From sequence record LC739533.1: a stretch of DNA of 64,000 nucleotides. One strand, written 5' to 3'. The notes under the pieces were generated by a model, which was not told where the DNA came from, did not search any database, and was given only the letters and a program-made list of their open reading frames with translations. Of this stretch, positions 1-64,000 are shown piece by piece. The stretch is from Escherichia phage phiWec179. Made by a program: the position numbers and the translations under genes. Within the stretch, counting starts at the first letter, position 1, and every line of letters starts with the position of its first letter.

Positions 1-35
1 GATTTAGCCATGATGTTAATCTCTTTTTCAGTGAG

Positions 36-94
36 GCGGGAACTATTCCCGCGCCCTATGTAATACAGTTTACTCTTTTTATTCGTGCTGTCAA
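36..94 (-). promoter_or_regulatory. Early promoter (TTGACA-N16-TAAACT) with conserved 5' leader hairpin, copy 1
   Basis: Minus strand: -35 TTGACA (89-94), 16-nt spacer, -10 TAAACT (67-72), then GTATTACATAGGGCG and perfect hairpin GCGGGAA/TTCCCGC (36-52). ATG of the next leftward gene is at 9-11; that gene runs off the window. Confidence 0.6.
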
Positions 95-100
95 TGCTTT

Positions 101-454
101 TTATAAATCTTTTTTACGTTTTACATCGCTTGCATGACTGTATACAGCGATCCCATTATCACGACAAAAACGGGTAAGGTATGATCCGCGTGAAAACTCT
201 TTCCCTTCCAGGTCAACAACCTTGCTAAATTCTTCCAGGGCAACGGTATCAAAATGATCACCATAACCATATTGAAACGGCACGTTAACAACTTCAATCA
301 ATTTACCGCCGATCTCAACGTCCACGCTTAAAGAAAAATATGTGTTACCGTAGGACTGTTGAAACCAGCGACGGGCGCTAATGTGAACGGCTTCAATCTC
401 ACCAATTTTAAATTGAGTGTTACCCAGGATCGCAACGTTGATATTTTTAGCCAT
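101..454 (-). CDS. Hypothetical protein (117 aa)
   Basis: Intact ORF in the leftward early cluster; no motif recognised. Confidence 0.6.
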   Translation of the reverse strand: MAKNINVAILGNTQFKIGEIEAVHISARRWFQQSYGNTYFSLSVDVEIGGKLIEVVNVPFQYGYGDHFDTVALEEFSKVVDLEGKEFSRGSYLTRFCRDNGIAVYSHASDVKRKKDL

Positions 455-550
455 GATTTTTTCTCTCTTTTTGGTTAGTGGGAAGTGTTCCCGATAAAAG
501 TTATTATGCTTATACTATCGTTTTTTGTCAATAGTATAAGACTAAAACTT

Positions 551-730
551 TTAACGATAATCATCGTAGGCTTTATTAACCTGGCGAATATAACATTCGA
601 AAGCGAGATCAATAGAATCATATTCCCGCACATAATCCCCGTAAGAAACTACATACACACCTTTTTGATCCTCAAACGTCATGATGATAGAATCCAGGCC
701 GATGATTTCAGTTTTAGCGATGATAGTCAT
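551..730 (-). CDS. Small hypothetical protein (59 aa)
   Basis: ORF MTIIAKTEIIGLD...; just downstream of promoter copy 2; not in the ORF track (<60 aa). Confidence 0.45.
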   Translation of the reverse strand: MTIIAKTEIIGLDSIIMTFEDQKGVYVVSYGDYVREYDSIDLAFECYIRQVNKAYDDYR

Positions 731-751
731 AATAATAACCTTTTTATTGTT

Positions 752-808
752 GGCGGCACCATTGCCGCCCTACGTGATAAACTATACCAGAATTTTAAAC
801 AGTGTCAA
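752..808 (-). promoter_or_regulatory. Early promoter (TTGACA-N16-TATAGT) with conserved 5' leader hairpin, copy 2
   Basis: Minus strand: -35 (803-808), -10 (781-786), then TTATCACGTAGGGCGG and perfect 7-bp hairpin GGCGGCA-AUGG-UGCCGCC (752-769). Confidence 0.6.
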
Positions 809-818
809 ACGTTTTTTC

Positions 819-1064
819 TTAGTTTGCGAAATATGGCGCGGCGGCTGATGCCGTTAATCTCCAAGTGATTTGGCTATCGATCAAGTATTCTTCATTCTTG
901 ATCCGCACGGTATCAATCGAGAAGTTACTGAAAGGCTTGCTCTTGATTTTACGAACAACCGTTACACGACGGTTATTTTTCATCTCTTTTAACTGAATCC
1001 AGGCGTAACCTTTTTCATTGACAAATATTTCATTGTGATTGGTGATAGATGATAAGTGTTTCAT
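819..1064 (-). CDS. Hypothetical protein (81 aa)
   Basis: ORF directly downstream of promoter copy 3. Confidence 0.55.
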   Translation of the reverse strand: MKHLSSITNHNEIFVNEKGYAWIQLKEMKNNRRVTVVRKIKSKPFSNFSIDTVRIKNEEYLIDSQITWRLTASAAAPYFAN

Positions 1065-1087
1065 GATTTTTCTCTCTTCTGTTTTGA

Positions 1088-1147
1088 GCGGTGGACCATT
1101 CCGCCGCCCTATGTGTTACATCTTACTACTTTTTTAAACATTGTCAA
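1088..1147 (-). promoter_or_regulatory. Early promoter (TTGACA-N16-TAAGAT) with conserved 5' leader hairpin, copy 3
   Basis: Minus strand: -35 (1142-1147), -10 (1120-1125), then GTAACACATAGGGCGGCGG and hairpin (1088-1107, one mismatch). Confidence 0.6.
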
Positions 1148-1155
1148 GGATATTT

Positions 1156-1437
1156 TTAACTATATGATCCACATCGTTCGCAGTAGTGATCATCGTCGTC
1201 ATCTGCTACCTGGCTGATAAAATGATCTACCTTTGCTTTCAAATTATTATAATTGCTTTCTACTTCCTGTAGTCGTCGTTGGTAGTATTCCAGGGCTTGC
1301 ACATAGGCCATTTGTTCGGTTTTAGCTTGCATAGCTAAATTCATGCCACGCGTTTCATCGTATAACCAATAACCATCATTACATTCACTAATAGATAGTG
1401 TAGGGCTTAGTTTTTCGTGACGGATAACCTTGCTCAT
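1156..1437 (-). CDS. Hypothetical protein (93 aa)
   Basis: Intact ORF; acidic DDDDD stretch followed by CxxC near the C-terminus. Confidence 0.55.
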   Translation of the reverse strand: MSKVIRHEKLSPTLSISECNDGYWLYDETRGMNLAMQAKTEQMAYVQALEYYQRRLQEVESNYNNLKAKVDHFISQVADDDDDHYCERCGSYS

Positions 1438-1447
1438 AGTGTGCCCC

Positions 1448-1558
1448 TTACTTCAAAATGATTGTTGTGATAACTGCTACGGTGATCCAGAATGGAACAA
1501 CTAAGATAATAGCGTTAATCGTTCCAACTGTCAAACTATTTTCTTTCTTGATCATCAT
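1448..1558 (-). CDS. Putative small hydrophobic peptide (36 aa)
   Basis: MMIKKENSLTVGTINAIILVVPFWITVAVITTIILK; AAGGA RBS. The longer track ORF 1448..1681 would run through the promoter hairpin. Confidence 0.35.
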   Translation of the reverse strand: MMIKKENSLTVGTINAIILVVPFWITVAVITTIILK

Positions 1559-1565
1559 GTTTTCC

Positions 1566-1649
1566 TTACAGTGTCCAAAGAATGATTTCAAGTGCAGCAC
1601 GGAAACCAGGAATAAAATTGATTGCAAAAAACAGGGAAGTAGTAAACAT
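1566..1649 (-). CDS. Putative tiny hydrophobic peptide (27 aa)
   Basis: MFTTSLFFAINFIPGFRAALEIILWTL; ATG about 20 nt downstream of the copy 4 hairpin. Confidence 0.25.
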   Translation of the reverse strand: MFTTSLFFAINFIPGFRAALEIILWTL

Positions 1650-1671
1650 TTTTCTATCCTTTCAGTTGTGA

Positions 1672-1727
1672 GCGGCACCATTGCCGCCTGATGAGTTAAC
1701 TATAAGGGATCACGTTTTACCTGTCAA
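1672..1727 (-). promoter_or_regulatory. Early promoter (TTGACA-N17-TATAGT) with conserved 5' leader hairpin, copy 4
   Basis: Minus strand: -35 (1722-1727), -10 (1699-1704), then TAACTCATCAGGCGG and hairpin GCGGCAAUGGUGCCGC (1672-1687). Confidence 0.55.
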
Positions 1728-2281
1728 CCTAAATCATCAAAATAAAGATAATTTTTTTCGGCTTCTTTCTTCTCTTCCTGTGATGCCTCAAAGACTGGGA
1801 GAAAGTGATCAAAGGCGACGCACTCAACCGCTTGATCGTCTTCCTCTTCCTGGTCTTCCTCCTGGGCTATGGCTGCAATTTTGGCTAATTTCCTTTCAGC
1901 CTGGATCAGCTTACCATCTAAAACGCTTTTAGCGGTGCTGTACGCCGTCCAAGTGATGCGCTTACTTTCCAGCGCGGCATCAAGCGCCGCTATCTTGCTG
2001 GGGTATTCATCCAGGACACGAAAAGCCGGATCTACCTTGTACAGCGGATTATCTTTCGCGCCGTCGCTATCATCTGCGGCGCTTGCAATGTCAGCGTTAC
2101 CATTCGCCAGCCAACCAGGGCGATCGCTGCGTGTTTTGGTATTCCCATGACTACGCGCCGATCTGTTGCCTACTTGCTCGCCACTATAGCCAGGAGCATG
2201 ATCGATCATGTCGTCCGGTATAATGCGCGGATCATTAACGTCATGTTTTACCCAGGACTGGATCACATATTCGCGCCCCAT
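1724..2281 (-). CDS. Hypothetical protein (185 aa)
   Basis: Intact ORF with acidic C-terminal region (EEDQEEEDD); no motif recognised. Confidence 0.6.
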   Translation of the reverse strand: MGREYVIQSWVKHDVNDPRIIPDDMIDHAPGYSGEQVGNRSARSHGNTKTRSDRPGWLANGNADIASAADDSDGAKDNPLYKVDPAFRVLDEYPSKIAALDAALESKRITWTAYSTAKSVLDGKLIQAERKLAKIAAIAQEEDQEEEDDQAVECVAFDHFLPVFEASQEEKKEAEKNYLYFDDLG

Positions 2282-2541
2282 TATACACCCCTTTTAACAA
2301 TCATTTCACACACAAGAAATAAGCTGGCGGAATCACGGCAAGGATAGAAAGATGTACGATAATCTCTCACCCCTGCTTTTATGATCTCCGTGGTTTTACC
2401 TGATAGCACATTGTAAATAGTGTAACTTGTCGGACTGTTTTTATATACCTTGCCAGGGTAGATCATAACATAACGAGCAAGGTTATAAAATTCCTCGTTA
2501 CGAAAGGCTATGATCTTCCCGCATACCTTAAGAAAGTGCAC
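2281..2541 (-). CDS. Hypothetical protein (86 aa), GTG start
   Basis: GTG at 2539-2541 preceded by AAGGGGG RBS; stop overlaps the start of the downstream gene. Confidence 0.45.
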   Translation of the reverse strand: MHFLKVCGKIIAFRNEEFYNLARYVMIYPGKVYKNSPTSYTIYNVLSGKTTEIIKAGVRDYRTSFYPCRDSASLFLVCEMIVKRGV

Positions 2542-2551
2542 GTTAGCCCCC

Positions 2552-2824
2552 TTACAGCAAAAAGTTTACTTGTCTTGCTGTTAATGTAGTATCAACCATT
2601 TTCGGGCTTTTATAATTGACAAAACGCGCGGTTTTTTCAATAGCGAAGCCGAGATAATCTTGTTTGTTGAAATTACATTCTTTCTTAAATGTTTCCCGTG
2701 CAATGGCGATCGCTGCGTCCAGGGATAAACGCCCGTCAATATTGATATTTGCGAAAGATCCGCCACCGCTCATAGGTTTACCAGTGGTGCCCGTTACGAT
2801 CATTGTTGCGCTATATGATGCCAT
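2552..2824 (-). CDS. Hypothetical protein (90 aa)
   Basis: Start taken at the internal Met (MASYSATMIV...) downstream of the copy 5 hairpin; the track start at 2860 lies inside the hairpin. Confidence 0.55.
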   Translation of the reverse strand: MASYSATMIVTGTTGKPMSGGGSFANINIDGRLSLDAAIAIARETFKKECNFNKQDYLGFAIEKTARFVNYKSPKMVDTTLTARQVNFLL

Positions 2825-2846
2825 GATGATAATCTCTCTTAGTTGT

Positions 2847-2908
2847 GAGCGGTGGACCATTCCGCCGCTCTACGTGATACATCTTATCAGGTTGTTGCCT
2901 GTTGTCAA
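2847..2908 (-). promoter_or_regulatory. Early promoter (TTGACA-N16-TAAGAT) with conserved 5' leader hairpin, copy 5
   Basis: Minus strand: -35 (2903-2908), -10 (2881-2886), then GTATCACGTAGAGCGGCGG and hairpin 2847-2870. Confidence 0.6.
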
Positions 2909-2914
2909 TACTTT

Positions 2915-3112
2915 TTATTCAAGCCCTACGATATGTAAGACACGGCGATTAGCAATAGCGTGCTGGTCTTCTGTTATAACGCCCATTTCTACCAGTGAAT
3001 CAAGAAAGGAAAGCACCGTGATATATTCGTCATCGGGTACACTCATTTCATTAGTACCGTTTACCACTACGTTGATTTGTCCTGCTTTCGCTACAATGTG
3101 CAATGTTGCCAT
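2915..3112 (-). CDS. Hypothetical protein (65 aa)
   Basis: Intact ORF with GGAG RBS; first gene of the leftward small-gene cluster. Confidence 0.5.
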   Translation of the reverse strand: MATLHIVAKAGQINVVVNGTNEMSVPDDEYITVLSFLDSLVEMGVITEDQHAIANRRVLHIVGLE

Positions 3113-3309
3113 GATCTTAACTCCAGGTGATGAATGATGTTTTTTGTTGGTTGACGGTGGATTATGGAGATCCTCACCTTTGCCCGTCCTGCATTGCGCC
3201 CTCCTGTTGTTTATTGTCGTTGTGCCTCGCCCCCCTCGACAAGATTAATACTACGCTACCAGGTGCGGAACGTCAACGACTTTTTCAATCTTTTTTATTT
3301 TCTTTTTGC

Positions 3310-3338
3310 TTGCTATATATAAAGGAAAGGGCTATCAT
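3310..3338 (+). promoter_or_regulatory. Putative sigma70-like promoter (TTGCTA-N17-TATCAT)
   Basis: Hexamers at 3310-3315 and 3333-3338, upstream of the rightward ORF at 3387. Confidence 0.35.
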
Positions 3339-3386
3339 CTTTCTACCGCGCCAACCAGGGCGCACAACAGAAGAAAGGGCGACACC

Positions 3387-3653
3387 ATGACAACTACTAC
3401 ATTACACCTTATGCACTCGTTAGGCTGGCAAGGCGGCACGGTCCACCAGGTAGCAAGCGCAACGGGCTTAAAGGTTGAAACAGTTCTCAACCTGGGCGAT
3501 CATAAAGTGGAAGAGATAGACCATTTTGATCCGTTCGCTGATGGTTATCTCTGGGCTTGCAGTGGCGGCGGGGAAAGCAAGATACCGCCAGCCGCGCGGG
3601 GCGATATGCATTTTTGGTTAGGTGTTCTCTCCTGGCAAGAAAACAAAAAATAA
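3387..3653 (+). CDS. Hypothetical protein (88 aa)
   Basis: ORF MTTTTLHLMHSLGWQGG...; divergent from the leftward cluster. Confidence 0.45.
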   Translation: MTTTTLHLMHSLGWQGGTVHQVASATGLKVETVLNLGDHKVEEIDHFDPFADGYLWACSGGGESKIPPAARGDMHFWLGVLSWQENKK

Positions 3654-3655
3654 TC

Positions 3656-3684
3656 TTGACAAGCCCAGGGATCGGGCTTATACT
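3656..3684 (+). promoter_or_regulatory. Consensus sigma70 promoter (TTGACA-N17-TATACT) firing into a non-coding region
   Basis: Perfect -35 at 3656-3661, 17-nt spacer, -10 TATACT at 3679-3684. No credible ORF with an RBS lies downstream before about 4470. Confidence 0.6.
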
Positions 3685-3908
3685 GTTTTACATACAGAAG
3701 AGGAAGCGCCACCCCACGGCGTAAAGGCGGGGCTAACATACCAGGGGCACTGGTTGGAAGGTCGATCGCCGGGAGGCTGGGCGCTATATATTTGTAAAGA
3801 AATGTAAAGATAAAATAATCGCTTGCTTTCCTGGCTGGATCTGTTATTCTTATTACATGGCGAGGGGACACGGGAGCGCGAGACAATCACCGGACCTGCC
3901 CGTCATTC

Positions 3909-4020
3909 TGCAAATGAGAAAAATTCTCATTTGCAAATAAGACTCATTCGCATTTAATAATTGAATGAGAATCATTCTCATTCTCATTCGTATTTCGATT
4001 TTAAGTGAGAATAATTCTCA
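3909..4020. repeat. Three palindromic operator-like sites with core TGAGAA-N1-3-TTCTCA
   Basis: Palindromes at 3909-3935 (12-bp arms), 3963-3983 (10-bp arms) and 4006-4020 (7-bp arms). Confidence 0.7.
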
Positions 4021-4034
4021 TTTCGGTAATTTTC

Positions 4035-4219
4035 ACGTAAACTTTAGAATTTGCTTTTCAACTTTCACTTTTGTAAAAGCAAAAAAACTTTAAATACCTG
4101 GTGCGCGCGACTTTTTAAAAAATTTTTCTCGGTTTTTTGCTTTGAAATCTGGCCCACCAATTTGAGATAGTGTACGTAAACTTTAGAATTTGGTTTTGGA
4201 TTCTCACTTTTGTAAACTC
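4035..4219. repeat. Imperfect ~46-bp direct repeat pair plus TTGAGATA triplet
   Basis: ACGTAAACTTTAGAATTT identical at 4035-4052 and 4174-4191, with similar extensions ending ACTTTTGTAAA. TTGAGATA occurs at 4162, 4248 and 4271. AT-rich context. Confidence 0.7.
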
Positions 4220-4375
4220 GTAAAAAGTTTAAATAATTGTAGGGATTTTGAGATAGTTTGCTTGTAAGGTTTGAGATAATCCTTCCCGAAGATGTTACGC
4301 AGCCTACAGCCTACCTGAATGCTCGTCTAACGAGATTAACTCTAAAAGATGAGTGTTGGTGTAGCTAAAGAGAAA

Positions 4376-4402
4376 AGGCTCTCTACGGTGTTGTAGGAGC
4401 CT
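4376..4402. terminator. Intrinsic terminator hairpin, probably bidirectional
   Basis: Stem AGGCUC/GAGCCU with extended CUAC/GUAG pairing; T-rich tail on the minus strand (UUUUCUCUUU) after the leftward operon, weaker T-tract on plus. Confidence 0.55.
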
Positions 4403-4473
4403 TATTTCTGTGGCACAAAGTTGACGTATTCTTTTTAAAAACGAATTTTTTCAAAATATCACGAATATCGCCT

Positions 4474-5001
4474 TTATGGTATTTTGGCTGGGAACAGGAT
4501 TTTAATCAGATTGTTGTGGTATTGTCCTAAAAGATTCTGCCCTTTCCAGTTGGCAGGATTAAGCACCCCTGGTTCGTACATACCCATTCCAATTCCGTAA
4601 ACCTTATCATAAGGACTCGCCTCAACGAACGTTTTGAATTGGTACAGTCGCAAGTCAGAATAAAGATCAGGGTTCTGTGTATACTTCAAGCATAAGCCTC
4701 GCATTACGATACGCTCTCGGTACTCTTCCCACATGTCATTATTAAAACCAGACACCGCTCGACCCATGCGCTTGTAGTATGCCTGTCCCTTCTCGTCGTC
4801 ACGCTTCATTGAGTGATCAAGGATAGCTGCTGCGATTACCTGATCCTTGAACAGCAAAGCCTTACGCCACATCATGTATTGCTCTACACAACAGAAAGTT
4901 TCATTGTACCCTGGTTCCGTCTCTGTGAATGGTGCAATGTACCAATTGCTAAACACATCTTTATGTGAAAAGAAGAATACATATTCATTAGTTATTCGCA
5001 T
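4474..5001 (-). CDS. NADAR (YbiA-like, DUF1768) domain protein; candidate ADP-ribosyl-guanine hydrolase
   Basis: Recalled YbiA/NADAR family motifs: FFFSHKDVFSNWY, CCVEQYMMWRKALLF, RMGR, YTQNPDL...FVEASPYD..YGIGMG...NLLGQ. Confidence 0.8.
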   Translation of the reverse strand: MRITNEYVFFFSHKDVFSNWYIAPFTETEPGYNETFCCVEQYMMWRKALLFKDQVIAAAILDHSMKRDDEKGQAYYKRMGRAVSGFNNDMWEEYRERIVMRGLCLKYTQNPDLYSDLRLYQFKTFVEASPYDKVYGIGMGMYEPGVLNPANWKGQNLLGQYHNNLIKILFPAKIP

Positions 5002-5176
5002 TTTTCATGCCTCTTAAGACTTCAGCTTGCCCGTCTTGAAAAGCTTTCATCAGAACTATCTTAAGATTGACTTCCAAGCGTTCTTCATCCTCTTTATAAC
5101 AATCCAACACTGCCTTAAGTTCATCATAGTGGTTCAGAATAGGTTTAAAGATTTCATGATCTGCTAAACGTGCCAT
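4988..5176 (-). CDS. Hypothetical protein (62 aa)
   Basis: Start at MARLADHEIF with AAGGAG RBS; the track's upstream Met at 5212 has no RBS. Confidence 0.5.
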   Translation of the reverse strand: MARLADHEIFKPILNHYDELKAVLDCYKEDEERLEVNLKIVLMKAFQDGQAEVLRGMKNANN

Positions 5177-5189
5177 AGTTTCTCCTTTG

Positions 5190-5555
5190 TTAGTCCATCC
5201 ACCAGTAGCCATAAACTGCGTCTGCGTCGATGAGTTTGTGTTTGTTGTTCCGCATGTAGTCTAAGATAAGTAGACGTTTATTGTATCTGGAGAGATTATG
5301 ACCCTCTTTTCCGCCATAGTCAAAATATTTTGCAAGACTTTTACACTCAAACAAAATCAGTTCGGGAGTTTCTTCACATTGGTCTGTCTGGTACACTTGA
5401 CGGATGATCATGTATACGTCATCGTCTTCCGCTAAGTGCTCTACTGGTCCACACCCAGCAGGAATAAATTCATAGTCCCATCGAATCAGATGTTTCTCTA
5501 CTGCTTCAAAGAAATCCATTTTTTCGCTACGCATGATCTGAACATCAATTAACAT
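5190..5555 (-). CDS. Hypothetical protein (121 aa)
   Basis: ORF with AGGAGG RBS; overlaps the stop of the upstream gene. Confidence 0.55.
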   Translation of the reverse strand: MLIDVQIMRSEKMDFFEAVEKHLIRWDYEFIPAGCGPVEHLAEDDDVYMIIRQVYQTDQCEETPELILFECKSLAKYFDYGGKEGHNLSRYNKRLLILDYMRNNKHKLIDADAVYGYWWMD

Positions 5556-6561
5556 AATTTTCCTCCTGTCTCATTATTCCACCTGCTTGGTTGATAGCAC
5601 TTAAGACAACAGCCAAATCCTCACGCAGGAAGGTTTCACTATGACCGTCTTTCATGTGCAACGCTTCCACACAGCCGATAGACGGTAGGATCTGATCAGT
5701 CTTAGATTTTAGCTTACTCTCTAACGCCCTGCAAGCCTGGTAGGACGGCAGATCAAACAATGCTACACGTTGCATAAAGTAGTTATTATTTGCATTCTGA
5801 ATCTTCAAACGTATATCACTATCCTTTGCAATCCCCAGCTTGAAAGCTCCCGTATCTTCTCCATACTCATCAAGGATAACGTTGATGTAAAATTCTTGCT
5901 GTGATCTGCCTTTACATTCAGAACAACCATTCCCACTTAGATACTTATTAGGTGTTATCGTTTGTTCTCCGTGCTCACTACATAAATATTTAAACTTAGA
6001 CATGGTTCCCACCTTACCAACGAACCCTATAAACTGGTCCCCTCGTTCCTGGCAAGCTTCAGTCATACGGAAAATCCATTGCGCAGGAGTGTAACGATGG
6101 TTTTTAGAACAACGGCAAGCAAGCAGCCCATCTCTAAGACTGCTCCTCGTTACTTCAAACCTACCGTTACACACGCCAGCCTTTACATATTCGTCATGAG
6201 AACATACGGAACACTTAACTATCCAATAAGCCGCCCATCCTTTACTATCTAATCTATCACTACGATAATACTCACGCGGAACGTTATCAGGACACGCTTT
6301 GTTAAAGGTTGTGATATGGATTGAATCATCAATTAAACATGTTTGCCTTATTGCTTCCACCCTACAACCTTTACAACCACTTCCTATTTTAGCATTATCT
6401 ATAGAAGTTGTTCTCCATTCCCCATGTATAGAACATTCACAGGTTAGTTTAGTGCGTGCCCCCTTCCATTCACCATGCCACCCCGTAATGGTCCACGGTT
6501 TATCCTGGTAAGCTTGTTCTATTTCTTCCTGATATTCCTCCCAACTTTTAGCCCTCATCAT
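5545..6561 (-). CDS. T5orf172-type (GIY-YIG superfamily) domain protein with N-terminal Cys-rich repeats; homing-endonuclease-like
   Basis: C-terminus FKLGIAKDSDIRLKIQN...ACRALESKL...KDGHSETF fits the T5orf172 pattern; CxxC / C..HG repeats in the N-terminal part. Paralog of 10129..11082. Confidence 0.6.
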   Translation of the reverse strand: MMRAKSWEEYQEEIEQAYQDKPWTITGWHGEWKGARTKLTCECSIHGEWRTTSIDNAKIGSGCKGCRVEAIRQTCLIDDSIHITTFNKACPDNVPREYYRSDRLDSKGWAAYWIVKCSVCSHDEYVKAGVCNGRFEVTRSSLRDGLLACRCSKNHRYTPAQWIFRMTEACQERGDQFIGFVGKVGTMSKFKYLCSEHGEQTITPNKYLSGNGCSECKGRSQQEFYINVILDEYGEDTGAFKLGIAKDSDIRLKIQNANNNYFMQRVALFDLPSYQACRALESKLKSKTDQILPSIGCVEALHMKDGHSETFLREDLAVVLSAINQAGGIMRQEENYVN

Positions 6562-6575
6562 CCCCCCTACAACAA

Positions 6576-6593
6576 ATGCCCCTTGCGGGGCAT
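6576..6593 (-). terminator. GC hairpin (AUGCCCC-UUGC-GGGGCAU), terminator-like
   Basis: Between the AAA+ ATPase stop and the T5orf172 start; weak U-tract on the minus strand. Same GCCCCTTGCGGGGC core as the late terminator at 49347-49360. Confidence 0.35.
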
Positions 6594-6598
6594 CTTTA

Positions 6599-7738
6599 TT
6601 AGAACACGCTACTTAAGGTTGCAGATCGTGTAGTGGTTGGTTCCAGAACCACACGGAACGTATCCCCAGGTTTATCGCTCACTACTACAATCTTACCACC
6701 TTCGATCAGGTCACACTTCAAACCTTCGGCAGTAGCTTTCAGGTCGATGCGTGGATCGCCATCATCATCCAGGATAACGTAGCTGCTATCTTCGAGAGGC
6801 TCCAGTTCTTCGTCTTTCACGGCTTCCAGGTAGATGTTCAGTTCACATGCACCAGACAAGAACTTGGTAGGAGTGAACTCATGCCAGTTGTTGACCCAGT
6901 TAGGCTTGATAGCTTTACCGTTGACAACAATAGAGCTAATCGTCCAGCGTGCATCGTTACCCAGAGAGATACCCATCATCTCCAGACAGGTCTTGAACGT
7001 CATTTTCGGATAGAAGTTTAACTCTTCTACGATCCCTTGAATAACATCGAAAGACAGTTCAGTGCTAACATCCCACAAACGTTGGAAGCTTTCAACATGT
7101 TTGCGATTCTTCAGATTCTTGTCCAGGTAGTCCAGCATAGTTTCAATAGACAGTTTGTCGTAGTTGAAGCTATAGAAGATACGGCTCGGACGGTTGACGA
7201 AGTATTCCGAGATGTATCCGCTGTTCTTTGTCAGCATGAACAGTTTGTTACCGCTACCTGTGCCATCCAGCAGAGTCAGCAGTGCTTCCTGATCTTCCTT
7301 CTTGGAATACACTTTGTCGAACTCATCGAACAGTACTACTGCGCGTTCAGAGATCTTACTCATGAACTCCAGGAAATTGGCATCAGAATATGGCTGCGTT
7401 ACCAGAATAGTTGGGATTCCCAGGTCTTCCGCTTCCAACAGAGTGTTACTGATCAGTTTTGCCAGCATTGTCTTGCCACTGCCTTTTGTACCCGACAACA
7501 GGACACCTGTGTTCTTACCTTCTTTACTACGACGAGCGAAGGTACGGATAACGTGGGCTGCACGTTCTTTGGTTTCCCCGTACAGGCGATCAGGAATCGT
7601 GAACTTATCAGCGCGACTAAGAGAATAGTTACCATGTGGATCACAATTGACAGTCCAAACGCCAGCGGGGAGTTTATCAACCTCTACACCAAAATCTTTA
7701 TTAACAATTGCAACATCCCCATAAACTGTGTATTTCAT
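6599..7738 (-). CDS. AAA+ family ATPase
   Basis: Walker A GTKGSGKT, Walker B VVLFDEFD, downstream arginine-containing segment NRPSRI. Confidence 0.75.
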   Translation of the reverse strand: MKYTVYGDVAIVNKDFGVEVDKLPAGVWTVNCDPHGNYSLSRADKFTIPDRLYGETKERAAHVIRTFARRSKEGKNTGVLLSGTKGSGKTMLAKLISNTLLEAEDLGIPTILVTQPYSDANFLEFMSKISERAVVLFDEFDKVYSKKEDQEALLTLLDGTGSGNKLFMLTKNSGYISEYFVNRPSRIFYSFNYDKLSIETMLDYLDKNLKNRKHVESFQRLWDVSTELSFDVIQGIVEELNFYPKMTFKTCLEMMGISLGNDARWTISSIVVNGKAIKPNWVNNWHEFTPTKFLSGACELNIYLEAVKDEELEPLEDSSYVILDDDGDPRIDLKATAEGLKCDLIEGGKIVVVSDKPGDTFRVVLEPTTTRSATLSSVF

Positions 7739-7763
7739 TTACTTTCTCCTCTTCTGTTGGAAT

Positions 7764-7798
7764 AGACGTATTATCTCTTGTCTAATACGTCTTGTCAA
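7764..7798 (-). promoter_or_regulatory. Promoter (TTGACA-N17-GATAAT) embedded in a 10-bp inverted repeat
   Basis: Minus strand: -35 (7793-7798), -10 (7770-7775). Perfect inverted repeat AGACGTATTA (7764-7773) / TAATACGTCT (7783-7792) spans the -10 box. Confidence 0.5.
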
Positions 7799-7806
7799 TA
7801 CTTGTT

Positions 7807-8166
7807 TTAGATCCCTTCGCCTTTAGTGATGATAGCTTCCATCACCACAGCTTTCTTCTTACGTTGAACATCTTGACGGATCAGGAGGCTACCACCTTGA
7901 TCATCCTTATACTGCTTCATGATGATGAAGTTGTTGCCACACACAGCGCCGATAGCCACGTATGGGCGATTAGAATTATCCACATCCGCAGATGGGGTTA
8001 CATCCGTGCAAGTAAAGAACTTGCCATCAGGATCAGTATAAGCAAAGTGGCCTTTAGCAGTTACTGCAACTTCTCCGGTGCTTGTGGACTGTGCAGCCAC
8101 AAACGGTGCAGCAGATGCTACGAAACTTGCAGACAGCAGGGCTACAGCTAAAATAATCTTTTTCAT
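7807..8166 (-). CDS. Secreted protein with N-terminal signal peptide (119 aa)
   Basis: MKKIILAVALLSASFVASA then mature domain; AGAGGAG RBS. Confidence 0.65.
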   Translation of the reverse strand: MKKIILAVALLSASFVASAAPFVAAQSTSTGEVAVTAKGHFAYTDPDGKFFTCTDVTPSADVDNSNRPYVAIGAVCGNNFIIMKQYKDDQGGSLLIRQDVQRKKKAVVMEAIITKGEGI

Positions 8167-8178
8167 GGTGATCTCCTC

Positions 8179-8340
8179 TTATTCCAACAACATACACAAT
8201 GCAGCTACAACCAAGAACAGAGTAGCCACGCTTAAAGCGATAAACATTCCTAATTGAGAATGAAATTCGCCTATGATAGGTGCAGACAACGCACTTAGCA
8301 AACAACCTGTCAAACTTGCTTTGATAATAAGATCTAACAT
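8179..8340 (-). CDS. Small hydrophobic membrane protein (53 aa)
   Basis: MLDLIIKASLTGCLLSALSAPIIGEFHSQLGMFIALSVATLFLVVAALCMLLE; strong AGGAGG RBS; not in the ORF track. Confidence 0.45.
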   Translation of the reverse strand: MLDLIIKASLTGCLLSALSAPIIGEFHSQLGMFIALSVATLFLVVAALCMLLE

Positions 8341-8348
8341 ATTACCTC

Positions 8349-8600
8349 CTACAATTCCACAATAGTTTTATCTAAGTGGTGTGCCTCAACTTGAGATAAG
8401 GTTAGCACTTCAACCAAACCTCTGTCAATACCTAATTTGATCACTTGCAAATAATCACCGAAAAGATCAGAGATTTCAATCTGGTGTTCAGTAACCACCA
8501 CGACCTCGTTACCCTTGGTATACTCTCTCCAGATTCGTCCACACTTATAAATGAAATCTTTCTGGTCTTCACTGATCATCTTAGGCTTAACGCTTAACAT
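8349..8600 (-). CDS. Hypothetical protein (83 aa)
   Basis: Intact ORF with GGGAG RBS; ATG overlaps the upstream stop. Confidence 0.55.
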   Translation of the reverse strand: MLSVKPKMISEDQKDFIYKCGRIWREYTKGNEVVVVTEHQIEISDLFGDYLQVIKLGIDRGLVEVLTLSQVEAHHLDKTIVEL

Positions 8601-8938
8601 TACATACTCCCGTAGTCTGGTTCAATATGGTGTTTACGACAAATAGCATCCCAACGTTCACTACCGAAACCCCGTCCGTGTAGTGCATCGTATGCGAAAT
8701 GTTCTGCCAACCACAATACTACACCATCTGGTTCAGTGTCAAGCGGAATTCGAAATTCTCGATCATAACGCATACGGAGAACAAACTCATTACCGTCTTC
8801 CAGGAGATGCATGTGACTTTTCGCTCGTGATGCCAAGTCAAAGAAAGGTGCCTCGTCTTTCCAAACCTGGCGCTCAACCTCAATACCGTGATCAACTACC
8901 AGGGTAGCAATCACATCTTTCATTTCTTTACTAAACAT
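8600..8938 (-). CDS. Hypothetical protein (112 aa)
   Basis: Start at MFSKEMKDV with AGGAGGG RBS; the track start at 8968 would overlap the upstream gene by 22 nt. Confidence 0.55.
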   Translation of the reverse strand: MFSKEMKDVIATLVVDHGIEVERQVWKDEAPFFDLASRAKSHMHLLEDGNEFVLRMRYDREFRIPLDTEPDGVVLWLAEHFAYDALHGRGFGSERWDAICRKHHIEPDYGSM

Positions 8939-8946
8939 ATTCCCTC

Positions 8947-9192
8947 CTAATAATGTTTTAAAGTCCACTCAATACCTGACGGGTAACTGCCTCGACAAAT
9001 CTTACCATCGGAATGCCAGTTAATGCTATCAGGGAAAGTATGATTTAGTGTTTTTTCATGAGGAAGCCATTCTGTAGGCTTCTCTCCACCATTGATCCAT
9101 ACAAAACCTTCGTCTTCCAGTAAACCTAAAGCAAACTCCATCTCTTCTGCATCGTGAACCGTTACTTTCTGACCTTTCTGTAATTTAATCAT
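8947..9192 (-). CDS. Hypothetical protein (81 aa)
   Basis: Intact ORF in the leftward operon. Confidence 0.55.
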   Translation of the reverse strand: MIKLQKGQKVTVHDAEEMEFALGLLEDEGFVWINGGEKPTEWLPHEKTLNHTFPDSINWHSDGKICRGSYPSGIEWTLKHY

Positions 9193-9201
9193 ATTACCCC
9201 C

Positions 9202-9375
9202 TTAACCAATTAGTTGGACTGCCTTGCAGATGTAAATCCAAACAGGACTAAGCATAAGTGCTACAATACTGGGGTAAATCCCTTTTGGCTCTATCTCAAT
9301 TATTGATAAGATTAAGGTGACAGCACTGATAAACATATAAGCTCCCAAGAAAGCCAGCGTCAAGAATTCAGACAT
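9202..9375 (-). CDS. Small membrane protein (57 aa)
   Basis: Start at MSEFLTLAFLGAYMFISAVTLIL with GGAG RBS; two hydrophobic segments. Confidence 0.5.
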   Translation of the reverse strand: MSEFLTLAFLGAYMFISAVTLILSIIEIEPKGIYPSIVALMLSPVWIYICKAVQLIG

Positions 9376-9377
9376 AA

Positions 9378-9710
9378 TTAGCTCCACAAGTTATGAAAAT
9401 ATTCAGCAAACAGGCAACGACCTTCGATTTTATCCGTTTTGGTCATAACGGATTCAGGTTTAAAACCTTCAATCATTTGATCAATAATGGATAACCACTC
9501 CACTGTAGCTTCCCGCTCCTGCTCTTCTGTTAGTTTACGGTAATCTGACACATATTTAGCCCAAATCTTAGATGGGATAAGGATATCCCCTCGTTCCACA
9601 ATACGTGCCTTGAACGCGTACAGTCCAGCACAGATAATCGCGGAGAACGTATCATCCAGGTCTTGCAGATCTTCTACGCCAAATTGTAATTCATCATGGA
9701 TAATTTTCAT
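9378..9710 (-). CDS. Hypothetical protein (110 aa)
   Basis: Intact ORF; 4-nt overlap with the upstream gene. Confidence 0.6.
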   Translation of the reverse strand: MKIIHDELQFGVEDLQDLDDTFSAIICAGLYAFKARIVERGDILIPSKIWAKYVSDYRKLTEEQEREATVEWLSIIDQMIEGFKPESVMTKTDKIEGRCLFAEYFHNLWS

Positions 9711-9994
9711 TTTGTTTCTCCCCGCTCTGCGTCTAATTTCAATAAGAAGGCTGCATACTCTTCCGAACCTTTGTGTAAGAACATACGATAAGAACTCACC
9801 AGTTTCTTCGTTGTTGTATAACGCTCCATTCCGCCGACAACCCCTGTACCGAGAGTGTAGAGAACAACACCTTCAACCCCAACATGGGTTACGACTTCAA
9901 CCATGTCCGTGTTATCCCAGTGATATTTAGGGGATACAATAAGATCGCCAACTGCTAATTTGATGTTTGCCGCTTCGTCTTGTGAATAGTACAT
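9707..9994 (-). CDS. Hypothetical protein (95 aa)
   Basis: First gene of the leftward operon, downstream of the divergent promoter. Confidence 0.6.
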   Translation of the reverse strand: MYYSQDEAANIKLAVGDLIVSPKYHWDNTDMVEVVTHVGVEGVVLYTLGTGVVGGMERYTTTKKLVSSYRMFLHKGSEEYAAFLLKLDAERGETK

Positions 9995-10039
9995 TTTGTT
10001 CTCCTCTCACATTAGGACACGTTTTGTGTCGATGGGTGT

Positions 10040-10104
10040 AGATTACGTGAGCACAAAGGGGTTGTCAACTACTTATTGACAAAAATTTCTAAACGTTGTA
10101 AATT
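10040..10104. promoter_or_regulatory. Divergent back-to-back sigma70-like promoters
   Basis: Plus: TTGACA (10076-10081)-N17-TAAATT (10099-10104). Minus: TTGACA (10063-10068)-N17-TAATCT (10040-10045). The -35 boxes form the palindrome TTGTCAA-N7-TTGACAA (10062-10082). Confidence 0.6.
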
Positions 10105-10128
10105 AAAAACATCTACAAAGGAGGAAAC

Positions 10129-11082
10129 ATGAAATACGAAGATTTTAAACAAATAGTTAAAGACGATGTGGTATTTGAGAACTTACAGGAAGGTTGTGAA
10201 GTCTTAGGTTGGACAGAAAGAGATAGAAACTTTGCAAAAATATACGTAATACGTTGTAGTGTTTGTGCCAAAGACCCCGAAATGTATGGAGATGGTCTTT
10301 TTACAGCTACAAAAGGGCGTTTAGTGAAAGGTCAGAAATGTTGCGCGTGCGCTGTATCCTTTAAATACAGTCAAAACCAACACCTAATTCTGCTAAACAG
10401 GCATTTAAGTGTCGCAGGGTACAGCATAGTTTCTATTGGTGCTTGGGAGTGTTCTAAGACGAGAATAGAGTTTAGTTGTGAGAATGGACACACGAAGAAC
10501 AGAACCCTGGCTCAAGCAAAGGTAGTAGAACCTTGTAAACAGTGTCTTGAAGAAGGCTGTACAAAACACAAACAAGATGAGGCAGAGGCAAAAATTATGA
10601 AGATAATAGAAGATAAATGTTTACCTTATGTATTTGTAGGGTGGGATACTTCTTACAAGAATGTAACTTCAAAATTCAACCTCATCTGTTCGGATCACGG
10701 TTTAAAAACAATAAGATACGCTTGTTTCCTAAATGGTCATTTTTGTAACGAGTGTTCTGGTAGAAATTGCCTAAGTCTTTATTTATTAGGAGTTTATGAT
10801 AGAGACTTGTTGGTAGGTTTAAAATTTGGCATCTCTCAGAGTCCAGTAAGAAGGGTTCAACAGTTAAATAAAAGGAACTTATTTAAATGTAAAATACTAC
10901 AGATTTGGACTTTTACATCACATGATCAAGCTGTACGGATGGAAACATTATTAAAGAACACATTGCGAACTGGAATATTTACTAAAAGAGAGATGAAAGA
11001 TGGTCATACAGAAACCACAGAAGTTACTAATTTAGAAACCATAATGGACCTTATGACCTCATCTCATGGATTGGTTAGTTAA
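10129..11082 (+). CDS. T5orf172-type (GIY-YIG superfamily) domain protein with N-terminal Cys-rich repeats; homing-endonuclease-like
   Basis: C-terminus LKFGISQSPVRRVQQLN...AVRMETLLKN...KDGHTET; CxxC / C..HG repeats. Paralog of 5545..6561. Confidence 0.6.
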   Translation: MKYEDFKQIVKDDVVFENLQEGCEVLGWTERDRNFAKIYVIRCSVCAKDPEMYGDGLFTATKGRLVKGQKCCACAVSFKYSQNQHLILLNRHLSVAGYSIVSIGAWECSKTRIEFSCENGHTKNRTLAQAKVVEPCKQCLEEGCTKHKQDEAEAKIMKIIEDKCLPYVFVGWDTSYKNVTSKFNLICSDHGLKTIRYACFLNGHFCNECSGRNCLSLYLLGVYDRDLLVGLKFGISQSPVRRVQQLNKRNLFKCKILQIWTFTSHDQAVRMETLLKNTLRTGIFTKREMKDGHTETTEVTNLETIMDLMTSSHGLVS

Positions 11083-11377
11083 CAAAAACCTTAACATTTC
11101 CGATGTTCTTGCTGACTTCTTGTGAGAACATTGAAAGTACCTTGTCAAGCAGTTTTACTAATTCATTTGTAATTTGTTCCTCTGAACGAGAAGAAGTAAG
11201 TACCTTACTCTCACCAACGATGTGCATCACCTTGATAGGAGCATTCAGGATAACATTGTGCTTTTCATCTTCTTCGAAAGATGCTAACCACTTCTCATTA
11301 TTCCCGTGCAAAGCCACGATAACACCAAAACCGTTAATAGTTTGTGAAATGTTCTTAGTTGCTAATGTAATGTTCAT
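11075..11377 (-). CDS. Hypothetical protein (100 aa), antisense-oriented within the rightward block
   Basis: Own promoter and AGAGAGG RBS; 3' end overlaps the 3' end of 10129..11082 by 8 nt. Confidence 0.55.
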   Translation of the reverse strand: MNITLATKNISQTINGFGVIVALHGNNEKWLASFEEDEKHNVILNAPIKVMHIVGESKVLTSSRSEEQITNELVKLLDKVLSMFSQEVSKNIGNVKVFVN

Positions 11378-11405
11378 TGTTCACCTCTCTTAATAATGTA
11401 GGGCT

Positions 11406-11433
11406 ATTGTACACTAAAAATATTTCAGGTCAA
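11406..11433 (-). promoter_or_regulatory. Promoter (TTGACC-N16-TACAAT) for 11075..11377
   Basis: Minus strand: -35 (11428-11433), -10 (11406-11411). Confidence 0.5.
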
Positions 11434-11494
11434 GTGTTGACAAGCTTTTTGGTTCTGTTATGATTAGCTCATACTAAATGAGAGGAGAAAACAA

Positions 11495-11932
11495 ATGCAA
11501 AACATCAAACTGACTTGGACCGAAGCTAAAGAAGCAATGAAGGAAGGTAGACGTGTTAAACACGAGTATTTCTGTGGTGGGGAATGGTTTGAGATGCAAT
11601 ATGGTGTTATTCTGGACGAACATGGTTATAATATGACTGATTGGTATCGTGACGAAGCTTGGCAGGATGATGGTTGGTCTGTGGTTGAGAAAGAAGGTAA
11701 TGAGGAAGAAGGACTGTTGTCTAATGTAGAGCGCGAAATGCGGGAAACAAAGGTGCCCGAACTGGACTACCATCACCTGGAACTTCTTGTGGCAGCATCT
11801 TTCGCTACTGGAGATACAATGTGGCAAACTCCGGTGTCCCGTGTCGATAACCAAAATAAACCGTCTGCCCGTAATCACAAGCTTTACAAAGGTAAAGGTC
11901 ATAACAAACTGAAGAAAGGAAAGAAGAAATGA
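11495..11932 (+). CDS. DUF2829-like protein (the family that includes anti-Thoeris Tad2) with Lys-rich C-terminal extension
   Basis: N-terminus LTWTEAKEAMKEGRRVKHEYF and later WQDDGWSVV resemble the recalled DUF2829 pattern; family call is from memory. Confidence 0.4.
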   Translation: MQNIKLTWTEAKEAMKEGRRVKHEYFCGGEWFEMQYGVILDEHGYNMTDWYRDEAWQDDGWSVVEKEGNEEEGLLSNVEREMRETKVPELDYHHLELLVAASFATGDTMWQTPVSRVDNQNKPSARNHKLYKGKGHNKLKKGKKK

Positions 11933-12075
11933 TCTACAAAAACAAGTTCACTGGTTGTCTACGTAAGTTTGTCGATAAAAAAGGTTATGTTTCGCTTGAC
12001 AACGGGACTACATGGGTGCAGAATGGGACTTCAGAACAATTGATCAAGGCTCTGCCTTACTACGAGGAGGTTTAA
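11929..12075 (+). CDS. Small hypothetical protein (48 aa)
   Basis: ATGA-coupled to the upstream gene; ends immediately before the next ATG; not in the ORF track. Confidence 0.4.
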   Translation: MIYKNKFTGCLRKFVDKKGYVSLDNGTTWVQNGTSEQLIKALPYYEEV

Positions 12076-12399
12076 ATGTCCAACAATCTGTTTAGCGTGT
12101 CAATCGCACCGCGTGTTAATATTCGCTGTCAGTTTGTTACCTTGCCAGGCGTGACACACATTACTTTAGAGTATGATCCTCGTTCACGAGAGAACCCAAT
12201 TACAGGCAAGATTGATTCAGCCTACGGCGACTTCCTAATGGATCACCAAGCGATCTTATGTTGTGTGCAACGCTTACAGGCAGGGTCTTTATACATCTTT
12301 AAGAAGTCTGTGTTCCAAGAGATTGCTCAAGCAGTTGAAAGCGGTATGGAGACTCTTAACGCTATGATTGAAGCAGCCAACAAGAAGGAGGTTTTATGA
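12076..12399 (+). CDS. Hypothetical protein (107 aa)
   Basis: Tightly coupled operon member with GAGGAGG RBS. Confidence 0.6.
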   Translation: MSNNLFSVSIAPRVNIRCQFVTLPGVTHITLEYDPRSRENPITGKIDSAYGDFLMDHQAILCCVQRLQAGSLYIFKKSVFQEIAQAVESGMETLNAMIEAANKKEVL

Positions 12400-12653
12400 C
12401 ACTCTATCACGTAACCACTGAAGGCGATACCGAAGGTCGTACTACAAAAGACTTAGGGTATGTTGAAGCAGATTCGCCTGAACATGCAATCAAGTATCTG
12501 CACTCTATAGGGAAGTATGCAGGGTATAAATATGACATTCAAGAAGTTGAAGTCAACCCTGTACAAGTGGCAACACCTATGGTAGAGTTGCAGTATCTTA
12601 AAGCCAAGGTTACACCTGGGCCTTTGGGCGGTTATAAGGGAGAGGTAAAATGA
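12396..12653 (+). CDS. Hypothetical protein (85 aa)
   Basis: 4-nt overlap coupling; AAGGAGG RBS. Confidence 0.6.
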   Translation: MTLYHVTTEGDTEGRTTKDLGYVEADSPEHAIKYLHSIGKYAGYKYDIQEVEVNPVQVATPMVELQYLKAKVTPGPLGGYKGEVK

Positions 12654-12859
12654 GCGGTTGGATTAAGGTATCTGGCACCGAAGATGTTCCTGTAGGAGAG
12701 TGGCTTGTCATCATGGCAGACGGCAAGAAGGGCTTCTGTGAGGTGCACAAAGCCGCAAAAGGGACAATAGCAGTCATTAACCGTTTATTTTACTTTGACT
12801 GTGAACCTGTAATAGCGTATCATGCATTACCAACTTATGAAGAGGAGACTAACAAATGA
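12650..12859 (+). CDS. Hypothetical protein (69 aa)
   Basis: 4-nt overlap coupling. Confidence 0.55.
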   Translation: MSGWIKVSGTEDVPVGEWLVIMADGKKGFCEVHKAAKGTIAVINRLFYFDCEPVIAYHALPTYEEETNK

Positions 12860-13152
12860 GCCTTACCACTATGCACAAAACACTGCTCAAACTATTTAAC
12901 AATCAACGTAATCTTTTGATCGAAGATTTCCGTAGCTTTAAACGTAACAAGGTCAATCGTGCCTACATGCCTCATTCAGCCTTTGATGCCACGTTAAAAG
13001 AGTTTCGTAACCGTATCTCTGAAATGGATGCTTACATCCGTGGCACAAAGCTTGCACGCACAGTAACTATCCAAACAGGATTGTTGCACTTTTATGATGG
13101 AACTACCGGATCGATCTACAATCCAGACAGCATAGAGAATTATTTAAAATAG
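12856..13152 (+). CDS. Hypothetical protein (98 aa)
   Basis: 4-nt overlap coupling; last gene before the structured intergenic region. Confidence 0.55.
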   Translation: MSLTTMHKTLLKLFNNQRNLLIEDFRSFKRNKVNRAYMPHSAFDATLKEFRNRISEMDAYIRGTKLARTVTIQTGLLHFYDGTTGSIYNPDSIENYLK

Positions 13153-13354
13153 TTGTTGACTTTGATATACGAAGTATGCTACCCTACCCACGAAGTGCCG
13201 AGCGGGAGCGAGGTATAAGTGTTACCCTCCCGTTAGGGTAGAGGGTAGTAATTATAGTTTCTATCGTTAGATTGTTCGAAGAACAGAAACTTAGATCTTG
13301 TTCTTATCGTTAGATGATCGTAAGATCAAGAACATAATATAGAGGAGATAAAGA

Positions 13355-13891
13355 ATGAAATTGTTAGACTATGCGATGGTTATGGATCTTAGTGTGCTTC
13401 GTGACGATGCTCAATACATGACACAGAACCAGGATGGCACCTTAAACCTGTATTCTGCCTATCCACGTAATCATGGTCCAGTTACAACTTACGGTTGGGG
13501 TGATAGCAACTTCCTGGATTACTACCCAGCACCACGTAGCCTGGAAACTGCTGAAGATTGGTTCCACTCTATTATCAACTTGCAAGCAATCCGTGACTAC
13601 CAAGAGAGTGGGTCAGATAGCAACCTGGCAAATACATTGGGAACGTTGAATACCATCTCTTACAAAGAGAAGCCGCCTAAGCTTTACTTCCTGCGGGATA
13701 TTCCAGAAGGCACTTTCTTTGTCTATGGCGGTGCTGACGCTTCTGGTGAGCCTCCTATCTGGCAGAAAGTAGATGGCGGTTTAGCAGTTATGTTTGATAC
13801 AGGGATCACTTCTCCGCAAGATACTTTCTCTCAAGATCGTGTGTGGAAAATCTTGAAAGCGCATCTGACTGTTAGCCCAATCCGAGAATAA
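13355..13891 (+). CDS. Hypothetical protein (178 aa)
   Basis: Intact ORF with GAGGAG RBS. Confidence 0.6.
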   Translation: MKLLDYAMVMDLSVLRDDAQYMTQNQDGTLNLYSAYPRNHGPVTTYGWGDSNFLDYYPAPRSLETAEDWFHSIINLQAIRDYQESGSDSNLANTLGTLNTISYKEKPPKLYFLRDIPEGTFFVYGGADASGEPPIWQKVDGGLAVMFDTGITSPQDTFSQDRVWKILKAHLTVSPIRE

Positions 13892-13911
13892 TCCTAATCT
13901 GCAAATAAGTC

Positions 13912-13940
13912 TTGATCACGAGGTTGTATTCTGATAGAAT
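13912..13940 (+). promoter_or_regulatory. sigma70-like promoter (TTGATC-N17-TAGAAT)
   Basis: Hexamers at 13912-13917 and 13935-13940, upstream of the ORF at 13970. Confidence 0.5.
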
Positions 13941-13969
13941 GCAATCTCACTAAACAAAAGGAGATTTAA

Positions 13970-14167
13970 ATGGCTACGAAGAAACAAAAAATGAAGTGTC
14001 TGTCACTGACTCAACTGGGGCATAGTTCTGGTTGTGTGACGATCGGAAAAACCTACTCCACCACTTTGAATAAAGAGAACAACAGCTTTACATTCAAAGA
14101 TGACAATGGTAACATGCAAGTGGGGATTTACCCTGAGTGTGCATTCGGTACTTGGGAAAAAGTTTAA
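13970..14167 (+). CDS. Hypothetical protein (65 aa)
   Basis: ORF with AAGGAG RBS. Confidence 0.5.
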   Translation: MATKKQKMKCLSLTQLGHSSGCVTIGKTYSTTLNKENNSFTFKDDNGNMQVGIYPECAFGTWEKV

Positions 14168-14186
14168 TTAACTGATCGGAGGGAGT

Positions 14187-14360
14187 ATGCAAGACAAGAA
14201 AAACAATGTTCGTTATGCTTTGTACGGACGTATGGGCGTAGACTGCGAATGGAGACTTCTGTTACAGCGTATTCCCTCTTATCAAGAAGCTATGACGAAG
14301 AGAGAACATTATAAGAAGACGTGGAGACACGTTGTTTGCAAACATTACGAGGAGGCATAA
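14187..14360 (+). CDS. Small hypothetical protein (57 aa)
   Basis: MQDKKNNVRYALYGRMGVDCEWRLL...; GGAGGGAG RBS; stop overlaps the next ATG (TAATG); not in the ORF track. Confidence 0.4.
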   Translation: MQDKKNNVRYALYGRMGVDCEWRLLLQRIPSYQEAMTKREHYKKTWRHVVCKHYEEA

Positions 14361-14668
14361 TGAGCACATTATCAACAGCAGTCAAGTTCCACCAGGATTA
14401 TGAAGAAGCTGTCAAAGATGCTGACAATCCTTCCTCATTAGTGTTTGAGGATCGTACAGGTTTGAAGTGGGTTAAATCTTTCGATGAGATCTATTTCTGG
14501 TATCCGCAGGGAGCCACAAGCAATAGTTCTCTGTATAGCTACGAACTGGAATACCGTGGCCCTGTAGACGAAGATGAAAACTTTATCATGTATTTCGTAA
14601 ATAATGGTTGCGGTGAAACGTTTAATGTTGTATTCTCTAAAGCAGATGAGTCTGACGAGGAGGTGTAA
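14360..14668 (+). CDS. Hypothetical protein (102 aa), tandem paralog 1
   Basis: Start at MSTLSTAVKF after GAGGAGG RBS; shares ELEYRGPVDEDENFIMYFVNNGCGETFNVVF with the next gene. Confidence 0.6.
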   Translation: MSTLSTAVKFHQDYEEAVKDADNPSSLVFEDRTGLKWVKSFDEIYFWYPQGATSNSSLYSYELEYRGPVDEDENFIMYFVNNGCGETFNVVFSKADESDEEV

Positions 14669-14973
14669 TGCAGTACAATACGACTTTAAGTTTGGCAGTT
14701 GCAGCCCACATGCTGTACAATGATTCTGTGAAGGATGAGTTGTCGCCTGTGAGTTTAGCTTTCTATCTGATAGAAAGGGATTGGATGTTCTCTGGTGAGG
14801 ACGAAATCTACTACGTAAATTCGCGCGGTTTTATTGAAAGTTTTGAACTTGAACATCGCGCACCGACAGCAGAAGATGATCGTTTTATTATGTTCTGTGT
14901 AAATGATGGTTACGGAGAGGTATATGACGTAGTATTCTTCAAAAACCGACAGAAGACTGAAGAGGAATTCTAA
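14668..14973 (+). CDS. Hypothetical protein (101 aa), tandem paralog 2
   Basis: Carries ELEHRAPTAEDDRFIMFCVNDGYGEVYDVVF, matching the previous gene. Confidence 0.6.
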   Translation: MQYNTTLSLAVAAHMLYNDSVKDELSPVSLAFYLIERDWMFSGEDEIYYVNSRGFIESFELEHRAPTAEDDRFIMFCVNDGYGEVYDVVFFKNRQKTEEEF

Positions 14974-15336
14974 ATGAAAAAGCTACTTTGTGTCCTGATG
15001 TTGATGATTGCCACCAATGCTACAGCCGCCCGTGACGGTTTCAAGATTGGGGTGGAAGGTAGCCAATTCTTCACTTGGTACGGTGGTGAAGCTGTCTACC
15101 AGGTGGATGATAAAAAGTATAACTGTAAGTTTGATCGTATAGATCGTGGAGTAGATAATTGGGGCGACGCTTATAAAGCAACAGGTTTTTATTGCACCAA
15201 AGAAATCTACATTACGGTCAAAGAACCACAAGACAACAGAAAGGTGTTGTTTATTGTGATAAACCCTGCTAAATTTGAAGAACGTAAAGCTTACTATGCA
15301 GATATGTTCATTGAATACAAAAAGGAGGAAAAATGA
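14974..15336 (+). CDS. Secreted protein with signal peptide (120 aa)
   Basis: MKKLLCVLMLMIATNATAA signal peptide. Confidence 0.6.
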   Translation: MKKLLCVLMLMIATNATAARDGFKIGVEGSQFFTWYGGEAVYQVDDKKYNCKFDRIDRGVDNWGDAYKATGFYCTKEIYITVKEPQDNRKVLFIVINPAKFEERKAYYADMFIEYKKEEK

Positions 15337-15695
15337 GAGAAACAATCGTAGATGTTGTTATTAATGGACAACGTTATGTACCTGTTATAGAGAAAGCTGA
15401 ACCAGACGCTTTAGATGTTGTCTTTGAAGATGATGATCTTGGCACTGTTACTGTGCGTGAATATTTCAGACGACTACTCTCTACACTTTGGGAAGAAGAA
15501 GACAGTTTTAGTGGAAAACGACCTTTTGGTAACTCTTGCTGGCAGTTCGATTTGATTATCGGTTTGATCGATGCTGGCTACCTGGAGGGTAAAGTTTATC
15601 GTGACGAAGATGGAGGTATAGAAGATACCGACTATGATCGTGAAGAAGCAGATAAACTCATTCAAGGTCTAATTTCACGTATGTGTTTGGGGTAA
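15333..15695 (+). CDS. Hypothetical acidic protein (120 aa)
   Basis: 4-nt overlap coupling; acidic composition. Confidence 0.55.
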   Translation: MRETIVDVVINGQRYVPVIEKAEPDALDVVFEDDDLGTVTVREYFRRLLSTLWEEEDSFSGKRPFGNSCWQFDLIIGLIDAGYLEGKVYRDEDGGIEDTDYDREEADKLIQGLISRMCLG

Positions 15696-15696
15696 T

Positions 15697-16065
15697 ATGA
15701 AAGTCTTGAACTTCTACCATTTAGGTAAAGTTGTTCCCGACACTGCAATATACATTGGACGCGCGATGCCCCACTTCGGGTTGAAAGCGTCAAAGTTTGC
15801 CAACCCGTTCAAACTGAAAGAGGATGAACCAAGAGGTGCTACCATTCAAAGATACAAAGAGTGGTTGTGGGATCAGATCCGTTCTGGTAAGATAACTCTT
15901 GAAGATTTGTTGGAGTTGGAAGGTAAAGATGTAGTCTGCTTTTGCTCGCCCCAGAAATGTCATGGAGATGTGCTCGTTGCAGCCGTGGCATGGGCGCGAA
16001 GGGAATACGATAGACGTAATCCACCGTTTACGGATGGGTATTGGAACTGGGAGGAAAATCTATGA
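15697..16065 (+). CDS. DUF4326-like protein
   Basis: Recalled family motifs IYIGRAMPHFGL, FANPF, VCFCSPQKCHGDVL. Confidence 0.45.
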   Translation: MKVLNFYHLGKVVPDTAIYIGRAMPHFGLKASKFANPFKLKEDEPRGATIQRYKEWLWDQIRSGKITLEDLLELEGKDVVCFCSPQKCHGDVLVAAVAWARREYDRRNPPFTDGYWNWEENL

Positions 16066-16415
16066 AGAATATTATTGCGGTGGATGTATTTGGTGCAAGC
16101 GTCTTGCAAGACAAGCAAGCTATGCTGTACCACTATGAAGAAGATAAGCTTACGTACATTTATGTCGGGTCAGAAAAGTATCGTATCTTTGATTTGGCTT
16201 TGTTGAAAGAGGGTGATCTCCCTTTAACAGAGAAGCTATATGGCTTCAAATTCAGACGAGATGTAAAGCTTGATGGGAAGATTGCAGTGATTCAAGTTGA
16301 CGCGTATTATATCATTACCTTTGTCACCCCTGTGTTCAGCGATCTGAACGGAGAAGGTGCTATTAATGATGTGATCGTCCTGAAAGTAGGTAATGCATTG
16401 CACGATGTGAAATAA
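16062..16415 (+). CDS. Hypothetical protein (117 aa)
   Basis: Start at MKNIIAVDV with GGGAGG RBS; overlaps the upstream stop. Confidence 0.55.
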   Translation: MKNIIAVDVFGASVLQDKQAMLYHYEEDKLTYIYVGSEKYRIFDLALLKEGDLPLTEKLYGFKFRRDVKLDGKIAVIQVDAYYIITFVTPVFSDLNGEGAINDVIVLKVGNALHDVK

Positions 16416-16426
16416 CAGGAGGTAGT

Positions 16427-16936
16427 ATGTTCTTTGACGTAGATTCCTTATTCGTTGCCACTGCTGGACAATCTGCGGTTAACGCAGAGTTTGAAGAAAG
16501 GGAGGCGTGGATTGATGCTCATAACTATGATCCTACAAACCTAAACTGGTGCTGTATGGATATCAAAGGTATGAGCAGGGATAGTGCGTTTAGGGCATAC
16601 TACGCTGTATATACTCTTGACAATCTTTATCAGTATTTTGTATTCCGTAATATGATTGTCAACCTTAATCTTGCTGGGAGACTAAAGAACAAAAAAGAGT
16701 TTACTTTAGGGCACTACATACCGTTCAAAAAAGGTGGTGAACATTTTCCTTCCAACTGGACAGTGCAAATAAGAGTTGAAAATAACAACGCAGGTGATAC
16801 AATACCAAAAGTCAAAACAAAATGGTCATGGGAGAAACAGGAACGTTATATACGTTCCCATCTCCCACCAAACCTGAGAGAGCCGTATGCGAGTCGGGCC
16901 TTTCATTTAATGAATATTGTCAAGAGTTTTTACTAA
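16427..16936 (+). CDS. Hypothetical protein (169 aa)
   Basis: Intact ORF with AGGAGG RBS. Confidence 0.6.
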   Translation: MFFDVDSLFVATAGQSAVNAEFEEREAWIDAHNYDPTNLNWCCMDIKGMSRDSAFRAYYAVYTLDNLYQYFVFRNMIVNLNLAGRLKNKKEFTLGHYIPFKKGGEHFPSNWTVQIRVENNNAGDTIPKVKTKWSWEKQERYIRSHLPPNLREPYASRAFHLMNIVKSFY

Positions 16937-16946
16937 GGAGGATTTA

Positions 16947-18548
16947 GTGTCTAATACTTTGAGTTTCACTCCAACCGAAGAGCAATTTGCTATTGAGCGT
17001 GCTTTCGGGGAAAACCGTTTTGTAACTATTCAAGCAAAATCTGGTTCGGGGAAAACATCTACTCTATACATGTTGGCAAATGGCACAGACAAGAGCATCC
17101 TGTACCTGGCATTCAATAAGAGCATGGCGGAAGAGGCGCGTCGCAAGATGCCGCACAATGTAGAGTGTCGAACTCTGCACTCAATCTGCTATCAGAAGCT
17201 TCCACAAAACTTACGTCACAAACTCTCGCGTCCTGAAGGGAAGTATGTGAATGTGGCGGGAACAGGTAGCGAAATTGCCAAGAAGTTTAAGATCCAAAAC
17301 CTTATTGATAAAAACGGAAAGACTTTGGTCACTCGTGCTATGATCGGTTTAATGGTTAAACAAACTTTGGCTAAATATGAGTTTTCAGATGATGAGCATA
17401 TCTCTTTGAAACACTTCCCTAAAATGCACATCTCTGATCTGAAACGTAAGAATGTGAATGAGAATAAGCTGATCGCAGAAGTCGTTAAATATGCAAAACA
17501 ATTGTGGCGTGAGCGTATTGATCCTAACTCGGAAACGATCATGACTCATGACACCTATGTGAAACTGTTCGAACTATCGGGCGAAGATTTAGGGTATGAT
17601 ATCATCTTTGGTGATGAGTTCCAGGATGTTAACCCTGCATTCCTGTCTATCCTACGTAACGCAGAAAAGGCCAGTCGTATTGTGGTTGTAGGCGATGAGT
17701 TCCAGAGTATTTATCAGTTCCGAGGTAGTCAGAACATGATGAAAGAGACGGCTCAATATGGTGTAGAATTACCATTGACAGCATGTTTCCGTTTTGGTCC
17801 TAAAGTGGCAGACATTGCTAATGCGATCCTTAGCGATAAAACTCCACTGGCCCATCCACTGGTAGGGAAAGGGTATAACACGGTGACAGGTAGCTTCCAC
17901 TCGGATATAGTGGACTTCTCCAAACCGTACACAATCATCTTCCGTAAAAACCTGACGTTGCTTATGGATGCAATGGATCGTATTGCGAACGGAGAAGATA
18001 TCAATATTAACGTTGACACCAAAGATTTTATTGCTATGGTGGACAGTGTGAATGCGTTGCGTCGAGGAGATATTGACAAAGTGAAGCATGAAACCGTTCT
18101 ACCGTATGCAGACTGGCAGGAGTTTGTGGATTGTGCGGAATCAGATCCAGACGCTAAACGTCTACTGAATATTGTTGTTTCAGGTAAGGCTAACAACATT
18201 GCGTACACACTCCGTATGCACCGTAACTCACCTACAGCAAAGGTGACACTGACCACAGCACACAAATCGAAAGGTTTGGAATGGGACCAAGTTATTGTTG
18301 CAAATGACTTCCCTTCGAACTATGATAAGAAGACACGCGAGTGGGTAGGGCTGGAAGAATCTGAACGTAACCTTCTATATGTTGCTCACACACGTTGTAT
18401 TAAATGTTTGCAGTGGAATGAGACAGTGCATGAGATCTTAACCATGCAGCAATTAGGAGGAGACACATCTCCTAAAATGACGGAAGAAGATGAGATGGTT
18501 GCAGCATTGGCTCGTAAGATCAAGCAGATTCGATGCGAGGAGTATTAA
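16947..18548 (+). CDS. UvrD/Rep/PcrA-like superfamily 1 DNA helicase
   Basis: GTG start after AAGGAGG. Motif I AKSGSGKTST, motif II GDEFQDVN, motif III VVVGDEFQSIYQFRGS, motif VI VAHTRC. Confidence 0.8.
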   Translation: MSNTLSFTPTEEQFAIERAFGENRFVTIQAKSGSGKTSTLYMLANGTDKSILYLAFNKSMAEEARRKMPHNVECRTLHSICYQKLPQNLRHKLSRPEGKYVNVAGTGSEIAKKFKIQNLIDKNGKTLVTRAMIGLMVKQTLAKYEFSDDEHISLKHFPKMHISDLKRKNVNENKLIAEVVKYAKQLWRERIDPNSETIMTHDTYVKLFELSGEDLGYDIIFGDEFQDVNPAFLSILRNAEKASRIVVVGDEFQSIYQFRGSQNMMKETAQYGVELPLTACFRFGPKVADIANAILSDKTPLAHPLVGKGYNTVTGSFHSDIVDFSKPYTIIFRKNLTLLMDAMDRIANGEDININVDTKDFIAMVDSVNALRRGDIDKVKHETVLPYADWQEFVDCAESDPDAKRLLNIVVSGKANNIAYTLRMHRNSPTAKVTLTTAHKSKGLEWDQVIVANDFPSNYDKKTREWVGLEESERNLLYVAHTRCIKCLQWNETVHEILTMQQLGGDTSPKMTEEDEMVAALARKIKQIRCEEY

Positions 18549-18549
18549 T

Positions 18550-18801
18550 ATGGCGGGTTATCATTTAATAGATATTGAGAAACAACCTTACGGCAGTATT
18601 GAAAAGATTCAGGAAGAAGTTTATGAACTTTTTGATGCTGTCGAACAGGATTGCAAAGTTATGCAATTGGTTGAATTGTCTGATATTGTGGGTGCTGTTG
18701 AAGGTGTGCTGGAGACACAGTTTCCTGGGATGACGTTGCAAGATTTGATCACCATGTCAGACATTACCAAACGTGCTTTCCGCACAGGAGGAAGATCATG
18801 A
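18550..18801 (+). CDS. Putative MazG-like nucleotide pyrophosphohydrolase (small, all-alpha)
   Basis: EEVYELFDAVEQD...ELSDIVGAVEGV resembles the MazG EExxE...E..D pattern. Confidence 0.35.
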   Translation: MAGYHLIDIEKQPYGSIEKIQEEVYELFDAVEQDCKVMQLVELSDIVGAVEGVLETQFPGMTLQDLITMSDITKRAFRTGGRS

Positions 18802-19361
18802 ATGGGGAAGTCATTGCCAATGCGATCCACTATTACGGACGCTATGCACAAATGATTCAAGTACCTTACCTGGTAGATGCAGATATTCTTGCATACACAC
18901 TACCAGAAGGTAAAGAGGATCGCCCTTTGGGGCATCCTAATGGGAGATTCTATGTTGCCAGCGCAGAACAATCCTTCCTCCAGATGGAGAAAGATGGTTT
19001 TGAGTTTGTAGCAGAGCATCCTTATATGGCATTGACACCATGTTACCGCACAGAAGATGTTCTTGATGAAAGTCATTTTAACATCTTTCTGAAACTGGAA
19101 CTAATTGAGTTTTATCCGAAACATGGGCCTATAGCATATGCAAAGGATATGTGTAATTTTCTTTGGACCTATTATAGTCTGGAAACACGTATAGTAAAAA
19201 CTGAAATAGGGTTTGACGTGGAAGACAAATATGGGTTAGAATTAGGATCATTCGGGATGAAGAATTCTCCGAAAGGTCATCCGTACATGTATGCCACAGG
19301 CATAGCAGAACCACGAGCATCTATTGCTCTTAACCACAGAGAGGGGTTTATTTATGAATAA
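18798..19361 (+). CDS. Hypothetical protein (187 aa)
   Basis: Intact coupled ORF; weak resemblance to class II ligase motifs (see findings). Confidence 0.55.
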   Translation: MNGEVIANAIHYYGRYAQMIQVPYLVDADILAYTLPEGKEDRPLGHPNGRFYVASAEQSFLQMEKDGFEFVAEHPYMALTPCYRTEDVLDESHFNIFLKLELIEFYPKHGPIAYAKDMCNFLWTYYSLETRIVKTEIGFDVEDKYGLELGSFGMKNSPKGHPYMYATGIAEPRASIALNHREGFIYE

Positions 19362-20853
19362 GTCGATGGAAGAATTAGTTAAATATTATGTCCACACAGA
19401 AGACCTGACAGACGCAGAGTTTACCAAGATTTATGATCTGTGCGAACAGCTTCAACCTGGCCCGTGGAACAGTGAAGAAGACTTCCGTGCCGATGTTAAT
19501 CAAGATACAGGGTTTTTGTTCTTCGATCCTGCTAATGGCATTGATGCCGTACACAACGAAGATTATATCCCAGCAGGTCTTTCTGTTACCACTACAGAGC
19601 ATTTCGTTGATCTGCTTTTGGAGACAGCTTGGTGTGATTCCAAACCAATCTACTACTGCATGAAGGATACGCTACGTATGGCAGCAAGTCGCCTGTATGA
19701 CGGGAACTCTCGCTTATATACGGCTGTAGCCGAGCTTTATGGTAATGGTTGGACTGCCGATCAACTCCAAAAAGCTTGGGAAGAAGGGCGTGGTGGGCGT
19801 GACGTTGTTATTTTCTCTGAAGTTTTAGGGGTGGATTCTATCGCTTATGAAAATATTCCACGCTTAGGGACAAAACCAGAAATCATTGATGGAGAAGAAA
19901 TGTTAGATCTTATTTTAGCTAAAGTGGCAGGGCGATCTATTCACGAAGTGTGCGTATCTACCAGAAAGATCTCCACAAGTCAAATGGAATCTCTTTTAAA
20001 GATTTTCACCCTGGTGACTGGTGAAGGGTATTGGAAAGATGCTGAACATTTTCTGATGTATAGTCGTGGTCTGTCTGAACACTACTCTTTCTATAGTTCT
20101 AAGTCGGGGATTGATGGTCACAACAGTCCACAAGGATTAGAAATAGGTGTTGACGAATTTATCAAACTGTTTTTGAAGCATTTAGGTATTGACAATACCG
20201 AGAAATCATTGGAAGATATCCTTGCTGACTTAACAAAAGAAGGAGAAGAAGTGGAAGAGAATACTTTTGAAGTTGAAGAATATGTGGAAGAATACCTTCC
20301 GAACCCTGGGTTCCCTCCAGAGGGTAATCCTTATGTGAAGATCGTCTGCCGTAACGGGCAAACTTTCACAGGTCCAGCCGACGATATGGGTTGGAGGGTC
20401 GATGAGAACCATCCCCATGATCTGGATATGGTGAAATATATGATTGTTCCGCGTGTAGCCAAAGTGGAGGCTGCTCCAGATGAGGTAGTTGCTCCGGTAT
20501 ATGCACCGAAGCCACGTTATCGTAAGACGCGCCAAAAGCCTCCTGTAGGTAAGAAGCCAGTTGTGCGTATTCTCTACACTACACAACAAACGTACATGTT
20601 TAAGAATGTGGACAGTGTGCAGGTTACAGGTGAGAAAGTGTATATCCAGTATGCTCGTAATATTGCAGAAGGTATTGTTGAGTCTGTTGTTTCCGAGATC
20701 GACAGCAATCTGCTTCTCGCAGTGGTGATTGAAGAGAATGGACACCGTGATAATTTCTTAGCTAACATCGACGGTTCTTGGGATTACCAAGGGCATGATG
20801 GTACTGCCGTTAAAGGTGGTAAGCTGATGGGACGACAGTTCCTTTCTAAATAA
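19354..20853 (+). CDS. Hypothetical protein (499 aa)
   Basis: Long ORF followed by an intrinsic terminator; no motif recognised. Confidence 0.6.
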   Translation: MNKSMEELVKYYVHTEDLTDAEFTKIYDLCEQLQPGPWNSEEDFRADVNQDTGFLFFDPANGIDAVHNEDYIPAGLSVTTTEHFVDLLLETAWCDSKPIYYCMKDTLRMAASRLYDGNSRLYTAVAELYGNGWTADQLQKAWEEGRGGRDVVIFSEVLGVDSIAYENIPRLGTKPEIIDGEEMLDLILAKVAGRSIHEVCVSTRKISTSQMESLLKIFTLVTGEGYWKDAEHFLMYSRGLSEHYSFYSSKSGIDGHNSPQGLEIGVDEFIKLFLKHLGIDNTEKSLEDILADLTKEGEEVEENTFEVEEYVEEYLPNPGFPPEGNPYVKIVCRNGQTFTGPADDMGWRVDENHPHDLDMVKYMIVPRVAKVEAAPDEVVAPVYAPKPRYRKTRQKPPVGKKPVVRILYTTQQTYMFKNVDSVQVTGEKVYIQYARNIAEGIVESVVSEIDSNLLLAVVIEENGHRDNFLANIDGSWDYQGHDGTAVKGGKLMGRQFLSK

Positions 20854-20861
20854 TAAATAAG

Positions 20862-20886
20862 AAGGCGCTAAGTGCGCCTTTTTTGA
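20862..20886 (+). terminator. Rho-independent terminator
   Basis: Stem AAGGCGC / GCGCCTT with 5-nt loop, followed by TTTTTT. Confidence 0.7.
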
Positions 20887-20954
20887 TCCTGAACAAAGTC
20901 TTTCGATGGATAAATGGTAAAATAGAATCTCAATCTATTAAATAAGGAACCCAC

Positions 20955-22769
20955 ATGCATAATTTATATCAGGACGTATTTTCTTTTTTGGATAAAACTT
21001 GTGACACATATACACGAGAGAACGCAAACAAACCCTCTCACCTCGTTAACACACATAGGGACTTACTGGCGGGGATTTTAAGTAAGCACATGGCAATGAC
21101 TCAGATATTACCAAAGAACCTCGCAGAATGGCATACAGAAGGTTTTGGACATATCCATGATCTTGATTATCTGTTGTCTCCTCTTACGAATTGTTGTCTG
21201 GTAAACTACCAAGATATGCTGGAGAATGGCTTTAAAATCGGTGCTGCATATATTGAGAAACCTAAGTCCATTGGTGTAGCCACCACAGTGTTGACGCAAA
21301 TCATCCAGGCTGTTGCTTCAAGCCAGTATGGGGGACAAACTTGTGCTCATATTGATCAGGGGTTAAGTCAGTATGTTGAAGCTACCTACCTTAAGAATTT
21401 GAGAGAAACAGAACTACGTTACGGATACCCAGCCTGTAACGAAGCTTTAGCAGCAACAGATAAGGCTGTATATGATGCTATGCAGACATTGCTGTACCAG
21501 GTGAATACACTGATGAGCGTCAATGGACAATCTCCTTTCATCACTATCAGTATGGGATTAGATACAACAGTTTTTGGGAGAATGATCACTAAGAACTATC
21601 TTAAGGTACACAGTGAAGGGTTAGGGAAAGATCATGTCACACCTGTGTTCCCTAAAGTTGTGTTCTTCCTGGAGGAAGGTGTTAACATGGCAACTGAAGA
21701 TCCTAATTACGATCTGAAAAAACAAGCTTTAGAGTGTTGTGCAGATCGAATCTATCCTGACTTCATTTCTGTGCCTCTTAACAAGGAAGTGACAGGCTCT
21801 ACGAAAGGAAATGTTACCAGTATGGGGTGCCGTTCGTTCCTGTCTTACTACACTACAGAACAGGGAGAGAAGTATGATGGACGTTTTAATTTAGGAGTTG
21901 TGTCAATAAACTTACCATTAATTGCAGCTAAAGCAAAAACAGAAGGATATTGTTTCTCTGACCTACTTGATGAACATATGCGTCTGGCTTACGATGCTCA
22001 TATGCTTCGGGTGGAACGCCTACGTCATACACGCGCATCAGAGAACCCTATCCTGTTTATGGAAGGGGCTTTAGCACGTCTCAATGCTGACGATGAGATT
22101 GGAGTTTTGTTTGAGGGTGGGTATGCTTCAATCAGTATTGGGTATGTAGGATTGTCCGAAGCTTTGGAGATCTTATACTCTGAAGAAGCGGATAAGAAAG
22201 AGATGGGCAAAGCTATTCTGCAATACATGAAAGACACTTGTGCAGAGTTTAAAGAGTTGTCTAATCTGCCTTTCAGTTTGTATGGCACTCCTGCGGAATC
22301 CTTGTGCTACAAGTTTGCCACAGCTTTAAATAAAAATTATCCTAATCTGCATGTACGGGATTACCTGACCAACTCGTTCCATCAACCTGTTTGGGAGGTT
22401 ACAAATCCTTTTGAGAAGTGGGACTACGAAACAGGTTTTGCTCAAATCAGTAATGGCGGGAATATTAGTTATGTAGAAACTCCCAACCTGAAGAACAACT
22501 TGGAAGCTTTAGAAGCTTTGGTCGATTATGCTTATGAGCGCATCCATTACTTTGGCATCAATCAACCAGTGGATCAATGTTTCAAATGCAACTTTCATGG
22601 GGAGTTTAAAGCTACAGCAAAAGGTTTTGAATGCCCTTCGTGCGGGAATAATGAAGAAGAAACTATCTCCGTTATTCGTCGTGTTTCCGGTTATCTGTCT
22701 GCCCCTAACTCGCGCCCTTACAACAAAGGGAAAATGCAGGAAGTGTTACAAAGGGAGAAACATCTTTGA
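20955..22769 (+). CDS. nrdD: Anaerobic ribonucleoside-triphosphate reductase (class III RNR)
   Basis: C-terminal glycyl-radical motif RRVSGYL; zinc ribbon CFKCNFHGE...CPSCGN; 604 aa. Confidence 0.85.
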   Translation: MHNLYQDVFSFLDKTCDTYTRENANKPSHLVNTHRDLLAGILSKHMAMTQILPKNLAEWHTEGFGHIHDLDYLLSPLTNCCLVNYQDMLENGFKIGAAYIEKPKSIGVATTVLTQIIQAVASSQYGGQTCAHIDQGLSQYVEATYLKNLRETELRYGYPACNEALAATDKAVYDAMQTLLYQVNTLMSVNGQSPFITISMGLDTTVFGRMITKNYLKVHSEGLGKDHVTPVFPKVVFFLEEGVNMATEDPNYDLKKQALECCADRIYPDFISVPLNKEVTGSTKGNVTSMGCRSFLSYYTTEQGEKYDGRFNLGVVSINLPLIAAKAKTEGYCFSDLLDEHMRLAYDAHMLRVERLRHTRASENPILFMEGALARLNADDEIGVLFEGGYASISIGYVGLSEALEILYSEEADKKEMGKAILQYMKDTCAEFKELSNLPFSLYGTPAESLCYKFATALNKNYPNLHVRDYLTNSFHQPVWEVTNPFEKWDYETGFAQISNGGNISYVETPNLKNNLEALEALVDYAYERIHYFGINQPVDQCFKCNFHGEFKATAKGFECPSCGNNEEETISVIRRVSGYLSAPNSRPYNKGKMQEVLQREKHL

Positions 22770-23236
22770 ATTGTTCAGGCTATGAAGCAACAGACATGCT
22801 TAACGGAGAAGGGGTGAGATGCTCTCTATGGGTCAGTGGATGTAGCCACGGATGCAGAGGATGTTTCAATCAGAAAGCCTGGTCATACTCTTACGGCGCA
22901 GCTTTCACAGAAGCAGATGTAGAACGTGTGTTAGCAGATTTGGCACGACCTTTCATTAAAGGTGTAACAATCTTAGGGGGAGAACCTTTAGACCCACAGA
23001 ATATTGATGAAGTTTATAAGTTGATACTCCGAATCAAGGAAGTGTACGGGGAAGATAAGGATGTGATGGTGTATACAGGATATTTGTTTGAAGACATTCC
23101 TTCCCACATCAAGAATGTTGTGGATACAATCATGGATGGTAAATATGATTTAAATCAACCAACAGCAAAGCCATTCAGAGGTTCTGATAATCAGAGATTA
23201 TGGAACAAGAAGAATGGTATTTGGCAAGCAGATTAA
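22766..23236 (+). CDS. nrdG: Anaerobic RNR activating protein (radical SAM)
   Basis: CSHGCRGC (CxxxCxxC) cluster. Probable TTG start; N-terminus aligns with the E. coli NrdG N-terminus as recalled. Confidence 0.8.
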   Translation: MNCSGYEATDMLNGEGVRCSLWVSGCSHGCRGCFNQKAWSYSYGAAFTEADVERVLADLARPFIKGVTILGGEPLDPQNIDEVYKLILRIKEVYGEDKDVMVYTGYLFEDIPSHIKNVVDTIMDGKYDLNQPTAKPFRGSDNQRLWNKKNGIWQAD

Positions 23237-23249
23237 TACAGGAGATAAT

Positions 23250-23441
23250 ATGGTTACGTATTTTGCAGTTAAAAACGAAGTAGGGACGGCTGGGAAGCTG
23301 ATTCTGGACAGCGATCGAGATACCCGTGAGGTTATTTGTACCCTGATTGATATTTTACAAAGAAAAGAGTTGCTTTCTGATCGGGACATTGCTAATCTAT
23401 TGGATATCGGCGGTGACGAACTCGAACGACTGCCATTCTAA
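23250..23441 (+). CDS. Hypothetical protein (63 aa)
   Basis: Start at MVTYFAVKNEV with AGGAG RBS. Confidence 0.45.
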   Translation: MVTYFAVKNEVGTAGKLILDSDRDTREVICTLIDILQRKELLSDRDIANLLDIGGDELERLPF

Positions 23442-23453
23442 AGGAGACTAACA

Positions 23454-24056
23454 ATGCAACAACTGATCGTTAATATGCCTCGCACTGGTAATGAAGTTTT
23501 TGGCTCACCAGTAGACAAAGTTTGGAAAGCACACTTTCATCTGACCTTAGCCGAGGTAAGTAGTAAAGAGCTTATGCGAGCAGCAAAGATTATCGGTGCA
23601 AAATGCACAACTATCGATCTACATCGGGACACGCAATCACAGCGCGATCGTATGTTAACTAAGTATCAGGGTGGCATTGACACAGGCTTAATGTTGGAAT
23701 GTGTGGCAAAGTTAAAAGCGGCTGGCTTCAAAGTGTTACGCTATAAACTGGAACAAATGTTCAAGGACGTAGAACACGTAATGCAGATGAACCTAAGCAA
23801 AGAACATTACGGAGAAGTACACATCAAGACTCCTGCCTCTATGCCGGAGATTGATACTGGCTTCTTCCGTATCTCTTCTAATGCCGAAGAGGTGGATTAT
23901 CGTTTCTATAATGCCCGTCTGTATACCGAAGAAGATAAGTTGCAGTTCAAGAAAGCTTATGATATGCTTCTGGCAAATGATGTTGAAATAAAGGGCTACC
24001 ATGTAGAACAAGTGGTAGTAGACAGTAATCTTAACTTAGACGCATGGTGGGCTTAA
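23454..24056 (+). CDS. Hypothetical protein (200 aa)
   Basis: Intact ORF with AAGGAG RBS. One H-x-T-x element (HLTL) but no clear second one, so no family call. Confidence 0.55.
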   Translation: MQQLIVNMPRTGNEVFGSPVDKVWKAHFHLTLAEVSSKELMRAAKIIGAKCTTIDLHRDTQSQRDRMLTKYQGGIDTGLMLECVAKLKAAGFKVLRYKLEQMFKDVEHVMQMNLSKEHYGEVHIKTPASMPEIDTGFFRISSNAEEVDYRFYNARLYTEEDKLQFKKAYDMLLANDVEIKGYHVEQVVVDSNLNLDAWWA

Positions 24057-24057
24057 T

Positions 24058-24714
24058 ATGACTATTAAACATATCTCTTTTGATGTATGGAACACACTGA
24101 TCACAGCAAACCCCAATTACGCAGATATGCGAGCGTGGACTATCGCAAAATACGGGGATATTACGGAAGTAGAAGCAAGAGCAGCTTACAAGAAGATCAA
24201 AAAGGAACTGGACAATGCCGCACTTCAGGGAACAGCCGAGTGTGCAGCATATGCCTGGGAAAGACTTGGTTACGAACTTGGGATAACACCTTTGAAGTCT
24301 GCAAAGCTTCGTTTCGAGTGTGAACAGTGGTTCCTTAAGTTTCCACCGCATGTGGCTGTGGATTTACCGATGCACTTGCTGTATCTTTCGGGGCGTTATG
24401 ATTTGAGCATCAAGAGTAATACCAACTTCATATCAGGAGATATCTTGCGACGTGCCTGTAAGTTTGAAGGTTGGAATTGTTTTGAGTTCACACATTTCTC
24501 GGATGAAGCTTTACTTTGTAAACCAGATCCGCGATTCTTTGCTCGCACGATCACTTATTCTCCAATCCCTCTGGTAGGGCAGGAAGTGTTGCACGTAGGT
24601 GATAGTGAAGAATATGATGGAAAATGTGTTGACGTAGGATTTAACTTCTGTCATATTAAGAACCCTAACGACTTGTTAGATAAACTTGCTAAAGGAGAAC
24701 TTGTTAATGCGTAA
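24058..24714 (+). CDS. HAD-superfamily hydrolase-like protein
   Basis: Motif I-like ISFDVWNTLI (second Asp replaced), motif II SIKSNTN, motif III CKPDP, motif IV VGDSEEYD. Confidence 0.5.
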   Translation: MTIKHISFDVWNTLITANPNYADMRAWTIAKYGDITEVEARAAYKKIKKELDNAALQGTAECAAYAWERLGYELGITPLKSAKLRFECEQWFLKFPPHVAVDLPMHLLYLSGRYDLSIKSNTNFISGDILRRACKFEGWNCFEFTHFSDEALLCKPDPRFFARTITYSPIPLVGQEVLHVGDSEEYDGKCVDVGFNFCHIKNPNDLLDKLAKGELVNA

Positions 24715-25534
24715 TCAAACTCAAATCTTTGCTCACAAATTCGATAGTCTGGAAACTGCTCGCTTTGATATTCGTGACTATTCCAAACTGAAGTTTGGCA
24801 GCAACCAGGCGGCTCGCCGTATGGGGCGAACGCTGGCAGTCTCTTTCTATGACTTGGTAGTCAAGAATATGCCGGAAGAAGAATTTGTGGTGATTCCTTC
24901 ACCTTACAACCATGTGCATAACGCAGCAACCATGATGACCAATCAGTTCATCAACTTCCTGAACCTGTTGCTGTTGAATCACAAGGGTAGCCGTGCAGTA
25001 GAATTGGATACGATCCACCGCAAGGTGAGTTACATTAACGATTATGGTTTCCTGGACAAAGCGAGCCGTAAGAAACTGATTGATGGTGACACCTTCTATT
25101 GCAACAAAGATTTTTGGGGCAACAAGAAGCTGATCTTCATTGATGATGTGAACATCACGGGAACTCATGAAGACAAACTGATTGAGATCCTGGATGAAAA
25201 TAAAGTTACGAATGATGTTTACTTCCTGTATTTTGCGAAGTATACTGGTAATCAAGCAGACACAGAGGCTAAACTGAACTTCAACCATATTAACACGACA
25301 GATGCTTTTGTTAAGATGATCAATGAAGAATGTGATGCGCAGTGTCTTGTTCGTCCTATCAAGTATTTGATGGGACAAACACCGGAAGAGTTTAAAATCA
25401 TTCTTTCCCGTTTGCCGCACCAATACGTAGAAGCACTGTTCTTTGGGTGTCTTGGGGAAGGTTATGATAAGATCGAGAAGTATTCTGAAAACTTCGTCTT
25501 CCTGAACCGTTACTTTAACCAGCATATCCTGTAA
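24707..25534 (+). CDS. Type I phosphoribosyltransferase (PRTase) domain protein
   Basis: PRPP-binding loop KLIFIDDVNITGTHED. Start at MRNQTQ after AAAGGAG RBS. Confidence 0.65.
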   Translation: MRNQTQIFAHKFDSLETARFDIRDYSKLKFGSNQAARRMGRTLAVSFYDLVVKNMPEEEFVVIPSPYNHVHNAATMMTNQFINFLNLLLLNHKGSRAVELDTIHRKVSYINDYGFLDKASRKKLIDGDTFYCNKDFWGNKKLIFIDDVNITGTHEDKLIEILDENKVTNDVYFLYFAKYTGNQADTEAKLNFNHINTTDAFVKMINEECDAQCLVRPIKYLMGQTPEEFKIILSRLPHQYVEALFFGCLGEGYDKIEKYSENFVFLNRYFNQHIL

Positions 25535-25543
25535 GGAGGGAAA

Positions 25544-26026
25544 ATGTTGAAGGTTGTTACTGGGAATCTGATCGATGCCGCCAAGAATGGGAAAGTGAAC
25601 GTTATAGCCCACTGTTGTAACTGTATGTGTAATATGGGTGCAGGGATTGCTCCGCAAATTAAACGAGCATTTCCTTATGCATATGCAGCCGACTTGGATA
25701 CAGCGGCAGGTGATCAAAGCAAACTGGGTTCTTTTAGTTTAGGGGTGCCGGAGGAAGTGTCTGACCCACTGGTTTATAACCTGTACGGACAGTACCGTTA
25801 CGGGTATAACGGTAAAGGTCGTCAGTTGGACTATGATGCCCTGTACGATGCTCTTGAGGCTATGGCAAAGGATCTCCACAAATGGGTGAACACATCTGCC
25901 AAACATAAGATTGGTCTACCTATGATCGGAGCAGGGTTGGCAGGAGGTAATTGGGCTATCATTGAAGTGATGATTGAAGAAACTTTAGTAAAAACAGGTC
26001 ACGATGTGACTATTTATAAACTTTAA
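25544..26026 (+). CDS. Macro domain protein, TARG1/OARD1-like (ADP-ribose binding or hydrolysing)
   Basis: VNVIAHCCNCMCNMGAGIAPQIKRAFP and C-terminal LPMIGAGLAGGNWAIIEVMIEE...VTIYKL, close to recalled OARD1 motifs. Confidence 0.7.
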   Translation: MLKVVTGNLIDAAKNGKVNVIAHCCNCMCNMGAGIAPQIKRAFPYAYAADLDTAAGDQSKLGSFSLGVPEEVSDPLVYNLYGQYRYGYNGKGRQLDYDALYDALEAMAKDLHKWVNTSAKHKIGLPMIGAGLAGGNWAIIEVMIEETLVKTGHDVTIYKL

Positions 26027-26039
26027 GAGGAGAAATAAT

Positions 26040-26261
26040 ATGGGTGTTGTTGCAGGTGTTCTGGCAGTAGTTATCGTGTTTGTTCTGGCTTTCCTGATTA
26101 GTATGATTCCAGCATGGCTTCTGCTGCTGGCTTATAACTACGTTGTTGAAATGATGGGTCACACAGATATCACTGTTCCTATCACCTTCTGGACTGTGGT
26201 GTGTGTGGCATTTATCATGGCTGTACTACGTGGGATCTTTTCCTCAAGTTCTTCAAAATAA
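26040..26261 (+). CDS. Small membrane protein (73 aa)
   Basis: Two hydrophobic helices. Confidence 0.5.
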   Translation: MGVVAGVLAVVIVFVLAFLISMIPAWLLLLAYNYVVEMMGHTDITVPITFWTVVCVAFIMAVLRGIFSSSSSK

Positions 26262-26264
26262 GTG

Positions 26265-26323
26265 TTGACAAGGTTTTAGAATAGAGTAAGATGTATCACA
26301 TGAGGCGGGGAGTGGTTCCCCGC
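26265..26323 (+). promoter_or_regulatory. Conserved early promoter (TTGACA-N16-TAAGAT) with 5' leader hairpin, plus-strand copy upstream of terC
   Basis: -35 (26265-26270), -10 (26287-26292), then GTATCACATGAGGCGG and hairpin GCGGGGA/TCCCCGC (26305-26323). Confidence 0.6.
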
Positions 26324-26342
26324 AAAGAGAAAGGAGAAAATA

Positions 26343-27317
26343 ATGCAACTTGGTTTTCCAATCATTGATGTAGTGGTGTTGGTAGGTATTCTTGTTCTGT
26401 CGATCTGTGTTGACTTTTTTGGTCATCGTGAAAACAAGGAGATCTCTTTCAAATCCGCTGTGGCTTGGTCAGTATTCTGGATTGGTGTGTCTTTAGCCTA
26501 CTACGGTTTTGTATACTTCCAGCACGGCGCAGCTTTTGCAAACTTATTCTTGAGTGGATATGTGTTAGAGAAGTCGCTCTCGGTAGATAACTTGGTAGTG
26601 TTTGTAGCAGTGTTCTCCAGTTTCGGGATTAAGAGCACACACTTACAACACAAAATTCTACTCTGGGGTATTGCAGGTGCGATTGTCTTCCGAGGTGTGT
26701 TTGTAGCAGCAGGGACTTATCTGCTAAGTTTGGGTTGGTTTGTTAATATCATCTTCGGTGCTGTTATCCTGTTCTGTGCTTTTAAAATGGTAATGGCTGG
26801 CGGTGATGATGAAGAAGTGGATTACTCTAAACATTGGGCGACACGCTTTGTACGTAAACTATTCCCAGTATCGGATCAGATGGATGGCGAGAAGTTCTTC
26901 ACAATTAAGAATGGTGTTCGTGTAGCAACTCCGGCTCTGGTTTGTGTGTTCGTGATGGAAATGGTGGATGTGATCTTTGCAGTAGACTCGGTTCCGGCTG
27001 TAATTGCAGTGACACAAGAACCACTGCTTGTATTCTCTTCGATGCTCTGTGCAATCTTAGGCTTACGTGCTCTGTTCTTTGTTCTTAGTGTGGCCCTGAA
27101 GTATCTGGTTCACCTGGAAAAAGCAGTTATCGCAGTCCTGGTGTTTGTTGGTGTGAAACTGATGTATCACCCGTTTGCAGAAACGCTGCACGCAAAAGTG
27201 AGCTTCCTGCCAGCGCATATTGACCCGACGATCAGCATGTATATCGTGCTTGGTACTCTGACCCTGGGCGTGATTGCAAGTTTCATCTTCCCTGAAAAAG
27301 AAGAAGCTACCGCTTAA
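26343..27317 (+). CDS. terC: TerC-family integral membrane protein
   Basis: Signature segments EKSLSVDNLVVF and AVDSVPAVIAVTQEPLLVFSSMLCAILGLRALFF; multiple transmembrane helices. Confidence 0.85.
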   Translation: MQLGFPIIDVVVLVGILVLSICVDFFGHRENKEISFKSAVAWSVFWIGVSLAYYGFVYFQHGAAFANLFLSGYVLEKSLSVDNLVVFVAVFSSFGIKSTHLQHKILLWGIAGAIVFRGVFVAAGTYLLSLGWFVNIIFGAVILFCAFKMVMAGGDDEEVDYSKHWATRFVRKLFPVSDQMDGEKFFTIKNGVRVATPALVCVFVMEMVDVIFAVDSVPAVIAVTQEPLLVFSSMLCAILGLRALFFVLSVALKYLVHLEKAVIAVLVFVGVKLMYHPFAETLHAKVSFLPAHIDPTISMYIVLGTLTLGVIASFIFPEKEEATA

Positions 27318-27325
27318 TACCAATG

Positions 27326-27347
27326 AACCTCCTTCGGGAGGTTTCTT
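27326..27347 (+). terminator. Rho-independent terminator
   Basis: Stem AACCTCC / GGAGGTT with TTCG loop, followed by a T-rich tract. Confidence 0.65.
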
Positions 27348-27365
27348 ACTAACATAGGAGGAATT

Positions 27366-27716
27366 ATGTCTGTATATTTTGACGATGTTCAGGAATATGT
27401 TTGGTGTCTTTCTGGCACAATCTCGGAAGTAGAAGCTGCGATTCAAGAGGTTTTTCCTTACGCTTATGTAGAAGTTAAACAGGCACCTCCTATGGATCTT
27501 CCCCCTAATGTGGAAGCTTGTTGTGGTTCCGGCGAGGGTACAGTCATCCCAGTTCTGCGTTACGAACTACAAGCAGCAAGTGCAAATGTCGATGATATTA
27601 TTACAGAAATTAAGGCGTATGGTTTCTGGACCTCTCCTTACGCTAAATGGGATAACTCTGACACTTGGGATTTATTCTTCTGGGATAATGAGACAGATGA
27701 CGAGGTATTTCTGTAA
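27366..27716 (+). CDS. Hypothetical acidic protein (116 aa)
   Basis: Intact ORF with AGGAGG RBS. Confidence 0.55.
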   Translation: MSVYFDDVQEYVWCLSGTISEVEAAIQEVFPYAYVEVKQAPPMDLPPNVEACCGSGEGTVIPVLRYELQAASANVDDIITEIKAYGFWTSPYAKWDNSDTWDLFFWDNETDDEVFL

Positions 27717-27958
27717 TGAAAGTTGTTTGGGTTGTGTTTGAAAATATTTGTTTTGCAATAGGTTTGTTCGTCATACTTTTTGTGTTGACAAACGTGATCA
27801 ATGGTAGTAAAGTATCCCTATACAAAGACGGGGAGCAGATTTACTGCTTCTCTGGAGATTTCAAACACACCTGTGTTAATATGCAGAAAGAAGAAACTCC
27901 ACACCAGAAGTCAAGAGAAGATTTTGATTGGTGGTCACTACTTAATAACTTAAGATGA
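27716..27958 (+). CDS. Small membrane protein (80 aa)
   Basis: N-terminal transmembrane helix VVWVVFENICFAIGLFVILFVL. Confidence 0.5.
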   Translation: MKVVWVVFENICFAIGLFVILFVLTNVINGSKVSLYKDGEQIYCFSGDFKHTCVNMQKEETPHQKSREDFDWWSLLNNLR

Positions 27959-27967
27959 GGAGAAAAT

Positions 27968-28837
27968 ATGAAAAATATTCAGCCATTACCTGTAGTTGGG
28001 GATTTGTATTTCTTATCTGGTACGGGTTATTCCCCAGAAGCATTAGAAGTTAACAAGAACGTCTTCCGAGTGAAAGAAATAAGAGAAGAATGTAATGAAA
28101 TTGTTTTCGAAGGTATTACTAATGGAGTTCTTCAGTATGCAGAGATGCGTAGCTGCTTCCAGCAACCTTTCCGCCCGTTGGCAGACGAGTATAAGATTGC
28201 GGTAAATATTGATGATCTTAAAAAAGAACCAGGGTTCGAAGCGTTCTCTACTTTTATGGAAGATACGTATGTGGATGTAAAGAGATCTAACCTTTTCGCG
28301 GGGGATAATTTCCCTCACTTTGTGTCAGAGAAAAGTGATGGTTTTTCCGACTACGTGGATGCTGTAAACTATGATGTTTCTGAATTGACAGGAGAGCAGG
28401 ATTATCTTCTGCTGTCTCCTAAAGATTTCATGCGCGTAATGTATGCCGTAGCCGAACAGAAAAAGAAGAAAGAAAAGCTTGTAGCCAAAAAAGTTAAAAA
28501 GGTTAAAGGTAAACGTGCCAAAGGTGTTCCAGAACGTAAGCGCACCGTAAATAAGGCGACAGTCTTCTTTACCAGCGGTGAGCAATATACGATCAAAGGT
28601 TTTAAAGAAGTGGGTTACACTGCTGGCGGAAACCTTCTGTTCTTCACAGTTGCAGAAGAAGGAGAAACTTTTATCCGTTTTTCCAATATGTGGGAAATGT
28701 CTGTAGAAGATATTAAAAGTGTTGTTGTTTTAGGTGTACATAAGAGTTTCATTATTAATCAAATCTCTGATTTCAGTGCACACTTGACAGCACCAGATTT
28801 CGAAACTACCACAACAAGCTTTAACTTCAAGGTGTAA
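27968..28837 (+). CDS. Hypothetical protein with central Lys-rich segment (289 aa)
   Basis: Intact ORF with GAGGAG RBS; KKKKEKLVAKKVKKVKGKRAK stretch. Confidence 0.6.
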   Translation: MKNIQPLPVVGDLYFLSGTGYSPEALEVNKNVFRVKEIREECNEIVFEGITNGVLQYAEMRSCFQQPFRPLADEYKIAVNIDDLKKEPGFEAFSTFMEDTYVDVKRSNLFAGDNFPHFVSEKSDGFSDYVDAVNYDVSELTGEQDYLLLSPKDFMRVMYAVAEQKKKKEKLVAKKVKKVKGKRAKGVPERKRTVNKATVFFTSGEQYTIKGFKEVGYTAGGNLLFFTVAEEGETFIRFSNMWEMSVEDIKSVVVLGVHKSFIINQISDFSAHLTAPDFETTTTSFNFKV

Positions 28838-28840
28838 TGC

Positions 28841-29431
28841 ATGAATACCGAGAGAGATTTAAAACTCTTGTGGTGGGAAGTGATGCAGGAGATCAAGGAG
28901 GATTTCCCTGTTTACTACAACATGCTACGTGAAGCTGGATATACGGCTTGCGTTAGGAACAAAGTGAATAACTCTTTCGGTTGGTGCAACTACCGAGAAA
29001 AGATTGTTGTTGTGAATTGGCACTTGCATAAAAACTCCACAAGGGATATGATAGTGGACACAATGAAGCATGAGATTGCTCATGCGATCGACGGTTGTAT
29101 GGGTAAGTTCAGTCGTCATGGACCACACTGGCAAAAGCTGGCAGCAGAGTTGGGAGCCAATCCTAAAGCTACTTCCAAAGAACCGTTAAACCATGAGTAC
29201 AAATATGTTCTTGTTTTGGTGGACAGATTTGCCACAAGATGTGTTAGAGGGTATAATCGTAAACCTAACCGTATGACTCCAGGGAAACAACCACATATTT
29301 GGTTGAAGAGTGATAAAGAGGGGACAGAAGGAAAAATATGGTTGTATAAATGGGAAGATTGGGTTAAAGTAGCTAAAGAATATGGTGTTTCACCTTACAC
29401 AAGAGAAATAGAAGAGGAGAATGAAGAATGA
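28841..29431 (+). CDS. SprT-like zinc metalloprotease domain protein
   Basis: HExxH motif MKHEIAHAI followed by HGPHW. Confidence 0.5.
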   Translation: MNTERDLKLLWWEVMQEIKEDFPVYYNMLREAGYTACVRNKVNNSFGWCNYREKIVVVNWHLHKNSTRDMIVDTMKHEIAHAIDGCMGKFSRHGPHWQKLAAELGANPKATSKEPLNHEYKYVLVLVDRFATRCVRGYNRKPNRMTPGKQPHIWLKSDKEGTEGKIWLYKWEDWVKVAKEYGVSPYTREIEEENEE

Positions 29432-30540
29432 CAAGTCCATTTTTGAAAGCGGCAACTGGTGGTCAAAAGAAATCTGAAACGAGTGTACTGACTGCTACTA
29501 CAGATGCAAGCAAGTCCGTGTTCGCTCCGAGTGTCCTGGATGCAAGTCCAGTGTATGCTCCAGCAGCGCCAAAAGCTGTGCCTACCTTGCCAACAATGTC
29601 TCGTAAAGAGATTGAAGAAGTGGGTGCAGAAGCAGGTTTAACTCTCCGCACGCTGAATGCCGAAGTGTTAAAGCACCAACGTAGCAATCAAGGCGATGAA
29701 ATGAGCCAACGCCTTACCGCGCTGATTAAACAAGCCAAACAGCTTGATCCTGCTTCTATCAAGCAGAGCAAAGGTGTAGGCAAACTTATCAAGAAACTGA
29801 TGGGTATGAAGGAAGATCTGTTCGGGGAATTCGATAATGTGAACAACCGTATCGAAGAACTCGTTAAGAATCTTCAGATGGATATTCGTAAAGAAGAAGA
29901 TTCTCTGGTGTACCTGGAGAAGCTGCACCAGGCGATCGGACAGTACGCCGCAAGCCTGAATCGTGATATGGAATTACTCACAGCAGCTTATGAGCAAGAA
30001 CTGGCTAACTTTGAAGCTACGCCAGAAGATGACGTAGAAGCCCGTCAACGCGTCCGTGACACGCTTGATCTTCTGGAGATACGTATTGCTGACTTGAAGG
30101 CATTACGCTTGCTGTGCGTGCAAATGGGTCCGCGTGTATTGGGTATGCAGAAAGTATCTGCCAGCCTCATGCGTTCTGCTCGTAATATTGTGAACAATGT
30201 GATTCCTGCTTACTCGGCAAACTTCTCGATGTATATTGAAAGTCTGCGCCAGAAGAAAGCAGCAGAAACACAGAACAACGTTCTGGACGAGTTCAACCTG
30301 GCAATCAAACTGGGTAGCGATCTTGCCACACAGAACCAGATCGAAGCAGCAGCACTGGCTAACCGCCAAGTGTTGGATATCGAAACTCTGCGTCACGATC
30401 AGGAGAACTTGGTTAAGATGTTGGAAGAAACTAACCGCATCAATACGGAAGCCCGTGCTGCCCGTGTTGATTACATCAATGAAGTTCAATCTCTCGAAGA
30501 TGGGATGGTTGACGCTGTTAAGAAGGGGTTGGGTAAATGA
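29428..30540 (+). CDS. TelA-like (toxic anion resistance family) coiled-coil protein
   Basis: 370-aa largely helical protein adjacent to TerC and TerD; family call is from recalled profile and context. Confidence 0.45.
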   Translation: MTSPFLKAATGGQKKSETSVLTATTDASKSVFAPSVLDASPVYAPAAPKAVPTLPTMSRKEIEEVGAEAGLTLRTLNAEVLKHQRSNQGDEMSQRLTALIKQAKQLDPASIKQSKGVGKLIKKLMGMKEDLFGEFDNVNNRIEELVKNLQMDIRKEEDSLVYLEKLHQAIGQYAASLNRDMELLTAAYEQELANFEATPEDDVEARQRVRDTLDLLEIRIADLKALRLLCVQMGPRVLGMQKVSASLMRSARNIVNNVIPAYSANFSMYIESLRQKKAAETQNNVLDEFNLAIKLGSDLATQNQIEAAALANRQVLDIETLRHDQENLVKMLEETNRINTEARAARVDYINEVQSLEDGMVDAVKKGLGK

Positions 30541-30743
30541 GAATCCGTGTATACATGCTTGACGAACAAGCTGGAGAAATAGGTGTTCGTTATGATGAAG
30601 AGAAACGCTTTGCCCCAATGACCCAGCTACAAACTCCAGATATTTTTGCAGCTTGTCGTGACGGATATATCTATGAAGGTTGTCGCAACTTTGGCAGATT
30701 TAAAGTTATTTCTGATGTGGAATTTAACGAGGAGGAAGAATGA
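30537..30743 (+). CDS. Hypothetical protein (68 aa)
   Basis: 4-nt overlap coupling. Confidence 0.5.
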   Translation: MRIRVYMLDEQAGEIGVRYDEEKRFAPMTQLQTPDIFAACRDGYIYEGCRNFGRFKVISDVEFNEEEE

Positions 30744-30910
30744 AAACATTGCGTGTGAACATCGAAACTACCTGGCGAGATTTCGAGGTTGTTGATATTG
30801 AGATTGAAGACGATATGTCTCAAGAAGATATCGAAGATCTTGCAAAAGAAACATTTCAGGACTATTGTAATTACGGGTTCCATATTTTAGGGGAGGAAGA
30901 AGATGTTTAA
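30740..30910 (+). CDS. Small acidic hypothetical protein (56 aa)
   Basis: ATG overlaps the upstream stop and the stop overlaps the next ATG; not in the ORF track. Confidence 0.4.
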   Translation: MKTLRVNIETTWRDFEVVDIEIEDDMSQEDIEDLAKETFQDYCNYGFHILGEEEDV

Positions 30911-31301
30911 ACACACAAACGTAAACTTGAAATTAACAGTAACAGATCCGACTCTTTTCATCAATCTTACAAGCGGGGAAGTTTATGAAGTTATCACAGA
31001 CGAGGATGGTTCTTGCTTCCTTAAAGGTTATTATCTCTGTGAATCTGATGAGTTGGTATCTATTATCACCTTGGGAGAATACGAAGAACCAGGCTTCCGT
31101 GTGGAGGTTGTTAAGAATCCCGATATTATCCAGTTGACTCGCCAAGAACTGATCACAATCATGGAAGACGCTTTTATTGATGGATGGAAGACTCAAAACT
31201 ATGATTGGAGTGGCCCAGAAGACTTCCTGCGTCTTCATAAAGAGTATGACGATTCCAGCGAAACTACTATTGCCATTGATAGTATTAAGGCTGGTGTGTA
31301 A
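30903..31301 (+). CDS. Hypothetical protein (132 aa)
   Basis: Intact ORF with GGAGG RBS. Confidence 0.6.
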   Translation: MFKHTNVNLKLTVTDPTLFINLTSGEVYEVITDEDGSCFLKGYYLCESDELVSIITLGEYEEPGFRVEVVKNPDIIQLTRQELITIMEDAFIDGWKTQNYDWSGPEDFLRLHKEYDDSSETTIAIDSIKAGV

Positions 31302-31370
31302 TGAAAAGTGTTGACAACAATCTCCATAAGATGGATAATACCTCCATCGAAAAAACGGGAGGAGATAAGA

Positions 31371-31643
31371 ATGTTTGATTTTAAAATAAAGGATTCAAAA
31401 CCCCAAGATGTAGCAGTTCGTTTCGAAGAGTTGGGGATTGGTGAAACTTTCATGTATTATTCAGCATATGAAGAAAATGGTTTGGATACATTTGCAAACT
31501 TAGTATTCCTTAAAAGCGGCGGCGCGACTGCTGTTTGTTTGAATAGTTCATCAAGAGGGAGTGTCCATACCGTATCCCCAGATGTGCCGATGGTTGCAGT
31601 TCGTTTAGTAGTTACTGATATTACACTTACAGAGGAGAAATAA
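31371..31643 (+). CDS. Hypothetical protein (90 aa), cassette paralog A
   Basis: MFDFKIKDSKPQ...SAYEENGLD; paralog of 32665..32946. Start after GGGAGGAG RBS. Confidence 0.55.
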   Translation: MFDFKIKDSKPQDVAVRFEELGIGETFMYYSAYEENGLDTFANLVFLKSGGATAVCLNSSSRGSVHTVSPDVPMVAVRLVVTDITLTEEK

Positions 31644-31644
31644 T

Positions 31645-32445
31645 ATGTCCAATAAAATTAGCCTGAAGAAACGCCAAGACACCCTGACCATTTCACTGAA
31701 GAAAAAGAAAATTGTCAACGAAGATCAAAAGATCGTTCTGCGTGTTGCAAGCGCACTGGATATCTCCGGCAGCATGTCCAGCCTGTATCGTAACGGTACT
31801 GTAAGTGAGTTTGTTGGTAAGCTGCTTCCGTTTGGTATGCTGTTCGATGATAACGCGCAGATCGATATGTGGGCTTTCAACAATAGCTCTCGTGAAATCA
31901 CTCCAGCAACTGCTGATGTGTATGATGATTACGTTGGTAAATGCATTAATGGTCGTGTAACAGTCCAGGGTGGCACAAGCTATGCACCTGTTATGCAGGA
32001 TATTTACGATTCCTACTTCGGTAGCACCACTAAATATGAAACTGTAGAAACCCCTGTAACCAAAGAAGTTCCTAAGAAAGGTTTCTTCAACCGTTTACTG
32101 GGTAAAACCGAAACTGTAGAAGCTATTGTAGAAAAAACTGTAGCCGTTGCTGTGCCTGGTGTAGACGTTACTCCGGCAGTTGTGTTCTTCCAGACAGATG
32201 GAGAGAACGATGATCCGAGCCGTGTACTCTCCGTACTGGAAAAGAACAAGGGTAAACCTATTTACTGGTTCATGGTGGGTGTTGGTAGTGCTCGTTTCTC
32301 TTTCCTGAAAGATTTGGCTGAAGCTTACGACAACGTAGCATTCATTGGTCTGAACGATCTTTCCTTGACAGACGAGCAGCTTTACGATAAACTCTTGTCT
32401 GAAGAGTTCGGTGAGTGGGTTGAAAAGGTTGGTGCTAAGAAATGA
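31645..32445 (+). CDS. von Willebrand factor A (vWA) domain protein, TerY-like
   Basis: MIDAS motif DISGSMS, downstream GGTSYAP and VVFFQTDGENDD. N-terminus ISLKK...ISLKK resembles the TerD N-terminus. Confidence 0.7.
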   Translation: MSNKISLKKRQDTLTISLKKKKIVNEDQKIVLRVASALDISGSMSSLYRNGTVSEFVGKLLPFGMLFDDNAQIDMWAFNNSSREITPATADVYDDYVGKCINGRVTVQGGTSYAPVMQDIYDSYFGSTTKYETVETPVTKEVPKKGFFNRLLGKTETVEAIVEKTVAVAVPGVDVTPAVVFFQTDGENDDPSRVLSVLEKNKGKPIYWFMVGVGSARFSFLKDLAEAYDNVAFIGLNDLSLTDEQLYDKLLSEEFGEWVEKVGAKK

Positions 32446-32684
32446 TCGACACGCTGATCTCTCAAACGGTGTTGCAAGTGATGCGTGAGAGAGAAGCTTT
32501 CATCATGAAGGGTCTTAAAGATTATTTTGGGACTCTTTCTTTGGAAGAACTCAAACTACGCGTTGAGATCCATGCGTATCCTTCTTATGAAGAATGGATT
32601 GACAAAGCAAATAAAGCTGTTATAATGCGTATCAACAAACCAGAAATCACGACAGGAGGACAAGATGTTAAATTTCGCCATTAA
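32442..32684 (+). CDS. Hypothetical protein (80 aa)
   Basis: 4-nt overlap coupling. Confidence 0.5.
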   Translation: MIDTLISQTVLQVMREREAFIMKGLKDYFGTLSLEELKLRVEIHAYPSYEEWIDKANKAVIMRINKPEITTGGQDVKFRH

Positions 32685-32946
32685 GAAAGATAGCAAACCA
32701 AAGATTCAGACTTGTCGCATTGCAAATCTTACACATGGTGATTTGTTTGTTCTGAAAAGTGCCTACGACGAAGACGGTCTTGATCCAGAAGCAGTCGTCG
32801 TTTATATGGTGTTGCGGCGAGATGAAGACACCAAGCACCCATACAATGCGGTAGAGATGAATTACAATGCAATGTTGTGCTCAATACACTATACGGCAGA
32901 GTTGGTGCAGGTAGAGTTAACAGTTAACGAAATTAAACTTAAATAA
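32665..32946 (+). CDS. Hypothetical protein (93 aa), cassette paralog B
   Basis: MLNFAIKKDSKP...SAYDEDGLD; paralog of 31371..31643; AGGAGG RBS. Confidence 0.55.
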   Translation: MLNFAIKKDSKPKIQTCRIANLTHGDLFVLKSAYDEDGLDPEAVVVYMVLRRDEDTKHPYNAVEMNYNAMLCSIHYTAELVQVELTVNEIKLK

Positions 32947-32961
32947 TAGAGGAGACACATA

Positions 32962-33564
32962 ATGAGCGATAAAATTTCCCTGAAAAAAGGTTCCACCGAG
33001 AAGATTTCCCTGAAGAAAGTTGCTCCGGCACTGAAAGAACTGCGTCTGGAGTTCTCCTGGAAATCAAACTCTAAACTGGATCTGGATGTAAGCGCACTTG
33101 TATGCCGACACAACGCCTCTGGCAACCCTGAAATGCTGTCTGCACGTCATCTGGTTTGTTATGCTAACAAGTTTGATCCAGAACGTTCTGTATTCGCAGG
33201 TGATGATGTTCGTGACGGTACTGGTCAAATGGAACAAATCGATGTAACCTTGGCTAAGATCTCCGATAAAGCCGAAGAGATTGCTTTTGTCCTAACTATT
33301 GATGATGAAACGGGTCAGAAACGTCTGGGTCACGCTACTGAAGGTATGCTGAAGATCTTTGATGCCGAGCGTAACGTTGAGATCCTGGACTTCGACTTCT
33401 TGGCTCCTGAAGTGGCTGGTAATACCATCTGCCACGTAGCTTCCCTGGTTCGTGAAGACGGTGAATGGAAACTGAAAGCTTACGGTGTTGGTAAAGCAGG
33501 TATGGATATCTGTGATGTGGTTATGGCCTTCGGTGGTCAGAAAGAATGGTACGATTGCCCGTAA
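32962..33564 (+). CDS. terD: TerD-domain protein
   Basis: Aligns along its length with recalled TerD: ISLKKGSTEKISLKK, DLDVSAL, GDDVRDGTGQMEQIDV, IAFVLTIDDE, EDGEWKLKAYGVG. Confidence 0.8.
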   Translation: MSDKISLKKGSTEKISLKKVAPALKELRLEFSWKSNSKLDLDVSALVCRHNASGNPEMLSARHLVCYANKFDPERSVFAGDDVRDGTGQMEQIDVTLAKISDKAEEIAFVLTIDDETGQKRLGHATEGMLKIFDAERNVEILDFDFLAPEVAGNTICHVASLVREDGEWKLKAYGVGKAGMDICDVVMAFGGQKEWYDCP

Positions 33565-33584
33565 GATTTAACTGAAATGTTGTT

Positions 33585-33600
33585 GGGGGAGAAATCCCCC
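33585..33600 (+). terminator. GC hairpin (GGGGGA-GAAA-TCCCCC), weak terminator candidate
   Basis: Directly after the terD stop; no clean U-tract. Confidence 0.3.
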
Positions 33601-33601
33601 A

Positions 33602-33630
33602 TTGCAAAAACGCCTCTCATGTGTTATACT
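33602..33630 (+). promoter_or_regulatory. sigma70-like promoter (TTGCAA-N17-TATACT)
   Basis: Hexamers at 33602-33607 and 33625-33630; AAGGAGG RBS and TTG start follow. Confidence 0.55.
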
Positions 33631-33661
33631 GGTAGTTCATTCACCCAAAAGGAGGCAAAAT

Positions 33662-34183
33662 TTGCTGATAAAAAACTTTGTAACAGTTGCGTTACTATCC
33701 TTAACTGCTTTTACATTTACACCTGTCACGGCAACCGCCGAAGCTGCAAACGTAAAGACTGCTAAAGTAGTTCACAAATGTGCAAAGCAAGATACTAAAG
33801 AAAATCTCTTGGCTTGTGCAATTTACGCTGAAAGTCGTAATCAGGGTAAACGTGGGATGTATGCTGTAGGTAATGTAGTATTGAACAGGAAAGGTGATGA
33901 TTACTTCCCTGATAATATTAAAGATATTCTCTTCCAACGAGGACAATTCTCTTACAGGAAGAAGTTTAACGTTACCGAAGCAGAGCGATGGAAAGAAGCT
34001 AAAGCTATCGCAAAACGACTTATATACCTGGATACACACTTCCCTACACTTAGAGAAGCCCAGGACATGACAAAAGGTGCGACATTTTTTAAGAAAGTAA
34101 AAACCCGTGCACACTGGACAAAAGATATGGTCTTAGTGTATCGTTATAAAGAACATCAGTTCTACCTACCGACAAGGAGCTAA
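33662..34183 (+). CDS. Secreted cell-wall hydrolase, SleB/Hydrolase_2-like
   Basis: Probable TTG start. Signal peptide LIKNFVTVALLSLTAFTFTPVTATAEA; motifs AIYAESRNQG, GMYAVGNVVLNR, FPDNIKDILFQRGQF. Confidence 0.6.
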   Translation: MLIKNFVTVALLSLTAFTFTPVTATAEAANVKTAKVVHKCAKQDTKENLLACAIYAESRNQGKRGMYAVGNVVLNRKGDDYFPDNIKDILFQRGQFSYRKKFNVTEAERWKEAKAIAKRLIYLDTHFPTLREAQDMTKGATFFKKVKTRAHWTKDMVLVYRYKEHQFYLPTRS

Positions 34184-34184
34184 T

Positions 34185-34469
34185 ATGCGAGAAGATAATA
34201 CTGTTGTTGTTGCGAGCTATCTCGTTATCGGTTTAACCGAAGAAGATGTGTACTACATTCGTAAAGGTTTGGAAGCTTACGCTACCCTCTTCATGGAAGA
34301 CGAAAGCGATGTTGATAAATATTCCGTGGAGTTGATCAACGACAGTATTTATCCTTGCATAGCTCTTAAAGTAGATGCTGTTCTGTGGGAGCGTTTTGCA
34401 AGAAGTCACGATGCTATTGAATCTTCAATGGTTATGACACAAAACAACATTTTGGGGGTGATTCACTAA
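34185..34469 (+). CDS. Hypothetical protein (94 aa)
   Basis: Intact coupled ORF. Confidence 0.55.
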   Translation: MREDNTVVVASYLVIGLTEEDVYYIRKGLEAYATLFMEDESDVDKYSVELINDSIYPCIALKVDAVLWERFARSHDAIESSMVMTQNNILGVIH

Positions 34470-34699
34470 TGGCAGATATCATTGAGGTAAACTTCCGTAC
34501 TCGGAAGAAAGTAGAGAAATATACAATATTGAAAAGTGTTTGCGTTGTTTGTTTCAATAGTGTAATCTACGATTCAAGAAAGGGCGAAGACGGTAATGAG
34601 CCGTATATCGAACTGTCAAAGGGCAACGGTAGTTGCATTTGTAAAGCTTGTGCTGTTCAGATTAAGGGGGTTGTTGATGAAAACGAATGGGATAAATAA
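34469..34699 (+). CDS. Small Cys-rich protein (76 aa), possible zinc ribbon
   Basis: CVVC...CICKAC pairs. Confidence 0.5.
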   Translation: MADIIEVNFRTRKKVEKYTILKSVCVVCFNSVIYDSRKGEDGNEPYIELSKGNGSCICKACAVQIKGVVDENEWDK

Positions 34700-34871
34700 T
34701 ACAGGGGAACTTTCTCTTGAGAACGTAACAAACGACAAACTGATTAAAATGCGAGATGTAGCTTTGGATCATCTCCAAGACTCCTTCAAGGAATATATGG
34801 AAGCACGGGATCGTGTGCTTGAGATTCGTCAAGCAATGGTTAAACGCGGAATGGTGGTGGATTCTAAATAA
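34677..34871 (+). CDS. Hypothetical protein (64 aa)
   Basis: Start at MKTNGINN after AAGGGG RBS; the track's longer start at 34596 would overlap most of the upstream gene. Confidence 0.45.
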   Translation: MKTNGINNTGELSLENVTNDKLIKMRDVALDHLQDSFKEYMEARDRVLEIRQAMVKRGMVVDSK

Positions 34872-34880
34872 GGGGTCAGT

Positions 34881-35444
34881 ATGATTTATTATATTACCCC
34901 CTATCTAAGTGGAGATATCGGCAAAGCAATTAACGATGCTATTGCCGTTCTTCACGAAGATAGTTGGGTCTGTTTACGTGATATCGATACCATGTTCTTA
35001 CTGCCAGACCAACCTTCTATGTTGGAAGATTTGGTAGCAACCAATCCACCGTTTGATGTGATCGGTGCGTCTTGTAATCGTTTAGGTAGTGGTTATCAAC
35101 TTCTCGGTGGAAAGATTGATGATGATCCTAACATTCTGAACCATATTTCTCATGCCAAAGTTGCTCGTGATTACTATGGTGATGAAATTGAAGAAGTCCC
35201 ACAAGGCACTCCCTTAGCAGGTTTCTTTCTATTGTTCAGGAAATCATTATGGAAGGAGATCCCTTTTGAAGAACGTACCATCCAGTTCGATATAATCTTC
35301 TCAAACACTTTACATGAACGAGGAAAAAGGTTAGGATTGATGCGTGGGATGTATCTCTTCCATATTTACCGTTTAGGTCAAAAAGATCCTCAACGGGCAA
35401 TATCACACCTTATGCATTGTCATGATCACCGGAAAACTATTTAG
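34881..35444 (+). CDS. Putative glycosyltransferase-like protein
   Basis: DxD-like LRDIDTMF; call rests mainly on position at the head of the glycosyltransferase block. Confidence 0.35.
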   Translation: MIYYITPYLSGDIGKAINDAIAVLHEDSWVCLRDIDTMFLLPDQPSMLEDLVATNPPFDVIGASCNRLGSGYQLLGGKIDDDPNILNHISHAKVARDYYGDEIEEVPQGTPLAGFFLLFRKSLWKEIPFEERTIQFDIIFSNTLHERGKRLGLMRGMYLFHIYRLGQKDPQRAISHLMHCHDHRKTI

Positions 35445-35452
35445 GGGGAAAG

Positions 35453-36136
35453 ATGGAAAATATTAAAATTGGGGTTGGCGTTATCACTGTAGGTGTTCGT
35501 CCACTTAAAGATTACATGGTTGCACCTGGTGTAGACTTCAAAGTGTTTCACGATCCCGATCGTAAAGGTGTAGCTTATGCTCGCAACCAATTAATGAAAC
35601 AGTTCTACGATGAAGGTTTTGACTACTGGTTCATTTTTGACGATGATTGCTATCCGGTTAAACGTGGCTGGGAAGAATACTTCGTTAACCAGGCTGTCGA
35701 GAATGGTTGGGACTTCTTCGGTATGCCAGAATACTTCAAAGATACTGTGATAGGTTGTTCTGGAGAAGTAGTCTTCTGGGAATTGGCTATGTGTCAGTTT
35801 GCAATGTATTCTCGTGCAACTGTTGAGACGATGGGTTATTTCCGTCCTTATACACACGGATATGGTTTCGAAGATGCAGAATGGACTAATCGTCTGAAAG
35901 CTTCAGGTTTGAATAAAGGACTCCAGGGCGTACCTTGTCCGATGCGCATTATGGCGTACATTCACCCCGACGATGTTTTCGGTGATAACCCTTTACCTTT
36001 TGCTAATCTGACAAAAGAAGAGAAAGAATCAGCAATCGGGATCAATTGGGAAGAATACAAACTGTCTTTGGAGGATATTAATAATGGCAAAACACACATC
36101 TCTTTTGAAGAGGCTGAAGGATATGGCGTTAAATAA
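35453..36136 (+). CDS. GT-A fold glycosyltransferase
   Basis: DYWFIFDDDCYP (DxD) and GYGFEDAEW segments typical of GT-A enzymes. Confidence 0.6.
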   Translation: MENIKIGVGVITVGVRPLKDYMVAPGVDFKVFHDPDRKGVAYARNQLMKQFYDEGFDYWFIFDDDCYPVKRGWEEYFVNQAVENGWDFFGMPEYFKDTVIGCSGEVVFWELAMCQFAMYSRATVETMGYFRPYTHGYGFEDAEWTNRLKASGLNKGLQGVPCPMRIMAYIHPDDVFGDNPLPFANLTKEEKESAIGINWEEYKLSLEDINNGKTHISFEEAEGYGVK

Positions 36137-37070
36137 GAAACCAACCCTACTGTGTGACAACAAATTCAACAGTGGTTGTGATTACCATCGCATTGTCATG
36201 CCATTTTCTAACACAGAGATCAAGCCACGTACTGATGTACTGGTCTTTAACCGCATCTTCTCGAAGGGTGCTGATGAAGTAGCCAAACTTAAGCGCCAAG
36301 GTGTTAAGATTGTTGTAGATTTGGATGATTTCTATCAATTGAATCCAGAACACTACCTGGCGCATCTGTACGCGCCAAACACCCGCACAATCGTGGAAAT
36401 GGTTAAAATAGCAGATATTGTCATTGTCACAACCGAATACCTGGCGTACAAAGTTCGTCACTTAAACTCTAACGTTGTTGTGATCCGAAATGCTCTACCG
36501 TTTGATGATGGTCAATTCACTCTCTCGAATGATCGTACTTCGGGTACGCCTATCATTTGGGCTGGAGGTGCGAGTCATGAACCGGATTTACGTTTGCTTT
36601 CAAACACTTTTGATGATAGTTTATTGTCTATCGCAGGGTATGAAGCGAGCAGCACAGTGACAGGGCAAGAGTGGGTTAAGATCCGCCGTAGTTTGCCTAA
36701 TGCGCAGTATAAACCTGCTGTAGATTCTTTGAATCATTATATGTCTGCATACGATGGTCATGCTATGGCTGTAGCTCCGTTAGTAGATAACGACTTCAAC
36801 CATTGCAAGAGCAACCTGAAAGTATTAGAAGCTGGTGCTAAAGGCATTCCAATCGTTTGTTCTAAGGTATTACCTTACTACAACCCGATCGATGCCCGTG
36901 CAGTAACCTTCGCAGATAGCAAAGCAGAGTGGCACTATGAAGTTGTAAAACTACTTCGTAATCCAAACTACCGCGAAGATCGTGGACTGTTCTTGGCTGA
37001 ACATGTTCGTACTCACTACAACTTGAAGGATGCAAACGAATTGCGTCGTCAAGTGATCGAAAGTCTGTAG
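36084..37070 (+). CDS. GT-B fold glycosyltransferase, paralog 1
   Basis: C-terminal KSNLKVLEAGAKGIPIVCS nucleotide-sugar binding motif; paralog of 37071..38021. Start has GGAGGA RBS but overlaps the upstream gene by 53 nt. Confidence 0.6.
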   Translation: MAKHTSLLKRLKDMALNKKPTLLCDNKFNSGCDYHRIVMPFSNTEIKPRTDVLVFNRIFSKGADEVAKLKRQGVKIVVDLDDFYQLNPEHYLAHLYAPNTRTIVEMVKIADIVIVTTEYLAYKVRHLNSNVVVIRNALPFDDGQFTLSNDRTSGTPIIWAGGASHEPDLRLLSNTFDDSLLSIAGYEASSTVTGQEWVKIRRSLPNAQYKPAVDSLNHYMSAYDGHAMAVAPLVDNDFNHCKSNLKVLEAGAKGIPIVCSKVLPYYNPIDARAVTFADSKAEWHYEVVKLLRNPNYREDRGLFLAEHVRTHYNLKDANELRRQVIESL

Positions 37071-38021
37071 GTGTTTATGGGACAAATTATTCTTGACAAT
37101 CGTGGTGGAAAAGAATATAGTGTCTGTGATTATCACCGAGTAATGCTGCCTTACACAAGGCAGTTCTCGGCCCAACCGTCACAGAACGTATATGTCTTTA
37201 ACGGTGTCCCTACGAAAGGGAAACAAGGCTTCATAGCCCTTAAGAGCATGGGCTTTAAGATGGTAATGGATTTGGATGACTCTTTAAACATTCCCCAAGG
37301 CCATATGCTGGAAGACATTTTTGATGCAGGTATTCGAGAAGACTTGCAATGGTTCCTCGAACGCAGTGATCTTGTAACGACAACAACCCCTGCTCTCCAG
37401 GTGGAATTGTCCCAGTACAATCCTAACGTGCATATTATCCCAAATGGTTTACCGTTTGACGAGGATCAGTTTACGTTAACTCGTGATCGCTACTCCAAGT
37501 CCCCTGTAGTTTGGGCTGGAAGTGAAACACACAAGCAAGACCTGGCTCTACTACCGAACTTCGGGAGTGACTTAACGATTTGCGGATTCCGCAGAGATAG
37601 TGAAGTGTTAAGTAGTCAGCAATGGACCGATATACGTGAAAAGGTGGCTCCAAGCTGCAAATATGAGGCTGTTAGACCATATGAGAGCTATATGGAATCT
37701 TACGACGGTCATCAGATAATGCTTGCACCTCTAACAGATAACATGTTTAATAACGCTAAGAGTAACCTGAAGATTCTGGAAGCAGGTGCCAAGGGTTTAC
37801 CTTTAGTGTGTTCTCCCCGTGAAAACTACTTCACCGAAGAGTTTAAAGATTTGTTGTTCTTTGCAGAAACAAAAAGCGAGTGGGAAGATATTGTTAATTA
37901 CCTGATCCAGTGTCCTGATGTGGGTATTGAAAAGGGATTAGCTTTAGCTAAGTATGTTCGTAAGCATTACCATATTGATGTGCTGAATGAACGCCGTAGA
38001 TTATTATTTGAGGAGTTATAA
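37071..38021 (+). CDS. GT-B fold glycosyltransferase, paralog 2
   Basis: KSNLKILEAGAKGLPLVCS; shares CDYHR(I/V)(V/M)(M/L)P and other blocks with the previous gene. Start codon GTG 37071 or ATG 37077. Confidence 0.6.
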   Translation: MFMGQIILDNRGGKEYSVCDYHRVMLPYTRQFSAQPSQNVYVFNGVPTKGKQGFIALKSMGFKMVMDLDDSLNIPQGHMLEDIFDAGIREDLQWFLERSDLVTTTTPALQVELSQYNPNVHIIPNGLPFDEDQFTLTRDRYSKSPVVWAGSETHKQDLALLPNFGSDLTICGFRRDSEVLSSQQWTDIREKVAPSCKYEAVRPYESYMESYDGHQIMLAPLTDNMFNNAKSNLKILEAGAKGLPLVCSPRENYFTEEFKDLLFFAETKSEWEDIVNYLIQCPDVGIEKGLALAKYVRKHYHIDVLNERRRLLFEEL

Positions 38022-38299
38022 TGCTGAATACTTTTGATTTTGAATACACTACGAAAAGTGGTTTTAATGTTGTGGTGGAGGTTGACTATTACTACGAAGA
38101 GCCTGATCCACACTCACGGGAAAGTGATTGGGATTACCACGGCGGGTTACTGATCGACGGTATCCGTTTCTATGCGGGTCTGGAACAGATTAATGCGGAA
38201 GACATTAACGTCACCGTAACAGAAATCGCATACCAATTCAAAAAACATATGGAGGCATTAGAAGCCGAGTACATGATGGAAACTAACGAATCATTTTAA
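38021..38299 (+). CDS. Hypothetical acidic protein (92 aa)
   Basis: ATG overlaps the upstream stop. Confidence 0.5.
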   Translation: MLNTFDFEYTTKSGFNVVVEVDYYYEEPDPHSRESDWDYHGGLLIDGIRFYAGLEQINAEDINVTVTEIAYQFKKHMEALEAEYMMETNESF

Positions 38300-38314
38300 C
38301 AGGAGAGGATGACC

Positions 38315-38953
38315 ATGAGGTTAGTACAAGGTTGGGGGATTAATGATATAGGTAGTATCCCTAAAACAGGTTTTATCCGAGTAGCTTACAGGTGTTGGTC
38401 AAGAGTTTTAGAAAGATCTCACAGTAAAGCTTGGAAGAATAAGTATCCTACATACAAGGATGTAACATGTTGCGAAGACTGGAAATATTTTTCAGTATTC
38501 ATGGACTGGATGGAGACACAACCTTGGGAAGGAAACGATTTGGATAAGGATTTGTTAGGAGATGGTAGCTTATACTCCCCTCAAACTTGTGTTTTTATAC
38601 CTCCTGAAATAAATAAAGCTTTAGCTGCAAATAAAAAACAAGGAGAATTCTTATCTGGAGTCTGGTTTCAAACAAAGTCTAAAACTATGGTTAATAGTTT
38701 AAAACGTCCTTGGGCTGTTAAAGCCCATAGACAGGGTAGTAAAAAACCTGTATATTTAGGAAACTATTATTCAGAACAAGAAGCCCATAATGTGTGGTTG
38801 ACTACACGCGCAGAGGATATGTTATGGTGGTGCGACCAATGGGAAAACAACGAGAAGTATAATAAATCTTGGAAACCTGTGTTTAAAGAAGCTTTTAATA
38901 AGAAAGCTGAAGCTTATAGAGGGAGGATAAAAAATGTCATACATTGTCACTAA
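38315..38953 (+). CDS. AP2-domain homing-endonuclease-like protein, paralog A
   Basis: N-terminal W..RC...Y..V.C.DW..F..F..W and LDKDLLGDGSLYSPQTC segment; C-terminal AP2-like VYLGNYYSEQEAHNVW. No catalytic His seen in the HNH-like segment. Confidence 0.5.
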   Translation: MRLVQGWGINDIGSIPKTGFIRVAYRCWSRVLERSHSKAWKNKYPTYKDVTCCEDWKYFSVFMDWMETQPWEGNDLDKDLLGDGSLYSPQTCVFIPPEINKALAANKKQGEFLSGVWFQTKSKTMVNSLKRPWAVKAHRQGSKKPVYLGNYYSEQEAHNVWLTTRAEDMLWWCDQWENNEKYNKSWKPVFKEAFNKKAEAYRGRIKNVIHCH

Positions 38954-40715
38954 GTATGGTTTTGATGTAGATTTAAGCAAAGAGGGGCACACAGGGTGTC
39001 CCCGTTGTATGAAGAACGGAAAAGATAGATCGAAGAATAACTTGATGTGTTATGGGTTGGATTCTAACGATGAGCATAAAGGAGCAAAATGCTTCGCGTG
39101 TGAGTACACAATCCCCAGCGTTGAATGGTTACGAGAGAATGGTGAAGTTTTAGAAGAAGAGGAGGATATTGTGGGTTCGGAATTTAATAAAGAGATTCAT
39201 CGTAAGATTGTAGAAGAAACAGGCACTAACCCACGAGGCTACCGTGGGATCAAGGAAGAATATTCTAAATTCTACGGTGTACGTTACCAGTACAAACAAG
39301 AAGAATCTGGTGTTGTTGTGGAACATACTTTGTATCCAACAACTATCGGTAAAGAACTGGTAGGTTTTAAGCGTCGTATCCACCCTAAAGACTTCTCCAA
39401 GCCCATTGGTCAAGTAGGTAAAGATGTAGATTTGTTTGGACAAGTTCGTTTCCTTGAGCGTTCCCACACCGTAATCATTACTGGTGGTGAACATGATGCC
39501 TTGGCAGCATATCAAATGTTGGCAGAAGGTCTTGACAGGAAATATGAATTACCAGCAGTAGTTAGTGGCACAACTGGTGAAACCAGTATGTACAAACAGG
39601 TACAGGCACAGTACCCTTTCTTTGAGAAGTTCAAGAAGATCATCGTCTGCATGGATAATGATAAGGCAGGTAAAGAAGCTTTTGAGAACATTGTGAAGGT
39701 GTTGCCTCGTAATAAAGTTTACCTGATGAAGATGGAACTGAAAGATGCTAATGAATACCTGGTGCAAGATAAAGCAAAAGATTTTGTGAAAGCTTATTGG
39801 GGTGCAAAACTTTATACCCCAGCGGGTGTTTATGCTTCGAACGAACTTTATGAAGCTGCAATGGACTGTCTGGATGCACAAGTGATCACCCTCCCTCCGT
39901 TCATGCGTACTGCTGCGAACATGTTGGGTGGTGGTCTGGTAGAAGAAGAGATCACAGTTATTCTGGCTAAAACGAGTATCGGTAAGACGTTGATGGTCAA
40001 TGAGATCACCAAACACATTATCGTGGCTCATCCAGAACATGTGCTGGGTATTCTGTCTCTGGAGGCAACGTATAAGAAATACTCCCGTAACCTTCTTTCT
40101 TCGTTCCTGCATATTCCTTTGCATCGTAAGACTAAGGAAGAAAAGGCTGCGATCCTGGAAGAGAACAAGGAAGCTATCAATAACTTCTACGTTCGTGAAG
40201 ATGGTTCTCCTCGCTTCTTTGTTTGTGATGATCGTGGTGCAGACATTGATTCAATCAAGGAGAAAGTGCTGGAGATGATCATCTACTTCGGCATTACCAT
40301 CCTGGTAATTGACCCATACTCGGATCTGTTGTCGGGGATGAGTGTTCAGGAACAAGAAGAGTTGGCAACGTGGTTGAAGCGCATCATGAAAGAATACGGC
40401 ATCACGATCATTGTAATCTCGCACGTTAAGAAAGCTGCCAACAATGGTAACGAACACTTAACAGAAGATGATGCAATGGGTAGTAGCTTCTTGGCTAAAG
40501 GCGCAGGTATTACACTGGCACTGGAACGAGATAAGGCTAACGATGACCCCGTACTTAGAAACACAACTTTTTGTTATATTCTCAAAAACCGAGAGTTTTC
40601 AGAAACTGGTCCGGCTGGGGAGTTTTATTACGATATTAAAACTGCCACGCTACACGACAAAGCACAGTATTTTGCTAACCCTGATAATGCAGGTGGTGCA
40701 GAAGGCGCGTATTGA
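38934..40715 (+). CDS. Bifunctional primase-helicase (T7 gp4-like)
   Basis: N-terminal zinc ribbon CPRC...CFAC, TOPRIM-like VIITGGEHDALAAYQ, DnaB-like Walker A ILAKTSIGKT and IIVISHVKK. Confidence 0.8.
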   Translation: MSYIVTKYGFDVDLSKEGHTGCPRCMKNGKDRSKNNLMCYGLDSNDEHKGAKCFACEYTIPSVEWLRENGEVLEEEEDIVGSEFNKEIHRKIVEETGTNPRGYRGIKEEYSKFYGVRYQYKQEESGVVVEHTLYPTTIGKELVGFKRRIHPKDFSKPIGQVGKDVDLFGQVRFLERSHTVIITGGEHDALAAYQMLAEGLDRKYELPAVVSGTTGETSMYKQVQAQYPFFEKFKKIIVCMDNDKAGKEAFENIVKVLPRNKVYLMKMELKDANEYLVQDKAKDFVKAYWGAKLYTPAGVYASNELYEAAMDCLDAQVITLPPFMRTAANMLGGGLVEEEITVILAKTSIGKTLMVNEITKHIIVAHPEHVLGILSLEATYKKYSRNLLSSFLHIPLHRKTKEEKAAILEENKEAINNFYVREDGSPRFFVCDDRGADIDSIKEKVLEMIIYFGITILVIDPYSDLLSGMSVQEQEELATWLKRIMKEYGITIIVISHVKKAANNGNEHLTEDDAMGSSFLAKGAGITLALERDKANDDPVLRNTTFCYILKNREFSETGPAGEFYYDIKTATLHDKAQYFANPDNAGGAEGAY

Positions 40716-40721
40716 TTCAGA

Positions 40722-40745
40722 AGGGGCGCAAGCCCCTCTTGACTT
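40722..40745 (+). terminator. Terminator-like hairpin (AGGGGC-GCAA-GCCCCT)
   Basis: After the primase-helicase stop; followed by CTTGACTTTTGATT. Confidence 0.45.
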
Positions 40746-40798
40746 TTGATTGAGGAATGTGATACCCTTCAGGTTGAGTTACATAATATGGAGGACTA

Positions 40799-43396
40799 AT
40801 GAGTAAGTTTACATGGGATATTGAAGCAACCGCATTACTGAACAATGACACAATTGATTACCTGGCAAGCCCTTATCGATTGAAAGACACTTTTGGTATG
40901 CATTGTATTTGTCTGGAAAACCACGAAACAGGAGAGATCATTGCTTTTCACGATGGTCCTAAGTACATTTTCGATGGTCGTCCTTATGAAGAGTCTGACG
41001 GTAAGTACACTTATGTACTGAAGGAGTATGTGGCACAAGAATACACACACTTTCCTCTGTCAGATTTTCCAGATTTTGTCAACCATACAGGCAAGTTCGC
41101 AGATAAGCCTGAATACCTCGTAGAAATGGCTGTAGCCCACAACGGCATCAACTATGACCACTTGGCAGTTAAGCTTTACTACGGGCTGAATTACAGCGTT
41201 AAATACAATACTTGGGGTGATTCGAAAGTTAAGATTATTGATACCCTGATCCTTAGTAAAGTATTGAACCCTGATCGCAAGGTTGATGGTAAACCTGGGC
41301 ACAACTTGAATGCTCTTTCTAAAAAAGCTGGCGGTGATGTTAAGATTGATTTCCGTAAAGAGCTTCCAGAAGGAGAACGATTCAAGACTTTCGCAGCAGA
41401 TATGTTGTACTACTGTATCTACGACAACAAGGCAACTACAGCAGTATATTATTACCTCATGGAAGAATGGGGCGATTATAAGAAGTGGCAAGAGCCGTTC
41501 GACTTGGAGCAACGTATTGCGGATATCATCACCCGTCAAGAACACCGTGGCTTTAAGTTCAACATGCAACAAGCTGAACAGAACCTGGAATTCTTGGACA
41601 AAGAAATGGAACGTCTACGTTTGTTGGTAGAGCCTATTCTTCCACCTAAGCCAGCGACTAAAGGTTATCTGAAAGATTTTATTCCGCCGAAACTTCAAAT
41701 CAAGAAGAACGGTGAGCCAACAAACCATATCATCAGGTTTGCGGAGAAACATGGCGGTAGCCTTGAAGAACGTGAAGGTGATTGGTGGCTGCTTGTTTTA
41801 GATAAAGAGTTTAAGTTACCGATCTCAAGTGAAGAACCTATTTGTGAACCTACCATTCCGTCTACGCTGAATGATACGACACACATTAAAAACTGGCTTG
41901 TAGGTTTAGGTTGGGTTCCGTCTGAATATAAAGACAAGGATTTGACGCTTAAATCTGGTTCGAAGATCAAGAAAGATCCTGACGACTTAGAGAAAGGTAT
42001 TCTGTCTTATGTCAAACAGACCTTGGAAAGCAATTTCTGTAATGACCGTTGCGAACACTTACAAGCCGATGCTGAAACACTGGAGCTTAGAATCCGTGAA
42101 CGTCTGGCTAAAGGGAAAGGTCGTGGTCTTAAAGTGCTGACCAACCCATGCTTCACGAAGGGGCAGGAGAAAGAGATTTGTCCTAATCTTGAAGCACTGG
42201 GCGAGAAGTTCCCGTATGCCACACAGATTGTGCAGTACCTGACGTACAAACATCGTCGAAACTCTATTTTGGGCGGTGGTGCAGATTGGGAAGACGATGA
42301 GGAAGATCAAGAATACGACAAAGGTTTCTTGGCAGCAGTTCGTGCCGATGGTCGTATAGCGACTCCAGCGGCTACATGTGACGCTGCAACATCTCGTATG
42401 AAGCATCGCTCTGTTGCTAACGTTCCTCGCGTTACATCGTTGTTTGGGTACGAAATGCGTAACTTGTTTGGGGTAGAAACACCGCGTTACTTCCAGATCG
42501 GTTATGACTTTGACTCCTTGGAAGCAAAGATTGAGTCGCATTATTGTTGGCGCTACGAACCGGAGCCTCATGAATACTGTAACGCTCTCTTGTTGGAGAA
42601 GCCTAACGATGTTCATACCATGATGGCAAGACGTATCACAGAAACTATTGGACGTAAGTTTGAACGTAGTCCAGCTAAATCTGTTAAATACGGGATTACA
42701 TATGGAGCACAGGCAGACAAAGTTGCTAAGACAATTGGTAGTGATAAGTACACAGGACAACTGGTATTTGATGCGTTCTGGGAAGCAGCTTTCCCGTTAG
42801 CACAACTGAAAGAGAAGTTGAATGCTTTCTGGGTTAACACTGGCAAGCAGTATGTTCTCGGTATTGATGGACGTAAAGTTCCAACACGATCTGCACATGC
42901 AATCTTAAACTCCTTGTTCCAAAGTGGCGGGGTTATCTGTGCCAAGCGTGCAATGGTAATCTATGACGATATGATTGAAGAGGAAGGTTTAGCTGTTGAC
43001 TTCTTCGTAGATGACTGGAAGAATAAAGAGTTCGTTCAGCAAATGATTGCTTACCACGATGAAGCGCAGCTTGAAGTATCTCGTAACTTGGTGGAATTTA
43101 AATGGTTCTCCAAAGAGTCTTTAGGTTGGGTTAAAGTGGATGACGAGAAAGAGCAGAAGAAAATAGATGCGGAATGTCTTGCAAAAGCTAATGAATGGAA
43201 GCATAATAAAGAGAAAGAGACAGGGCAGATTTGGGCTAACGTTCACGAATCACCTAAAGGTGGTTGGTTTACCGCTTATAGTCGTGCCGGAGAACTTGCT
43301 TCTCTTGCTGTTATCAAAGCTGGGGAATATTACAAACTAAACGTTCAGCTTACCGCTGGATACGATGTTGGTAGTTCCTGGGCCAGTTGTCATTGA
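40799..43396 (+). CDS. Family A DNA polymerase with 3'-5' proofreading exonuclease
   Basis: Exo I FTWDIEAT; motif A IGYDFDSLEAK; motif B RSPAKSVKYGITYG; motif C IAYHDEAQ. Confidence 0.85.
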   Translation: MSKFTWDIEATALLNNDTIDYLASPYRLKDTFGMHCICLENHETGEIIAFHDGPKYIFDGRPYEESDGKYTYVLKEYVAQEYTHFPLSDFPDFVNHTGKFADKPEYLVEMAVAHNGINYDHLAVKLYYGLNYSVKYNTWGDSKVKIIDTLILSKVLNPDRKVDGKPGHNLNALSKKAGGDVKIDFRKELPEGERFKTFAADMLYYCIYDNKATTAVYYYLMEEWGDYKKWQEPFDLEQRIADIITRQEHRGFKFNMQQAEQNLEFLDKEMERLRLLVEPILPPKPATKGYLKDFIPPKLQIKKNGEPTNHIIRFAEKHGGSLEEREGDWWLLVLDKEFKLPISSEEPICEPTIPSTLNDTTHIKNWLVGLGWVPSEYKDKDLTLKSGSKIKKDPDDLEKGILSYVKQTLESNFCNDRCEHLQADAETLELRIRERLAKGKGRGLKVLTNPCFTKGQEKEICPNLEALGEKFPYATQIVQYLTYKHRRNSILGGGADWEDDEEDQEYDKGFLAAVRADGRIATPAATCDAATSRMKHRSVANVPRVTSLFGYEMRNLFGVETPRYFQIGYDFDSLEAKIESHYCWRYEPEPHEYCNALLLEKPNDVHTMMARRITETIGRKFERSPAKSVKYGITYGAQADKVAKTIGSDKYTGQLVFDAFWEAAFPLAQLKEKLNAFWVNTGKQYVLGIDGRKVPTRSAHAILNSLFQSGGVICAKRAMVIYDDMIEEEGLAVDFFVDDWKNKEFVQQMIAYHDEAQLEVSRNLVEFKWFSKESLGWVKVDDEKEQKKIDAECLAKANEWKHNKEKETGQIWANVHESPKGGWFTAYSRAGELASLAVIKAGEYYKLNVQLTAGYDVGSSWASCH

Positions 43397-43423
43397 CATT
43401 TACTTGATTTTAAAGGAGTTTTT

Positions 43424-44020
43424 ATGCTTACTGTATATGGTGAAGGTATTAATGATCTGGAGGGTGAGAGCACTCTACCTGGTAGTAAGAAACTGACTCC
43501 TCATTATATGAAATGGATGGCTATGTTGGGGAGGTGTTACTCCCCTTGCCAACAAGAACGTGATCCTTGTTATCATGGGGTGCTGGTCTGTGAAGAATGG
43601 AAGCTGTTTTCCAACTTCTATGCTTGGTTAAAAACTTGGGAAGAGTGGGAGAAATTAGAATTAGACAAGGATATTATTGGAGGGGGAGTTTACTCCCCTA
43701 ACACCTGCCTTTTAGTAACAGGAGATCTTAACAAGTTCTTAGCTTATAGAGTGAGTAAAAGATCTCATGGAACTATGGTAGGTTTACATTACGAAAAAGA
43801 TCGTAAGAAGTATAAAGCCAATATTAAAACAGGCTCACGCATGGTAACACTTGGACGTTTTGATACTGAACTTGAGGCGCATCTTTGTTGGTTGAAAGCT
43901 AAAGCAGAACAACTTACAAAGTTTTTTGAAACAGAAGACAAAAGAGTTGTTCCACATCTTAAAGCATTGTATAATGATATGCTTGAACATATTGAACAAC
44001 GTAAGGAGTGGACACGATAG
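43424..44020 (+). CDS. AP2-domain homing-endonuclease-like protein, paralog B
   Basis: W..MLGRC...Y..V.VCEEW..F..F..W, LDKDIIGGGVYSPNTC, AP2-like MVTLGRFDTELEAHLCW; paralog of 38315..38953. Confidence 0.5.
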   Translation: MLTVYGEGINDLEGESTLPGSKKLTPHYMKWMAMLGRCYSPCQQERDPCYHGVLVCEEWKLFSNFYAWLKTWEEWEKLELDKDIIGGGVYSPNTCLLVTGDLNKFLAYRVSKRSHGTMVGLHYEKDRKKYKANIKTGSRMVTLGRFDTELEAHLCWLKAKAEQLTKFFETEDKRVVPHLKALYNDMLEHIEQRKEWTR

Positions 44021-44028
44021 GAGGGTAT

Positions 44029-44223
44029 ATGCGTTACGATTTAGATTACTTTGGTATGCCTTACCTACCCGATGAGTTCGCAGATGAGGCGGAAGATCGT
44101 GAGTGGGATGATGGGGATATCCGTTGTTGGTCTTGTGGTAAAGACATGTCTTACGAACAACACATGCACAACGATGGCTTCTGTCCGCACTGTCAGAATG
44201 AAATAGATTTAGAGGAGGACTAA
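44029..44223 (+). CDS. Small zinc-ribbon protein (64 aa)
   Basis: CWSCGK...CPHCQN; AGGAGG RBS. Confidence 0.5.
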   Translation: MRYDLDYFGMPYLPDEFADEAEDREWDDGDIRCWSCGKDMSYEQHMHNDGFCPHCQNEIDLEED

Positions 44224-44225
44224 TA

Positions 44226-44393
44226 ATGACTTCCGGTATTATGATCTGTTATAAGATCGTTCGTATTGTTGGGGATGAAGTTACTACTCGCCACTTTATG
44301 ATTGAAAATCATGCTGATGAGGTGTATAATGATTGGCTGGAACAAGGCGGATACGACTTCGTATCTAAAGAAACTTTCCACTTAGAAGTATAA
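44226..44393 (+). CDS. Small hypothetical protein (55 aa)
   Basis: GGAGGA RBS then ATG; not in the ORF track. Confidence 0.4.
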   Translation: MTSGIMICYKIVRIVGDEVTTRHFMIENHADEVYNDWLEQGGYDFVSKETFHLEV

Positions 44394-44402
44394 GGAGAAG
44401 AA

Positions 44403-44621
44403 ATGCGTAAATTAGTGAGTTTTAATGTTTCAATTCTGATTGATGAACAAAATGAAGATGTTATTAAAGGTCTTGCAAATAAGATTGAAGGTGGAATGAC
44501 GGAAGCAGAAGTATGGGAAGAATGTGCTCGACTTTATGAAGCAGGTGTTCTTGAAGTCTTGGAAGATGAGATTAATATGGATGATGTTGTTAAAGTAACT
44601 GTGGAGCGTATCAATGACTAA
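44403..44621 (+). CDS. Hypothetical acidic protein (72 aa)
   Basis: AAGGAG RBS. Confidence 0.5.
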   Translation: MRKLVSFNVSILIDEQNEDVIKGLANKIEGGMTEAEVWEECARLYEAGVLEVLEDEINMDDVVKVTVERIND

Positions 44622-45219
44622 ATCAAGCCAGATTACCCTTGCCCGTGAGATCCTTACTGTTCTTAAGATTGCTGATCCTCGTTCAATCCTGGCAGGTGGC
44701 GCGGTCCGTGATTGGTACATGCTGGACATTGCAGGGCGAGATCTGGACTTCTATACATCATTCCAGCCACACCGAAACATAGATCAGGTGATTACGTTTA
44801 TCAAAGAGAATCTTAAAGGCACCAATGTAACCGTGTTAGGTCAGGAGGAAATGGGTGACAACTATGAGTCTATGATCGGACTGAAACATGTGTTTGAGTT
44901 TATCCGTGATGATCAGGTTTGCAATCTCATGATCATGGAACCATGCTACATGAGCAACATCCTGAAAAACTTTGATCTTTCTGTTTGCAAAGCTTCGTTT
45001 GATGGTGTAGAATATTACTTCGATCCTGACTTCCTGGTAACAGATGCAACAAATATTTGCTTCGTGCATAAGGATGTTAAAGTGGATGCGAAACACGTCC
45101 GTAAGATCGCGGATCGCTTCCCGCACATGCGTTTTGTACGTGACTTGGATGTGCAGCGTCGCACGCAAGATAAGGCTCTACCAAAGTTCGAAGATACTGA
45201 TGAAGATATTCCTTGGTAA
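44614..45219 (+). CDS. Minimal nucleotidyltransferase (CCA-adding/poly(A) polymerase head-domain-like) with SSB-tail-like C-terminus
   Basis: ILAGGAVRDWYMLDIAGRDLDFY resembles the GGxVRD...DxD head-domain motif. Protein ends EDTDEDIPW, resembling the SSB tip DDDIPF. Confidence 0.45.
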   Translation: MTKSSQITLAREILTVLKIADPRSILAGGAVRDWYMLDIAGRDLDFYTSFQPHRNIDQVITFIKENLKGTNVTVLGQEEMGDNYESMIGLKHVFEFIRDDQVCNLMIMEPCYMSNILKNFDLSVCKASFDGVEYYFDPDFLVTDATNICFVHKDVKVDAKHVRKIADRFPHMRFVRDLDVQRRTQDKALPKFEDTDEDIPW

Positions 45220-45263
45220 TAAAGCTTGACTTTCACTAATCTTTTATGATAGGATGACAATCA

Positions 45264-45659
45264 ATGACTGAACGTTCAAAAGTAAGTGTTGAAACTGAAT
45301 ACAGCGAATACCTGAACAGTTTGATACTTGTTGAAAAAGATGTAATAGGTCTGGATAACTCGTTCTTCTTTCAAATCCTGATAGGTAAGGGTGGACACCG
45401 AAAGTTATTCTCTCGCGTGGAAGACTCTGACCTATCCGAAACTGAAATAACGGTTAAAGAACTTATTAGCCTACAGGATAACATCCGAAAAGTTATTGAC
45501 ACAGCCGGGAACGCTGTTACAATAAAACTCGACATGCATTCTGTGCAATTTGTTCATTTTCCGAATGGAGAAATTGGAGTTGGAATAGGTAAAGGTAAGT
45601 ACCTTTTAGAAAAAGAAAACGCAGAGCTTCTTCGTGAGTTCTGTGCAAAAACAATGTGA
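45264..45659 (+). CDS. Hypothetical protein (131 aa)
   Basis: Intact ORF. Confidence 0.55.
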   Translation: MTERSKVSVETEYSEYLNSLILVEKDVIGLDNSFFFQILIGKGGHRKLFSRVEDSDLSETEITVKELISLQDNIRKVIDTAGNAVTIKLDMHSVQFVHFPNGEIGVGIGKGKYLLEKENAELLREFCAKTM

Positions 45660-45676
45660 ATATAGAGGAGATAATA

Positions 45677-46585
45677 ATGTCCGTAATTAATACTGAAACT
45701 GATCGTAAAGGCAAAACTGTAACTTATGCAACTGGTGTTGTAGACTACGTTAAACTGGATAAATTCGCAGAGCCTAAAACCTTCCAATGGGATGGTAAGT
45801 CGATTGTTTCTACTCACCGTGCTTCACTCGTTCTGAAAGAAAAGGGTGCCAAGCAGGATGCAAAAGGGACGTGGATTAGCCTGGGTGATATTGAACTGAA
45901 AGAAGGTTACGAAAATCTTCAGGTTAAAGATGGTGATACTTGGATCACTATCGAAAAAGGTGTTGAAGTTAGTATTGATATCGACAAAGTTGATACCAAA
46001 GGCGACAAAACTTACTACAATACCAAGAAATCTCGTATCACTGTTCTTTCTACTGAAGGTGTTCAGAAGAAAGAAAATAAATCTGGTGGGACTGGCGTTT
46101 CAGGTAATACTGGAAACAAACAATCCTTCAAAAAACGTGATACCGTAGGTCTTGAGACTGGTCATGCAGTTAACGGAGCTTTGGAACTGATTCGTAATGG
46201 TGTGAAAGGTGAAGCGTTTGATATTGCAGGTGTGGTTCAGTCTGCTACTGTGACTCTGAAAGCTGAAGTGGCTAAAGAGCGTGGCGTAGATATCAGTGAT
46301 TATGATCTGGGGGCTTCTGTTGGTCACGCTGTTCTGAATGCCTGTAAAGATCATTCCGGTAAGACTGTTTCGGTAGAAGATTTGATTGAAACTGCTCGTG
46401 AAGTTCTGGCACTTTCTGACAAGGTAGCTAATGCCATTCGTGGCGCAGCAGAACAACCTAAGAAAGAAGAAGCCAAGAAAGAGCCTAAGAAGGAAGAACC
46501 GAAGCAGGAGCCTAAACAAGAACCTGCTCCTCAACAAAATCCAGAAGAACCTCCAATGGACTTCGATGATGATATTCCATTCTGA
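45677..46585 (+). CDS. ssb: Putative single-stranded DNA-binding protein
   Basis: C-terminal acidic tail ends MDFDDDIPF, identical to the E. coli SSB tip as recalled; Lys/Glu/Pro-rich linker precedes it. Start at MSVINTETD after GAGGAG. Confidence 0.55.
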   Translation: MSVINTETDRKGKTVTYATGVVDYVKLDKFAEPKTFQWDGKSIVSTHRASLVLKEKGAKQDAKGTWISLGDIELKEGYENLQVKDGDTWITIEKGVEVSIDIDKVDTKGDKTYYNTKKSRITVLSTEGVQKKENKSGGTGVSGNTGNKQSFKKRDTVGLETGHAVNGALELIRNGVKGEAFDIAGVVQSATVTLKAEVAKERGVDISDYDLGASVGHAVLNACKDHSGKTVSVEDLIETAREVLALSDKVANAIRGAAEQPKKEEAKKEPKKEEPKQEPKQEPAPQQNPEEPPMDFDDDIPF

Positions 46586-46619
46586 TCTTATTGATTTATA
46601 AAGAGTTTTTATAAAAGAA

Positions 46620-46648
46620 AAGGGAACCTTTGCGGGTTCCCTTTTTTA
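46620..46648. terminator. Bidirectional intrinsic terminator between convergent early and late genes
   Basis: Stem GGGAACC / GGTTCCC flanked by A-run upstream and TTTTTT downstream, so U-tracts on both strands. Confidence 0.7.
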
Positions 46649-49324
46649 TTAGTCGTAATATTTCAAACCTGTAATAAACTTCGATCCCCAATCCGCACTT
46701 GCGGCGGTGAACGTCAACATCCAAGTTGTAGCTGTACCAGTGAAGACCTCTCGTTGCACAGTACCATCAGTGTGGTAAATGTCCACGCCAGTATGTCCAT
46801 TCTTAGGAATAGTGAAGGTAACAGCACTGGTAGTGTCTCGTGCATAAGAACAAACAAATGGTGTCCCCGCCCAGACTGGATTTGTCAAATCACCCATCTC
46901 AAGTTGTGGAACCCAAGCAATAAGACCTGCCGTACCATCTCCTGCGAAAGTGTCTGATCCACTTGCATTCAAAGCTATAATCTCATAGGTTATAGATGCT
47001 TGTTTGGCAACTGTCACTTTGTGTAGAATTACACGATACCAACCATTCCCCATATCGATTATGTTTGCATCTGCACCTGTAAATGTTCCAGCTACAAGAT
47101 CATAAGTCCCTTCGTTAATCTCATCTCCTGAAGTCAATTTGAGTTTCACTTTAGTGATCCCGTCTGGCTTCAAGAATACGGATGCCGCCCAGTGCTTACC
47201 TGCTGTAATATCAGAAGCTGTATTCACTGCTGATAAAATATGTTGTCCTGAAGTTGTAGAAGGTGTTAACTTGTAAGTGTTAGCCGTAGTTCCAATCGGA
47301 GAGTTGATTGTTGATGCTGTGACTGTCAAGTTCGTCTTCAACCACGGGGAAGCTGTTGTCAAGTTATTGTTGATAAAGATATGTGTACGGTTGGCTGCTA
47401 CAACACGTCTACCTTGTGGAGTTGTACCAACATATTCTAAAGGTGCTACGGGAGCAGAACTCTCTGTAGGTACAAGGATATCTCCAGAAGTCCTGGCATA
47501 ACGGTTACTCCTGTTGACCTTTACATCCACCGGAATAGTTTCTTGCGTCAAATCATAGTCCATCACAATCACCACAGCATTCACTGCGAGATAAGAACTA
47601 TCTTCGGCAGTTACCACGCCTTGATAAGTTGCTCTACAACCAATACGACAATCTCCATCAGTAACCGCTGTAATAACGCCTGTAACGGGGTCAACTGTTG
47701 CTACTGTAGGGTCGTTAGAGAAATACTCAACAACCATACCAGGGAGGTTTTCTGCCCCTGCTGGGGTTATTTCTGCCACCAATGTTTGCGTTGTCCCTTC
47801 ATCCATAGCTGAAAGACTTGGAGTATACACTTCCAACGTTGAAGCATAACCTCCAGAGCTATCTGATAAAGTTGTTCCTGCTGCATTCAGTGCTGTCATC
47901 CCCGCATCAAAACCACCTTCAGCCACAAACGTCATCAAACCAGAAGCAGATATTGTCATGTACGCTGGGGCAGATGTTGTGTAAGCTTCATTGAAGATTT
48001 TGGCTCCTGAAGGACTTACTGAATAGGTTAACTGTTTGCTCCCACCAACAATACAAATACCTAAAGAATCTGTAGTTAAACTGGTAGCCAACTCTGATCC
48101 TAAGATCGAATCTTGTGAAATAGGTGCGAACTTGTTAGAATTCAACGTCCCATTAAACAGAGGATTGGTCTTACCATCAACAGTAACACCAGAGTAAAAC
48201 AGATTACCATCGTAGACAAAGAAAGTTGCATGGTAGCCTAACTGGTTAGTCACATCCAGATTCTGACTGTGGACACTTGTTAGTTTGCTCATGTCCCAAC
48301 TCGGAACACCTTCGGGCTTAAGAGGCTTCTCAACAACCAAAGGATCTGTTGCCAGAGATGCGTAACCAACACCTAAGTTTCCTGTGTAGTTTTTACCTAC
48401 AGCCCACAAACTGTTATTAATACTTAAGAAGAAAGCGTGGCGACTCATTGGGAAACTCCATGCAGAGAAACCGCCAGAGAAGTTGCTTACTTTCGTATAA
48501 GTTGTCGCAGTGTTAGAACGTGCATACAAATAATTCGTTGTTCCAGTACCGCCAGAGGTATCTCCAATTACCAATGTCTGGGAAACTGTGTTAACGTAAT
48601 CTTTCACATAAACTGTTTCGGTAGAAGATATAGTCGCAGTAACGAAAGCTGTTGTTGTACTGTTGTTACCTGCCATACCTTTGCTTGCACCGCAAACACG
48701 TAATGAACCAACGTTGTTAAGGTAAGAACATTGGTTGTATCCTGCATCAAATGCTAAAGCAACAGAAGTTATTTGACGTGGACTTGGGATTTGGTTAGTA
48801 TTACTTGAACCAAGGCTCCCCACTGTGTTTTGTCCTGAACCATAAAGCACTCCATTGTTCATGAGCCACAAGGTATTATTATAACCCCCTTTAACCTCTT
48901 TCAGGTTGGCTAAGGTTATGATTGAGGTAATAGACGATGGGAAGCTGGTCCACGTAGTCATGCAAACATCAGCGCCGCCAGCGGCTGTAGATCCAACAAG
49001 ACCTGCTAACAAGCCAGCATACTGCCAACCACCACTTTGAAGCTTGATAACGAAGCAACGATCTGCCGGAAATATATCTTCTGCTGTTGTTGATGCCAAA
49101 TGGAAGGTAGAGTATTTTGCTGTACGTGTGCCGTCAGCAATCTCTCCGAACACATTATCCCCTTGAGTGAATAAACGCCCATCGTTCAAGAGGAGAGCTA
49201 AACTGGTTTTAGAGTTGCCAGAAGCGTCTGGGTAATCTAAAGTTATTACTTTCTTGATTATTCCTGCTGGAAGTGGAACTACACCTGTGCTGGTCATAAT
49301 CATCATTACTGGAATTGGAAACAT
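46649..49324 (-). CDS. Tail fibre / receptor-binding protein with Ig-like (Big_2-type) domain (891 aa)
   Basis: Segment NDPTVATVDPVTGVITAVTDGDCRIGCRATYQG resembles a bacterial Ig-like domain; Ser/Thr/Gly-rich beta-rich composition; sits in the late fibre block. Confidence 0.65.
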   Translation of the reverse strand: MFPIPVMMIMTSTGVVPLPAGIIKKVITLDYPDASGNSKTSLALLLNDGRLFTQGDNVFGEIADGTRTAKYSTFHLASTTAEDIFPADRCFVIKLQSGGWQYAGLLAGLVGSTAAGGADVCMTTWTSFPSSITSIITLANLKEVKGGYNNTLWLMNNGVLYGSGQNTVGSLGSSNTNQIPSPRQITSVALAFDAGYNQCSYLNNVGSLRVCGASKGMAGNNSTTTAFVTATISSTETVYVKDYVNTVSQTLVIGDTSGGTGTTNYLYARSNTATTYTKVSNFSGGFSAWSFPMSRHAFFLSINNSLWAVGKNYTGNLGVGYASLATDPLVVEKPLKPEGVPSWDMSKLTSVHSQNLDVTNQLGYHATFFVYDGNLFYSGVTVDGKTNPLFNGTLNSNKFAPISQDSILGSELATSLTTDSLGICIVGGSKQLTYSVSPSGAKIFNEAYTTSAPAYMTISASGLMTFVAEGGFDAGMTALNAAGTTLSDSSGGYASTLEVYTPSLSAMDEGTTQTLVAEITPAGAENLPGMVVEYFSNDPTVATVDPVTGVITAVTDGDCRIGCRATYQGVVTAEDSSYLAVNAVVIVMDYDLTQETIPVDVKVNRSNRYARTSGDILVPTESSAPVAPLEYVGTTPQGRRVVAANRTHIFINNNLTTASPWLKTNLTVTASTINSPIGTTANTYKLTPSTTSGQHILSAVNTASDITAGKHWAASVFLKPDGITKVKLKLTSGDEINEGTYDLVAGTFTGADANIIDMGNGWYRVILHKVTVAKQASITYEIIALNASGSDTFAGDGTAGLIAWVPQLEMGDLTNPVWAGTPFVCSYARDTTSAVTFTIPKNGHTGVDIYHTDGTVQREVFTGTATTWMLTFTAASADWGSKFITGLKYYD

Positions 49325-49344
49325 TTTTATCCTCCATAAAAGAA

Positions 49345-49362
49345 AAGCCCCTTGCGGGGCTT
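49345..49362 (-). terminator. Intrinsic terminator between tail-fibre genes
   Basis: Stem AAGCCCC / GGGGCTT with TTGC loop and U-tract on the minus strand; RBS GGAGG of the next gene follows. Confidence 0.6.
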
Positions 49363-49365
49363 CTA

Positions 49366-51411
49366 TTATCGTGTTACAACAACCATGTCCACGATATTAC
49401 CCGCACCTGGATACGTCAACTGTAGAATTGTCACAGCACTTGCTGCTGTTGCTACATCCGTATCGTTCAGTGCTCCGTAAGACGCATCCAGCGTCACGGT
49501 GTGTCCCGTTGTATCTTGCAGAAGGTAAATCATTGCAGAGAAAGCTTTCGGTTTTGTAGCTCCTGTAACTCCAGGCCATGCCCCGATCGTCAATGCATCT
49601 GTAACGTTGACCACGTACATATTGGTCGCCCCAGAAGGAGTCCAAGAAGTACCTGAACTTGCTACGGTAGTAGTTTCAAGTTCAAGATAACCTGCTGTTA
49701 CTTTTGTAGGCGTTATTGCCTCTGTAGGATCGCCAGCCGAGATTTCAATCCAATCACCATCAGAACGCCCGTAGGTCAAACCATCTTCAGGAGCTTCAGG
49801 AATGCTTGGAAGTGTACCAACTTGCGTCCAAACAGTAGCAGCGGTTTTCTTAAAGACAGCCCCTGTTGCAGTGTTGAAAGCGTAGTCGTTAATAACACCT
49901 TCGGCATTGGTTGGGTTGGTTGCAGCTACAAACCATTGCGCCCCGTCCTTACCATCTGTTCCATTAGTCCCTGGTGTACCGTTAGTTCCGTTTGTCCCGT
50001 TAGTACCTGCTGGACCTGGATCACCCTTATCCCCTTTGTCACCTTTATCGCCTTTTATGCTACCCATGTCAACAAAAGAGGCGGTGTTCGTATCTTTGTC
50101 GTAAGTGTAAATATAAAGGTTACTGGTGTCTTCTGTCAGATAAGCATCGCCATAGTTGTTGTACGTTGGCAGCGCAGAACCGTTTGGTACATGACCTTTG
50201 GCAGTGATAGATGTTCCACCAAGGCTTCCTACGTTCATCCAGTCTGTAGCGCCTTCTACCCAAACATACAAGTTGTTGTTGATAATATATGCATCACCAA
50301 CTTCCCCTGTTGCTGGGAGTTCAGATTCATTAGAGAGAACGTCTAAGATTTCCAAGCCAGAGCCTGTTGCCCCAACTGGACCTTGCGGACCTATTTCACC
50401 CTGATCGCCCTGTTCACCTTGAATCCCTTGGTCGCCTTTCTCACCTTTGATCGCTGCGATAAAATCTACTTCCGTCCCTGTGTTACCAATATCTAACCAA
50501 GATTGGTAAGCTGACTTCCCTTCGTCACCATCTGTCCCATCAAGACCATCAGTACCTGCTTCACCCTGCGGACCTTGTGGGCCTACAATGTTACCCATGT
50601 TAACCCAGTCTTCACCATTGGAGACATAAAGATATCCACCAATAGAGTAAGCTTGGCTTACGTTATTTGGGTTAGCTGCTGGTAGGTTAGCAGTAGAGTC
50701 AAGATCCCCACGGTAATCAAAACCGTTCGCATTAAGACCTGCTGCCCCTTGTGGACCTTGAGGACCAACGTCTCCTCGATCTCCTTTCAGAGATGCCAAG
50801 TAGTCGTAAATTGTACCAGTATTACCTACTGACAACCACACTTGGTACGCTGACTTCCCTTCTGGACCCAAAGAAGAAATCATTTTCCAAGTTGCGCCGT
50901 CCCAAGCGTAAATGGCATCTCCGACAATCCAACCGTCCCCTAAAGCATTACCTGTTGTAGGTAATTGGTTGATGTTGTTCAAAGATCCTTTGATATTTAA
51001 TTGTGCGCCAGTGTCACCTTTAAGAGACGCTAACCATTGTTGTTCTGTGCCTACGAAACCATTATCCAGAGCAATCTGGTAGGCTGATTTCCCAGCTTCA
51101 GGGATTTGAGTAGAGATGTTATTGATCTCTTGCTGCATTATTGCAAAACGGGCATTAATTACTGCGATATCATCAGCAGTACCTACGCTCTCCCATCCAG
51201 TGGAGTTAATACCACCTGTGCTTGCCGGAGTAGAGTTCTCAGGAACAACTTTCGGAAAAGCACCTTTCCATTTATAATAGTTACCGTCATCATCTAAAAG
51301 CAGAACTTCACGGGCATTACGTAAAGTAAATCCCGCTGCAAAGCTTCGACGTTTACGGTACGTAGCTTCGACCATATCTGCAATCGAGCTATTCGGTCTT
51401 GTTAAAAGCAT
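49366..51411 (-). CDS. Tail fibre protein with collagen-like Gly-X-Y tracts and phage tail-fibre repeats (681 aa)
   Basis: GDKGDKGDKGDPGPAGTNGTNGTNGTPGTNGTDGKDG, GPQGPQGEAGTDGLDGTDGDEG, GEKGDQGIQGEQGDQGEIGPQGPVG; three copies of GKSAYQ.WL..GNTGT...D(Y/F)(L/I)A.(L/I)KG. Confidence 0.75.
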   Translation of the reverse strand: MLLTRPNSSIADMVEATYRKRRSFAAGFTLRNAREVLLLDDDGNYYKWKGAFPKVVPENSTPASTGGINSTGWESVGTADDIAVINARFAIMQQEINNISTQIPEAGKSAYQIALDNGFVGTEQQWLASLKGDTGAQLNIKGSLNNINQLPTTGNALGDGWIVGDAIYAWDGATWKMISSLGPEGKSAYQVWLSVGNTGTIYDYLASLKGDRGDVGPQGPQGAAGLNANGFDYRGDLDSTANLPAANPNNVSQAYSIGGYLYVSNGEDWVNMGNIVGPQGPQGEAGTDGLDGTDGDEGKSAYQSWLDIGNTGTEVDFIAAIKGEKGDQGIQGEQGDQGEIGPQGPVGATGSGLEILDVLSNESELPATGEVGDAYIINNNLYVWVEGATDWMNVGSLGGTSITAKGHVPNGSALPTYNNYGDAYLTEDTSNLYIYTYDKDTNTASFVDMGSIKGDKGDKGDKGDPGPAGTNGTNGTNGTPGTNGTDGKDGAQWFVAATNPTNAEGVINDYAFNTATGAVFKKTAATVWTQVGTLPSIPEAPEDGLTYGRSDGDWIEISAGDPTEAITPTKVTAGYLELETTTVASSGTSWTPSGATNMYVVNVTDALTIGAWPGVTGATKPKAFSAMIYLLQDTTGHTVTLDASYGALNDTDVATAASAVTILQLTYPGAGNIVDMVVVTR

Positions 51412-51455
51412 TTATTTACTCCTGATTAATCATTCGTTTATCGTTGGGAGTTAAA

Positions 51456-51476
51456 AAGGGGGACAAGCCCCCTTTC
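51456..51476 (-). terminator. Intrinsic terminator after the tailspike gene
   Basis: Stem AAGGGGG / CCCCCTT with 5-nt loop and U-tract on the minus strand. Confidence 0.6.
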
Positions 51477-51478
51477 AC

Positions 51479-54400
51479 TTATGTCGTCGGAGTATCAATC
51501 ACCGGAGTAGGACGAATTACCGCAGTGTTACCAACCGCAACGTTGCTTGCGCTATTAGGAATAGTTGTGATACGTACTCCTGCTGCTGTCGCTGTTTGGA
51601 TAGGATCTGCGATATCCACCTTCACTGGGTTGGTCCAAGTATCGTTATCCTGATAAGGGGCACGAGTGATTACTGTGTCCAAATCAGATCCACCTGGACC
51701 TGCACCTGCGATACGGATACGTGTACCTGCTGACAGTGGGTAATGATATAACCAAGAAGCATTTGTCGCTGTACCGTTAGGTGTCAGGTTCTGCACAATC
51801 GATTTATCACCAACATTTGTCGCTCGGATACCGAAGGCTGGAATGTCTGGAATGTACGCACCACTTGTTGTTACAAGGAAGAACGTATTGTCTGCTTTAA
51901 CGATAATATCCCCTTTATCGAATTCTTTCCCAGTTGGGAAGTGCATCCCGTCAATGTTGCGACCTGGGATTGCTTCGATGTAGTAAGATTTACCAGTAGA
52001 GCCTACCAGAGCACCAATACCACCTGCGATGTTCGTATACATGTTCGCTTCAACGTTACAGTTGATACGATGAATATCCGAGTAACGGCAACGACTCCAT
52101 TGAGGACGTCCAGTTACCATTGTGTTTCCATTCGGATAGCAGTTTACGTTCACCATTTCCAGAACTGACTTCTCTCTACGGAAGAATCCATCGTAGAAAG
52201 TACCTGGACCAGATTCCGGTTGACCTACACACTCGAAAGAGTTACAAGTGATGTTAGCCATTGACAACCAAGAAGCGATACCAAACAATTGCAGAGCGTT
52301 ACAACGGATGTTATCGAAGCTAACGCGGTTCTCAAAACCTGGACCCGCTGATACACCTGCGAAGACACGTCCTGTAGCTGTATGTACGTTACGTACCGAG
52401 TAATTGAAGCAAGGGTTTGATGGGCGACCCTGTGCAGGAACAACAGGTTTACCATCCTCGCCTAAAACTGCGTTCGTACCCCATTCCAGATAGATCATAC
52501 GGATTGCACTTGGCAACGTATTGTCGTCTGTAATAGGCTCACCATAAACACCATCGATCGTGAAATCTTTACAGCCGTACATTACAACAGCGCCTGTTGC
52601 AAGCCCTGTACCAACAGAAACTGTCTGGTCAGGATCACCGTGGATGTTCTGGATAGAAATGTTACGACCAACTTCTACGTGAACAATCTGGCGGCAACGT
52701 TTCGCAAATACGTTACGGATTGTAATGTTCTTACAATACTGCGTATCTGGAATGTCATAACCGTATGGACCTTTACCTGCTACACCGATACCGATACCCC
52801 AGTTAGAAAGAGGAATTGGTGCGTTCGTTCCGTCGATGTGAGACAAGTAGATGTTCTCAATAACACAACCTTCATCGTAGTGCTTGTTGATTACGTTCAG
52901 TTCGATTGCATCGCCCTGCATATCCATAAACGTCAAGTTACGGAAGACACCGCGACTAACTGGTTCGCCAGTACCTTGTTGAAGGATACCGTAAAGTCCG
53001 TTTTTAAATGTACAGTTGTCAATCTCAAAAGTACCTGGAATTGGGTTGCCCTGGAATACCAAGCTACCAACCTGTCCTGGACGAGGTGCACCATCCCACA
53101 AGCAGTCATAGATACGCACATCGCCACCCCAATACATTACACGGGAGTTGCGGAAAGTCGTACCTTCCACTTTACAGTTCTGTAGACGGTAGTCACGTTG
53201 TCCACGGAAGACACCACCAAGGAGGGTGATCCCAGTAATATCAAAAGAACTTGTAGTGAAGGTCATATCACAACCATAAGCATTCAGGATCTTGCTCTTG
53301 GTTGCTGCTGTTGCCACGAGAGCCGCTTGGAAAGCTGCTTCTTGAGTAGCGTACACTGCACTGTTTGCAAACTCGGACAGGTAAACAACATCAAACAGAT
53401 CGTCAAACTTACCACCGTGTGGAGTTAACAGACCTTCTGTGTTTGTCAGTACCCAAGCATTTGGACCTACGCCACCAGAGGAGGCAAGGGTGTCACTCGC
53501 AGAGAGAGTTTTTGGCAAAGTGCCAGCCCAACGGTAACGACCTGCACCCATACCAATAGTCTGGTGTTTAAGGGTCAGGGTAATTTCATTACCGAAACTG
53601 GTAGGCAGATGTACATATTGCTGACGTTCAACTGCTAATGCTGCCAAGTCAACAGTACCAGAAGAGTGGGTAAGAACACCAGTATCTGATAAGCTAACAA
53701 ATGTCCCAGTTAAACCAGGTGGCAGGGTGTAAGCTATTTGGTTAGTGGCATCATACAGGGCTTTCAGACCTATTAAAGCTTGTCCTGATTTTGCGTAAGC
53801 CACTTCATAATTCAGGAAACCATATTTACGAGCGATTGTCTGAAGAGGAACAGCGTTCATATCTTCGGTCAATGTTTCAGTAGTTGTTTCCAGGTTAGAA
53901 ATTCGGTTTTCGAGGTTAGGATCGTTTTCTGCGCTTGCTACAATCTTACCGATGTAAGCAAACAACTGATTAGGTAATCCGGTTGCAGGATCATGTCCAA
54001 GTGGTTCGGACAAGATGATCTGACTGTTCTCAATACGGAATGCATCACCCACAATCTGGATAACGCCGTTGATAGTCACAATAGCACTATCGAACACGTA
54101 AGGAGGACTGATTACTTTTTCATAACCTGTTGCAGAGGTATACAACCAAGGAATAACTTCACTTGGGAGTTGTTCAGTCTGCATTCCCCACAGCACCCAG
54201 TTATTGTCCCCGACTGGAGTCCCTTGCATTGGGATAGGGTTCACCAGTGTTGCTGCTGGAGCGTAGTAGTATCCACTCAAGATTCCGTTCTGATAAAAAC
54301 GGAGTTGGTTGAATACTGTTTCATTAGTCCCTTGCGCCCAGGCAATAGGACTTTTGAAGTAAAAGTTATCAACCAAAGCCTTACGTAAAGTCGGAATCAA

Positions 54401-54529
54401 TCCTGATTCCGTATCAATACTTTCTGTTGCGCTTCCGTTGATGATATCGTGTATCTGGTTAGAAGAAAAGATTACCAGATCTACGCCCTGTTCCAGGGAC
54501 GTAGCGGGATATGTTGGGAATAGTGTCAT
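51479..54529 (-). CDS. Tailspike-like protein with right-handed beta-helix (depolymerase candidate) (1016 aa)
   Basis: Long run of short beta-strand repeats rich in N, G, C and aromatics (NCTFKNG, NITIRNV, NISIQNI), typical of pectate-lyase-fold tailspikes. Confidence 0.6.
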   Translation of the reverse strand: MTLFPTYPATSLEQGVDLVIFSSNQIHDIINGSATESIDTESGLIPTLRKALVDNFYFKSPIAWAQGTNETVFNQLRFYQNGILSGYYYAPAATLVNPIPMQGTPVGDNNWVLWGMQTEQLPSEVIPWLYTSATGYEKVISPPYVFDSAIVTINGVIQIVGDAFRIENSQIILSEPLGHDPATGLPNQLFAYIGKIVASAENDPNLENRISNLETTTETLTEDMNAVPLQTIARKYGFLNYEVAYAKSGQALIGLKALYDATNQIAYTLPPGLTGTFVSLSDTGVLTHSSGTVDLAALAVERQQYVHLPTSFGNEITLTLKHQTIGMGAGRYRWAGTLPKTLSASDTLASSGGVGPNAWVLTNTEGLLTPHGGKFDDLFDVVYLSEFANSAVYATQEAAFQAALVATAATKSKILNAYGCDMTFTTSSFDITGITLLGGVFRGQRDYRLQNCKVEGTTFRNSRVMYWGGDVRIYDCLWDGAPRPGQVGSLVFQGNPIPGTFEIDNCTFKNGLYGILQQGTGEPVSRGVFRNLTFMDMQGDAIELNVINKHYDEGCVIENIYLSHIDGTNAPIPLSNWGIGIGVAGKGPYGYDIPDTQYCKNITIRNVFAKRCRQIVHVEVGRNISIQNIHGDPDQTVSVGTGLATGAVVMYGCKDFTIDGVYGEPITDDNTLPSAIRMIYLEWGTNAVLGEDGKPVVPAQGRPSNPCFNYSVRNVHTATGRVFAGVSAGPGFENRVSFDNIRCNALQLFGIASWLSMANITCNSFECVGQPESGPGTFYDGFFRREKSVLEMVNVNCYPNGNTMVTGRPQWSRCRYSDIHRINCNVEANMYTNIAGGIGALVGSTGKSYYIEAIPGRNIDGMHFPTGKEFDKGDIIVKADNTFFLVTTSGAYIPDIPAFGIRATNVGDKSIVQNLTPNGTATNASWLYHYPLSAGTRIRIAGAGPGGSDLDTVITRAPYQDNDTWTNPVKVDIADPIQTATAAGVRITTIPNSASNVAVGNTAVIRPTPVIDTPTT

Positions 54530-54535
54530 TTATAA

Positions 54536-54871
54536 TTAACCCTTACTCTGTGTACGTTTAGTAATATCCTCTAACATCATCTGGATCGTTGCATTCTTGA
54601 GGTCCATGATTTTTTCAATCTTCTGCTCAAGAGTAGTATTGTTCGCCAGTAATGTAGAGTTAATCTGATTCAGCATTTGAGTAAGTTCAGCTTTCGTTGC
54701 GTAAGTGGATTCGACGAAAACAAGTTTCTTTTCCAACTCACGGGCCTTGTCTTCGACCTTCTCCAAATCAACACCAAACTTATCTATTTTTTGTTTAAAC
54801 AGGAACCAGATTAAACCGATTAGAGGGATGATTGCGTCCTTAGCAAGACCCCAGACTTCTTGAAATTCCAT
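54536..54871 (-). CDS. Hypothetical protein with N-terminal hydrophobic segment and coiled coil (111 aa)
   Basis: AIIPLIGLIWFLF then helical heptad-like region. Confidence 0.5.
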   Translation of the reverse strand: MEFQEVWGLAKDAIIPLIGLIWFLFKQKIDKFGVDLEKVEDKARELEKKLVFVESTYATKAELTQMLNQINSTLLANNTTLEQKIEKIMDLKNATIQMMLEDITKRTQSKG

Positions 54872-54882
54872 ATTTGCATCCC

Positions 54883-55428
54883 TTATTTTGTTGGTAAGGT
54901 AGGCCAGTTAACCTCGTAAGGATATCCCTCTTGAACAGGAACACGGTTCAATTCCACAACATAAACCTGGAGTTGCTTCAGTTCCGCAAGTTCTTCGGGT
55001 GTCGCTATCTCAAGGTCTTTTGCATATTGCAAAGGAGTGATAAGGGCAACGGCTGCTTCTTGCTTATTCTTTATTTCAGCAGAAACCTTGACAATCATTT
55101 GTTCACGACTGTACTCTTTATCTTTCAGTGTAAGAGTTTCTAAGTCTAAAACCTTGTCACGGATATCTTCGAAACTTGTAATCTCAAAATCAACTTGTGC
55201 AAGAGACATGTTTTCGGGACACAACAGAGTAGGATCTGTGTTCCAAAAAACTATACGGTTCTGATCGTCAAACACAACTTTCATTTTGTCGTTTTTTAAC
55301 AGACCATCGCGTAATTCATACCAATCAAAACCCTGGTCGCAAAGTAGGAACAAAATGTTCTCTACTTCTACGAGTTCTCTTAGGGCGGGATCTTCTGGGA
55401 TATACTTCTTAAAATTAGTGTAGAGCAT
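54883..55428 (-). CDS. Hypothetical protein, possible tail-fibre assembly factor (181 aa)
   Basis: Sits immediately downstream of a fibre gene; function inferred from position only. Confidence 0.4.
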   Translation of the reverse strand: MLYTNFKKYIPEDPALRELVEVENILFLLCDQGFDWYELRDGLLKNDKMKVVFDDQNRIVFWNTDPTLLCPENMSLAQVDFEITSFEDIRDKVLDLETLTLKDKEYSREQMIVKVSAEIKNKQEAAVALITPLQYAKDLEIATPEELAELKQLQVYVVELNRVPVQEGYPYEVNWPTLPTK

Positions 55429-56490
55429 TTAGCCTCCAATATCGTACCAGTTTCCGTTCACGTTTCGCTGGAGACGTTTGAAGTAAACACCACCAATGTT
55501 ATCCGCAGAACTACGGCCTGTTTCCTGAACAATAATACCAGAAAGAACATAGCCGGAAGAACAAACGTATGTCCAAGACACTTCGTTACCTGGTGGGTAA
55601 TATACGCCTTGGCTGGTATAACGTATGTCACGAACAAAGTTACCATTCGCATAGTTATAGTTGTTACTGATCTGGTTTTGCAAGTTACTGTTCACGCTGT
55701 CAATACGTGAGTTTAAGTTGTTGTTAACGTTGTTCAGGTTGTTTTGAACAGAGTTAATATTCGTTTGCAAGGTGTTCTGTAAAGAGCTTAAACGCGAGTT
55801 CAAGTAATCTAAACGAACCAGAGCATTGCCGTTCCCAGTATCTTGTCCACTATTAGATCGTGGATTATCAATCAGAACATAACCGCCATCATACAAACGT
55901 ACTGCACAGGATACGTTACCATTGGTAGGGTTCCTGCGATATATGTAAAGGTGTCCTCCGTTATTATATTCGGAAGAGATTTCACCGTTAGTTTGACCTG
56001 CAAAGTTTTTAAAGAAGATAGTAGCAGGATCTGAAGTAGATGTACCATTTACATAAATATCTCCACCATAGATAGCACCGCCGCCATCGCGTTTAACCAA
56101 CACGTTAGGGGTTACTGTCGTGCTTGTTGCATCTGTGATGTTTGAAGATAAGTGGTTGTGGCTATTATCTACAACTTGAATAGAAAGTGTTACTGCTGCA
56201 TTCCCGTTCCAGGTTACTTCACCTGTTGCATCCCCTGACATTGTTATTTTAGTACCAACCAGAGGAAGATACGTATTTGGTAATGTTGGAAGAAACTCGT
56301 CAACCAGATAACGAATCCATAATCCGTTATTGTTGAGTACCCAATTCATTTCTTCACAGGTCATGATTTGACCGTAATCCATACCCACGGTACGAATAAT
56401 TTCTTTAGGTCGAATCTTGTTTAAGTTTTGTGTTCCTGGGAGGGTAACTGTTTCTACAGCCCAATCAGGATAGTATATTGGCTTCGCCAT
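55429..56490 (-). CDS. Tail fibre protein (353 aa)
   Basis: Asn/Ser/Gln-rich helical repeat region (NSRLSSLQNTLQTNINSVQNNLNNVNNNLNSRIDSVNSNLQNQ) flanked by Gly/Thr-rich beta regions. Confidence 0.6.
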   Translation of the reverse strand: MAKPIYYPDWAVETVTLPGTQNLNKIRPKEIIRTVGMDYGQIMTCEEMNWVLNNNGLWIRYLVDEFLPTLPNTYLPLVGTKITMSGDATGEVTWNGNAAVTLSIQVVDNSHNHLSSNITDATSTTVTPNVLVKRDGGGAIYGGDIYVNGTSTSDPATIFFKNFAGQTNGEISSEYNNGGHLYIYRRNPTNGNVSCAVRLYDGGYVLIDNPRSNSGQDTGNGNALVRLDYLNSRLSSLQNTLQTNINSVQNNLNNVNNNLNSRIDSVNSNLQNQISNNYNYANGNFVRDIRYTSQGVYYPPGNEVSWTYVCSSGYVLSGIIVQETGRSSADNIGGVYFKRLQRNVNGNWYDIGG

Positions 56491-56499
56491 TGGAACTCC

Positions 56500-57129
56500 T
56501 TAATCGATTTGTTTCAGAAGCATACACATGCGTCCAGTTTCATCCCCTGTGGATTCCAAGTACAAGGAACCCAAACCACCAATACCATGAGGATCTTTGG
56601 TAGCGTAATAAGAGGTGAATCCAAAAGCTGATCCGGCTTTAGCTCCCAGTCGGTAGTTGCTTATAATTGGGAACACACTTAAAAGTTGCTCAAGAGCTTG
56701 ATCAGACTGAAGACACAAGTTATAAAAGAACACATCAAAGGATTTATTCAATCCCACATATGTGTTAATTGTATCTCGTTTTGTACCTGTGAAACGGGCG
56801 AAGATATCAATAATGTCCCCACGAGTCCCCGAAGAGGCAACACGATAAGCCCTGATTTTTAAAATTGTGCGGTACTCTTCATCATCAGAACCATTTCGTT
56901 CAATACCCATCTCTTCACCAAGGAGATCAAGATAATCTCCCGTGGCTGTAGATATTAAACGGTGTTTAGCAAGATAGATCATTGCCTGATCTATCTTTTG
57001 CTTTTCACTTGATACGATGTAGAGGAGCTTGACAATGTTAGGGGAAGATTTAAAATCTTCAATCAACAGATCTTTAACGTCTTCATTGATATTCTCCCAA
57101 GTCGTTACATGGTCAACACTCACTGCCAT
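56500..57129 (-). CDS. Baseplate-associated structural protein (209 aa)
   Basis: Position between the fibre gene and the large baseplate-like gene; composition consistent with a baseplate component. Confidence 0.45.
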   Translation of the reverse strand: MAVSVDHVTTWENINEDVKDLLIEDFKSSPNIVKLLYIVSSEKQKIDQAMIYLAKHRLISTATGDYLDLLGEEMGIERNGSDDEEYRTILKIRAYRVASSGTRGDIIDIFARFTGTKRDTINTYVGLNKSFDVFFYNLCLQSDQALEQLLSVFPIISNYRLGAKAGSAFGFTSYYATKDPHGIGGLGSLYLESTGDETGRMCMLLKQID

Positions 57130-57131
57130 TT

Positions 57132-58619
57132 TTAGACTCCATACTCGTAGGAAATGTTATCAAGGTCGAAAGACGGGACAATATTGTAGGCAGGAACAAT
57201 GTTCCCTTCTGTATATTTACTGTCGTCTTCATTATTAAGTTTAACATAAACACGGAGAGAAGTCAAGCGCCCAAAAGCAAGTGCTGCATAAATAACGCCT
57301 TTAATCTGGTCGTTAGTTACAGAAGAACCCAATTCGAAGTAGGCTTGCAGGTTATCCAGTGCTTTAACAATGTTTTCTTTCTCTGTTCCACTTAACGTTG
57401 TACCATTGATTGTCTGGTATACAAGTTTCAAGGAGTACGTTGCAGTAGCACCAGGAGAGAAGCGGATAATCTCTTGTCCACCGTCTTCCGTCATGACAGT
57501 AATGTTAGTTGTGCCATACGTCAAGGTATTGATTGGTTTAGTGTCGTAAATCACTTTAGCGACTTCTTCGGCACTCCCACCGTACACGATTGTCTGGAAA
57601 CTCATTGCAGGTGCATGTTCCTGATCGTGGATTGTCGGGTTGTCGTAAATCTTAACCTTAGTTACGCCATCAGTTTGCAACAAGGCTTTAACGATAGCTG
57701 CGCGTGTACCTGCGTTTGCTTCATCAAGGTTATCGTTGAAACGTGAGCGGAACTCTGCGTCTGTCTCTACATCTCGTCCTGAAGAGAAAGCATAGAAGTT
57801 ACCAGAATCAAGGTAGCCTGTGAAGGTTGAAGAGATTCCCGAAATGGATTCCACACCTACCGGATTGTACCCTGCTTCCGCCCCTACCACCGGAATTTCA
57901 CTCCACTTCATCCCAACAGGGACAGAAGCGTAGAATTTTATTGGTGTTACCAAACCAACAGGTTCTGCATCTCCCGCTGCTGCGAAGCCAACATAAACGT
58001 TACTTGCGTCTGTGTGGATTAAACCCTGATCCGTAGTGGAGAGGTTGTCTCGAATAAAGTTTGCAAGATCTGTAATGAATGTCGAAGACGCTGGAGAGAG
58101 TACACGACTGTTCAGACCACCATCATTTGCACTTTGTGCGTAGAAAGTTATGTTAGCCACACCTGTAGCTGTTGCATTCGCACGCGAGATTTGATATGCT
58201 GCGATCTTAGCATTCAACATGGTAGGTGCGCTGACATAATAGTTCATGTCGTTGTCTGCATTAAAATACGTATCTGTACCAAGTTCAAAAGTCCAAGGGG
58301 CTTTGTTGTTGCTTTTCACATAAGCAAAACCTGAACCAGGTGCAGCGGCTGAACGGTAGAAACCACGTTTGGAGAAGATCTCATCAAGGTAGATACCTTC
58401 GGCACCATCCAGTGTCTGGGTATTATAAACCCCTTGCATTCCTTCCCATAAGGTGTAGTCGGTATAAGCAATAATACGGAACAACTGCCCGAAGACAGTA
58501 TCCTCCGAAGTCGCTGCATCAGCACCAAAGGTGTTCTTAAGTGCAGTCATGTAGTTGTTAAGTACATCGTCGAATGTCGGGATTACAAATCCCGCATCGG
58601 TTAAACCATATTCATCCAT
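57132..58619 (-). CDS. Baseplate wedge protein (gp6/J-like candidate) (495 aa)
   Basis: Large structural ORF in the baseplate block, coupled to neighbours; family call is positional. Confidence 0.5.
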   Translation of the reverse strand: MDEYGLTDAGFVIPTFDDVLNNYMTALKNTFGADAATSEDTVFGQLFRIIAYTDYTLWEGMQGVYNTQTLDGAEGIYLDEIFSKRGFYRSAAAPGSGFAYVKSNNKAPWTFELGTDTYFNADNDMNYYVSAPTMLNAKIAAYQISRANATATGVANITFYAQSANDGGLNSRVLSPASSTFITDLANFIRDNLSTTDQGLIHTDASNVYVGFAAAGDAEPVGLVTPIKFYASVPVGMKWSEIPVVGAEAGYNPVGVESISGISSTFTGYLDSGNFYAFSSGRDVETDAEFRSRFNDNLDEANAGTRAAIVKALLQTDGVTKVKIYDNPTIHDQEHAPAMSFQTIVYGGSAEEVAKVIYDTKPINTLTYGTTNITVMTEDGGQEIIRFSPGATATYSLKLVYQTINGTTLSGTEKENIVKALDNLQAYFELGSSVTNDQIKGVIYAALAFGRLTSLRVYVKLNNEDDSKYTEGNIVPAYNIVPSFDLDNISYEYGV

Positions 58620-58876
58620 TACTCATCCTCTTTGTTGTGTTCAGGGGTGGAAGACCTACCCCAACGCAGGTCTATTAGATTTTTCATTAGTCGTGAGGGA
58701 GTGACCATAAAAACAAAAGCCCAGCCCATCCATTCAGGAATTTCTTTTTCTATTCCTAAAAAGATGAACATGCCTGTCATTGTCATCATACCTACGGCGT
58801 TCCATACTTTAGTGGAACTTACCCCGTTCCCAGGGTAAGTGCAGAACATGCCACGTAAAAATTTTTTAATGCTCAT
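58619..58876 (-). CDS. Small membrane protein within the structural block (85 aa)
   Basis: Two predicted transmembrane segments (VWNAVGMMTMTGMFIFLGI, WMGWAFVFMV). Confidence 0.5.
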   Translation of the reverse strand: MSIKKFLRGMFCTYPGNGVSSTKVWNAVGMMTMTGMFIFLGIEKEIPEWMGWAFVFMVTPSRLMKNLIDLRWGRSSTPEHNKEDE

Positions 58877-58877
58877 A

Positions 58878-61709
58878 TTATGGCCTCAAATCAATACCGA
58901 TGTTTGGTAAGCTGGATTGTGCATTGCTTCGACGATACAAAGCGTACAGACCAAAGCCACGGAGGATTTCTCCAGAGTGGAAACCAAACGCCGGAGCGTT
59001 ATCATTTGCAGAATCAGGGTTAGAACTCCAAGAACCGTTCATTACATGGTTAGGACCAGCAACAACATAATTCTCTTGCAGGAGGTCAAAGCAACGATCC
59101 GCTACGATGGAAATATTAGGGATCTGGTTTTCCAGATTAGCCAACCCGATATAACAACAACCTGCCAAGAACAACGCAGACATGTGTGATGTAAAGTCCC
59201 ACGTAGGAGCCGAGACTGTGCCATCAGGCATGAAGATTGTAGGGGTACGCCCTTCGTTGTTGTCTTGGAACCACTTCAGATAGTTCACCCAGTTCTTAGT
59301 TACTGTCATGAGTTTGGCTGGAATAGGTTCACCACGAGCTTGCAGTTCATGCAAACAACGAGCACCACAATAGAATGCACGAGCTTCATATCCGTCCCAA
59401 GCTTTTTCATTCCAGTGTTTCATTGTGAACTGGTTCTTTTCCCCGTACTTCAATGCATCCCAACGATCCCATACAAAGGCTTGAGCCATTGGTCCAGGCA
59501 TAACCGGATCAAATGTTTCATAGAACCACATTTGAGAGTCATAAAGGAAGTTGATACTTTCTGTTAAGCGTGTATACTCAATATTCTCACCAGCAAAGCA
59601 ATACAATACTGGGTACTGATATCCAGGGTAGGGCAGTCCACGCCAACCATCAAAGAGCGCCGTATTAGGATCGCTAATGTTGGAGAATGGAATAATACCT
59701 GGTGTGTAATGGAGGCTATTCAGTTTGTAGTCAACAATTACGCAGTCGCCAAGTTTCGCGCTGTATGGATTTTGTGCTTGCAAAGAGATGCGGAAATACA
59801 TTGTGTAATCATCACCATTTGCAGAAGAATACCGAGTAGGCACTTCATTCACACAATACCAATCAAACTGTGCGTTAACACCATTAACAGGATCAGTGTC
59901 CAGCCCAATGTTGATTTGGTCGAGAGCACTAATGTCGATAGTTGCAGGTTTAGGATCTGTTTCTGGGTGATTCGGTTGCCAAGAGCTTAACTGGAAACTT
60001 GCCGCAGTTATTGTCTTAGTTACCCAAGTCCCACCAGTTTTCTCCAACATAGCCCACCATCTCCATCCGTCTTTATCCGTCAATGTGATATTGAAATCAT
60101 CATTGTAAGTACGGTAAGATAAAGATTGGAGTGGTGCTACTTCTTCATCCAGTAGCCAGAAGCCAATAGAGATTCCACCGTCAGTATCCATAACCGCAGT
60201 GCAAATCTGATCGCTAATGTTGGCAGGTAAAATATTCGTCGTATACTGGAAGTTTACCACAGTATTGTCACCCCAGTCAATAACATTTCGCGGATCAGCA
60301 ACAATATACTGTCCACCGCCTGGAGGTGTCGAACGAATAAAACTGGATAATGGAATATCCATTGATTGGATAGAGGTTGTCGCTGTCGGAATACCGCAAC
60401 GATAATCTACCAAATCGTCATTCGTTTTTGTCTTACTCAAAGACAATTCAGGACGGAAGATAACAGGGACACCCGCATCATCCACACCTGCAAACTCTAC
60501 ACGCAATTTGGAATTATTATCCACACGGAACCAAATAGCTTGTTGCTCCATTGTCGTCTGTGCAGCCACCTTCTGACGAATGGTAATGTACCCTTGAGCA
60601 TCACGACCAAAATCAGCCGTAGATCCTGATGGATAGTAATAATCATAACTAATACCATCTGTGAACGGAATACTTGCCAATGTGGATTTACGGAAGAACT
60701 TGTCGAAACGGTCGATATCAGAGTAATCAATACAAACCATCAAAGAAGACTTCCACGCCAGACGATACTTTTCTTCTCCGGTGATCTTGTACATCATGTA
60801 ACAAGCATCGCACCACCAAGTTTCAGCATCGGAAGCATTATCTGCAAACGAAATATCAATCGGAACGTTTACAGGGCGGTTATGCCACATTTCGTTACGT
60901 CCGATCAGATAACCACCTTTGTCTACAGGGTTGCATGTTGCGTAGTTGAACTTATAGTTTCCAGTGACTGTCTTATTTTTCAGTTGAACCGTACCATACT
61001 CGGAAAGAGAGTGTCCAGTAGAAAGAATGTTTCCGTCCCAGTCTACTTTACGTCCCAGACGATCAATAATCCAATCCACATCCCACTGACTGCCCTTAAC
61101 ATCCCAATCTGTTGATCCGTCTGCTTTGGTGCCATACACTGTAGCGTTTACAGAGTTCCATCCCAGATTACCGTTGAAAGCAAACCAAGCTTTATCCAGG
61201 TATTCTCCCCAATGCGGAGCGCCTTTAGGAATCACTGTACGTCCGTTGGTCCAAGTCATCACGCTTCCTTTAAAGCCGCCGTGAGTTGGATACCCATCGT
61301 CTGTCAGAGGGTAGTGAGCCAAACGAGGCTCCTTTCCGTTGATGATCCAGTTAGGACGATATTTTGCCGGAGGATTAGGGATTGGCTGACCACCAAAAAA
61401 GTGGTCAATGTAAGCTTGCCAGTAAGTTTTAGCCAGGTCAAGATACTTAACATCGCCAGTCCCCAAATAAGCATAAGCACACCCCAGAACTAAAACAGAT
61501 TGACCTTCTGTGGTCGCATCTCCGTTGGGCTGTCCTTCCTGTCCAGTCCAGTTGATGAAGTGTCGGTTGTTTGCAAGAACATGCTCTGGGTTGATAAGGT
61601 AGTGCTGTACCGTTGGATCGATTGTCAAACCTGTGCTTCTTTCCATGAACTGGACATGACCATCAATCAGTTGGAAAGCATTATCAATATTGTGCTTAAT
61701 TTGAGACAT
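58878..61709 (-). CDS. Large structural protein, baseplate or tail-associated (943 aa)
   Basis: Long ORF rich in W, Y, G, N and D in the late block; no specific motif recognised. Confidence 0.55.
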   Translation of the reverse strand: MSQIKHNIDNAFQLIDGHVQFMERSTGLTIDPTVQHYLINPEHVLANNRHFINWTGQEGQPNGDATTEGQSVLVLGCAYAYLGTGDVKYLDLAKTYWQAYIDHFFGGQPIPNPPAKYRPNWIINGKEPRLAHYPLTDDGYPTHGGFKGSVMTWTNGRTVIPKGAPHWGEYLDKAWFAFNGNLGWNSVNATVYGTKADGSTDWDVKGSQWDVDWIIDRLGRKVDWDGNILSTGHSLSEYGTVQLKNKTVTGNYKFNYATCNPVDKGGYLIGRNEMWHNRPVNVPIDISFADNASDAETWWCDACYMMYKITGEEKYRLAWKSSLMVCIDYSDIDRFDKFFRKSTLASIPFTDGISYDYYYPSGSTADFGRDAQGYITIRQKVAAQTTMEQQAIWFRVDNNSKLRVEFAGVDDAGVPVIFRPELSLSKTKTNDDLVDYRCGIPTATTSIQSMDIPLSSFIRSTPPGGGQYIVADPRNVIDWGDNTVVNFQYTTNILPANISDQICTAVMDTDGGISIGFWLLDEEVAPLQSLSYRTYNDDFNITLTDKDGWRWWAMLEKTGGTWVTKTITAASFQLSSWQPNHPETDPKPATIDISALDQINIGLDTDPVNGVNAQFDWYCVNEVPTRYSSANGDDYTMYFRISLQAQNPYSAKLGDCVIVDYKLNSLHYTPGIIPFSNISDPNTALFDGWRGLPYPGYQYPVLYCFAGENIEYTRLTESINFLYDSQMWFYETFDPVMPGPMAQAFVWDRWDALKYGEKNQFTMKHWNEKAWDGYEARAFYCGARCLHELQARGEPIPAKLMTVTKNWVNYLKWFQDNNEGRTPTIFMPDGTVSAPTWDFTSHMSALFLAGCCYIGLANLENQIPNISIVADRCFDLLQENYVVAGPNHVMNGSWSSNPDSANDNAPAFGFHSGEILRGFGLYALYRRSNAQSSLPNIGIDLRP

Positions 61710-62182
61710 TAGATCACTCCCGCCATCACCATACTTCCAATCCAGGAAGCACCGTTGTCTAAACTGATAAATTCAAAAGTATCGATCGCACCTTGACGAT
61801 AACTCAAAACAGGTGCACGCCCAAAACTCCACTTAACCGACGCTGGCCATACCACTTTATTCGCCCCACTACCCTGACGCAAAGCCAGACTAAAGTTTAA
61901 AACTGTTGCTGTGGTAACGGGAATGTTTGTAAAGCTGATCGTACAAGTAGCAGAAGAGAGGGTAGCATAAAAATACTCTGCTGATCCCACATCTAAAGCT
62001 AAGGTACTGGTGGCGGTGCCACGGGTACTTAAACGGTTACGAGTAACCCCAGCACCATTCAAAAGAACACGAAGGGACGTTTTCTTAGTTATCCCTGCCT
62101 GATCCGTTACAAAGAAATCTGTATCTGAAACAGACGTGGTTTGAACCAAATCTGTAACTTTGATAGTTGTTAAATCTGCCAT
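61709..62182 (-). CDS. Structural protein (157 aa)
   Basis: Thr/Ser-rich beta-type ORF coupled to neighbours. Confidence 0.5.
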   Translation of the reverse strand: MADLTTIKVTDLVQTTSVSDTDFFVTDQAGITKKTSLRVLLNGAGVTRNRLSTRGTATSTLALDVGSAEYFYATLSSATCTISFTNIPVTTATVLNFSLALRQGSGANKVVWPASVKWSFGRAPVLSYRQGAIDTFEFISLDNGASWIGSMVMAGVI

Positions 62183-62183
62183 C

Positions 62184-62804
62184 TTATACTCCTGTCATAG
62201 CCGTAAGGCCGAAGTTATTACTTGTTGAAAGAACTGAACCAGAATCGCTAACCATCATGCGTTCAACAGCAGTTTCCGTCGCCCACTCATTCCACCAAGT
62301 AGAATATGTATTTTCAGGCAGACCAACAAAGTTAATGAAGCGGTACAGACGGTTAGAAGATTCAACAATGGTATATGCTTCACAAGTGATTGCTGCATTA
62401 TCATCGCCAGCTTCTGGGTAAATAAATTCTTCAGAAGGTTGGGTGTTGAAACTTGTTGTTACTGTGTCTGCGCCTACTGTGACAACAACATCCATATTAT
62501 AATAGCGTTGGTCACGATCGTAATAAGATTTGTAAGAATTGATTGTGTCAATATAAATGTTCTTGGCAATCTCTGCCAGGAAGATTCGGTCCACAATATC
62601 TTTCTTTCGTGCTACACCGATAATCTCTTGCAGGTAAGGAACACCGAACGTGGTGTTAAGGAACCATTCCCCACGATATGTTTTGAGGGTGATCCCTAAT
62701 GTCTGCGCTGCAATCTCGGTACGAGTGGTTGTCAAAACAAGATCCCCATCATCCATGATGAGGTCGTTGTCTGATCCCAATTTTAAATCATATGGGATAC
62801 CCAT
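62184..62804 (-). CDS. Baseplate protein candidate (206 aa)
   Basis: Located between the spike-like gene and other structural genes; family call is positional. Confidence 0.45.
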   Translation of the reverse strand: MGIPYDLKLGSDNDLIMDDGDLVLTTTRTEIAAQTLGITLKTYRGEWFLNTTFGVPYLQEIIGVARKKDIVDRIFLAEIAKNIYIDTINSYKSYYDRDQRYYNMDVVVTVGADTVTTSFNTQPSEEFIYPEAGDDNAAITCEAYTIVESSNRLYRFINFVGLPENTYSTWWNEWATETAVERMMVSDSGSVLSTSNNFGLTAMTGV

Positions 62805-62806
62805 TA

Positions 62807-63541
62807 TTATGCTCCTGAAGGTTTCAAGGATTCCGCACTTGAGCTTCCGCTCTGAATGTTGCGAACCGTATGGGTGTGGGTATGGAAGCCAATACCATTA
62901 CCGTCTGTCATCAATCCGTTCTGATCAATCTGTAGTCCGTTAATGTTTGCAGACGTGCCTTTGAAAGTCATGACACCACCTGTCAAATCCAGGGTGCCGG
63001 AACCGTCTGTCATTGTTATTCCAGAAGGAGTAATATCAATCTTCATTCCTTGACTATTCCATATCGATATAGTGCCAGAAGGATCGAAAGATGCATACGT
63101 GTTTTTGTTATTTGAAATAACTACCTTCTCGGAATCTACTGCTTCTGTTGAATCGGTGCCTGTGGAAATCTTAGGAATAAAGCAAATCGGATATAAACCG
63201 CAAGGCTGCATTAATGTAGTCGTTGTGGCTGCTTCTCCAGAAGTTTGCATTGCATTCGAAGGATCTCGTTCAGAGAAAATAACAACACCAATATCACCGG
63301 ATTTAATAGGGAAGGAGATACGCCCTGTACCTCCTCCATTAACCATAAAAGGAACATCGTGGAAGGTTGGATAGTCGATAGAATCTTCTTCTGATCGCGT
63401 ATTCTTCACAATGGATTCCAGTGTCAGTGTTTTTGCACCGTAATTAACACCTGTAACTCGCACTGGTAATGAGGTATGCACCTCTGCCAGTTGTTCTGTC
63501 ATCATGCCACGCATTGCTGTGACAAAGTTCAAAGCATCCAT
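62807..63541 (-). CDS. Baseplate central spike-like protein (gpV/gp5-like candidate) (244 aa)
   Basis: Gly/Thr/Ser-rich repeats (GGGTGRISFPIKSGDIG, TPSGITMTDGSGTLDLTGG) and His-rich HTHTHT near the C-terminus. Confidence 0.5.
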   Translation of the reverse strand: MDALNFVTAMRGMMTEQLAEVHTSLPVRVTGVNYGAKTLTLESIVKNTRSEEDSIDYPTFHDVPFMVNGGGTGRISFPIKSGDIGVVIFSERDPSNAMQTSGEAATTTTLMQPCGLYPICFIPKISTGTDSTEAVDSEKVVISNNKNTYASFDPSGTISIWNSQGMKIDITPSGITMTDGSGTLDLTGGVMTFKGTSANINGLQIDQNGLMTDGNGIGFHTHTHTVRNIQSGSSSAESLKPSGA

Positions 63542-64000
63542 TATTTACCTTCCTTCGTCATGATCGCAGATACAGATACGCACTCAACCTCGGTAATCCA
63601 CTCACTACCTTCCTTGTCTCCATGATGCGATACCGACACCACTTTAAATGGTCCATCGTAATCACGACTCTTCAGCCAGATAGTTTTTTCAGGTAAGATT
63701 GCACCATTCATTTGACATTTGAACTTCACACCGTCTGTAGGTTTCTTGGCTTTCTTAGAAGCTTTAGTCACCTTCTTGGCAGGTTTGATATCGTTGTGGA
63801 ATGGTTCTGGGCTTCCTATCAACCCTGTTTCAGGACTGATGTAGGCGCTTCTTGCGTTGGACATTTGTGAACGAGGTGTAACATAAACAGACCCATCTTG
63901 AATAGACACGTTATGATCAATACTCTTACAAATGTGTTCCAGGTAGTGTGAAGTATTTCCACACATCGCTGTCGCAGAAGAAAGGGTCTGATCATTGTCG
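63541..64000 (-). CDS. Structural protein, partial (5' end beyond the window)
   Basis: The reading frame stays open upstream of the Met at 63966 to the window edge and that Met has no RBS. Confidence 0.45.
   Translation of the reverse strand, partial: DNDQTLSSATAMCGNTSHYLEHICKSIDHNVSIQDGSVYVTPRSQMSNARSAYISPETGLIGSPEPFHNDIKPAKKVTKASKKAKKPTDGVKFKCQMNGAILPEKTIWLKSRDYDGPFKVVSVSHHGDKEGSEWITEVECVSVSAIMTKEGK

Follow-up and report, generated by a model that had tools for sequence, protein, structure and literature searches.

Gene Organization and Paralogy of A and B

We analyzed a 64,000-nt stretch (the window) of Escherichia phage phiWec179 (LC739533.1), a Stephanstirmvirinae coliphage. In this stretch, two genes annotated as 'hypothetical protein' in the phage's own GenBank record, designated A and B here, were examined together with the following neighboring features.

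5545-6561, minus strand: gene A, 338 aa, three zinc modules and a C-terminal GIY-YIG-like (T5orf172-like) nuclease domain
10129-11082, plus strand: gene B, 317 aa, three zinc modules and a C-terminal GIY-YIG-like (T5orf172-like) nuclease domain
11075-11377, minus strand: DUF7325 gene, first of the leftward unit (PF24011, E 7.6e-18)
11406-11464, both strands: divergent pair of sigma-70-like promoters (minus 11433-11406, 10/12; plus 11437-11464, 11/12 with TG)

Both open reading frames were present at exactly the coordinates and strands given by a first-pass annotation, which had also proposed that they were divergent paralogs. The BLASTP results agreed with this proposal, with 28% identity across the C-terminal 144 aa (E 2e-14) and weaker matches between the Cys-rich modules. 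In phmmer searches, each protein was the sole match of the other among all ORFs of the window (E 1e-17 and 8e-20). Judged by these comparisons, A and B are distant true paralogs. The first-pass annotation had counted two paralogs bracketing the left operon, and neither point was borne out. The phage carries three family members, the third lying 1.85 kb past the right end of the window. The promoter pair marks the start of the leftward and rightward gene blocks, which places B within the leftward unit rather than at its edge; it runs antisense within this unit, after the unit's first gene. Three co-oriented genes follow downstream of A. Both genes are thus located inside the leftward block and do not bracket it.

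Zinc Modules in the N-Terminal Regions

Most of the cysteines were found within the first 220 aa (15/17 in A and 17/18 in B), and the repeated CxxC and C..HG elements noted earlier in Cys-rich N-termini were present in both proteins. A contained three CxxC, two CxC, and two C..HG motifs, and B contained four, one, and one, respectively. The Pfam CapR homology domain matched three stretches of A (E 1e-26) and two stretches of B (E 1.5e-20). Three zinc modules were delineated in each protein.

6352-6474, minus strand: A module 1, about aa 30-70, C41-x-C43-x2-H46 ... C63-x2-C66
6106-6249, minus strand: A module 2, about aa 105-152, C117-x2-C120 ... C149-x-C151, CapR-type CxxC...CxC
5908-6009, minus strand: A module 3, about aa 185-218, C194-x2-H197 ... 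C213-x2-C216
10189-10353, plus strand: B module 1, aa 21-75, C43-x2-C46 ... C72-x-C74, CapR-type
10441-10548, plus strand: B module 2, about aa 105-140, C117-x3-H121 ... C136-x2-C139
10666-10758, plus strand: B module 3, about aa 180-210, C187-x2-H190 ... C206-x2-C209

The best CapR stretch of A (aa 106-152) corresponded to its module 2 and that of B (aa 21-75) to its module 1; CxxC...CxC is the motif defined for CapR (PMC10448857). Module 1 of A also showed a weak DUF723 match (aa 31-66), and its module 3 aligned with residues 181-211 of B. In the family alignment, the invariant columns included C42/C62/C65 of A module 1 and C117/C136/C139 of B module 2, while C193/H196/C212/C215 of A module 3 and C187/H190/C206/C209 of B module 3 were nearly invariant (A columns numbered from the second ATG).

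The C-Terminal Nuclease-Like Domain

Each protein ends in a nuclease-like domain of about 110 aa.

5572-5907, minus strand: A C-terminal nuclease-like domain, about aa 219-330
10759-11064, plus strand: B C-terminal nuclease-like domain, about aa 211-312

Every family invariant (Y, K-x-G, R, E, D-G, and E-T) was retained, namely Y224, K240, G242, I243, R250, E280, D304, G305, E308, and T309 in A (numbered from the GenBank start, which is the second ATG; plus 1 for the 338-aa ORF starting at 6561) and Y218, K232, G234, I235, R242, E272, D291, G292, E295, and T296 in B. The motif KDGH(S/T)ET, previously described as ending the proteins, was found in both (KDGHSET, residues 304-310 of A; KDGHTET, residues 290-296 of B), but about 25-30 residues ahead of the C-terminus.

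The earlier assignment of this domain to T5orf172 held with respect to fold, profile, and residues but not with respect to the Pfam model itself: PF10544 scored 15.1 bits on B against a curated cut-off of 20 (E 0.034) and gave no match in A. The T5orf172-like assignment consequently rests on the fold, the family-wide profile, and the conserved residues. Both proteins matched PHROG 681 'endonuclease' at about E 1e-57. With a profile of the C-terminal domain only, the best PDB sequence match was the GIY-YIG protein 1zg2_A (E 0.042), in the correct register. The same profile matched 1715 cluster representatives, in all of which the domain was C-terminal; among the best 120 of these, CapR was found in 108, T5orf172 in 26 (best E 6.4e-5), and MUG113 in 19. 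The AF2 models of A and B were confident, and whole-model Foldseek searches gave no match in the PDB. Taken together, the fold, profile, and conserved residues support placing the domain in the GIY-YIG superfamily, as a T5orf172-like kind.

Insertion of A behind the AAA-ATPase Gene

A is a free-standing insertion in the 45-bp spacer between an AAA-ATPase gene and the next gene, through whose RBS it reads out. Two features adjoin it.

6576-6593: palindromic GC-rich hairpin ATGCCCCTTGCGGGGCAT, just past the ATPase stop codon, found in a terminator-like scan
6599-6625, minus strand: last 27 nt of the AAA-ATPase gene, with six clustered synonymous differences from the A-less phiWec188

A lies directly behind the hairpin and has no promoter-like site of its own. 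Alignment indicated that the hairpin forms the upstream edge of the insertion site and is kept in occupied and empty sites. Among 70 matching records, only phiWec188 and phiWec190 span the empty junction, with A cleanly missing; the site is filled in nearly all relatives. Alleles at 33-67% aa identity occupy the same junction in other relatives. These alleles are intact in many phages (330-486 aa), and their CapR stretches vary from three to five. Compared with contig L014, the flanks were 95-100% identical, and identity fell to 60-90% exactly across A; dS was 0.50 in A versus 0.05-0.13 in the neighboring genes. The AAA-ATPase protein was 100% identical to that of phiWec188, and 6 of the 25 synonymous differences in its gene fell within the last 27 nt (binomial P 5e-6), where identity to another allele-bearing contig dropped as well. 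A may recognize these 27 nt, or they may be a tract co-converted with it.

Insertion of B in the DUF7325 Gene

The B locus comprises the following elements.

10039-11120, plus strand: B cassette, about 1.08 kb, with a promoter-like site, RBS, gene B, and a replacement DUF7325 3' end
9999-10038, minus strand: displaced, now non-coding remnant of the original DUF7325 3' end (old tail ...PIDTKRVLM*), left of B
10076-10104, plus strand: sigma-70-like promoter TTGACA-17-TAAATT, 25 nt upstream of the B ATG
10062-10082: perfect palindrome TTGTCAA-N7-TTGACAA, whose right arm is the -35 of the promoter-like site

Breakpoints against phiWec188 showed that the cassette is inserted in the 3' end of the DUF7325 gene with exact junctions. 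The last ~15 codons of DUF7325 (11075-11120) come from the cassette, the gene overlaps the 3' end of B by 8 nt, and the remnant matches phiWec188 at 97.5% (L004:14156-14195). Three haplotypes were found at this locus: empty (ESCO13), occupied by an unrelated 492-nt gene, or occupied by B. Metagenomic contigs L005-L008 carry the cassette at exactly this site, and a metagenomic-phage allele located there is 74% identical. In contig L005, the B allele and its flanks are about equally diverged (77% nt identity throughout), indicating vertical co-inheritance there and not recent movement. The cassette in L005 is flanked by a ~24-bp imperfect direct repeat, which is unlike the prediction from simple double-strand-break repair.

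The promoter-like site is followed by a strong AAGGAGG RBS. The left arm of the palindrome repeats the TTGTCAA of the right junction (11142-11148). At up to one mismatch, the palindrome had two matches in the 64 kb, one of them exact, versus 0.05 expected; in L005 the arms are kept and the spacer has diverged. The palindrome may be an operator or a recognition element.

The third paralog is also precisely absent from phiWec188, and phiWec188/190 lack all three genes at these sites. The absence of A and B at precise sites in close relatives, a check proposed in the first-pass annotation, was thus positive for both genes and favors a homing-endonuclease reading.

Selection on A and B

The dN/dS ratio was 0.10 for B and 0.38 for A. 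In B, the nuclease domain was the most constrained part (0.06); in A, it gave 0.24 versus 0.47 for the zinc-finger region. These results showed that B is under purifying selection, and A is as well.

Proposed Role as Free-Standing Homing Endonucleases

We consider it probable that all three paralogs encode homing endonucleases of a free-standing class in which CapR-type zinc fingers are combined with a T5orf172-like GIY-YIG nuclease. The three tandem treble-clef-like zinc modules would bind a long DNA site, and the C-terminal GIY-YIG-type domain would cleave close to it. The chromosome to be cut would be that of a co-infecting relative lacking the gene or carrying another allele; repaired from the endonuclease-bearing genome, it would acquire the gene along with part of the flanking sequence. 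The presumed targets are the ATPase 3' end for A and the TTGTCAA-containing DUF7325 3' end for B. B would have landed in the latter as a self-contained cassette with its own promoter, giving DUF7325 a new C-terminal tail. Genes of the CapR/T5orf172 type have been named homing endonucleases from their genomic distribution, and the one demonstrated T5orf172 nuclease activity cited concerns another family member (PMC10448857). A purely selfish element near fixation is expected to decay, so host benefit or repeated reinvasion must be assumed for A. On this reading, A and B represent a known kind of selfish phage gene, and the finding is an ordinary one.

The purifying selection on both genes and the nearly always filled A site would also fit domesticated DNA-binding regulators, whose zinc fingers repress phage promoters and whose nuclease activity is lost or secondary. 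The founding member of the CapR homology domain is a repressor, the palindrome overlaps the -35 of B with an exact copy unique in the window and with arms kept in the 74%-identical allele, and B is transcribed into the gene that opens the leftward unit, antisense to it. However, CapR corresponds to the N-terminal domains of the ICP1 proteins only; in A and B, by contrast, the nuclease domain is present, is the most constrained part, and has every invariant in place. Presence/absence and cassette-like allele replacement at three loci are unexpected for a core regulator, and phiWec188/190 manage with none of the three at these sites. A homing endonuclease could moreover also repress its own promoter, as I-TevI does, so autorepression would not displace that reading. 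The regulator-only alternative raised in the first-pass annotation is therefore disfavored, and we regard it as unlikely.

The same selection and near fixation, together with the faster evolution of the DNA-binding region of A, as in an arms race, could point to weapons that cut co-infecting phage or satellite DNA for the benefit of the carrier phage and not for gene spread. T5orf172 nucleases have been so co-opted in ICP1, where Odn cuts the PLE origin, and a like role has been suggested in the related coliphages Inny, Muut, and Mt1B1_P17. However, A and B contain only CapR/DUF723-type fingers, with no RepA_N or other satellite-derived DNA-binding domain found; neither gene has DNA similarity among 5,426 complete E. 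coli genomes, and PADLOC matched neither. This role appears improbable as a separate explanation, and cutting the empty site of a relative is itself the first step of homing, so it overlaps the preferred reading without excluding it. It is very doubtful that the genes are functionless relics of past invasions, kept only because deletion is slow. Decay is expected once such genes are fixed, the Pfam T5orf172 model barely recognizes the domain, and A sits behind a terminator-like hairpin without its own promoter-like site; but the ORFs and many alleles are intact and full length, the dN/dS values of the genes and of their nuclease domains are low, all invariants are kept, and the AF2 models are confident.

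Comparison with Known Systems

The homing-endonuclease reading can be set against several known systems. The structure-specific GIY-YIG nucleases SLX1 and HIGLE, eukaryotic repair enzymes with a RING/PHD finger partner domain (12-22% identity), share the fold with A and B but not the function. The T4 Seg proteins and I-TevI, which are free-standing or intron-encoded GIY-YIG homing endonucleases, resemble A and B in their free-standing insertion between genes or at gene ends, in being present in some phages and absent from related ones, and in combining a DNA-binding region and a nuclease as modules. However, their nuclease is N-terminal and not C-terminal, they use NUMOD/helix-turn-helix elements instead of CapR-type zinc fingers, their second motif is Y-I-G instead of K-[LF]-G-I, and sequence similarity is negligible. 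I-TevI represses its own promoter (discussed in PMC10448857), a precedent for the palindrome idea at B.

PLE CapR (PMC8096241), with which a Vibrio cholerae phage satellite represses the capsid operon of ICP1, is homologous to A and B in its zinc-finger DNA-binding domain and shares the CxxC...CxC motif. It acts as a repressor, and its counterpart in the ICP1 proteins is their N-terminal, DNA-binding portion only; A and B retain a nuclease domain under constraint. In phage T5, AAX12067.1 ('RB49ORF238c-like', 265 aa, adjoining the pb2 tail gene) matched CapR (E 2.4e-24) and has the same C-terminal domain as A and B, down to the DG-x-TET motif (hhalign probability 97.7%, E 1.7e-12). This protein is shorter and has two CapR stretches, and no T5orf172 match above threshold was obtained for it, so it does not directly link A and B to the Pfam family named after T5.

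The closest systems were the CapR-domain/T5orf172 putative homing endonuclease genes of vibriophage ICP1, e.g., gp165 and gp174 (Barth, Dunham & Seed 2023, PMC10448857). Phapecoctavirus, phAPEC8, ESCO13, and Stephanstirmvirinae are not named in that article; it discusses other T5orf172 genes for the subfamily member Muut and also for Inny and Mt1B1_P17, and no description of the B insertion mode, with a rewritten host-gene 3' end and displaced remnant, was found in it. A and B differ from the ICP1 class in their lineage, a Stephanstirmvirinae coliphage, and in their nuclease domain, a divergent branch under the PF10544 threshold. In common with that class (PMC10448857), the zinc modules are repeated and reshuffled, varying in number between alleles, and several copies occur per genome, one beside the tape-measure gene, with differing alleles at one site. 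The ICP1 proteins likewise join N-terminal CapR/DUF723/DUF4379 zinc-finger module(s) to a C-terminal T5orf172-type nuclease domain, and their match to A covered 90% of that protein (28% identity, E 9e-25).

Genes A and B Are Distant Paralogs with Repeated Zinc Modules

The window was 100% identical to phiWec181 (LC739534.1, Stephanstirmvirinae), with window position 4000 corresponding to record position 52118. In that record, the two genes studied here, A and B, are annotated as "hypothetical protein". Their coordinates and strands in the first-pass annotation proved exact, and they are listed below with the features of the surrounding region.

Features of the region (window coordinates unless a record is named)
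4474-5001, minus strand: last gene of the leftward block; the counterpart in homologous contigs carries a NADAR domain (PF08719) and is annotated in related phages as "COG3236 / GTP cyclohydrolase II"
5190-5555: ORF downstream of A
5545-6561, minus strand: gene A, 338 aa
6599-7738, minus strand: AAA-ATPase gene
8947-9192, minus strand: 81-aa ORF inside the leftward block
10129-11082, plus strand: gene B, 317 aa
11406-11464: divergent pair of promoter-like sites
LC739534.1 113972-114985, plus strand (L010:1973-2986): third paralog, 337 aa, 1.85 kb past the right end of the window

The proposed paralogy of A and B was real but distant: BLASTP aligned the C-terminal 144 residues at 28% identity (E 2e-14), and the Cys-rich parts also aligned, more weakly. 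When every ORF in the six frames of the window was searched with phmmer, A and B retrieved just each other plus one weak match (52466-53182), which was rejected as a third copy within the window because it lay antisense inside a 1016-aa gene. The Cys-rich character of the N-termini was likewise confirmed, as the first 220 residues held 15 of the 17 Cys residues in A and 17 of the 18 in B. The reported motifs were present: CxxC three times, CxC twice and C..HG twice in A, and CxxC four times, CxC once and C..HG once in B. Both proteins exceeded the 24.2-bit cut-off of the CapR zinc-finger homology domain (PF21817), A with three stretches (93.2 bits, E 1.1e-26) and B with two (73.6 bits, E 1.5e-20), and both were found to carry an N-terminal zinc finger of the CapR/DUF723/DUF4379 group. 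The Cys/His ligand patterns gave three zinc modules in each protein, in a different order.

Zinc modules read from Cys/His ligand patterns
Module 1: A, C-x-C-x2-H...CxxC; B, CxxC...CxC (CapR motif)
Module 2: A, CxxC...CxC (CapR motif); B, C-x3-H...CxxC
Module 3: A, C-x2-H...CxxC; B, C-x2-H...CxxC

The label of HNH endonuclease (PHROG 559) was set aside, since the match extended over the zinc fingers only (A aa 1-234, B aa 64-211); no Pfam HNH domain was found in A or B.

The C-Terminal Domain Probably Represents a Divergent GIY-YIG Branch

The first-pass annotation had assigned the C-terminal domain to T5orf172 and described it as ending in KDGH(S/T)ET. The motif was present (KDGHSET in A, KDGHTET in B), but it lay about 25-30 residues short of the C-terminus. 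In the search for T5orf172 (PF10544), B scored below threshold (15.1 bits against a cut-off of 20, E 0.034), and the same was observed for MUG113 (PF13455; 19.4 bits against 22.3); A matched neither model at E <= 1, and an NCBIfam search gave no match. A and B lie outside PF10544 by that model's own threshold, and neither reached the curated Pfam threshold of either family.

Because of the weak PF10544 outcome, the domain was tested by other routes, namely a profile search against PDB sequences, a profile search against representative proteins, and an analysis of conserved residues. Among PDB sequences, the top match of the C-terminal-domain profile was 1zg2_A (UPF0213, a GIY-YIG protein) at a marginal E of 0.042, and in this marginal alignment Tyr, Gly, Arg and Glu were in register. 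Against 1.84 billion representatives, the profile matched 1715 proteins at E <= 1e-3 (678 at E <= 1e-10), and the domain was always C-terminal. Among the best 120 of these 1715 matches, 108 carried CapR, 26 matched T5orf172 at E <= 0.01 (best 6.4e-5), and 19 matched MUG113 (best 5e-6). From bit scores at other E-values, we infer that the top T5orf172 match among the homologues exceeds the Pfam 20-bit cut-off. The family-invariant residues (Tyr, K-x-G-I, Arg, Glu, D-G, E-T) were all kept in A and B.

Family-invariant residues
A (counting from the second ATG, at which the GenBank protein begins): Y224, K240, G242, R250, E280, D304, G305, E308, T309
B: Y218, K232, G234, R242, E272, D291, G292, E295, T296

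Three of these, namely the first Tyr (Y224/Y218), the Arg (R250/R242) and one Glu (E280/E272), were aligned with GIY-YIG motif positions of 1zg2_A, at E 0.042 only. Each protein has two invariant Glu residues, both candidates for the catalytic one, and the second motif in this family is K-[LF]-G-I, not Y-I-G. The domain fell in the GIY-YIG alpha/beta fold class. Since neither A nor B reached the threshold and some of their homologues matched T5orf172 or MUG113, these results indicated a divergent neighbour of the Pfam family. On this evidence, the C-terminal domain is predicted to be a nuclease domain of the GIY-YIG superfamily that forms a divergent branch beside Pfam T5orf172/MUG113. A phage T5 homologue, AAX12067.1, is built like A and B (hhalign probability 97.7%, E 1.7e-12); it was considered as a bridge to PF10544 and dropped, as it shares the domain but does not match PF10544 either.

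To quantify selection, B was compared with its 74%-identical allele, giving a dN/dS of 0.10, and neighbouring phage genes were similar (0.03-0.21). By part, dN/dS was 0.06 in the nuclease domain and 0.13 in the zinc-finger region of B, and 0.24 and 0.47, respectively, in A. The observed purifying selection suggested that A and B are working genes, with the nuclease part apparently mattering most.

Gene Order of the Leftward Block

The view that A and B bracket the left early operon turned out to be inaccurate. The strongest promoter-like sites of the region were the divergent pair at 11406-11464, so that the leftward block starts with the DUF7325 gene. B lies inside this block, antisense to it, and A lies mid-block with three co-oriented genes downstream. 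As to other small features, the 81-aa ORF at 8947-9192 had no Pfam match; it was absent from phiWec188 and PsgM04F, and metagenomic contig L015 carries it at the corresponding position, so that the block holds a further small presence/absence polymorphism. In window 1-3000, stretches of about 30-105 nt matched phiWec188 at several places within its region of many small ORFs at 78-97% identity, which suggests a repeated element between small ORFs.

A Is Polymorphic at a Precise Site

The suspected absence of A at a precise site was confirmed in phiWec188, which is cleanly without A between flanks of 95.6-98% identity. Its empty site consists of 45 bp between the AAA-ATPase gene and the next gene. 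The insertion point of A is bounded by a conserved hairpin past the ATPase stop (6576-6593) and by the ribosome-binding site that serves the downstream gene, and the final codons of A (..QEENYVN*) are encoded by that ribosome-binding site and start region. Alleles down to 45% identity share this ending, indicating that the A junction is old and shared. The empty junction gave matches in 70 phage records and was spanned by phiWec188 and phiWec190 only; in the other records listed, the match breaks at the junction. In those phages, the A site holds alleles of 33-67% amino acid identity with 3-5 CapR stretches, beside the same ATPase gene. RefSeq labels the A-site gene of related phages "endonuclease". 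An Odn-like gene of RepA_N type was suspected at the A site of phage Muut; it actually consists of three CapR stretches and a T5orf172-like domain, and the link was dropped.

Comparison of the window with metagenomic contig L014 revealed flanks of 95-100% identity and a drop to 60-90% exactly over 5600-6670. The synonymous divergence was as follows.

dS between the window and contig L014
A: 0.50
AAA-ATPase: 0.13
Downstream ORF 5190-5555: 0.06
NADAR gene 4474-5001: 0.05

This contrast indicated that the history of the A alleles differs from that of their surroundings, and the sequences show an apparent cassette-like replacement of A alleles. The ATPase protein was 100% identical between phiWec181 and phiWec188, with 25 clustered synonymous differences in its gene, of which 6 fell in the last 27 nt adjoining A (P 5e-6) and 5 in the first 48 nt. 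The cluster beside A is the pattern expected of a candidate target site or co-conversion tract, and a recombination breakpoint would produce it as well.

A Third Paralog and the Three States of the B Locus

The third paralog was 33% identical to A over the full length (E 1e-62), with three CapR stretches and a T5orf172 score of 18.2 bits. It lies in the tail-gene region, on the opposite strand, between genes of 708 nt and 1956 nt; the matching place in PsgM04F carries tail fiber, virion structural and tape measure protein annotations. In phiWec188 a 159-nt spacer takes the place of the gene, a precise absence, and PsgM04F lacks it as well. Two observations concern these records. PsgM04F (OR584014.1, "Pseudomonas phage PsgM04F") was 94.5% identical to window 4000-12500 over the matched 69% of the 8.5 kb, and its host label, Pseudomonas coronafaciens pv. 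garcae, is unusual for this coliphage group. LC739534.1 begins, outside the window, with genes resembling those of the bacterial dTDP-rhamnose pathway (1-3127, locus L009), namely a partial dTDP-glucose 4,6-dehydratase gene, a glucose-1-phosphate thymidylyltransferase gene, rfbC and rbfD.

B was also absent at a precise site in relatives, and its locus was found in three states.

States of the B locus
State 1, ESCO13: Phage_tudor and DUF7325 genes adjacent (empty)
State 2, phiWec188 and PsgM04F: an unrelated 492-nt gene in between, with two flanking TTCTCCTCTC repeats
State 3, the window and four metagenomic contigs (74%-identical allele): B in between, on the opposite strand

The 492-nt gene (phiWec188 L004:13636-14155, minus strand; 163 aa; counterpart position about 10008 in the window) had a weak DUF7337 match, and the two copies of TTCTCCTCTC that bound it are a 10-bp ribosome-binding-site sequence. 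The window was initially read as a deletion of this gene between the two repeats; since ESCO13 shows the empty state, either a gain or a loss may account for the difference. For A, B and the third paralog alike, closely related genomes differed at a fixed site, by presence or absence of the gene or by replacement of its allele.

Elements of the B cassette
9999-10038: old DUF7325 tail, a non-coding remnant left of B, 97.5% identical to phiWec188
About 10039-11120: B cassette, inserted within the 3' end of the DUF7325 gene
10062-10082: perfect palindrome TTGTCAA-N7-TTGACAA, formed by the left TTGTCAA and the -35 element
10076-10104: sigma-70-like promoter TTGACA-17-TAAATT, plus a strong ribosome-binding site

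The right end of the cassette supplies a new 15-codon DUF7325 tail, which overlaps the stop codon of B by 8 nt. In contig L005, the cassette lies between the two copies of a direct repeat (about 24 bp, imperfect) derived from the target; its remains in the window are TTGTCAA and a few further bases only. The arms of the palindrome were conserved in L005 and its spacer had diverged. At <=1 mismatch, the palindrome occurred twice in the 64-kb window against 0.05 expected by chance, the only exact copy being that at 10062-10082, which we regard as a candidate binding site. The near-match (1 mismatch) lies at 47356-47376 on the plus strand (TTGTCAAGTTATTGTTGATAA).

Homing and Alternative Explanations

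A, B and the third copy are best explained as homing endonuclease genes (HEGs) of the free-standing kind. In this model, target recognition over a long DNA site would fall to the tandem zinc modules and cutting near that site to the GIY-YIG-type domain; in a mixed infection, repair from the gene-bearing genome would spread the gene together with flanking sequence. The data show the architecture, the fold class, the conserved residues, exact polymorphism at three loci, the replacement of alleles and purifying selection, from which DNA cleavage, the target sites and homing are inferred. The interpretation in the first-pass annotation was supported in part: HEG-type paralogs absent at exact sites were found, and the PF10544 match and the operon bracketing fell away. 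Some observations speak against a simple selfish element, because the A site is nearly always occupied, the B allele of L005 has diverged as much as its flanks (about 77% nucleotide identity throughout), and target duplication around B is not predicted by plain double-strand-break repair. A domesticated regulator, the other possibility raised at the outset, has a precedent in PLE CapR. CapR-type repressors stand alone with no nuclease domain and act on a defined promoter, and A and B have a conserved nuclease-like C-terminus. This explanation is disfavoured because both genes keep the strongly constrained nuclease domain and because phiWec188 and phiWec190 live without these genes at these sites. 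An inactive relic is argued against by the selection on the genes and by their intact alleles.

A nuclease directed at competitors or satellites, for which Odn is the precedent, is a rival to homing. Odn-like proteins carry a satellite-derived RepA_N DNA-binding domain, and Pfam gave no RepA_N domain in A or B; moreover, neither gene had a blastn match in 5,426 complete E. coli genomes or a PADLOC match. Exchange with host-resident elements was also dropped, as there was no DNA match in E. coli genomes. It is further conceivable, though we think it improbable, that A and B have a dual function. B would then be an I-TevI-like autorepressor acting on TTGTCAA-N7-TTGACAA over its own promoter, would also bind the DUF7325 gene at its TTGTCAA-containing 3' end, and through antisense transcription would modulate the gene that opens the leftward (presumably early) unit. 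A and B could also form the ends of an "HEG island": the ten-gene block between them (6599-9994), to which the AAA ATPase belongs, would be dragged along into relatives during co-infection, and the duplication of about 24 bp would suggest that insertion took a route different from plain double-strand-break repair. The block between A and B was the most phiWec188-like part (98.0% against 90.8-96.9% around it); phiWec188 is without both genes, so this is neutral with respect to such an island.

The homing reading allows three "hypothetical proteins" of a newly described coliphage group (proposed genus "Wecvirus") to be named and assigned a function that can be tested; the paper describing the phiWec phages makes no mention of endonucleases or homing. 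All three genes occur in phiWec181, and the three sites are empty in phiWec188; as culturable sister species on E. coli, these phages are a ready pair for studying homing, co-conversion tracts and target sites in a class so far called "homing" mainly on genomic distribution. The three genes explain most indel differences between the two phages in this region and mark likely recombination boundaries, which is relevant to nucleotide-identity phage taxonomy and to engineering. No new biological principle is involved; a useful point is how the insertion of B gives the host gene a new 3' end.

Comparison with Known Systems

Putative HEGs combining CapR and T5orf172 have been reported from vibriophage ICP1 as well as from T5-like and Aeromonas phages (Barth et al. 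2023, PMC10448857). That study covers T5orf172 genes of the RepA_N type, carried by Inny, Mt1B1_P17 and the subfamily member Muut, and does not discuss CapR-type genes of Stephanstirmvirinae; our results extend the class to CapR-type genes of this lineage. PLE CapR matches ICP1 proteins in the N-terminal DNA-binding part only (PMC8096241). Homology of A and B to known members was full-length: 90% of A aligned with ICP1 "putative homing endonuclease" genes at 28% identity (E 9e-25), and E-values of 3e-7 to 4e-12 were obtained for B with ICP1 ORF174 and its neighbours. In architecture and behaviour, the three genes of phiWec181 also match the described class (PMC10448857), sharing with it repeated and reshuffled zinc-finger modules, multiple copies per genome, one copy adjoining the tape-measure gene, and a single site that can hold non-homologous alleles.

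Follow-up and report, generated by a model that had tools for sequence, protein, structure and literature searches.

An inverted repeat in a lineage-specific ATPase promoter of Wecvirus phages: a candidate promoter/stem-loop cassette of the PeSL type

Introduction

Strong sigma-70-like promoters joined to stem-loops, termed PeSLs, have been described in T4-like phages (PMC2839356; PMC4122927). Their stem-loops lie mostly between the -35 and -10 hexamers or over the -10 box, promoter and terminator/attenuator activities have been shown for them in reporter assays, and the elements contribute to gene shuffling (PMC2839356; PMC4122927). In the PeSLs of RB49/phi1, PST and nt-1 (Arbiol et al. 2010; Comeau et al. 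2014), a stop codon is followed by a sigma-70 promoter with a stem-loop, a Shine-Dalgarno sequence and an ATG.

Two other known arrangements bear on inverted repeats in promoters. Intrinsic terminators and promoters can overlap in compact phage genomes, the hairpin of the upstream transcript being packed into the next promoter. Classical operators, such as lac O1, lambda OR and OL, those of P22 and the LexA boxes, have dyad symmetry between -35 and +1, in a position where a bound protein would occlude RNA polymerase; the centres of their half-sites are about 10-11 bp apart.

The locus described here belongs to phages related to phiWec181, a lytic myovirus of the Stephanstirmvirinae in the proposed genus "Wecvirus" (PMC12695924). 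The window, the whole stretch of 64,000 nucleotides that was analysed, comes from the record of phiWec179 (LC739533.1) and is identical to bases 48119-112118 of the phiWec181 genome (LC739534.1; 154.5 kb), in which the genome-wide searches were made. Positions are those of the window unless given as genome positions, which refer to phiWec181. An earlier note, made from the letters of the window, had pointed out an inverted repeat at the promoter of an AAA+ ATPase gene and had read it as the operator of a dimeric regulator or as a hairpin in the nascent RNA. We propose instead that the repeat may be the RNA stem-loop half of a PeSL-type promoter/stem-loop cassette, a reading to which we give a probability of about one half. 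In the literature on transcription in Phapecoctavirus, Wecvirus and rV5 we found no account of such cassettes and no transcript maps.

Results and discussion

The ATPase promoter and its transcription unit

The features of the locus are collected in Table 1. The promoter named in the earlier note, TTGACA-N17-GATAAT on the minus strand, was located: its two hexamers agree with the consensus at 11 of 12 positions, it lies in a 68-bp gap between genes, and the 31 nt that separate it from the ATPase ATG (7738) include a suitably placed GAGGAG. The gap begins after the stop codon of the upstream gene (7807-7809), so that the cassette separates a stop codon from the Shine-Dalgarno sequence and ATG of the following gene, which has the same orientation. 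The 11 nt from the stop codon to the -35 box (TAAAACAAGTA) contain nine A or T residues; other cassettes of this phage, described below, have longer A-rich tracts. The genome contains 31 sites that agree with the consensus at 11 or more of the 12 positions, whereas random sequences with matching dinucleotide composition give 3.9 (about an eightfold excess). Three recurrences of the context of the -35 hexamer, AAGTATTGACAAG, coincide with other listed promoters of the phage. Judged from the sequence, TTGACA-N17-GATAAT is well supported as a genuine promoter of the ATPase gene for host sigma-70 RNA polymerase.

Table 1. Coordinates of the ATPase promoter region in the window, and of early cassettes with a core-promoter stem in the phiWec181 genome
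Feature	Position	Strand	Remarks
Upstream gene, 119 aa	7807..8166	-	N-terminus signal-peptide-like; phrog_5474
Intergenic cassette, 68 bp	7739..7806	-	specific to the Wecvirus lineage; missing in Phapecoctavirus and phi92
-35 hexamer TTGACA	7793..7798	-	upstream context AAGTATTGACAAG recurs in the genome
Left, promoter-proximal arm AGACGTATTA	7783..7792	-	-29 to -20; adjoins the -35 hexamer
Loop, 9 nt, GACAAGAGA	7774..7782	-	ends with GA of the -10 box
Right arm TAATACGTCT	7764..7773	-	-10 to -1; includes TAAT of the -10 box and the discriminator
-10 hexamer GATAAT	7770..7775	-	from the consensus scan
Predicted transcription start, A	7763	-	7 nt past the -10 box; placed by standard sigma-70 geometry
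Shine-Dalgarno GAGGAG	7746..7751	-	within the leader motif CAACAGAAGAGGAGAAA, which recurs at many places in the genome
AAA+ ATPase gene, 379 aa	6599..7738	-	PF00004, phrog_2376; served by the promoter
Intrinsic-terminator-like hairpin ATGCCCCgcaaGGGGCAT, then TTGTTGT	6568..6593	-	directly past the ATPase stop codon
Early cassette, TATAGCGCC-N8-GGCGCTATA	genome 46773		around the -10 box; core stem, no leader hairpin
Early cassette, CTTATACTAT-N12-ATAGTATAAG	genome 48649		around the -35 box; core stem, no leader hairpin
Early cassette	genome 39119		stem around the -35 box; core stem, no leader hairpin
Early cassette	genome 49652		stem around the -10 box; core stem, no leader hairpin

The 119-aa gene is the last of the upstream leftward run of genes (9994-7807), which has a promoter ahead of it, TTGACA-17-TAATCT, at about 10065. 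The hairpin that follows the ATPase gene has a homologue that carries a terminator annotation in phage Schickermooser. The gene is thus bracketed by a promoter and a putative terminator of its own, and it is therefore well supported, at the level of sequence, as a separate transcription unit that is new in the Wecvirus lineage. The suggestion that the ATPase is regulated apart from the rest of the leftward operon accords with its own promoter, with the GC hairpin and U-tract past its stop codon, and with sister genera that have no promoter at this place.

No antisense promoter on the plus strand was visible within the repeat, either in the sequence or in the promoter scan. The promoter (7770-7798, minus strand) also holds a direct repeat, GACAAGA, present twice at a distance of 14 nt (TT-GACAAGA-CGTATTA-GACAAGA-GATAAT). 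Among the neighbouring genes, the leftward run of the ATPase includes one for a NADAR-domain protein (PF08719; 4474-5001, minus strand). Two genes with CapR homology, at 5545-6561 (minus strand) and 10129-11082 (plus strand), are annotated as endonucleases in relatives, and the second has an additional weak MUG113/GIY-YIG-like match under the Pfam cutoff. The first is missing from phiWec188, and at the position of the second no plus-strand gene is seen in phiWec188 or in ESCO13; by this pattern both appear to behave like mobile homing-endonuclease genes.

Comparison among relatives

The cassette has a narrow distribution. When 50,697 phage records were searched with a 74-nt cassette sequence, only five Wecvirus-like genomes were matched, at one place in each, and the 68-bp gap is near-identical in phiWec181/186, phiWec188/190, PsgM04F, one IMG/VR contig and one metagenome fragment. 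In members of Phapecoctavirus (ESCO13, ukendt, Schickermooser) the homologue of the upstream gene, whose protein is 39% identical to that of Wecvirus, overlaps the ATPase start codon and there is no promoter; the ATPase genes of the two genera are about 74% identical in DNA sequence. In phi92 (Justusliebigvirus) the upstream gene stops 12 nt before the ATPase ATG, again with no promoter. As both Phapecoctavirus and phi92 are without the gap and the promoter, the dedicated promoter is therefore taken to be a derived feature of Wecvirus.

Within the genus the element hardly varies. Among four Wecvirus sequences none of the 35 positions of the promoter and repeat is variable, compared with four of the 33 in the rest of the gap, and these 35 nt are identical in a fifth, partial copy from a metagenome (L042). 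The probability of finding no variable site among 35 is 0.13 if the average local rate is applied and 0.01 with the intergenic rate, a weak signal of conservation that is inseparable from selection on the promoter itself. The repeat is identical in every known copy and there is no covariation among them; pattern scans of viral and metagenome contigs for compensatory changes in the arms gave only identical copies (L011, L042).

Position and geometry of the repeat

A perfect 10-bp inverted repeat is present as described in the earlier note. As the window is written, its arms are AGACGTATTA at 7764-7773 and TAATACGTCT at 7783-7792; they are complementary at 10 of 10 positions with a spacing of 9 nt, and in promoter coordinates on the minus strand the repeat extends from -29 to -1. 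The span of 7764-7798 that had been given for it is correct as far as 7792, but positions 7793-7798 are the -35 hexamer and lie outside the repeat. Similarly, the -10 box does fall within the span of the repeat, as had been said, but it is not enclosed in the loop. It straddles the border between loop and arm, with GA closing the loop and TAAT opening the right arm. The edges of the repeat are sharp and have no imperfect extension. The stem is perfectly Watson-Crick paired, four of its ten pairs being G-C, and the predicted hairpin has a folding energy of about -11 kcal/mol (-11.2 as the core hairpin); the 86 nt that were folded have a z-score of -2.75. The leader of the ATPase cassette folds at -1.6 kcal/mol, compared with -11.2 for the core hairpin.

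Chance occurrence of repeats in promoters

Taken alone, the repeat is only moderately unusual, the window containing six perfect repeats of at least 10 bp (3-20 nt loop) where 1.09 are expected; it is the location that is non-random. Of 69-mers drawn at random from the genome, 0.18% contain a repeat as large as the one in this 69-nt promoter segment. At the 31 promoter-like sites with at least 11 of 12 matches, embedded arms of 10 bp were found twice (0.05 expected), arms of at least 9 bp three times (0.12 expected) and arms of at least 7 bp seven times (2.1 expected), and in shuffles of the flanking sequence none matched the observed counts for arms of at least 8 bp. Two further sites were set aside. 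A promoter-like match at 57029-57056 (11 of 12 positions, with an 8-bp palindrome) and an 11-bp repeat at 56971-56997 are inside a coding region (56500-57129, minus strand) and were not counted as support; the first is probably no promoter, and some of the consensus matches are false.

These figures bear directly on the view that the palindrome has no function of its own and is a by-product, arising by chance or by a template switch that perfected a quasi-palindrome when the 68-bp spacer arose, with the promoter alone under selection. About one perfect 10-bp repeat is expected per 64 kb by chance, and the sharp ends of the repeat, its single copy and its missing U-tract would all suit such an origin, the known copies being too alike for selection on the arms to be told from that on the promoter. 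We nevertheless consider a by-product unlikely. Promoter-embedded repeats are enriched well above chance in this genome, hairpins of the core promoter and of the leader complement each other in their distribution (see below), and at two other promoters with arms of at least 9 bp the arms have been kept between Wecvirus and Phapecoctavirus. At the homologues of these two promoters in ESCO13 one of the loops has diverged while the arms remain.

Uniqueness of the half-site and the operator reading

The earlier note had proposed a search for further copies of the repeat, and had named uniqueness as part of what would speak against its reading; the repeat is unique in the phiWec181 genome. A scan of the 154.5 kb with the half-site at up to one mismatch, together with short-word BLAST, gave no second exact copy of the half-site, and no further copy of the full repeat was present in the window at up to three mismatches. 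Eight half-site copies with one mismatch are scattered in the genome, and the three that were compared with ORF lists or annotation are all in coding sequence. The only sequence that the ATPase cassette has in common with other sites consists of the generic contexts of the -35 hexamer (AAGTATTGACAAG) and of the Shine-Dalgarno sequence (CAACAGAAGAGGAGAAA).

The exact arms, with any loop of 3-15 nt, were also searched for in viral contigs and in 596 Gb of bacterial and archaeal genomes. The cellular genomes yielded 28 scattered matches, mostly in unrelated metagenome-assembled genomes and several in AT-rich Firmicutes; none of the 28 is enterobacterial. Viral contigs yielded three, which are one Wecvirus, one 130-kb contig and one ordinary terminator with a 15-bp stem. 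By our own arithmetic the counts outside Wecvirus are about those expected by chance from base composition in collections of this size. The 130-kb contig (IMG/VR UViG_3300022602_000039), which is unrelated and AT-rich, carries TTAGACGTATTA-caaTATAAT-TAATACGTCTAA (locus L012, positions 1000-1028) between an ORF rich in Gly and Tyr and an HNH endonuclease ORF. The arms there are the same, lengthened to 12 bp, with an equal spacing of 9 nt and TATAAT in the loop. Despite this strikingly similar geometry, the likeness is judged from the match counts to be coincidental.

If the repeat were an operator, a dimeric phage or host protein would bind both 10-bp half-sites, at a distance of 19 bp from centre to centre, and would block or time the ATPase promoter. 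Its perfect dyad symmetry falls exactly over the core promoter (-29 to -1), as in classical operators; promoter and repeat are invariant in all known copies; a new, lineage-specific promoter might need its own control; and the neighbouring genes, mostly of unknown function, could hide a regulator. The search results weigh more heavily on the other side. The half-site is unique in the genome, and its exact arms occur elsewhere at chance frequency and in no enterobacterial genome among the matches. Pfam and PHROGs scans of 15 different neighbouring proteins revealed no helix-turn-helix or other DNA-binding domain. The repeats embedded in other promoters of the phage are unrelated in sequence, so that every one of them would have to have its own regulator. 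Elsewhere in the window a palindrome, TGAGAA-N3-TTCTCA, does recur, in three copies (3914-4023), and the ATPase repeat has nothing comparable. The locus thus differs from the classical operators in the distance between half-site centres (19 bp as against about 10-11 bp), in being single-copy, in having no cognate regulator that we could find and in its company of promoters with unrelated palindromes. For these reasons we could not uphold the operator proposed in the earlier note, and regard such a site as quite improbable.

One specific regulator was considered by sequence. The MetJ met-box consensus is AGACGTCT, and MetJ needs at least two directly adjacent 8-bp boxes. The outer octamers of the repeat, AGACGTAT and ATACGTCT, each agree with this consensus at seven of eight positions. 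Met-boxes were rejected all the same: 21 nt separate the starts of the two octamers, and the octamer adjoining the first matches at none of eight positions.

Stems embedded in other promoters of the phage

Embedded repeats are over-represented at the strong promoters of this phage, and the sequence of the repeat is different at each. This points to structure, and not to one sequence-specific binding protein, as the common property. The leftward early region (genome 39-51 kb) contains about 19 cassettes of a common plan, in which an A-rich tract is followed by TTGACA, 16-17 nt, a -10 box, a hairpin, a ribosome site of the ACAGAAGAGAGA type and an ATG. In 15 of the 19 the leader opens with a GC-stem hairpin, GGGCGGCAATGGTGCCGCC or one of its variants with paired changes. 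All four early cassettes that have no leader hairpin carry a stem in the core promoter instead (Table 1), compared with only two of the 15 that have one (Fisher p = 0.004). The ATPase cassette resembles a second class with shorter leaders and follows the same rule of a stem either in the core or in the leader. In a member of the short-leader class, at genome 22347, a GC stem in the spacer is followed by TATTGTTTGT, giving a canonical terminator packed into a promoter.

At two of the promoters the composition of the stem bears on which molecule folds. At genome 49652 and 125378 the embedded stem depends on G·U pairs, which only the sense strand can form; for those two this points to RNA, not DNA, as the folded molecule. 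Across the class the asymmetry in G·U pairs is modest (25 sense versus 14 antisense).

The early leader hairpins form a family in their own right. Copies of ACGTAGGGCGGCAATGGTGCCGCC and its variants with paired changes were seen at 39,000-51,100 of phiWec181 (window 1-2,910 and upstream). They begin a few nucleotides past the predicted transcription start, and no U-tract follows the copies for which downstream sequence was read; they could be a family of mRNA-stabilising or protein-recognised hairpins.

The repeat as part of a PeSL-like cassette

The position of the repeat limits which RNA could fold it. RNA made from the ATPase promoter would start at about 7763, just beyond the repeat, and would not contain it because the repeat ends at -1. 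The idea of a hairpin in the nascent RNA therefore fails for the promoter's own transcript and holds only for RNA that reads through from upstream. We propose that RNA started at the promoter near 10065 and extended through genes 9994-7807 would fold the 10-bp stem. The hairpin would most likely mark or protect the 3' end of the upstream message, or would weakly attenuate read-through, and expression of the ATPase would then be set mainly by the local promoter. Since hairpins of this phage are found on either side of the transcription start, they are most simply explained as acting on read-through RNA.

In its architecture the locus resembles the PeSLs in several respects. The order from stop codon through promoter and stem-loop to Shine-Dalgarno sequence and ATG is shared, the position of the stem-loop differs among copies and is mostly in the -35/-10 interval or at the -10 box, and many copies are found in an early region of small genes. 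The cassette also coincides with an insertion/deletion difference, being present in Wecvirus and absent from Phapecoctavirus and phi92. There are differences too. The host phage belongs to the Stephanstirmvirinae and is not T4-like, so that the cassette is PeSL-like by architecture, not by descent, and what the ATPase copy has in common with the other cassettes is limited to generic motifs. The stem of this copy is AT-rich and has no U-tract, whereas PeSL stems are of the poly-G/poly-C kind; it serves a conserved ATPase gene and not an orphan gene; and a terminator role is putative here.

A Rho-independent terminator, for which a GC-rich stem, a loop of 3-8 nt and a U-tract directly after the stem were required, was rejected for the repeat. 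It did not appear in the terminator scan, its loop is 9 nt long, only four of its ten pairs are G-C, and the next 8 nt contain two U residues. The resemblance to overlapping terminators and promoters, of which genome 22347 is the clear case, thus extends to the packing of an upstream transcript's hairpin into the next promoter, but the hairpin at the ATPase promoter does not have the features of a terminator. As it has no U-tract and a 9-nt loop, strong termination at this stem is unlikely, and by its predicted structure any effect on read-through is likely to be weak or to be exerted on RNA stability. No Rfam covariance model reached its gathering score anywhere in the window, and the matches around the site were at noise level.

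The repeat might also act as DNA, either as a cruciform that tunes promoter strength or as a recombination point for insertion of the cassette, for example in modular shuffling of the PeSL type. The cassette is indeed an insertion relative to two sister genera, and a synthetic promoter regulated by cruciform extrusion has reportedly been made. On the other hand, a 9-nt loop with 10-bp AT-rich arms would be poorly suited to cruciform extrusion, there is no second copy of the cassette with which to recombine, and comparison of the Wecvirus genomes revealed no indel bounded by the repeat of the ATPase promoter. A role at the level of DNA is in our view highly unlikely.

Implications

On the PeSL-like reading, the element at the ATPase promoter would add a new member to an already known type of regulatory cassette, in phages for which we found no earlier description of it in the literature. 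More tentatively, we suggest that PeSL-type cassettes extend beyond the T4-like phages, and that in the Stephanstirmvirinae one was inserted between genes that overlap or are tightly packed in sister genera, creating an insulated ATPase unit. Instead of such an inserted cassette, the element could be the operator of an undiscovered regulator specific to the new promoter, which is less likely. Should the PeSL-like reading be correct, the freedom of the stem-loop to lie either in the core promoter or in the 5' leader would show its action to be on read-through RNA.

The locus suggests that a conserved gene in a large lytic phage can have its expression rewired by a 68-bp insertion that joins a host-type promoter to a hairpin, and that the promoter/stem-loop design of T4-like phages is also used by unrelated coliphages of the kind employed in therapy work. 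For annotation, inverted repeats on strong phage promoters should not be taken as operators by default. The practical value is modest: the cassette offers a compact, defined and probably strong promoter, and a testable case of hairpin-mediated insulation.

Other structured sites in the window

Two further regions of the window contain structured sequence. The first, at 3654-4473, is a non-coding region of about 820 bp with a plus-strand promoter (3656-3684) whose spacer contains a GC hairpin; a GC-rich and probably structured stretch comes next, at 3700-3790. The three TGAGAA-N3-TTCTCA palindromes are located there, at about 3914-3930, 3966-3982 and 4007-4023, as is a direct repeat of about 45 bp (approximately 4036-4080 and 4174-4220). 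The whole resembles a replication origin or a genuine array of operators, possibly with a small RNA. The second site, at 46618-46645, is a perfect 11-bp repeat, AAAAGGGAACC-tttgcg-GGTTCCCTTTT, with runs of A and T on either side, and looks like a bidirectional terminator.

Follow-up and report, generated by a model that had tools for sequence, protein, structure and literature searches.

Two diverged paralogs of an orphan protein family, probably exported to the periplasm, in Escherichia phage phiWec179

Two small open reading frames of Escherichia phage phiWec179, here called A and B, encode diverged paralogs that both belong to a small orphan family, phrog_5474/VOG7198, and they very probably constitute a pair of proteins exported to the periplasm. 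The first-pass annotation of this DNA had singled out both ORFs as encoding early-expressed secreted proteins, and both are present at exactly the coordinates it claimed: A on the minus strand (7807..8166), with an ATG start and a precursor of 119 amino acids in the ORF list, and B on the plus strand (14974..15336), also with an ATG start and a precursor of 120 amino acids. That the two are related to one another had been overlooked. A is the fast-diverging copy of the family and B the conserved copy.

The window (the whole stretch of 64,000 nucleotides that was analysed) is, in the region around both ORFs, 99.6-100% identical to Escherichia phages phiWec181 and phiWec186 (LC739534/5) and 94.7-98.9% identical to phiWec188, phiWec190 and 'Pseudomonas' phage PsgM04F. 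The phage is a member of the Stephanstirmvirinae; GenBank classifies phiWec181 under Stephanstirmvirinae; Phapecoctavirus, and a separate genus, 'Wecvirus', was proposed in 2025 for the phiWec isolates (PMC12695924). In the annotation of phiWec181, A and B appear as hypothetical coding sequences (BDU12432.1 and BDU12453.1, respectively). As read from the sequence, a Shine-Dalgarno element, GAGGAG (8173..8178, minus strand), lies 7 nt before the ATG of A, and another, AGAGGA (14961..14966, plus strand), precedes B. B is packed tightly among its neighbors, with the stop codon of the preceding gene (14971-14973) abutting its ATG and its own stop codon overlapping the ATG of the gene that follows. 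When the ORFs are compared with those of close relatives, the codon differences are mostly silent: 14 synonymous and 3 nonsynonymous in A, 13 and 4 in B. This excess of synonymous differences points to purifying selection on both genes. Each has an antisense ORF that mirrors it (7792-8151, plus strand, 119 amino acids, opposite A; 14983-15345, minus strand, 120 amino acids, opposite B), and these were rejected as genes.

Canonical Sec signal peptides had been claimed for both proteins, and this claim is borne out in silico, by the layout of the N-termini and by what has been conserved across the family. A type I signal peptide has a positive n-region, then an unbroken hydrophobic h-region, some 8-15 residues long, and at positions -3 and -1 its residues are small. 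Both ORFs have all of these features, as judged by a simple home-made rule (n/h/c layout plus the residues at -3 and -1) rather than by SignalP. With a slash marking the predicted site of cleavage, A begins MKK-IILAVALLSASFVASA/AP, divisible into MKK, IILAVALLSASFV, and ASA/A, and B begins MKK-LLCVLMLMIATNATA/AR, divisible into MKK, LLCVLMLMIAT, and NATA/A. The predicted signal peptide of A thus comprises residues 1-19 (MKKIILAVALLSASFVASA; 8110..8166, minus strand), ending at ASA/AP, and that of B residues 1-18 (MKKLLCVLMLMIATNATA; 14974..15027, plus strand), ending at ATA/AR. When the rule was applied to all 310 mechanically called ORFs of at least 50 amino acids in the window, A and B scored highest. 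Six further ORFs matched the rule, but they correspond to no known gene: none is among the ORFs of at least 250 amino acids, and those lying within the 20 kb of phiWec181 annotation that was examined coincide with no annotated coding sequence.

Other features of the N-termini concern the kind of signal. AxA follows the h-regions, which are short at 9-13 residues. A lipobox, [LVI][ASTVI][GAS]C, was found at the end of the h-region in neither protein; the signal peptide of A has no cysteine at all, and the one in that of B (Cys6) comes directly after K-L-L and is replaced by phenylalanine in orthologs. The mature parts of A and B contain no second hydrophobic stretch. In AlphaFold2 models, the N-terminus of A is helical with low pLDDT, and residues 1-18 of B have pLDDT below 50. 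A cleavable signal peptide is predicted in 25 of 30 members of the family, even though these share only 17-40% identity. The five members without one are N-terminally truncated, are fused, or belong to a bacterial subgroup linked to Sel1 (P0028, P0033, and P0036 lack a signal peptide as called), and one of the exceptions adjoins an IS element. The retention of a signal peptide, together with a pair of cysteines, in a protein that otherwise changes rapidly argues for an oxidising, extracytoplasmic location. Export of A and B to the periplasm is well supported in silico.

The relationship between the two proteins is evident in several ways. BLASTP aligns A with B from end to end at 25% identity (E=6e-4). 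Both match phrog_5474, whose annotation is 'unknown function', A over residues 1-113 (E=5.6e-19) and B over residues 1-120 (E=4.6e-32), and the orthologs of both in Phapecoctavirus anhysbys carry the label VOG7198. A search by hmmsearch with a profile of the family gives E=1.2e-34 for A and E=1.5e-45 for B, and the family HMM, run against a six-frame translation of the window, found these two and nothing else. The family is small: when 1.84 billion representative proteins were searched exhaustively with a profile, there were 24 matches at E<=1e-3, of which 22 are 102-126 amino acids in length, the other two being a fusion product of 75 amino acids and a C-terminal fragment of 109. Some gene calls within the family are shortened or frameshifted (P0004, P0032, P0034, and P0035), and a portion of these may be assembly errors. 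No function is assigned to the family to which A and B belong, nor is it represented in Pfam or by a solved structure. Neither A, B, nor 26 family members matched Pfam (at E<=1), the family profile matched no PDB sequence, and PADLOC-DB contained no match to A, to B, or to a neighboring protein of 53 amino acids.

What the family has preserved is chiefly a pair of cysteines. In alignments of 26 and of 30 sequences, the two cysteine columns are the only ones, besides Met1, that are invariant or nearly so. They lie 22-24 residues apart (C53/C76 in A, C51/C74 in B), and 24 of the 25 members with signal peptides have exactly two cysteines in the mature part (the remaining one has a third). The next best conserved positions form the pattern C-x8-G-[VI]-D-[ND]-x-[GA]-x-[PA]-Y-x4-F-x-C, followed by K-Q-x-x-D. 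AlphaFold2 models are available for interpreting these positions (pLDDT 89.8 and pTM 0.77 for A, 83.5 and 0.73 for B, with pLDDT about 90 or above in the mature parts of both). The two models are all-beta, with 8-9 antiparallel strands arranged as a meander, to which B adds one short helix. In them, the conserved D-x-x-G-x-x-Y block forms the tip of the hairpin between beta4 and beta5 (loop 4). The beta4-loop-beta5 segment that runs from Cys53 to Cys76 of A (7939..8010, minus strand) contains the block DVDNSNRPY, and that from Cys51 to Cys74 of B (15124..15195, plus strand) contains GVDNWGDAY; each segment probably is closed by a disulfide. In the model of A, strands 54-62 and 68-76 lie next to each other and run antiparallel. 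Since the cysteines fall on beta4 and beta5, which are neighbors, and are at most one residue out of cross-strand register, the natural reading is that a disulfide staples the hairpin, and from conservation and register together we infer that such a bond joins beta4 to beta5. Among the structural neighbors of the models in BFVD are family members from Phapecoctavirus, Klebsiella phage Menlow, and other phages.

The two copies have had different histories. Both are present in the Phapecoctavirus and 'Wecvirus' genomes examined, and the one Justusliebigvirus checked, Justusliebigvirus alia, has only the B copy, an ortholog complete with signal peptide and both cysteines. B is 96.7% identical to gp053 of Phapecoctavirus anhysbys, and it has homologs in about 125 phage records. 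The plus-strand cluster in which it resides continues into a gene encoding a UvrD-type helicase, and in alia the same cluster runs into genes for anaerobic ribonucleotide reductase. A natural deletion affects this locus: in syntenic contigs from three metagenome samples (NODE_494 of ERZ13616481 is an example), the first 29 codons of B are joined to a DUF4326 gene that lies two genes downstream. With the mature part of the protein lost from these variants, B is dispensable.

A, in contrast, shares only 39% identity with anhysbys gp073, the ortholog in the corresponding position, and the genes that flank it have diverged much less (80% identity for the downstream AAA ATPase, 95% for the gene at 8349-8600). 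The divergence is shared by the gene directly upstream of A (8179..8340, minus strand), encoding a protein of 53 amino acids that is 47% identical to its anhysbys counterpart. This protein has two hydrophobic segments, which, read by eye, are likely to be transmembrane helices, and its gene is probably co-transcribed with A. It is a possible partner of A, although the association is not universal, the gene being absent from the P0030 contig. There, as in anhysbys, the A-type gene abuts the start of the ATPase gene, unlike in phiWec179, where a promoter-like site separates the two. In alia, the corresponding slot, just before the ATPase gene, holds a small hydrophobic peptide and an unrelated hydrophobic protein for which several membrane-spanning segments are predicted. 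The slot, holding now an A-type gene and now the alia protein, is thus a variable locus for envelope proteins. Taken with the deletion in B, this suggests that A and B are dispensable accessory genes.

Relatives of A and B are found outside the Stephanstirmvirinae, in the jumbo Klebsiella phages KpLz-2_45, FBKp24, and Centimanus and on dense phage-like contigs, and some of them reside in bacterial DNA. One is a moron on the opposite strand of a lambda-like prophage, and another lies at the end of a prophage, adjoining recombinases. A relative extended by Sel1 adjoins an IS element, a HigB toxin gene with a gene for an HTH-domain protein, and the tail-fibre genes of a prophage. Still another is carried by a large plasmid of E. 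fergusonii, and one, represented by 24 contigs, occupies a chromosomal islet, with an integrase-like gene on one side and a restriction gene of the GmrSD type on the other. A scan of contigs for bacterial homologs using a sub-family alignment confirmed no locus. Morons of prophages and positions in islands are typical sites of genes for exclusion and defence, and so the surroundings of the relatives fit such a role, in a circumstantial way: they amount to a handful of loci and to association only.

The first-pass annotation had also placed both genes in early transcription units. Early expression is plausible, judging from gene order and promoter-like sites. A and B belong to two small-gene clusters that point away from a shared intergenic region with near-consensus promoter-like sites of the sigma-70 kind, and B is upstream of genes for a helicase and nucleotide metabolism, an order that fits the early or middle region of a phage genome. 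A consensus scan found in the intergenic region a divergent pair of sigma-70-like sites (11406..11464, both strands), TTGACA-16-TATGAT with TG on the plus strand and TTGACC-16-TACAAT on the minus strand, which are candidate start points for the clusters holding B and A, respectively. Another near-consensus promoter-like site, TTGACA-17-GATAAT (7770..7798, minus strand), lies between the stop codon of A and the AAA ATPase gene. Sigma-70-like sites are more numerous than expected, both within the cluster of small genes at 1-5000, on its coding strand (27 found, 11.7 expected), and across 4500-17500 (40 found, 28.9 expected). A search of the literature for transcriptomic or functional data on Stephanstirmvirinae found none.

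What might a phage gain from such proteins? It had been argued that periplasmic early proteins of lytic phages commonly mediate superinfection exclusion or block receptors. The word 'commonly' overstates the number of documented cases. To our knowledge, the mechanism has been worked out for few of the phage proteins active in the periplasm, the main examples being T4 Spackle, Imm, T5 Llp, and Cor. Exclusion is nonetheless the best single guess for A and B. The signal for export agrees with it, as do the variability of the slot, the dispensability, and the neighbors of the relatives, all of this being circumstantial. According to the proposal, the precursors of about 120 amino acids would be exported by Sec and cut by signal peptidase I (at ASA/AP in A and ATA/AR in B), giving soluble periplasmic proteins of about 100 amino acids. 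The mature protein would fold into a compact antiparallel beta meander or barrel of 8-9 strands, with its long beta4-beta5 hairpin stapled by a single disulfide, probably made by DsbA, and the block at the tip of the hairpin, G-[VI]-D-[ND]-x-[GA]-x-[PA]-Y, would be the likely binding surface. By binding a component of the envelope or of an incoming phage, A and B would shield the infected or lysogenic cell from secondary infection or from attack on its envelope, in the manner of a superinfection-exclusion factor such as Spackle or Llp. The conserved copy, B, might be directed at a conserved target and the fast-diverging copy, A, at a variable one. The proposal in full, an exported pair of paralogs that functions in exclusion or protection of the envelope, is plausible enough to put forward, if not to count on.

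Neither A nor B is homologous to any known exclusion or defence protein, as far as can be seen in PHROG, Pfam, PADLOC, and PDB sequences searched by profile. T4 Spackle (gp61.3), an inhibitor of the tail lysozyme gp5, is described as an early periplasmic protein that confers superinfection exclusion (PMC7677548), and it is the functional precedent for the idea of exclusion. Like A and B as predicted, it is small and encoded by phage, has a signal peptide that can be cleaved, and acts in the periplasm of the infected cell (PMC7677548, PMC7650644). The similarity does not extend to sequence: the Spackle profile, phrog_1586, matches A only over residues 1-37, i.e., the signal peptide, with E=0.19, and does not match B. 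Nor does it extend to structure, as T4 Spackle is helical and the models of A and B are all-beta. T5 Llp and the Cor family, in turn, are receptor-blocking, disulfide-containing lipoproteins of the outer membrane that protect an infected or lysogenic cell. A and B resemble them in being encoded by phage, predicted to be exported, and probably held by a disulfide, but Llp and Cor carry the cysteine of a lipobox, whereas in A and B a lipobox is absent and the cleavage sites are AxA, of type I. Comparisons with PHROG and Pfam revealed no similarity in sequence to either Llp or Cor.

Alternatively, A and B may act upon the host envelope for reasons apart from exclusion, by binding a protein of the periplasm or outer membrane or by binding a ligand or lipid as calycins do, either to keep the envelope working during infection or to provide the host with a fitness trait when carried as a prophage moron. 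We regard this as rather unlikely, but there are points in its favor. The conservation of B across genera (97% identity to the Phapecoctavirus protein, with an ortholog in Justusliebigvirus) suits an invariant target in the host, and its high conservation, together with its position among replication-associated genes, suits a housekeeping-like interaction with the envelope of the host no less than exclusion. The moron contexts of the relatives would suit lysogenic-conversion traits of any kind. Furthermore, the sole structural neighbors are ligand binders of the calycin type. Foldseek comparison of B with the PDB gave as best match 3fyf (DUF4251), itself weak (E=9e-3, TM 0.55), and every match to A had E>0.2 and TM<0.5; other weak neighbors are ZinT, phenolic acid decarboxylase, CRABP/FABP, streptavidin/avidin/bradavidin, and a LolA. 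The models of A and B share with these barrels (DUF4251 protein BVU_3222, 3fyf/4gdz; bradavidin/avidin; ZinT; FABP) an up-and-down antiparallel barrel or meander. The matches are weak throughout, however, with TM of 0.44-0.55, identities of 8-10%, and no motif in common, and they imply no ligand-binding family or function. Barrels of about 100 amino acids usually have a filled core, which also weighs against a bound ligand, and the divergence of A and the turnover of its slot look more like conflict between phages.

It is possible, though unlikely, that A and B serve in the periplasm to inhibit peptidoglycan hydrolases (lysozymes or lytic transglycosylases), convergent with the bacterial inhibitors MliC/PliC, PliI, PliG, and ACP. 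In that case, the beta4-beta5 loop would enter the active site of a muramidase, whether associated with a phage tail or exogenous, and the outcome would be exclusion as with Spackle or protection from lysis from without. MliC/PliC, PliI, PliG, and Neisseria ACP are periplasmic eight-stranded barrels of about 100 amino acids with one disulfide, and they are marked by a conserved SxSGAxY on loop 4 and, in MliC/PliC, by YxxxTKG on beta6 and a disulfide that connects beta1 and beta8 (PMC5507604). The loop of PliG and PliI is of the form SG(x)xY. The gross design is shared: the mature parts of A and B have about 100 amino acids, about eight antiparallel strands, one probable disulfide, and a motif ending in tyrosine on the beta4-beta5 loop, so that here, too, the foremost conserved motif is on loop 4 (PMC5507604). 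B-type members have G-x-x-Y on that loop. In 4 of the 30 members it is S-G-x-x-Y, a form absent from both A and B. One BFVD neighbor, a protein of Serratia phage Moabite (E=1.8e-5), is labelled 'putative lysozyme inhibitor', but a literature search on the basis of that label found nothing.

More direct comparisons went against inhibition. The family was aligned by hhalign with a mini-profile made for MliC/PliC and with PliG (the E. coli MliC and PliG being those of MG1655), giving probabilities of 0.3% and 0.8%, respectively. Pfam offered no match at E<=1, hence none to the models of MliC or Ivy, and no inhibitor structure is among the best 50 Foldseek matches in the PDB to either A or B. Unlike MliC/PliC, the two proteins lack YxxxTKG, and their cysteines lie on beta4 and beta5 rather than on beta1 and beta8. 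Loop 4 departs from SxSGAxY in both B (GVDNWGDAY) and A (DVDNSNRPY), and in A it reads S-N-R-P-Y, with no glycine. By the hhalign, Foldseek, motif, and disulfide comparisons, then, A and B are unlikely to be members of the known families of lysozyme inhibitors, and identity with MliC/PliC (PF09864) in particular was ruled out, as none of 26 members matched Pfam at E<=1 and the motifs are absent. One might still imagine phrog_5474 to be a new class of phage-encoded peptidoglycan-hydrolase inhibitor that evolved independently and has two specificities, the conserved one of B and the rapidly evolving one of A. A loop of the type [SD]-G-x-x-Y would neutralise the enzymes with which competitors pierce the cell wall, making the family a beta-barrel counterpart of Spackle, deployed by Stephanstirmvirinae and jumbo phages and captured by prophages and defence islands. 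This more specific reading is less likely again.

A role for A and B in timing lysis from the periplasm, as an antiholin or a lysis-inhibition sensor, is very unlikely. The precedent would be T4 RI, which is small, encoded by phage, and exported to act in the periplasm, and A and B are likewise predicted to be exported and appear to be dispensable. However, no lysis genes are near A or B, which are both situated among small genes of early type and replication genes; members of the family occur by themselves as prophage morons and in a bacterial island devoid of phage lysis genes; and the proteins have AxA cleavage sites, not SAR-like features. (For T4 and N4, lysis inhibition is referred to in 10.1101/2025.11.12.688109.) Finally, one may all but discount the idea that A and B are not exported and that their hydrophobic N-termini are uncleaved signal anchors or cytoplasmic features, for although the prediction comes from a simple rule and one bacterial subgroup has no signal peptide, the short h-regions and AxA layout have been kept at 17-40% identity, the invariant cysteine pair in so variable a small protein argues for an oxidising compartment, and the exceptions are truncated or fused gene calls.

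Phages of the Phapecoctavirus/'Wecvirus' group are used in therapy collections. If the family blocks secondary infection or neutralises cell-wall hydrolases, this would bear on the design of phage cocktails, whose members might exclude one another, and, if exclusion is truly the function, the few exclusion factors known to act at the level of the envelope would be joined by one with a new fold. If neither is true, then A and B are an ordinary pair of hypothetical exported proteins. In either event, phrog_5474 is a compact and testable orphan family with confident AlphaFold models, about which nothing is yet surprising.

The surroundings of A invited one other suggestion, that the protein works together with the products of the downstream AAA ATPase gene and a gene with a CapR domain. 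This was rejected as unsupported, the ATPase being a generic AAA protein. The CapR/MUG113 gene itself resembles a mobile gene of the homing-endonuclease type, and a second copy of it is present on the other strand.

In three samples (L019 4001-4228, from ENA ERZ13616481 NODE_494, and also loci L020 and L021), a phiWec181-like phage occurs as a natural variant in which a deletion has removed the mature part of ORF B, the plus-strand member (14974-15336) of the pair of predicted-exported paralogs, together with a 120-aa gene at 15333-15695. What remains is an in-frame fusion of ORF B codons 1-29 with the 3' part of the gene encoding a DUF4326 protein. That protein (15697-16065, plus strand, 122 aa; PF14216, E=5e-21) is called 'NrdA-like ribonucleotide reductase' in several phage records, apparently a misannotation copied from record to record. 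ORF B is immediately preceded by two plus-strand genes, 14360-14668 and 14668-14973, tandem paralogs with 43% identity to each other (E=2e-20), for which neither a Pfam match nor a signal peptide was found.

ORF A (7807-8166, minus strand) is directly preceded by a minus-strand gene (8179-8340) whose stop codon lies 12 nt from the ATG of ORF A. Its product, 53 aa long, contains two hydrophobic segments, read by eye as likely transmembrane helices. The protein is 47% identical to its counterpart in Phapecoctavirus anhysbys, a rate of divergence about equal to that of ORF A, and a similar small hydrophobic gene occupies the same slot in Justusliebigvirus alia. The contig of P0030, another member of the family, has no such gene. 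On the downstream side, a minus-strand site at 7770-7798 that agrees with the sigma-70 consensus at 11 of 12 positions falls inside the 68-nt gap separating ORF A from the AAA ATPase gene. The gap is absent from anhysbys and from a metagenomic relative, where the A-type gene and the ATPase gene abut.

Both ORFs are mirrored almost exactly on the opposite strand, by ORFs of 119 aa (7792-8151, plus) and 120 aa (14983-15345, minus). These are neither annotated in phiWec181 nor matched by the family profile; they were treated as shadow ORFs rather than genes.

The family, phrog_5474, includes a bacterial subgroup (P0036, P0028, and P0033; loci L004, L007, and L008) that lacks a signal peptide as called. 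P0036 (L004 6001-6471, Enterobacter kobei CP050073) has a Sel1-like N-terminal extension, and its gene comes straight after an IS3-type transposase; the protein may be a piece of a larger secreted Sel1-repeat protein. Among phage records, OR584014 (PsgM04F), MG065650 (B15), and OP562383 (ABPW7) are labelled Pseudomonas, Campylobacter, and Acinetobacter phages, respectively. In the regions compared they are 87-99% identical to E. coli Stephanstirmvirinae genomes, and their host labels should be read with caution.

Two genes with repeated CapR homology domains (PF21817), 5545-6561 (minus) and 10129-11082 (plus), share 28% identity (E=2e-14) and look like mobile genes of the homing-endonuclease type. 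The second, which lies in opposite orientation within a minus-strand cluster, has an additional weak, sub-threshold match to MUG113 (PF13455), a T5orf172-type domain. At the equivalent position anhysbys has no counterpart of this gene.

A series of near-consensus sigma-70-like promoters runs along the minus strand of window positions 1-3000 (TTGACA-16/17-TATAGT/TATTAT/CATAAT at 1727, 1534, 808, and 531, among others), falling in the spacers of about 80-90 nt that separate small minus-strand genes. On its coding strand, the small-gene cluster at 1-5000 has 27 such sites, compared with 11.7 expected from shuffled sequence. The pattern suggests many early genes, each of which would be independently promoted.
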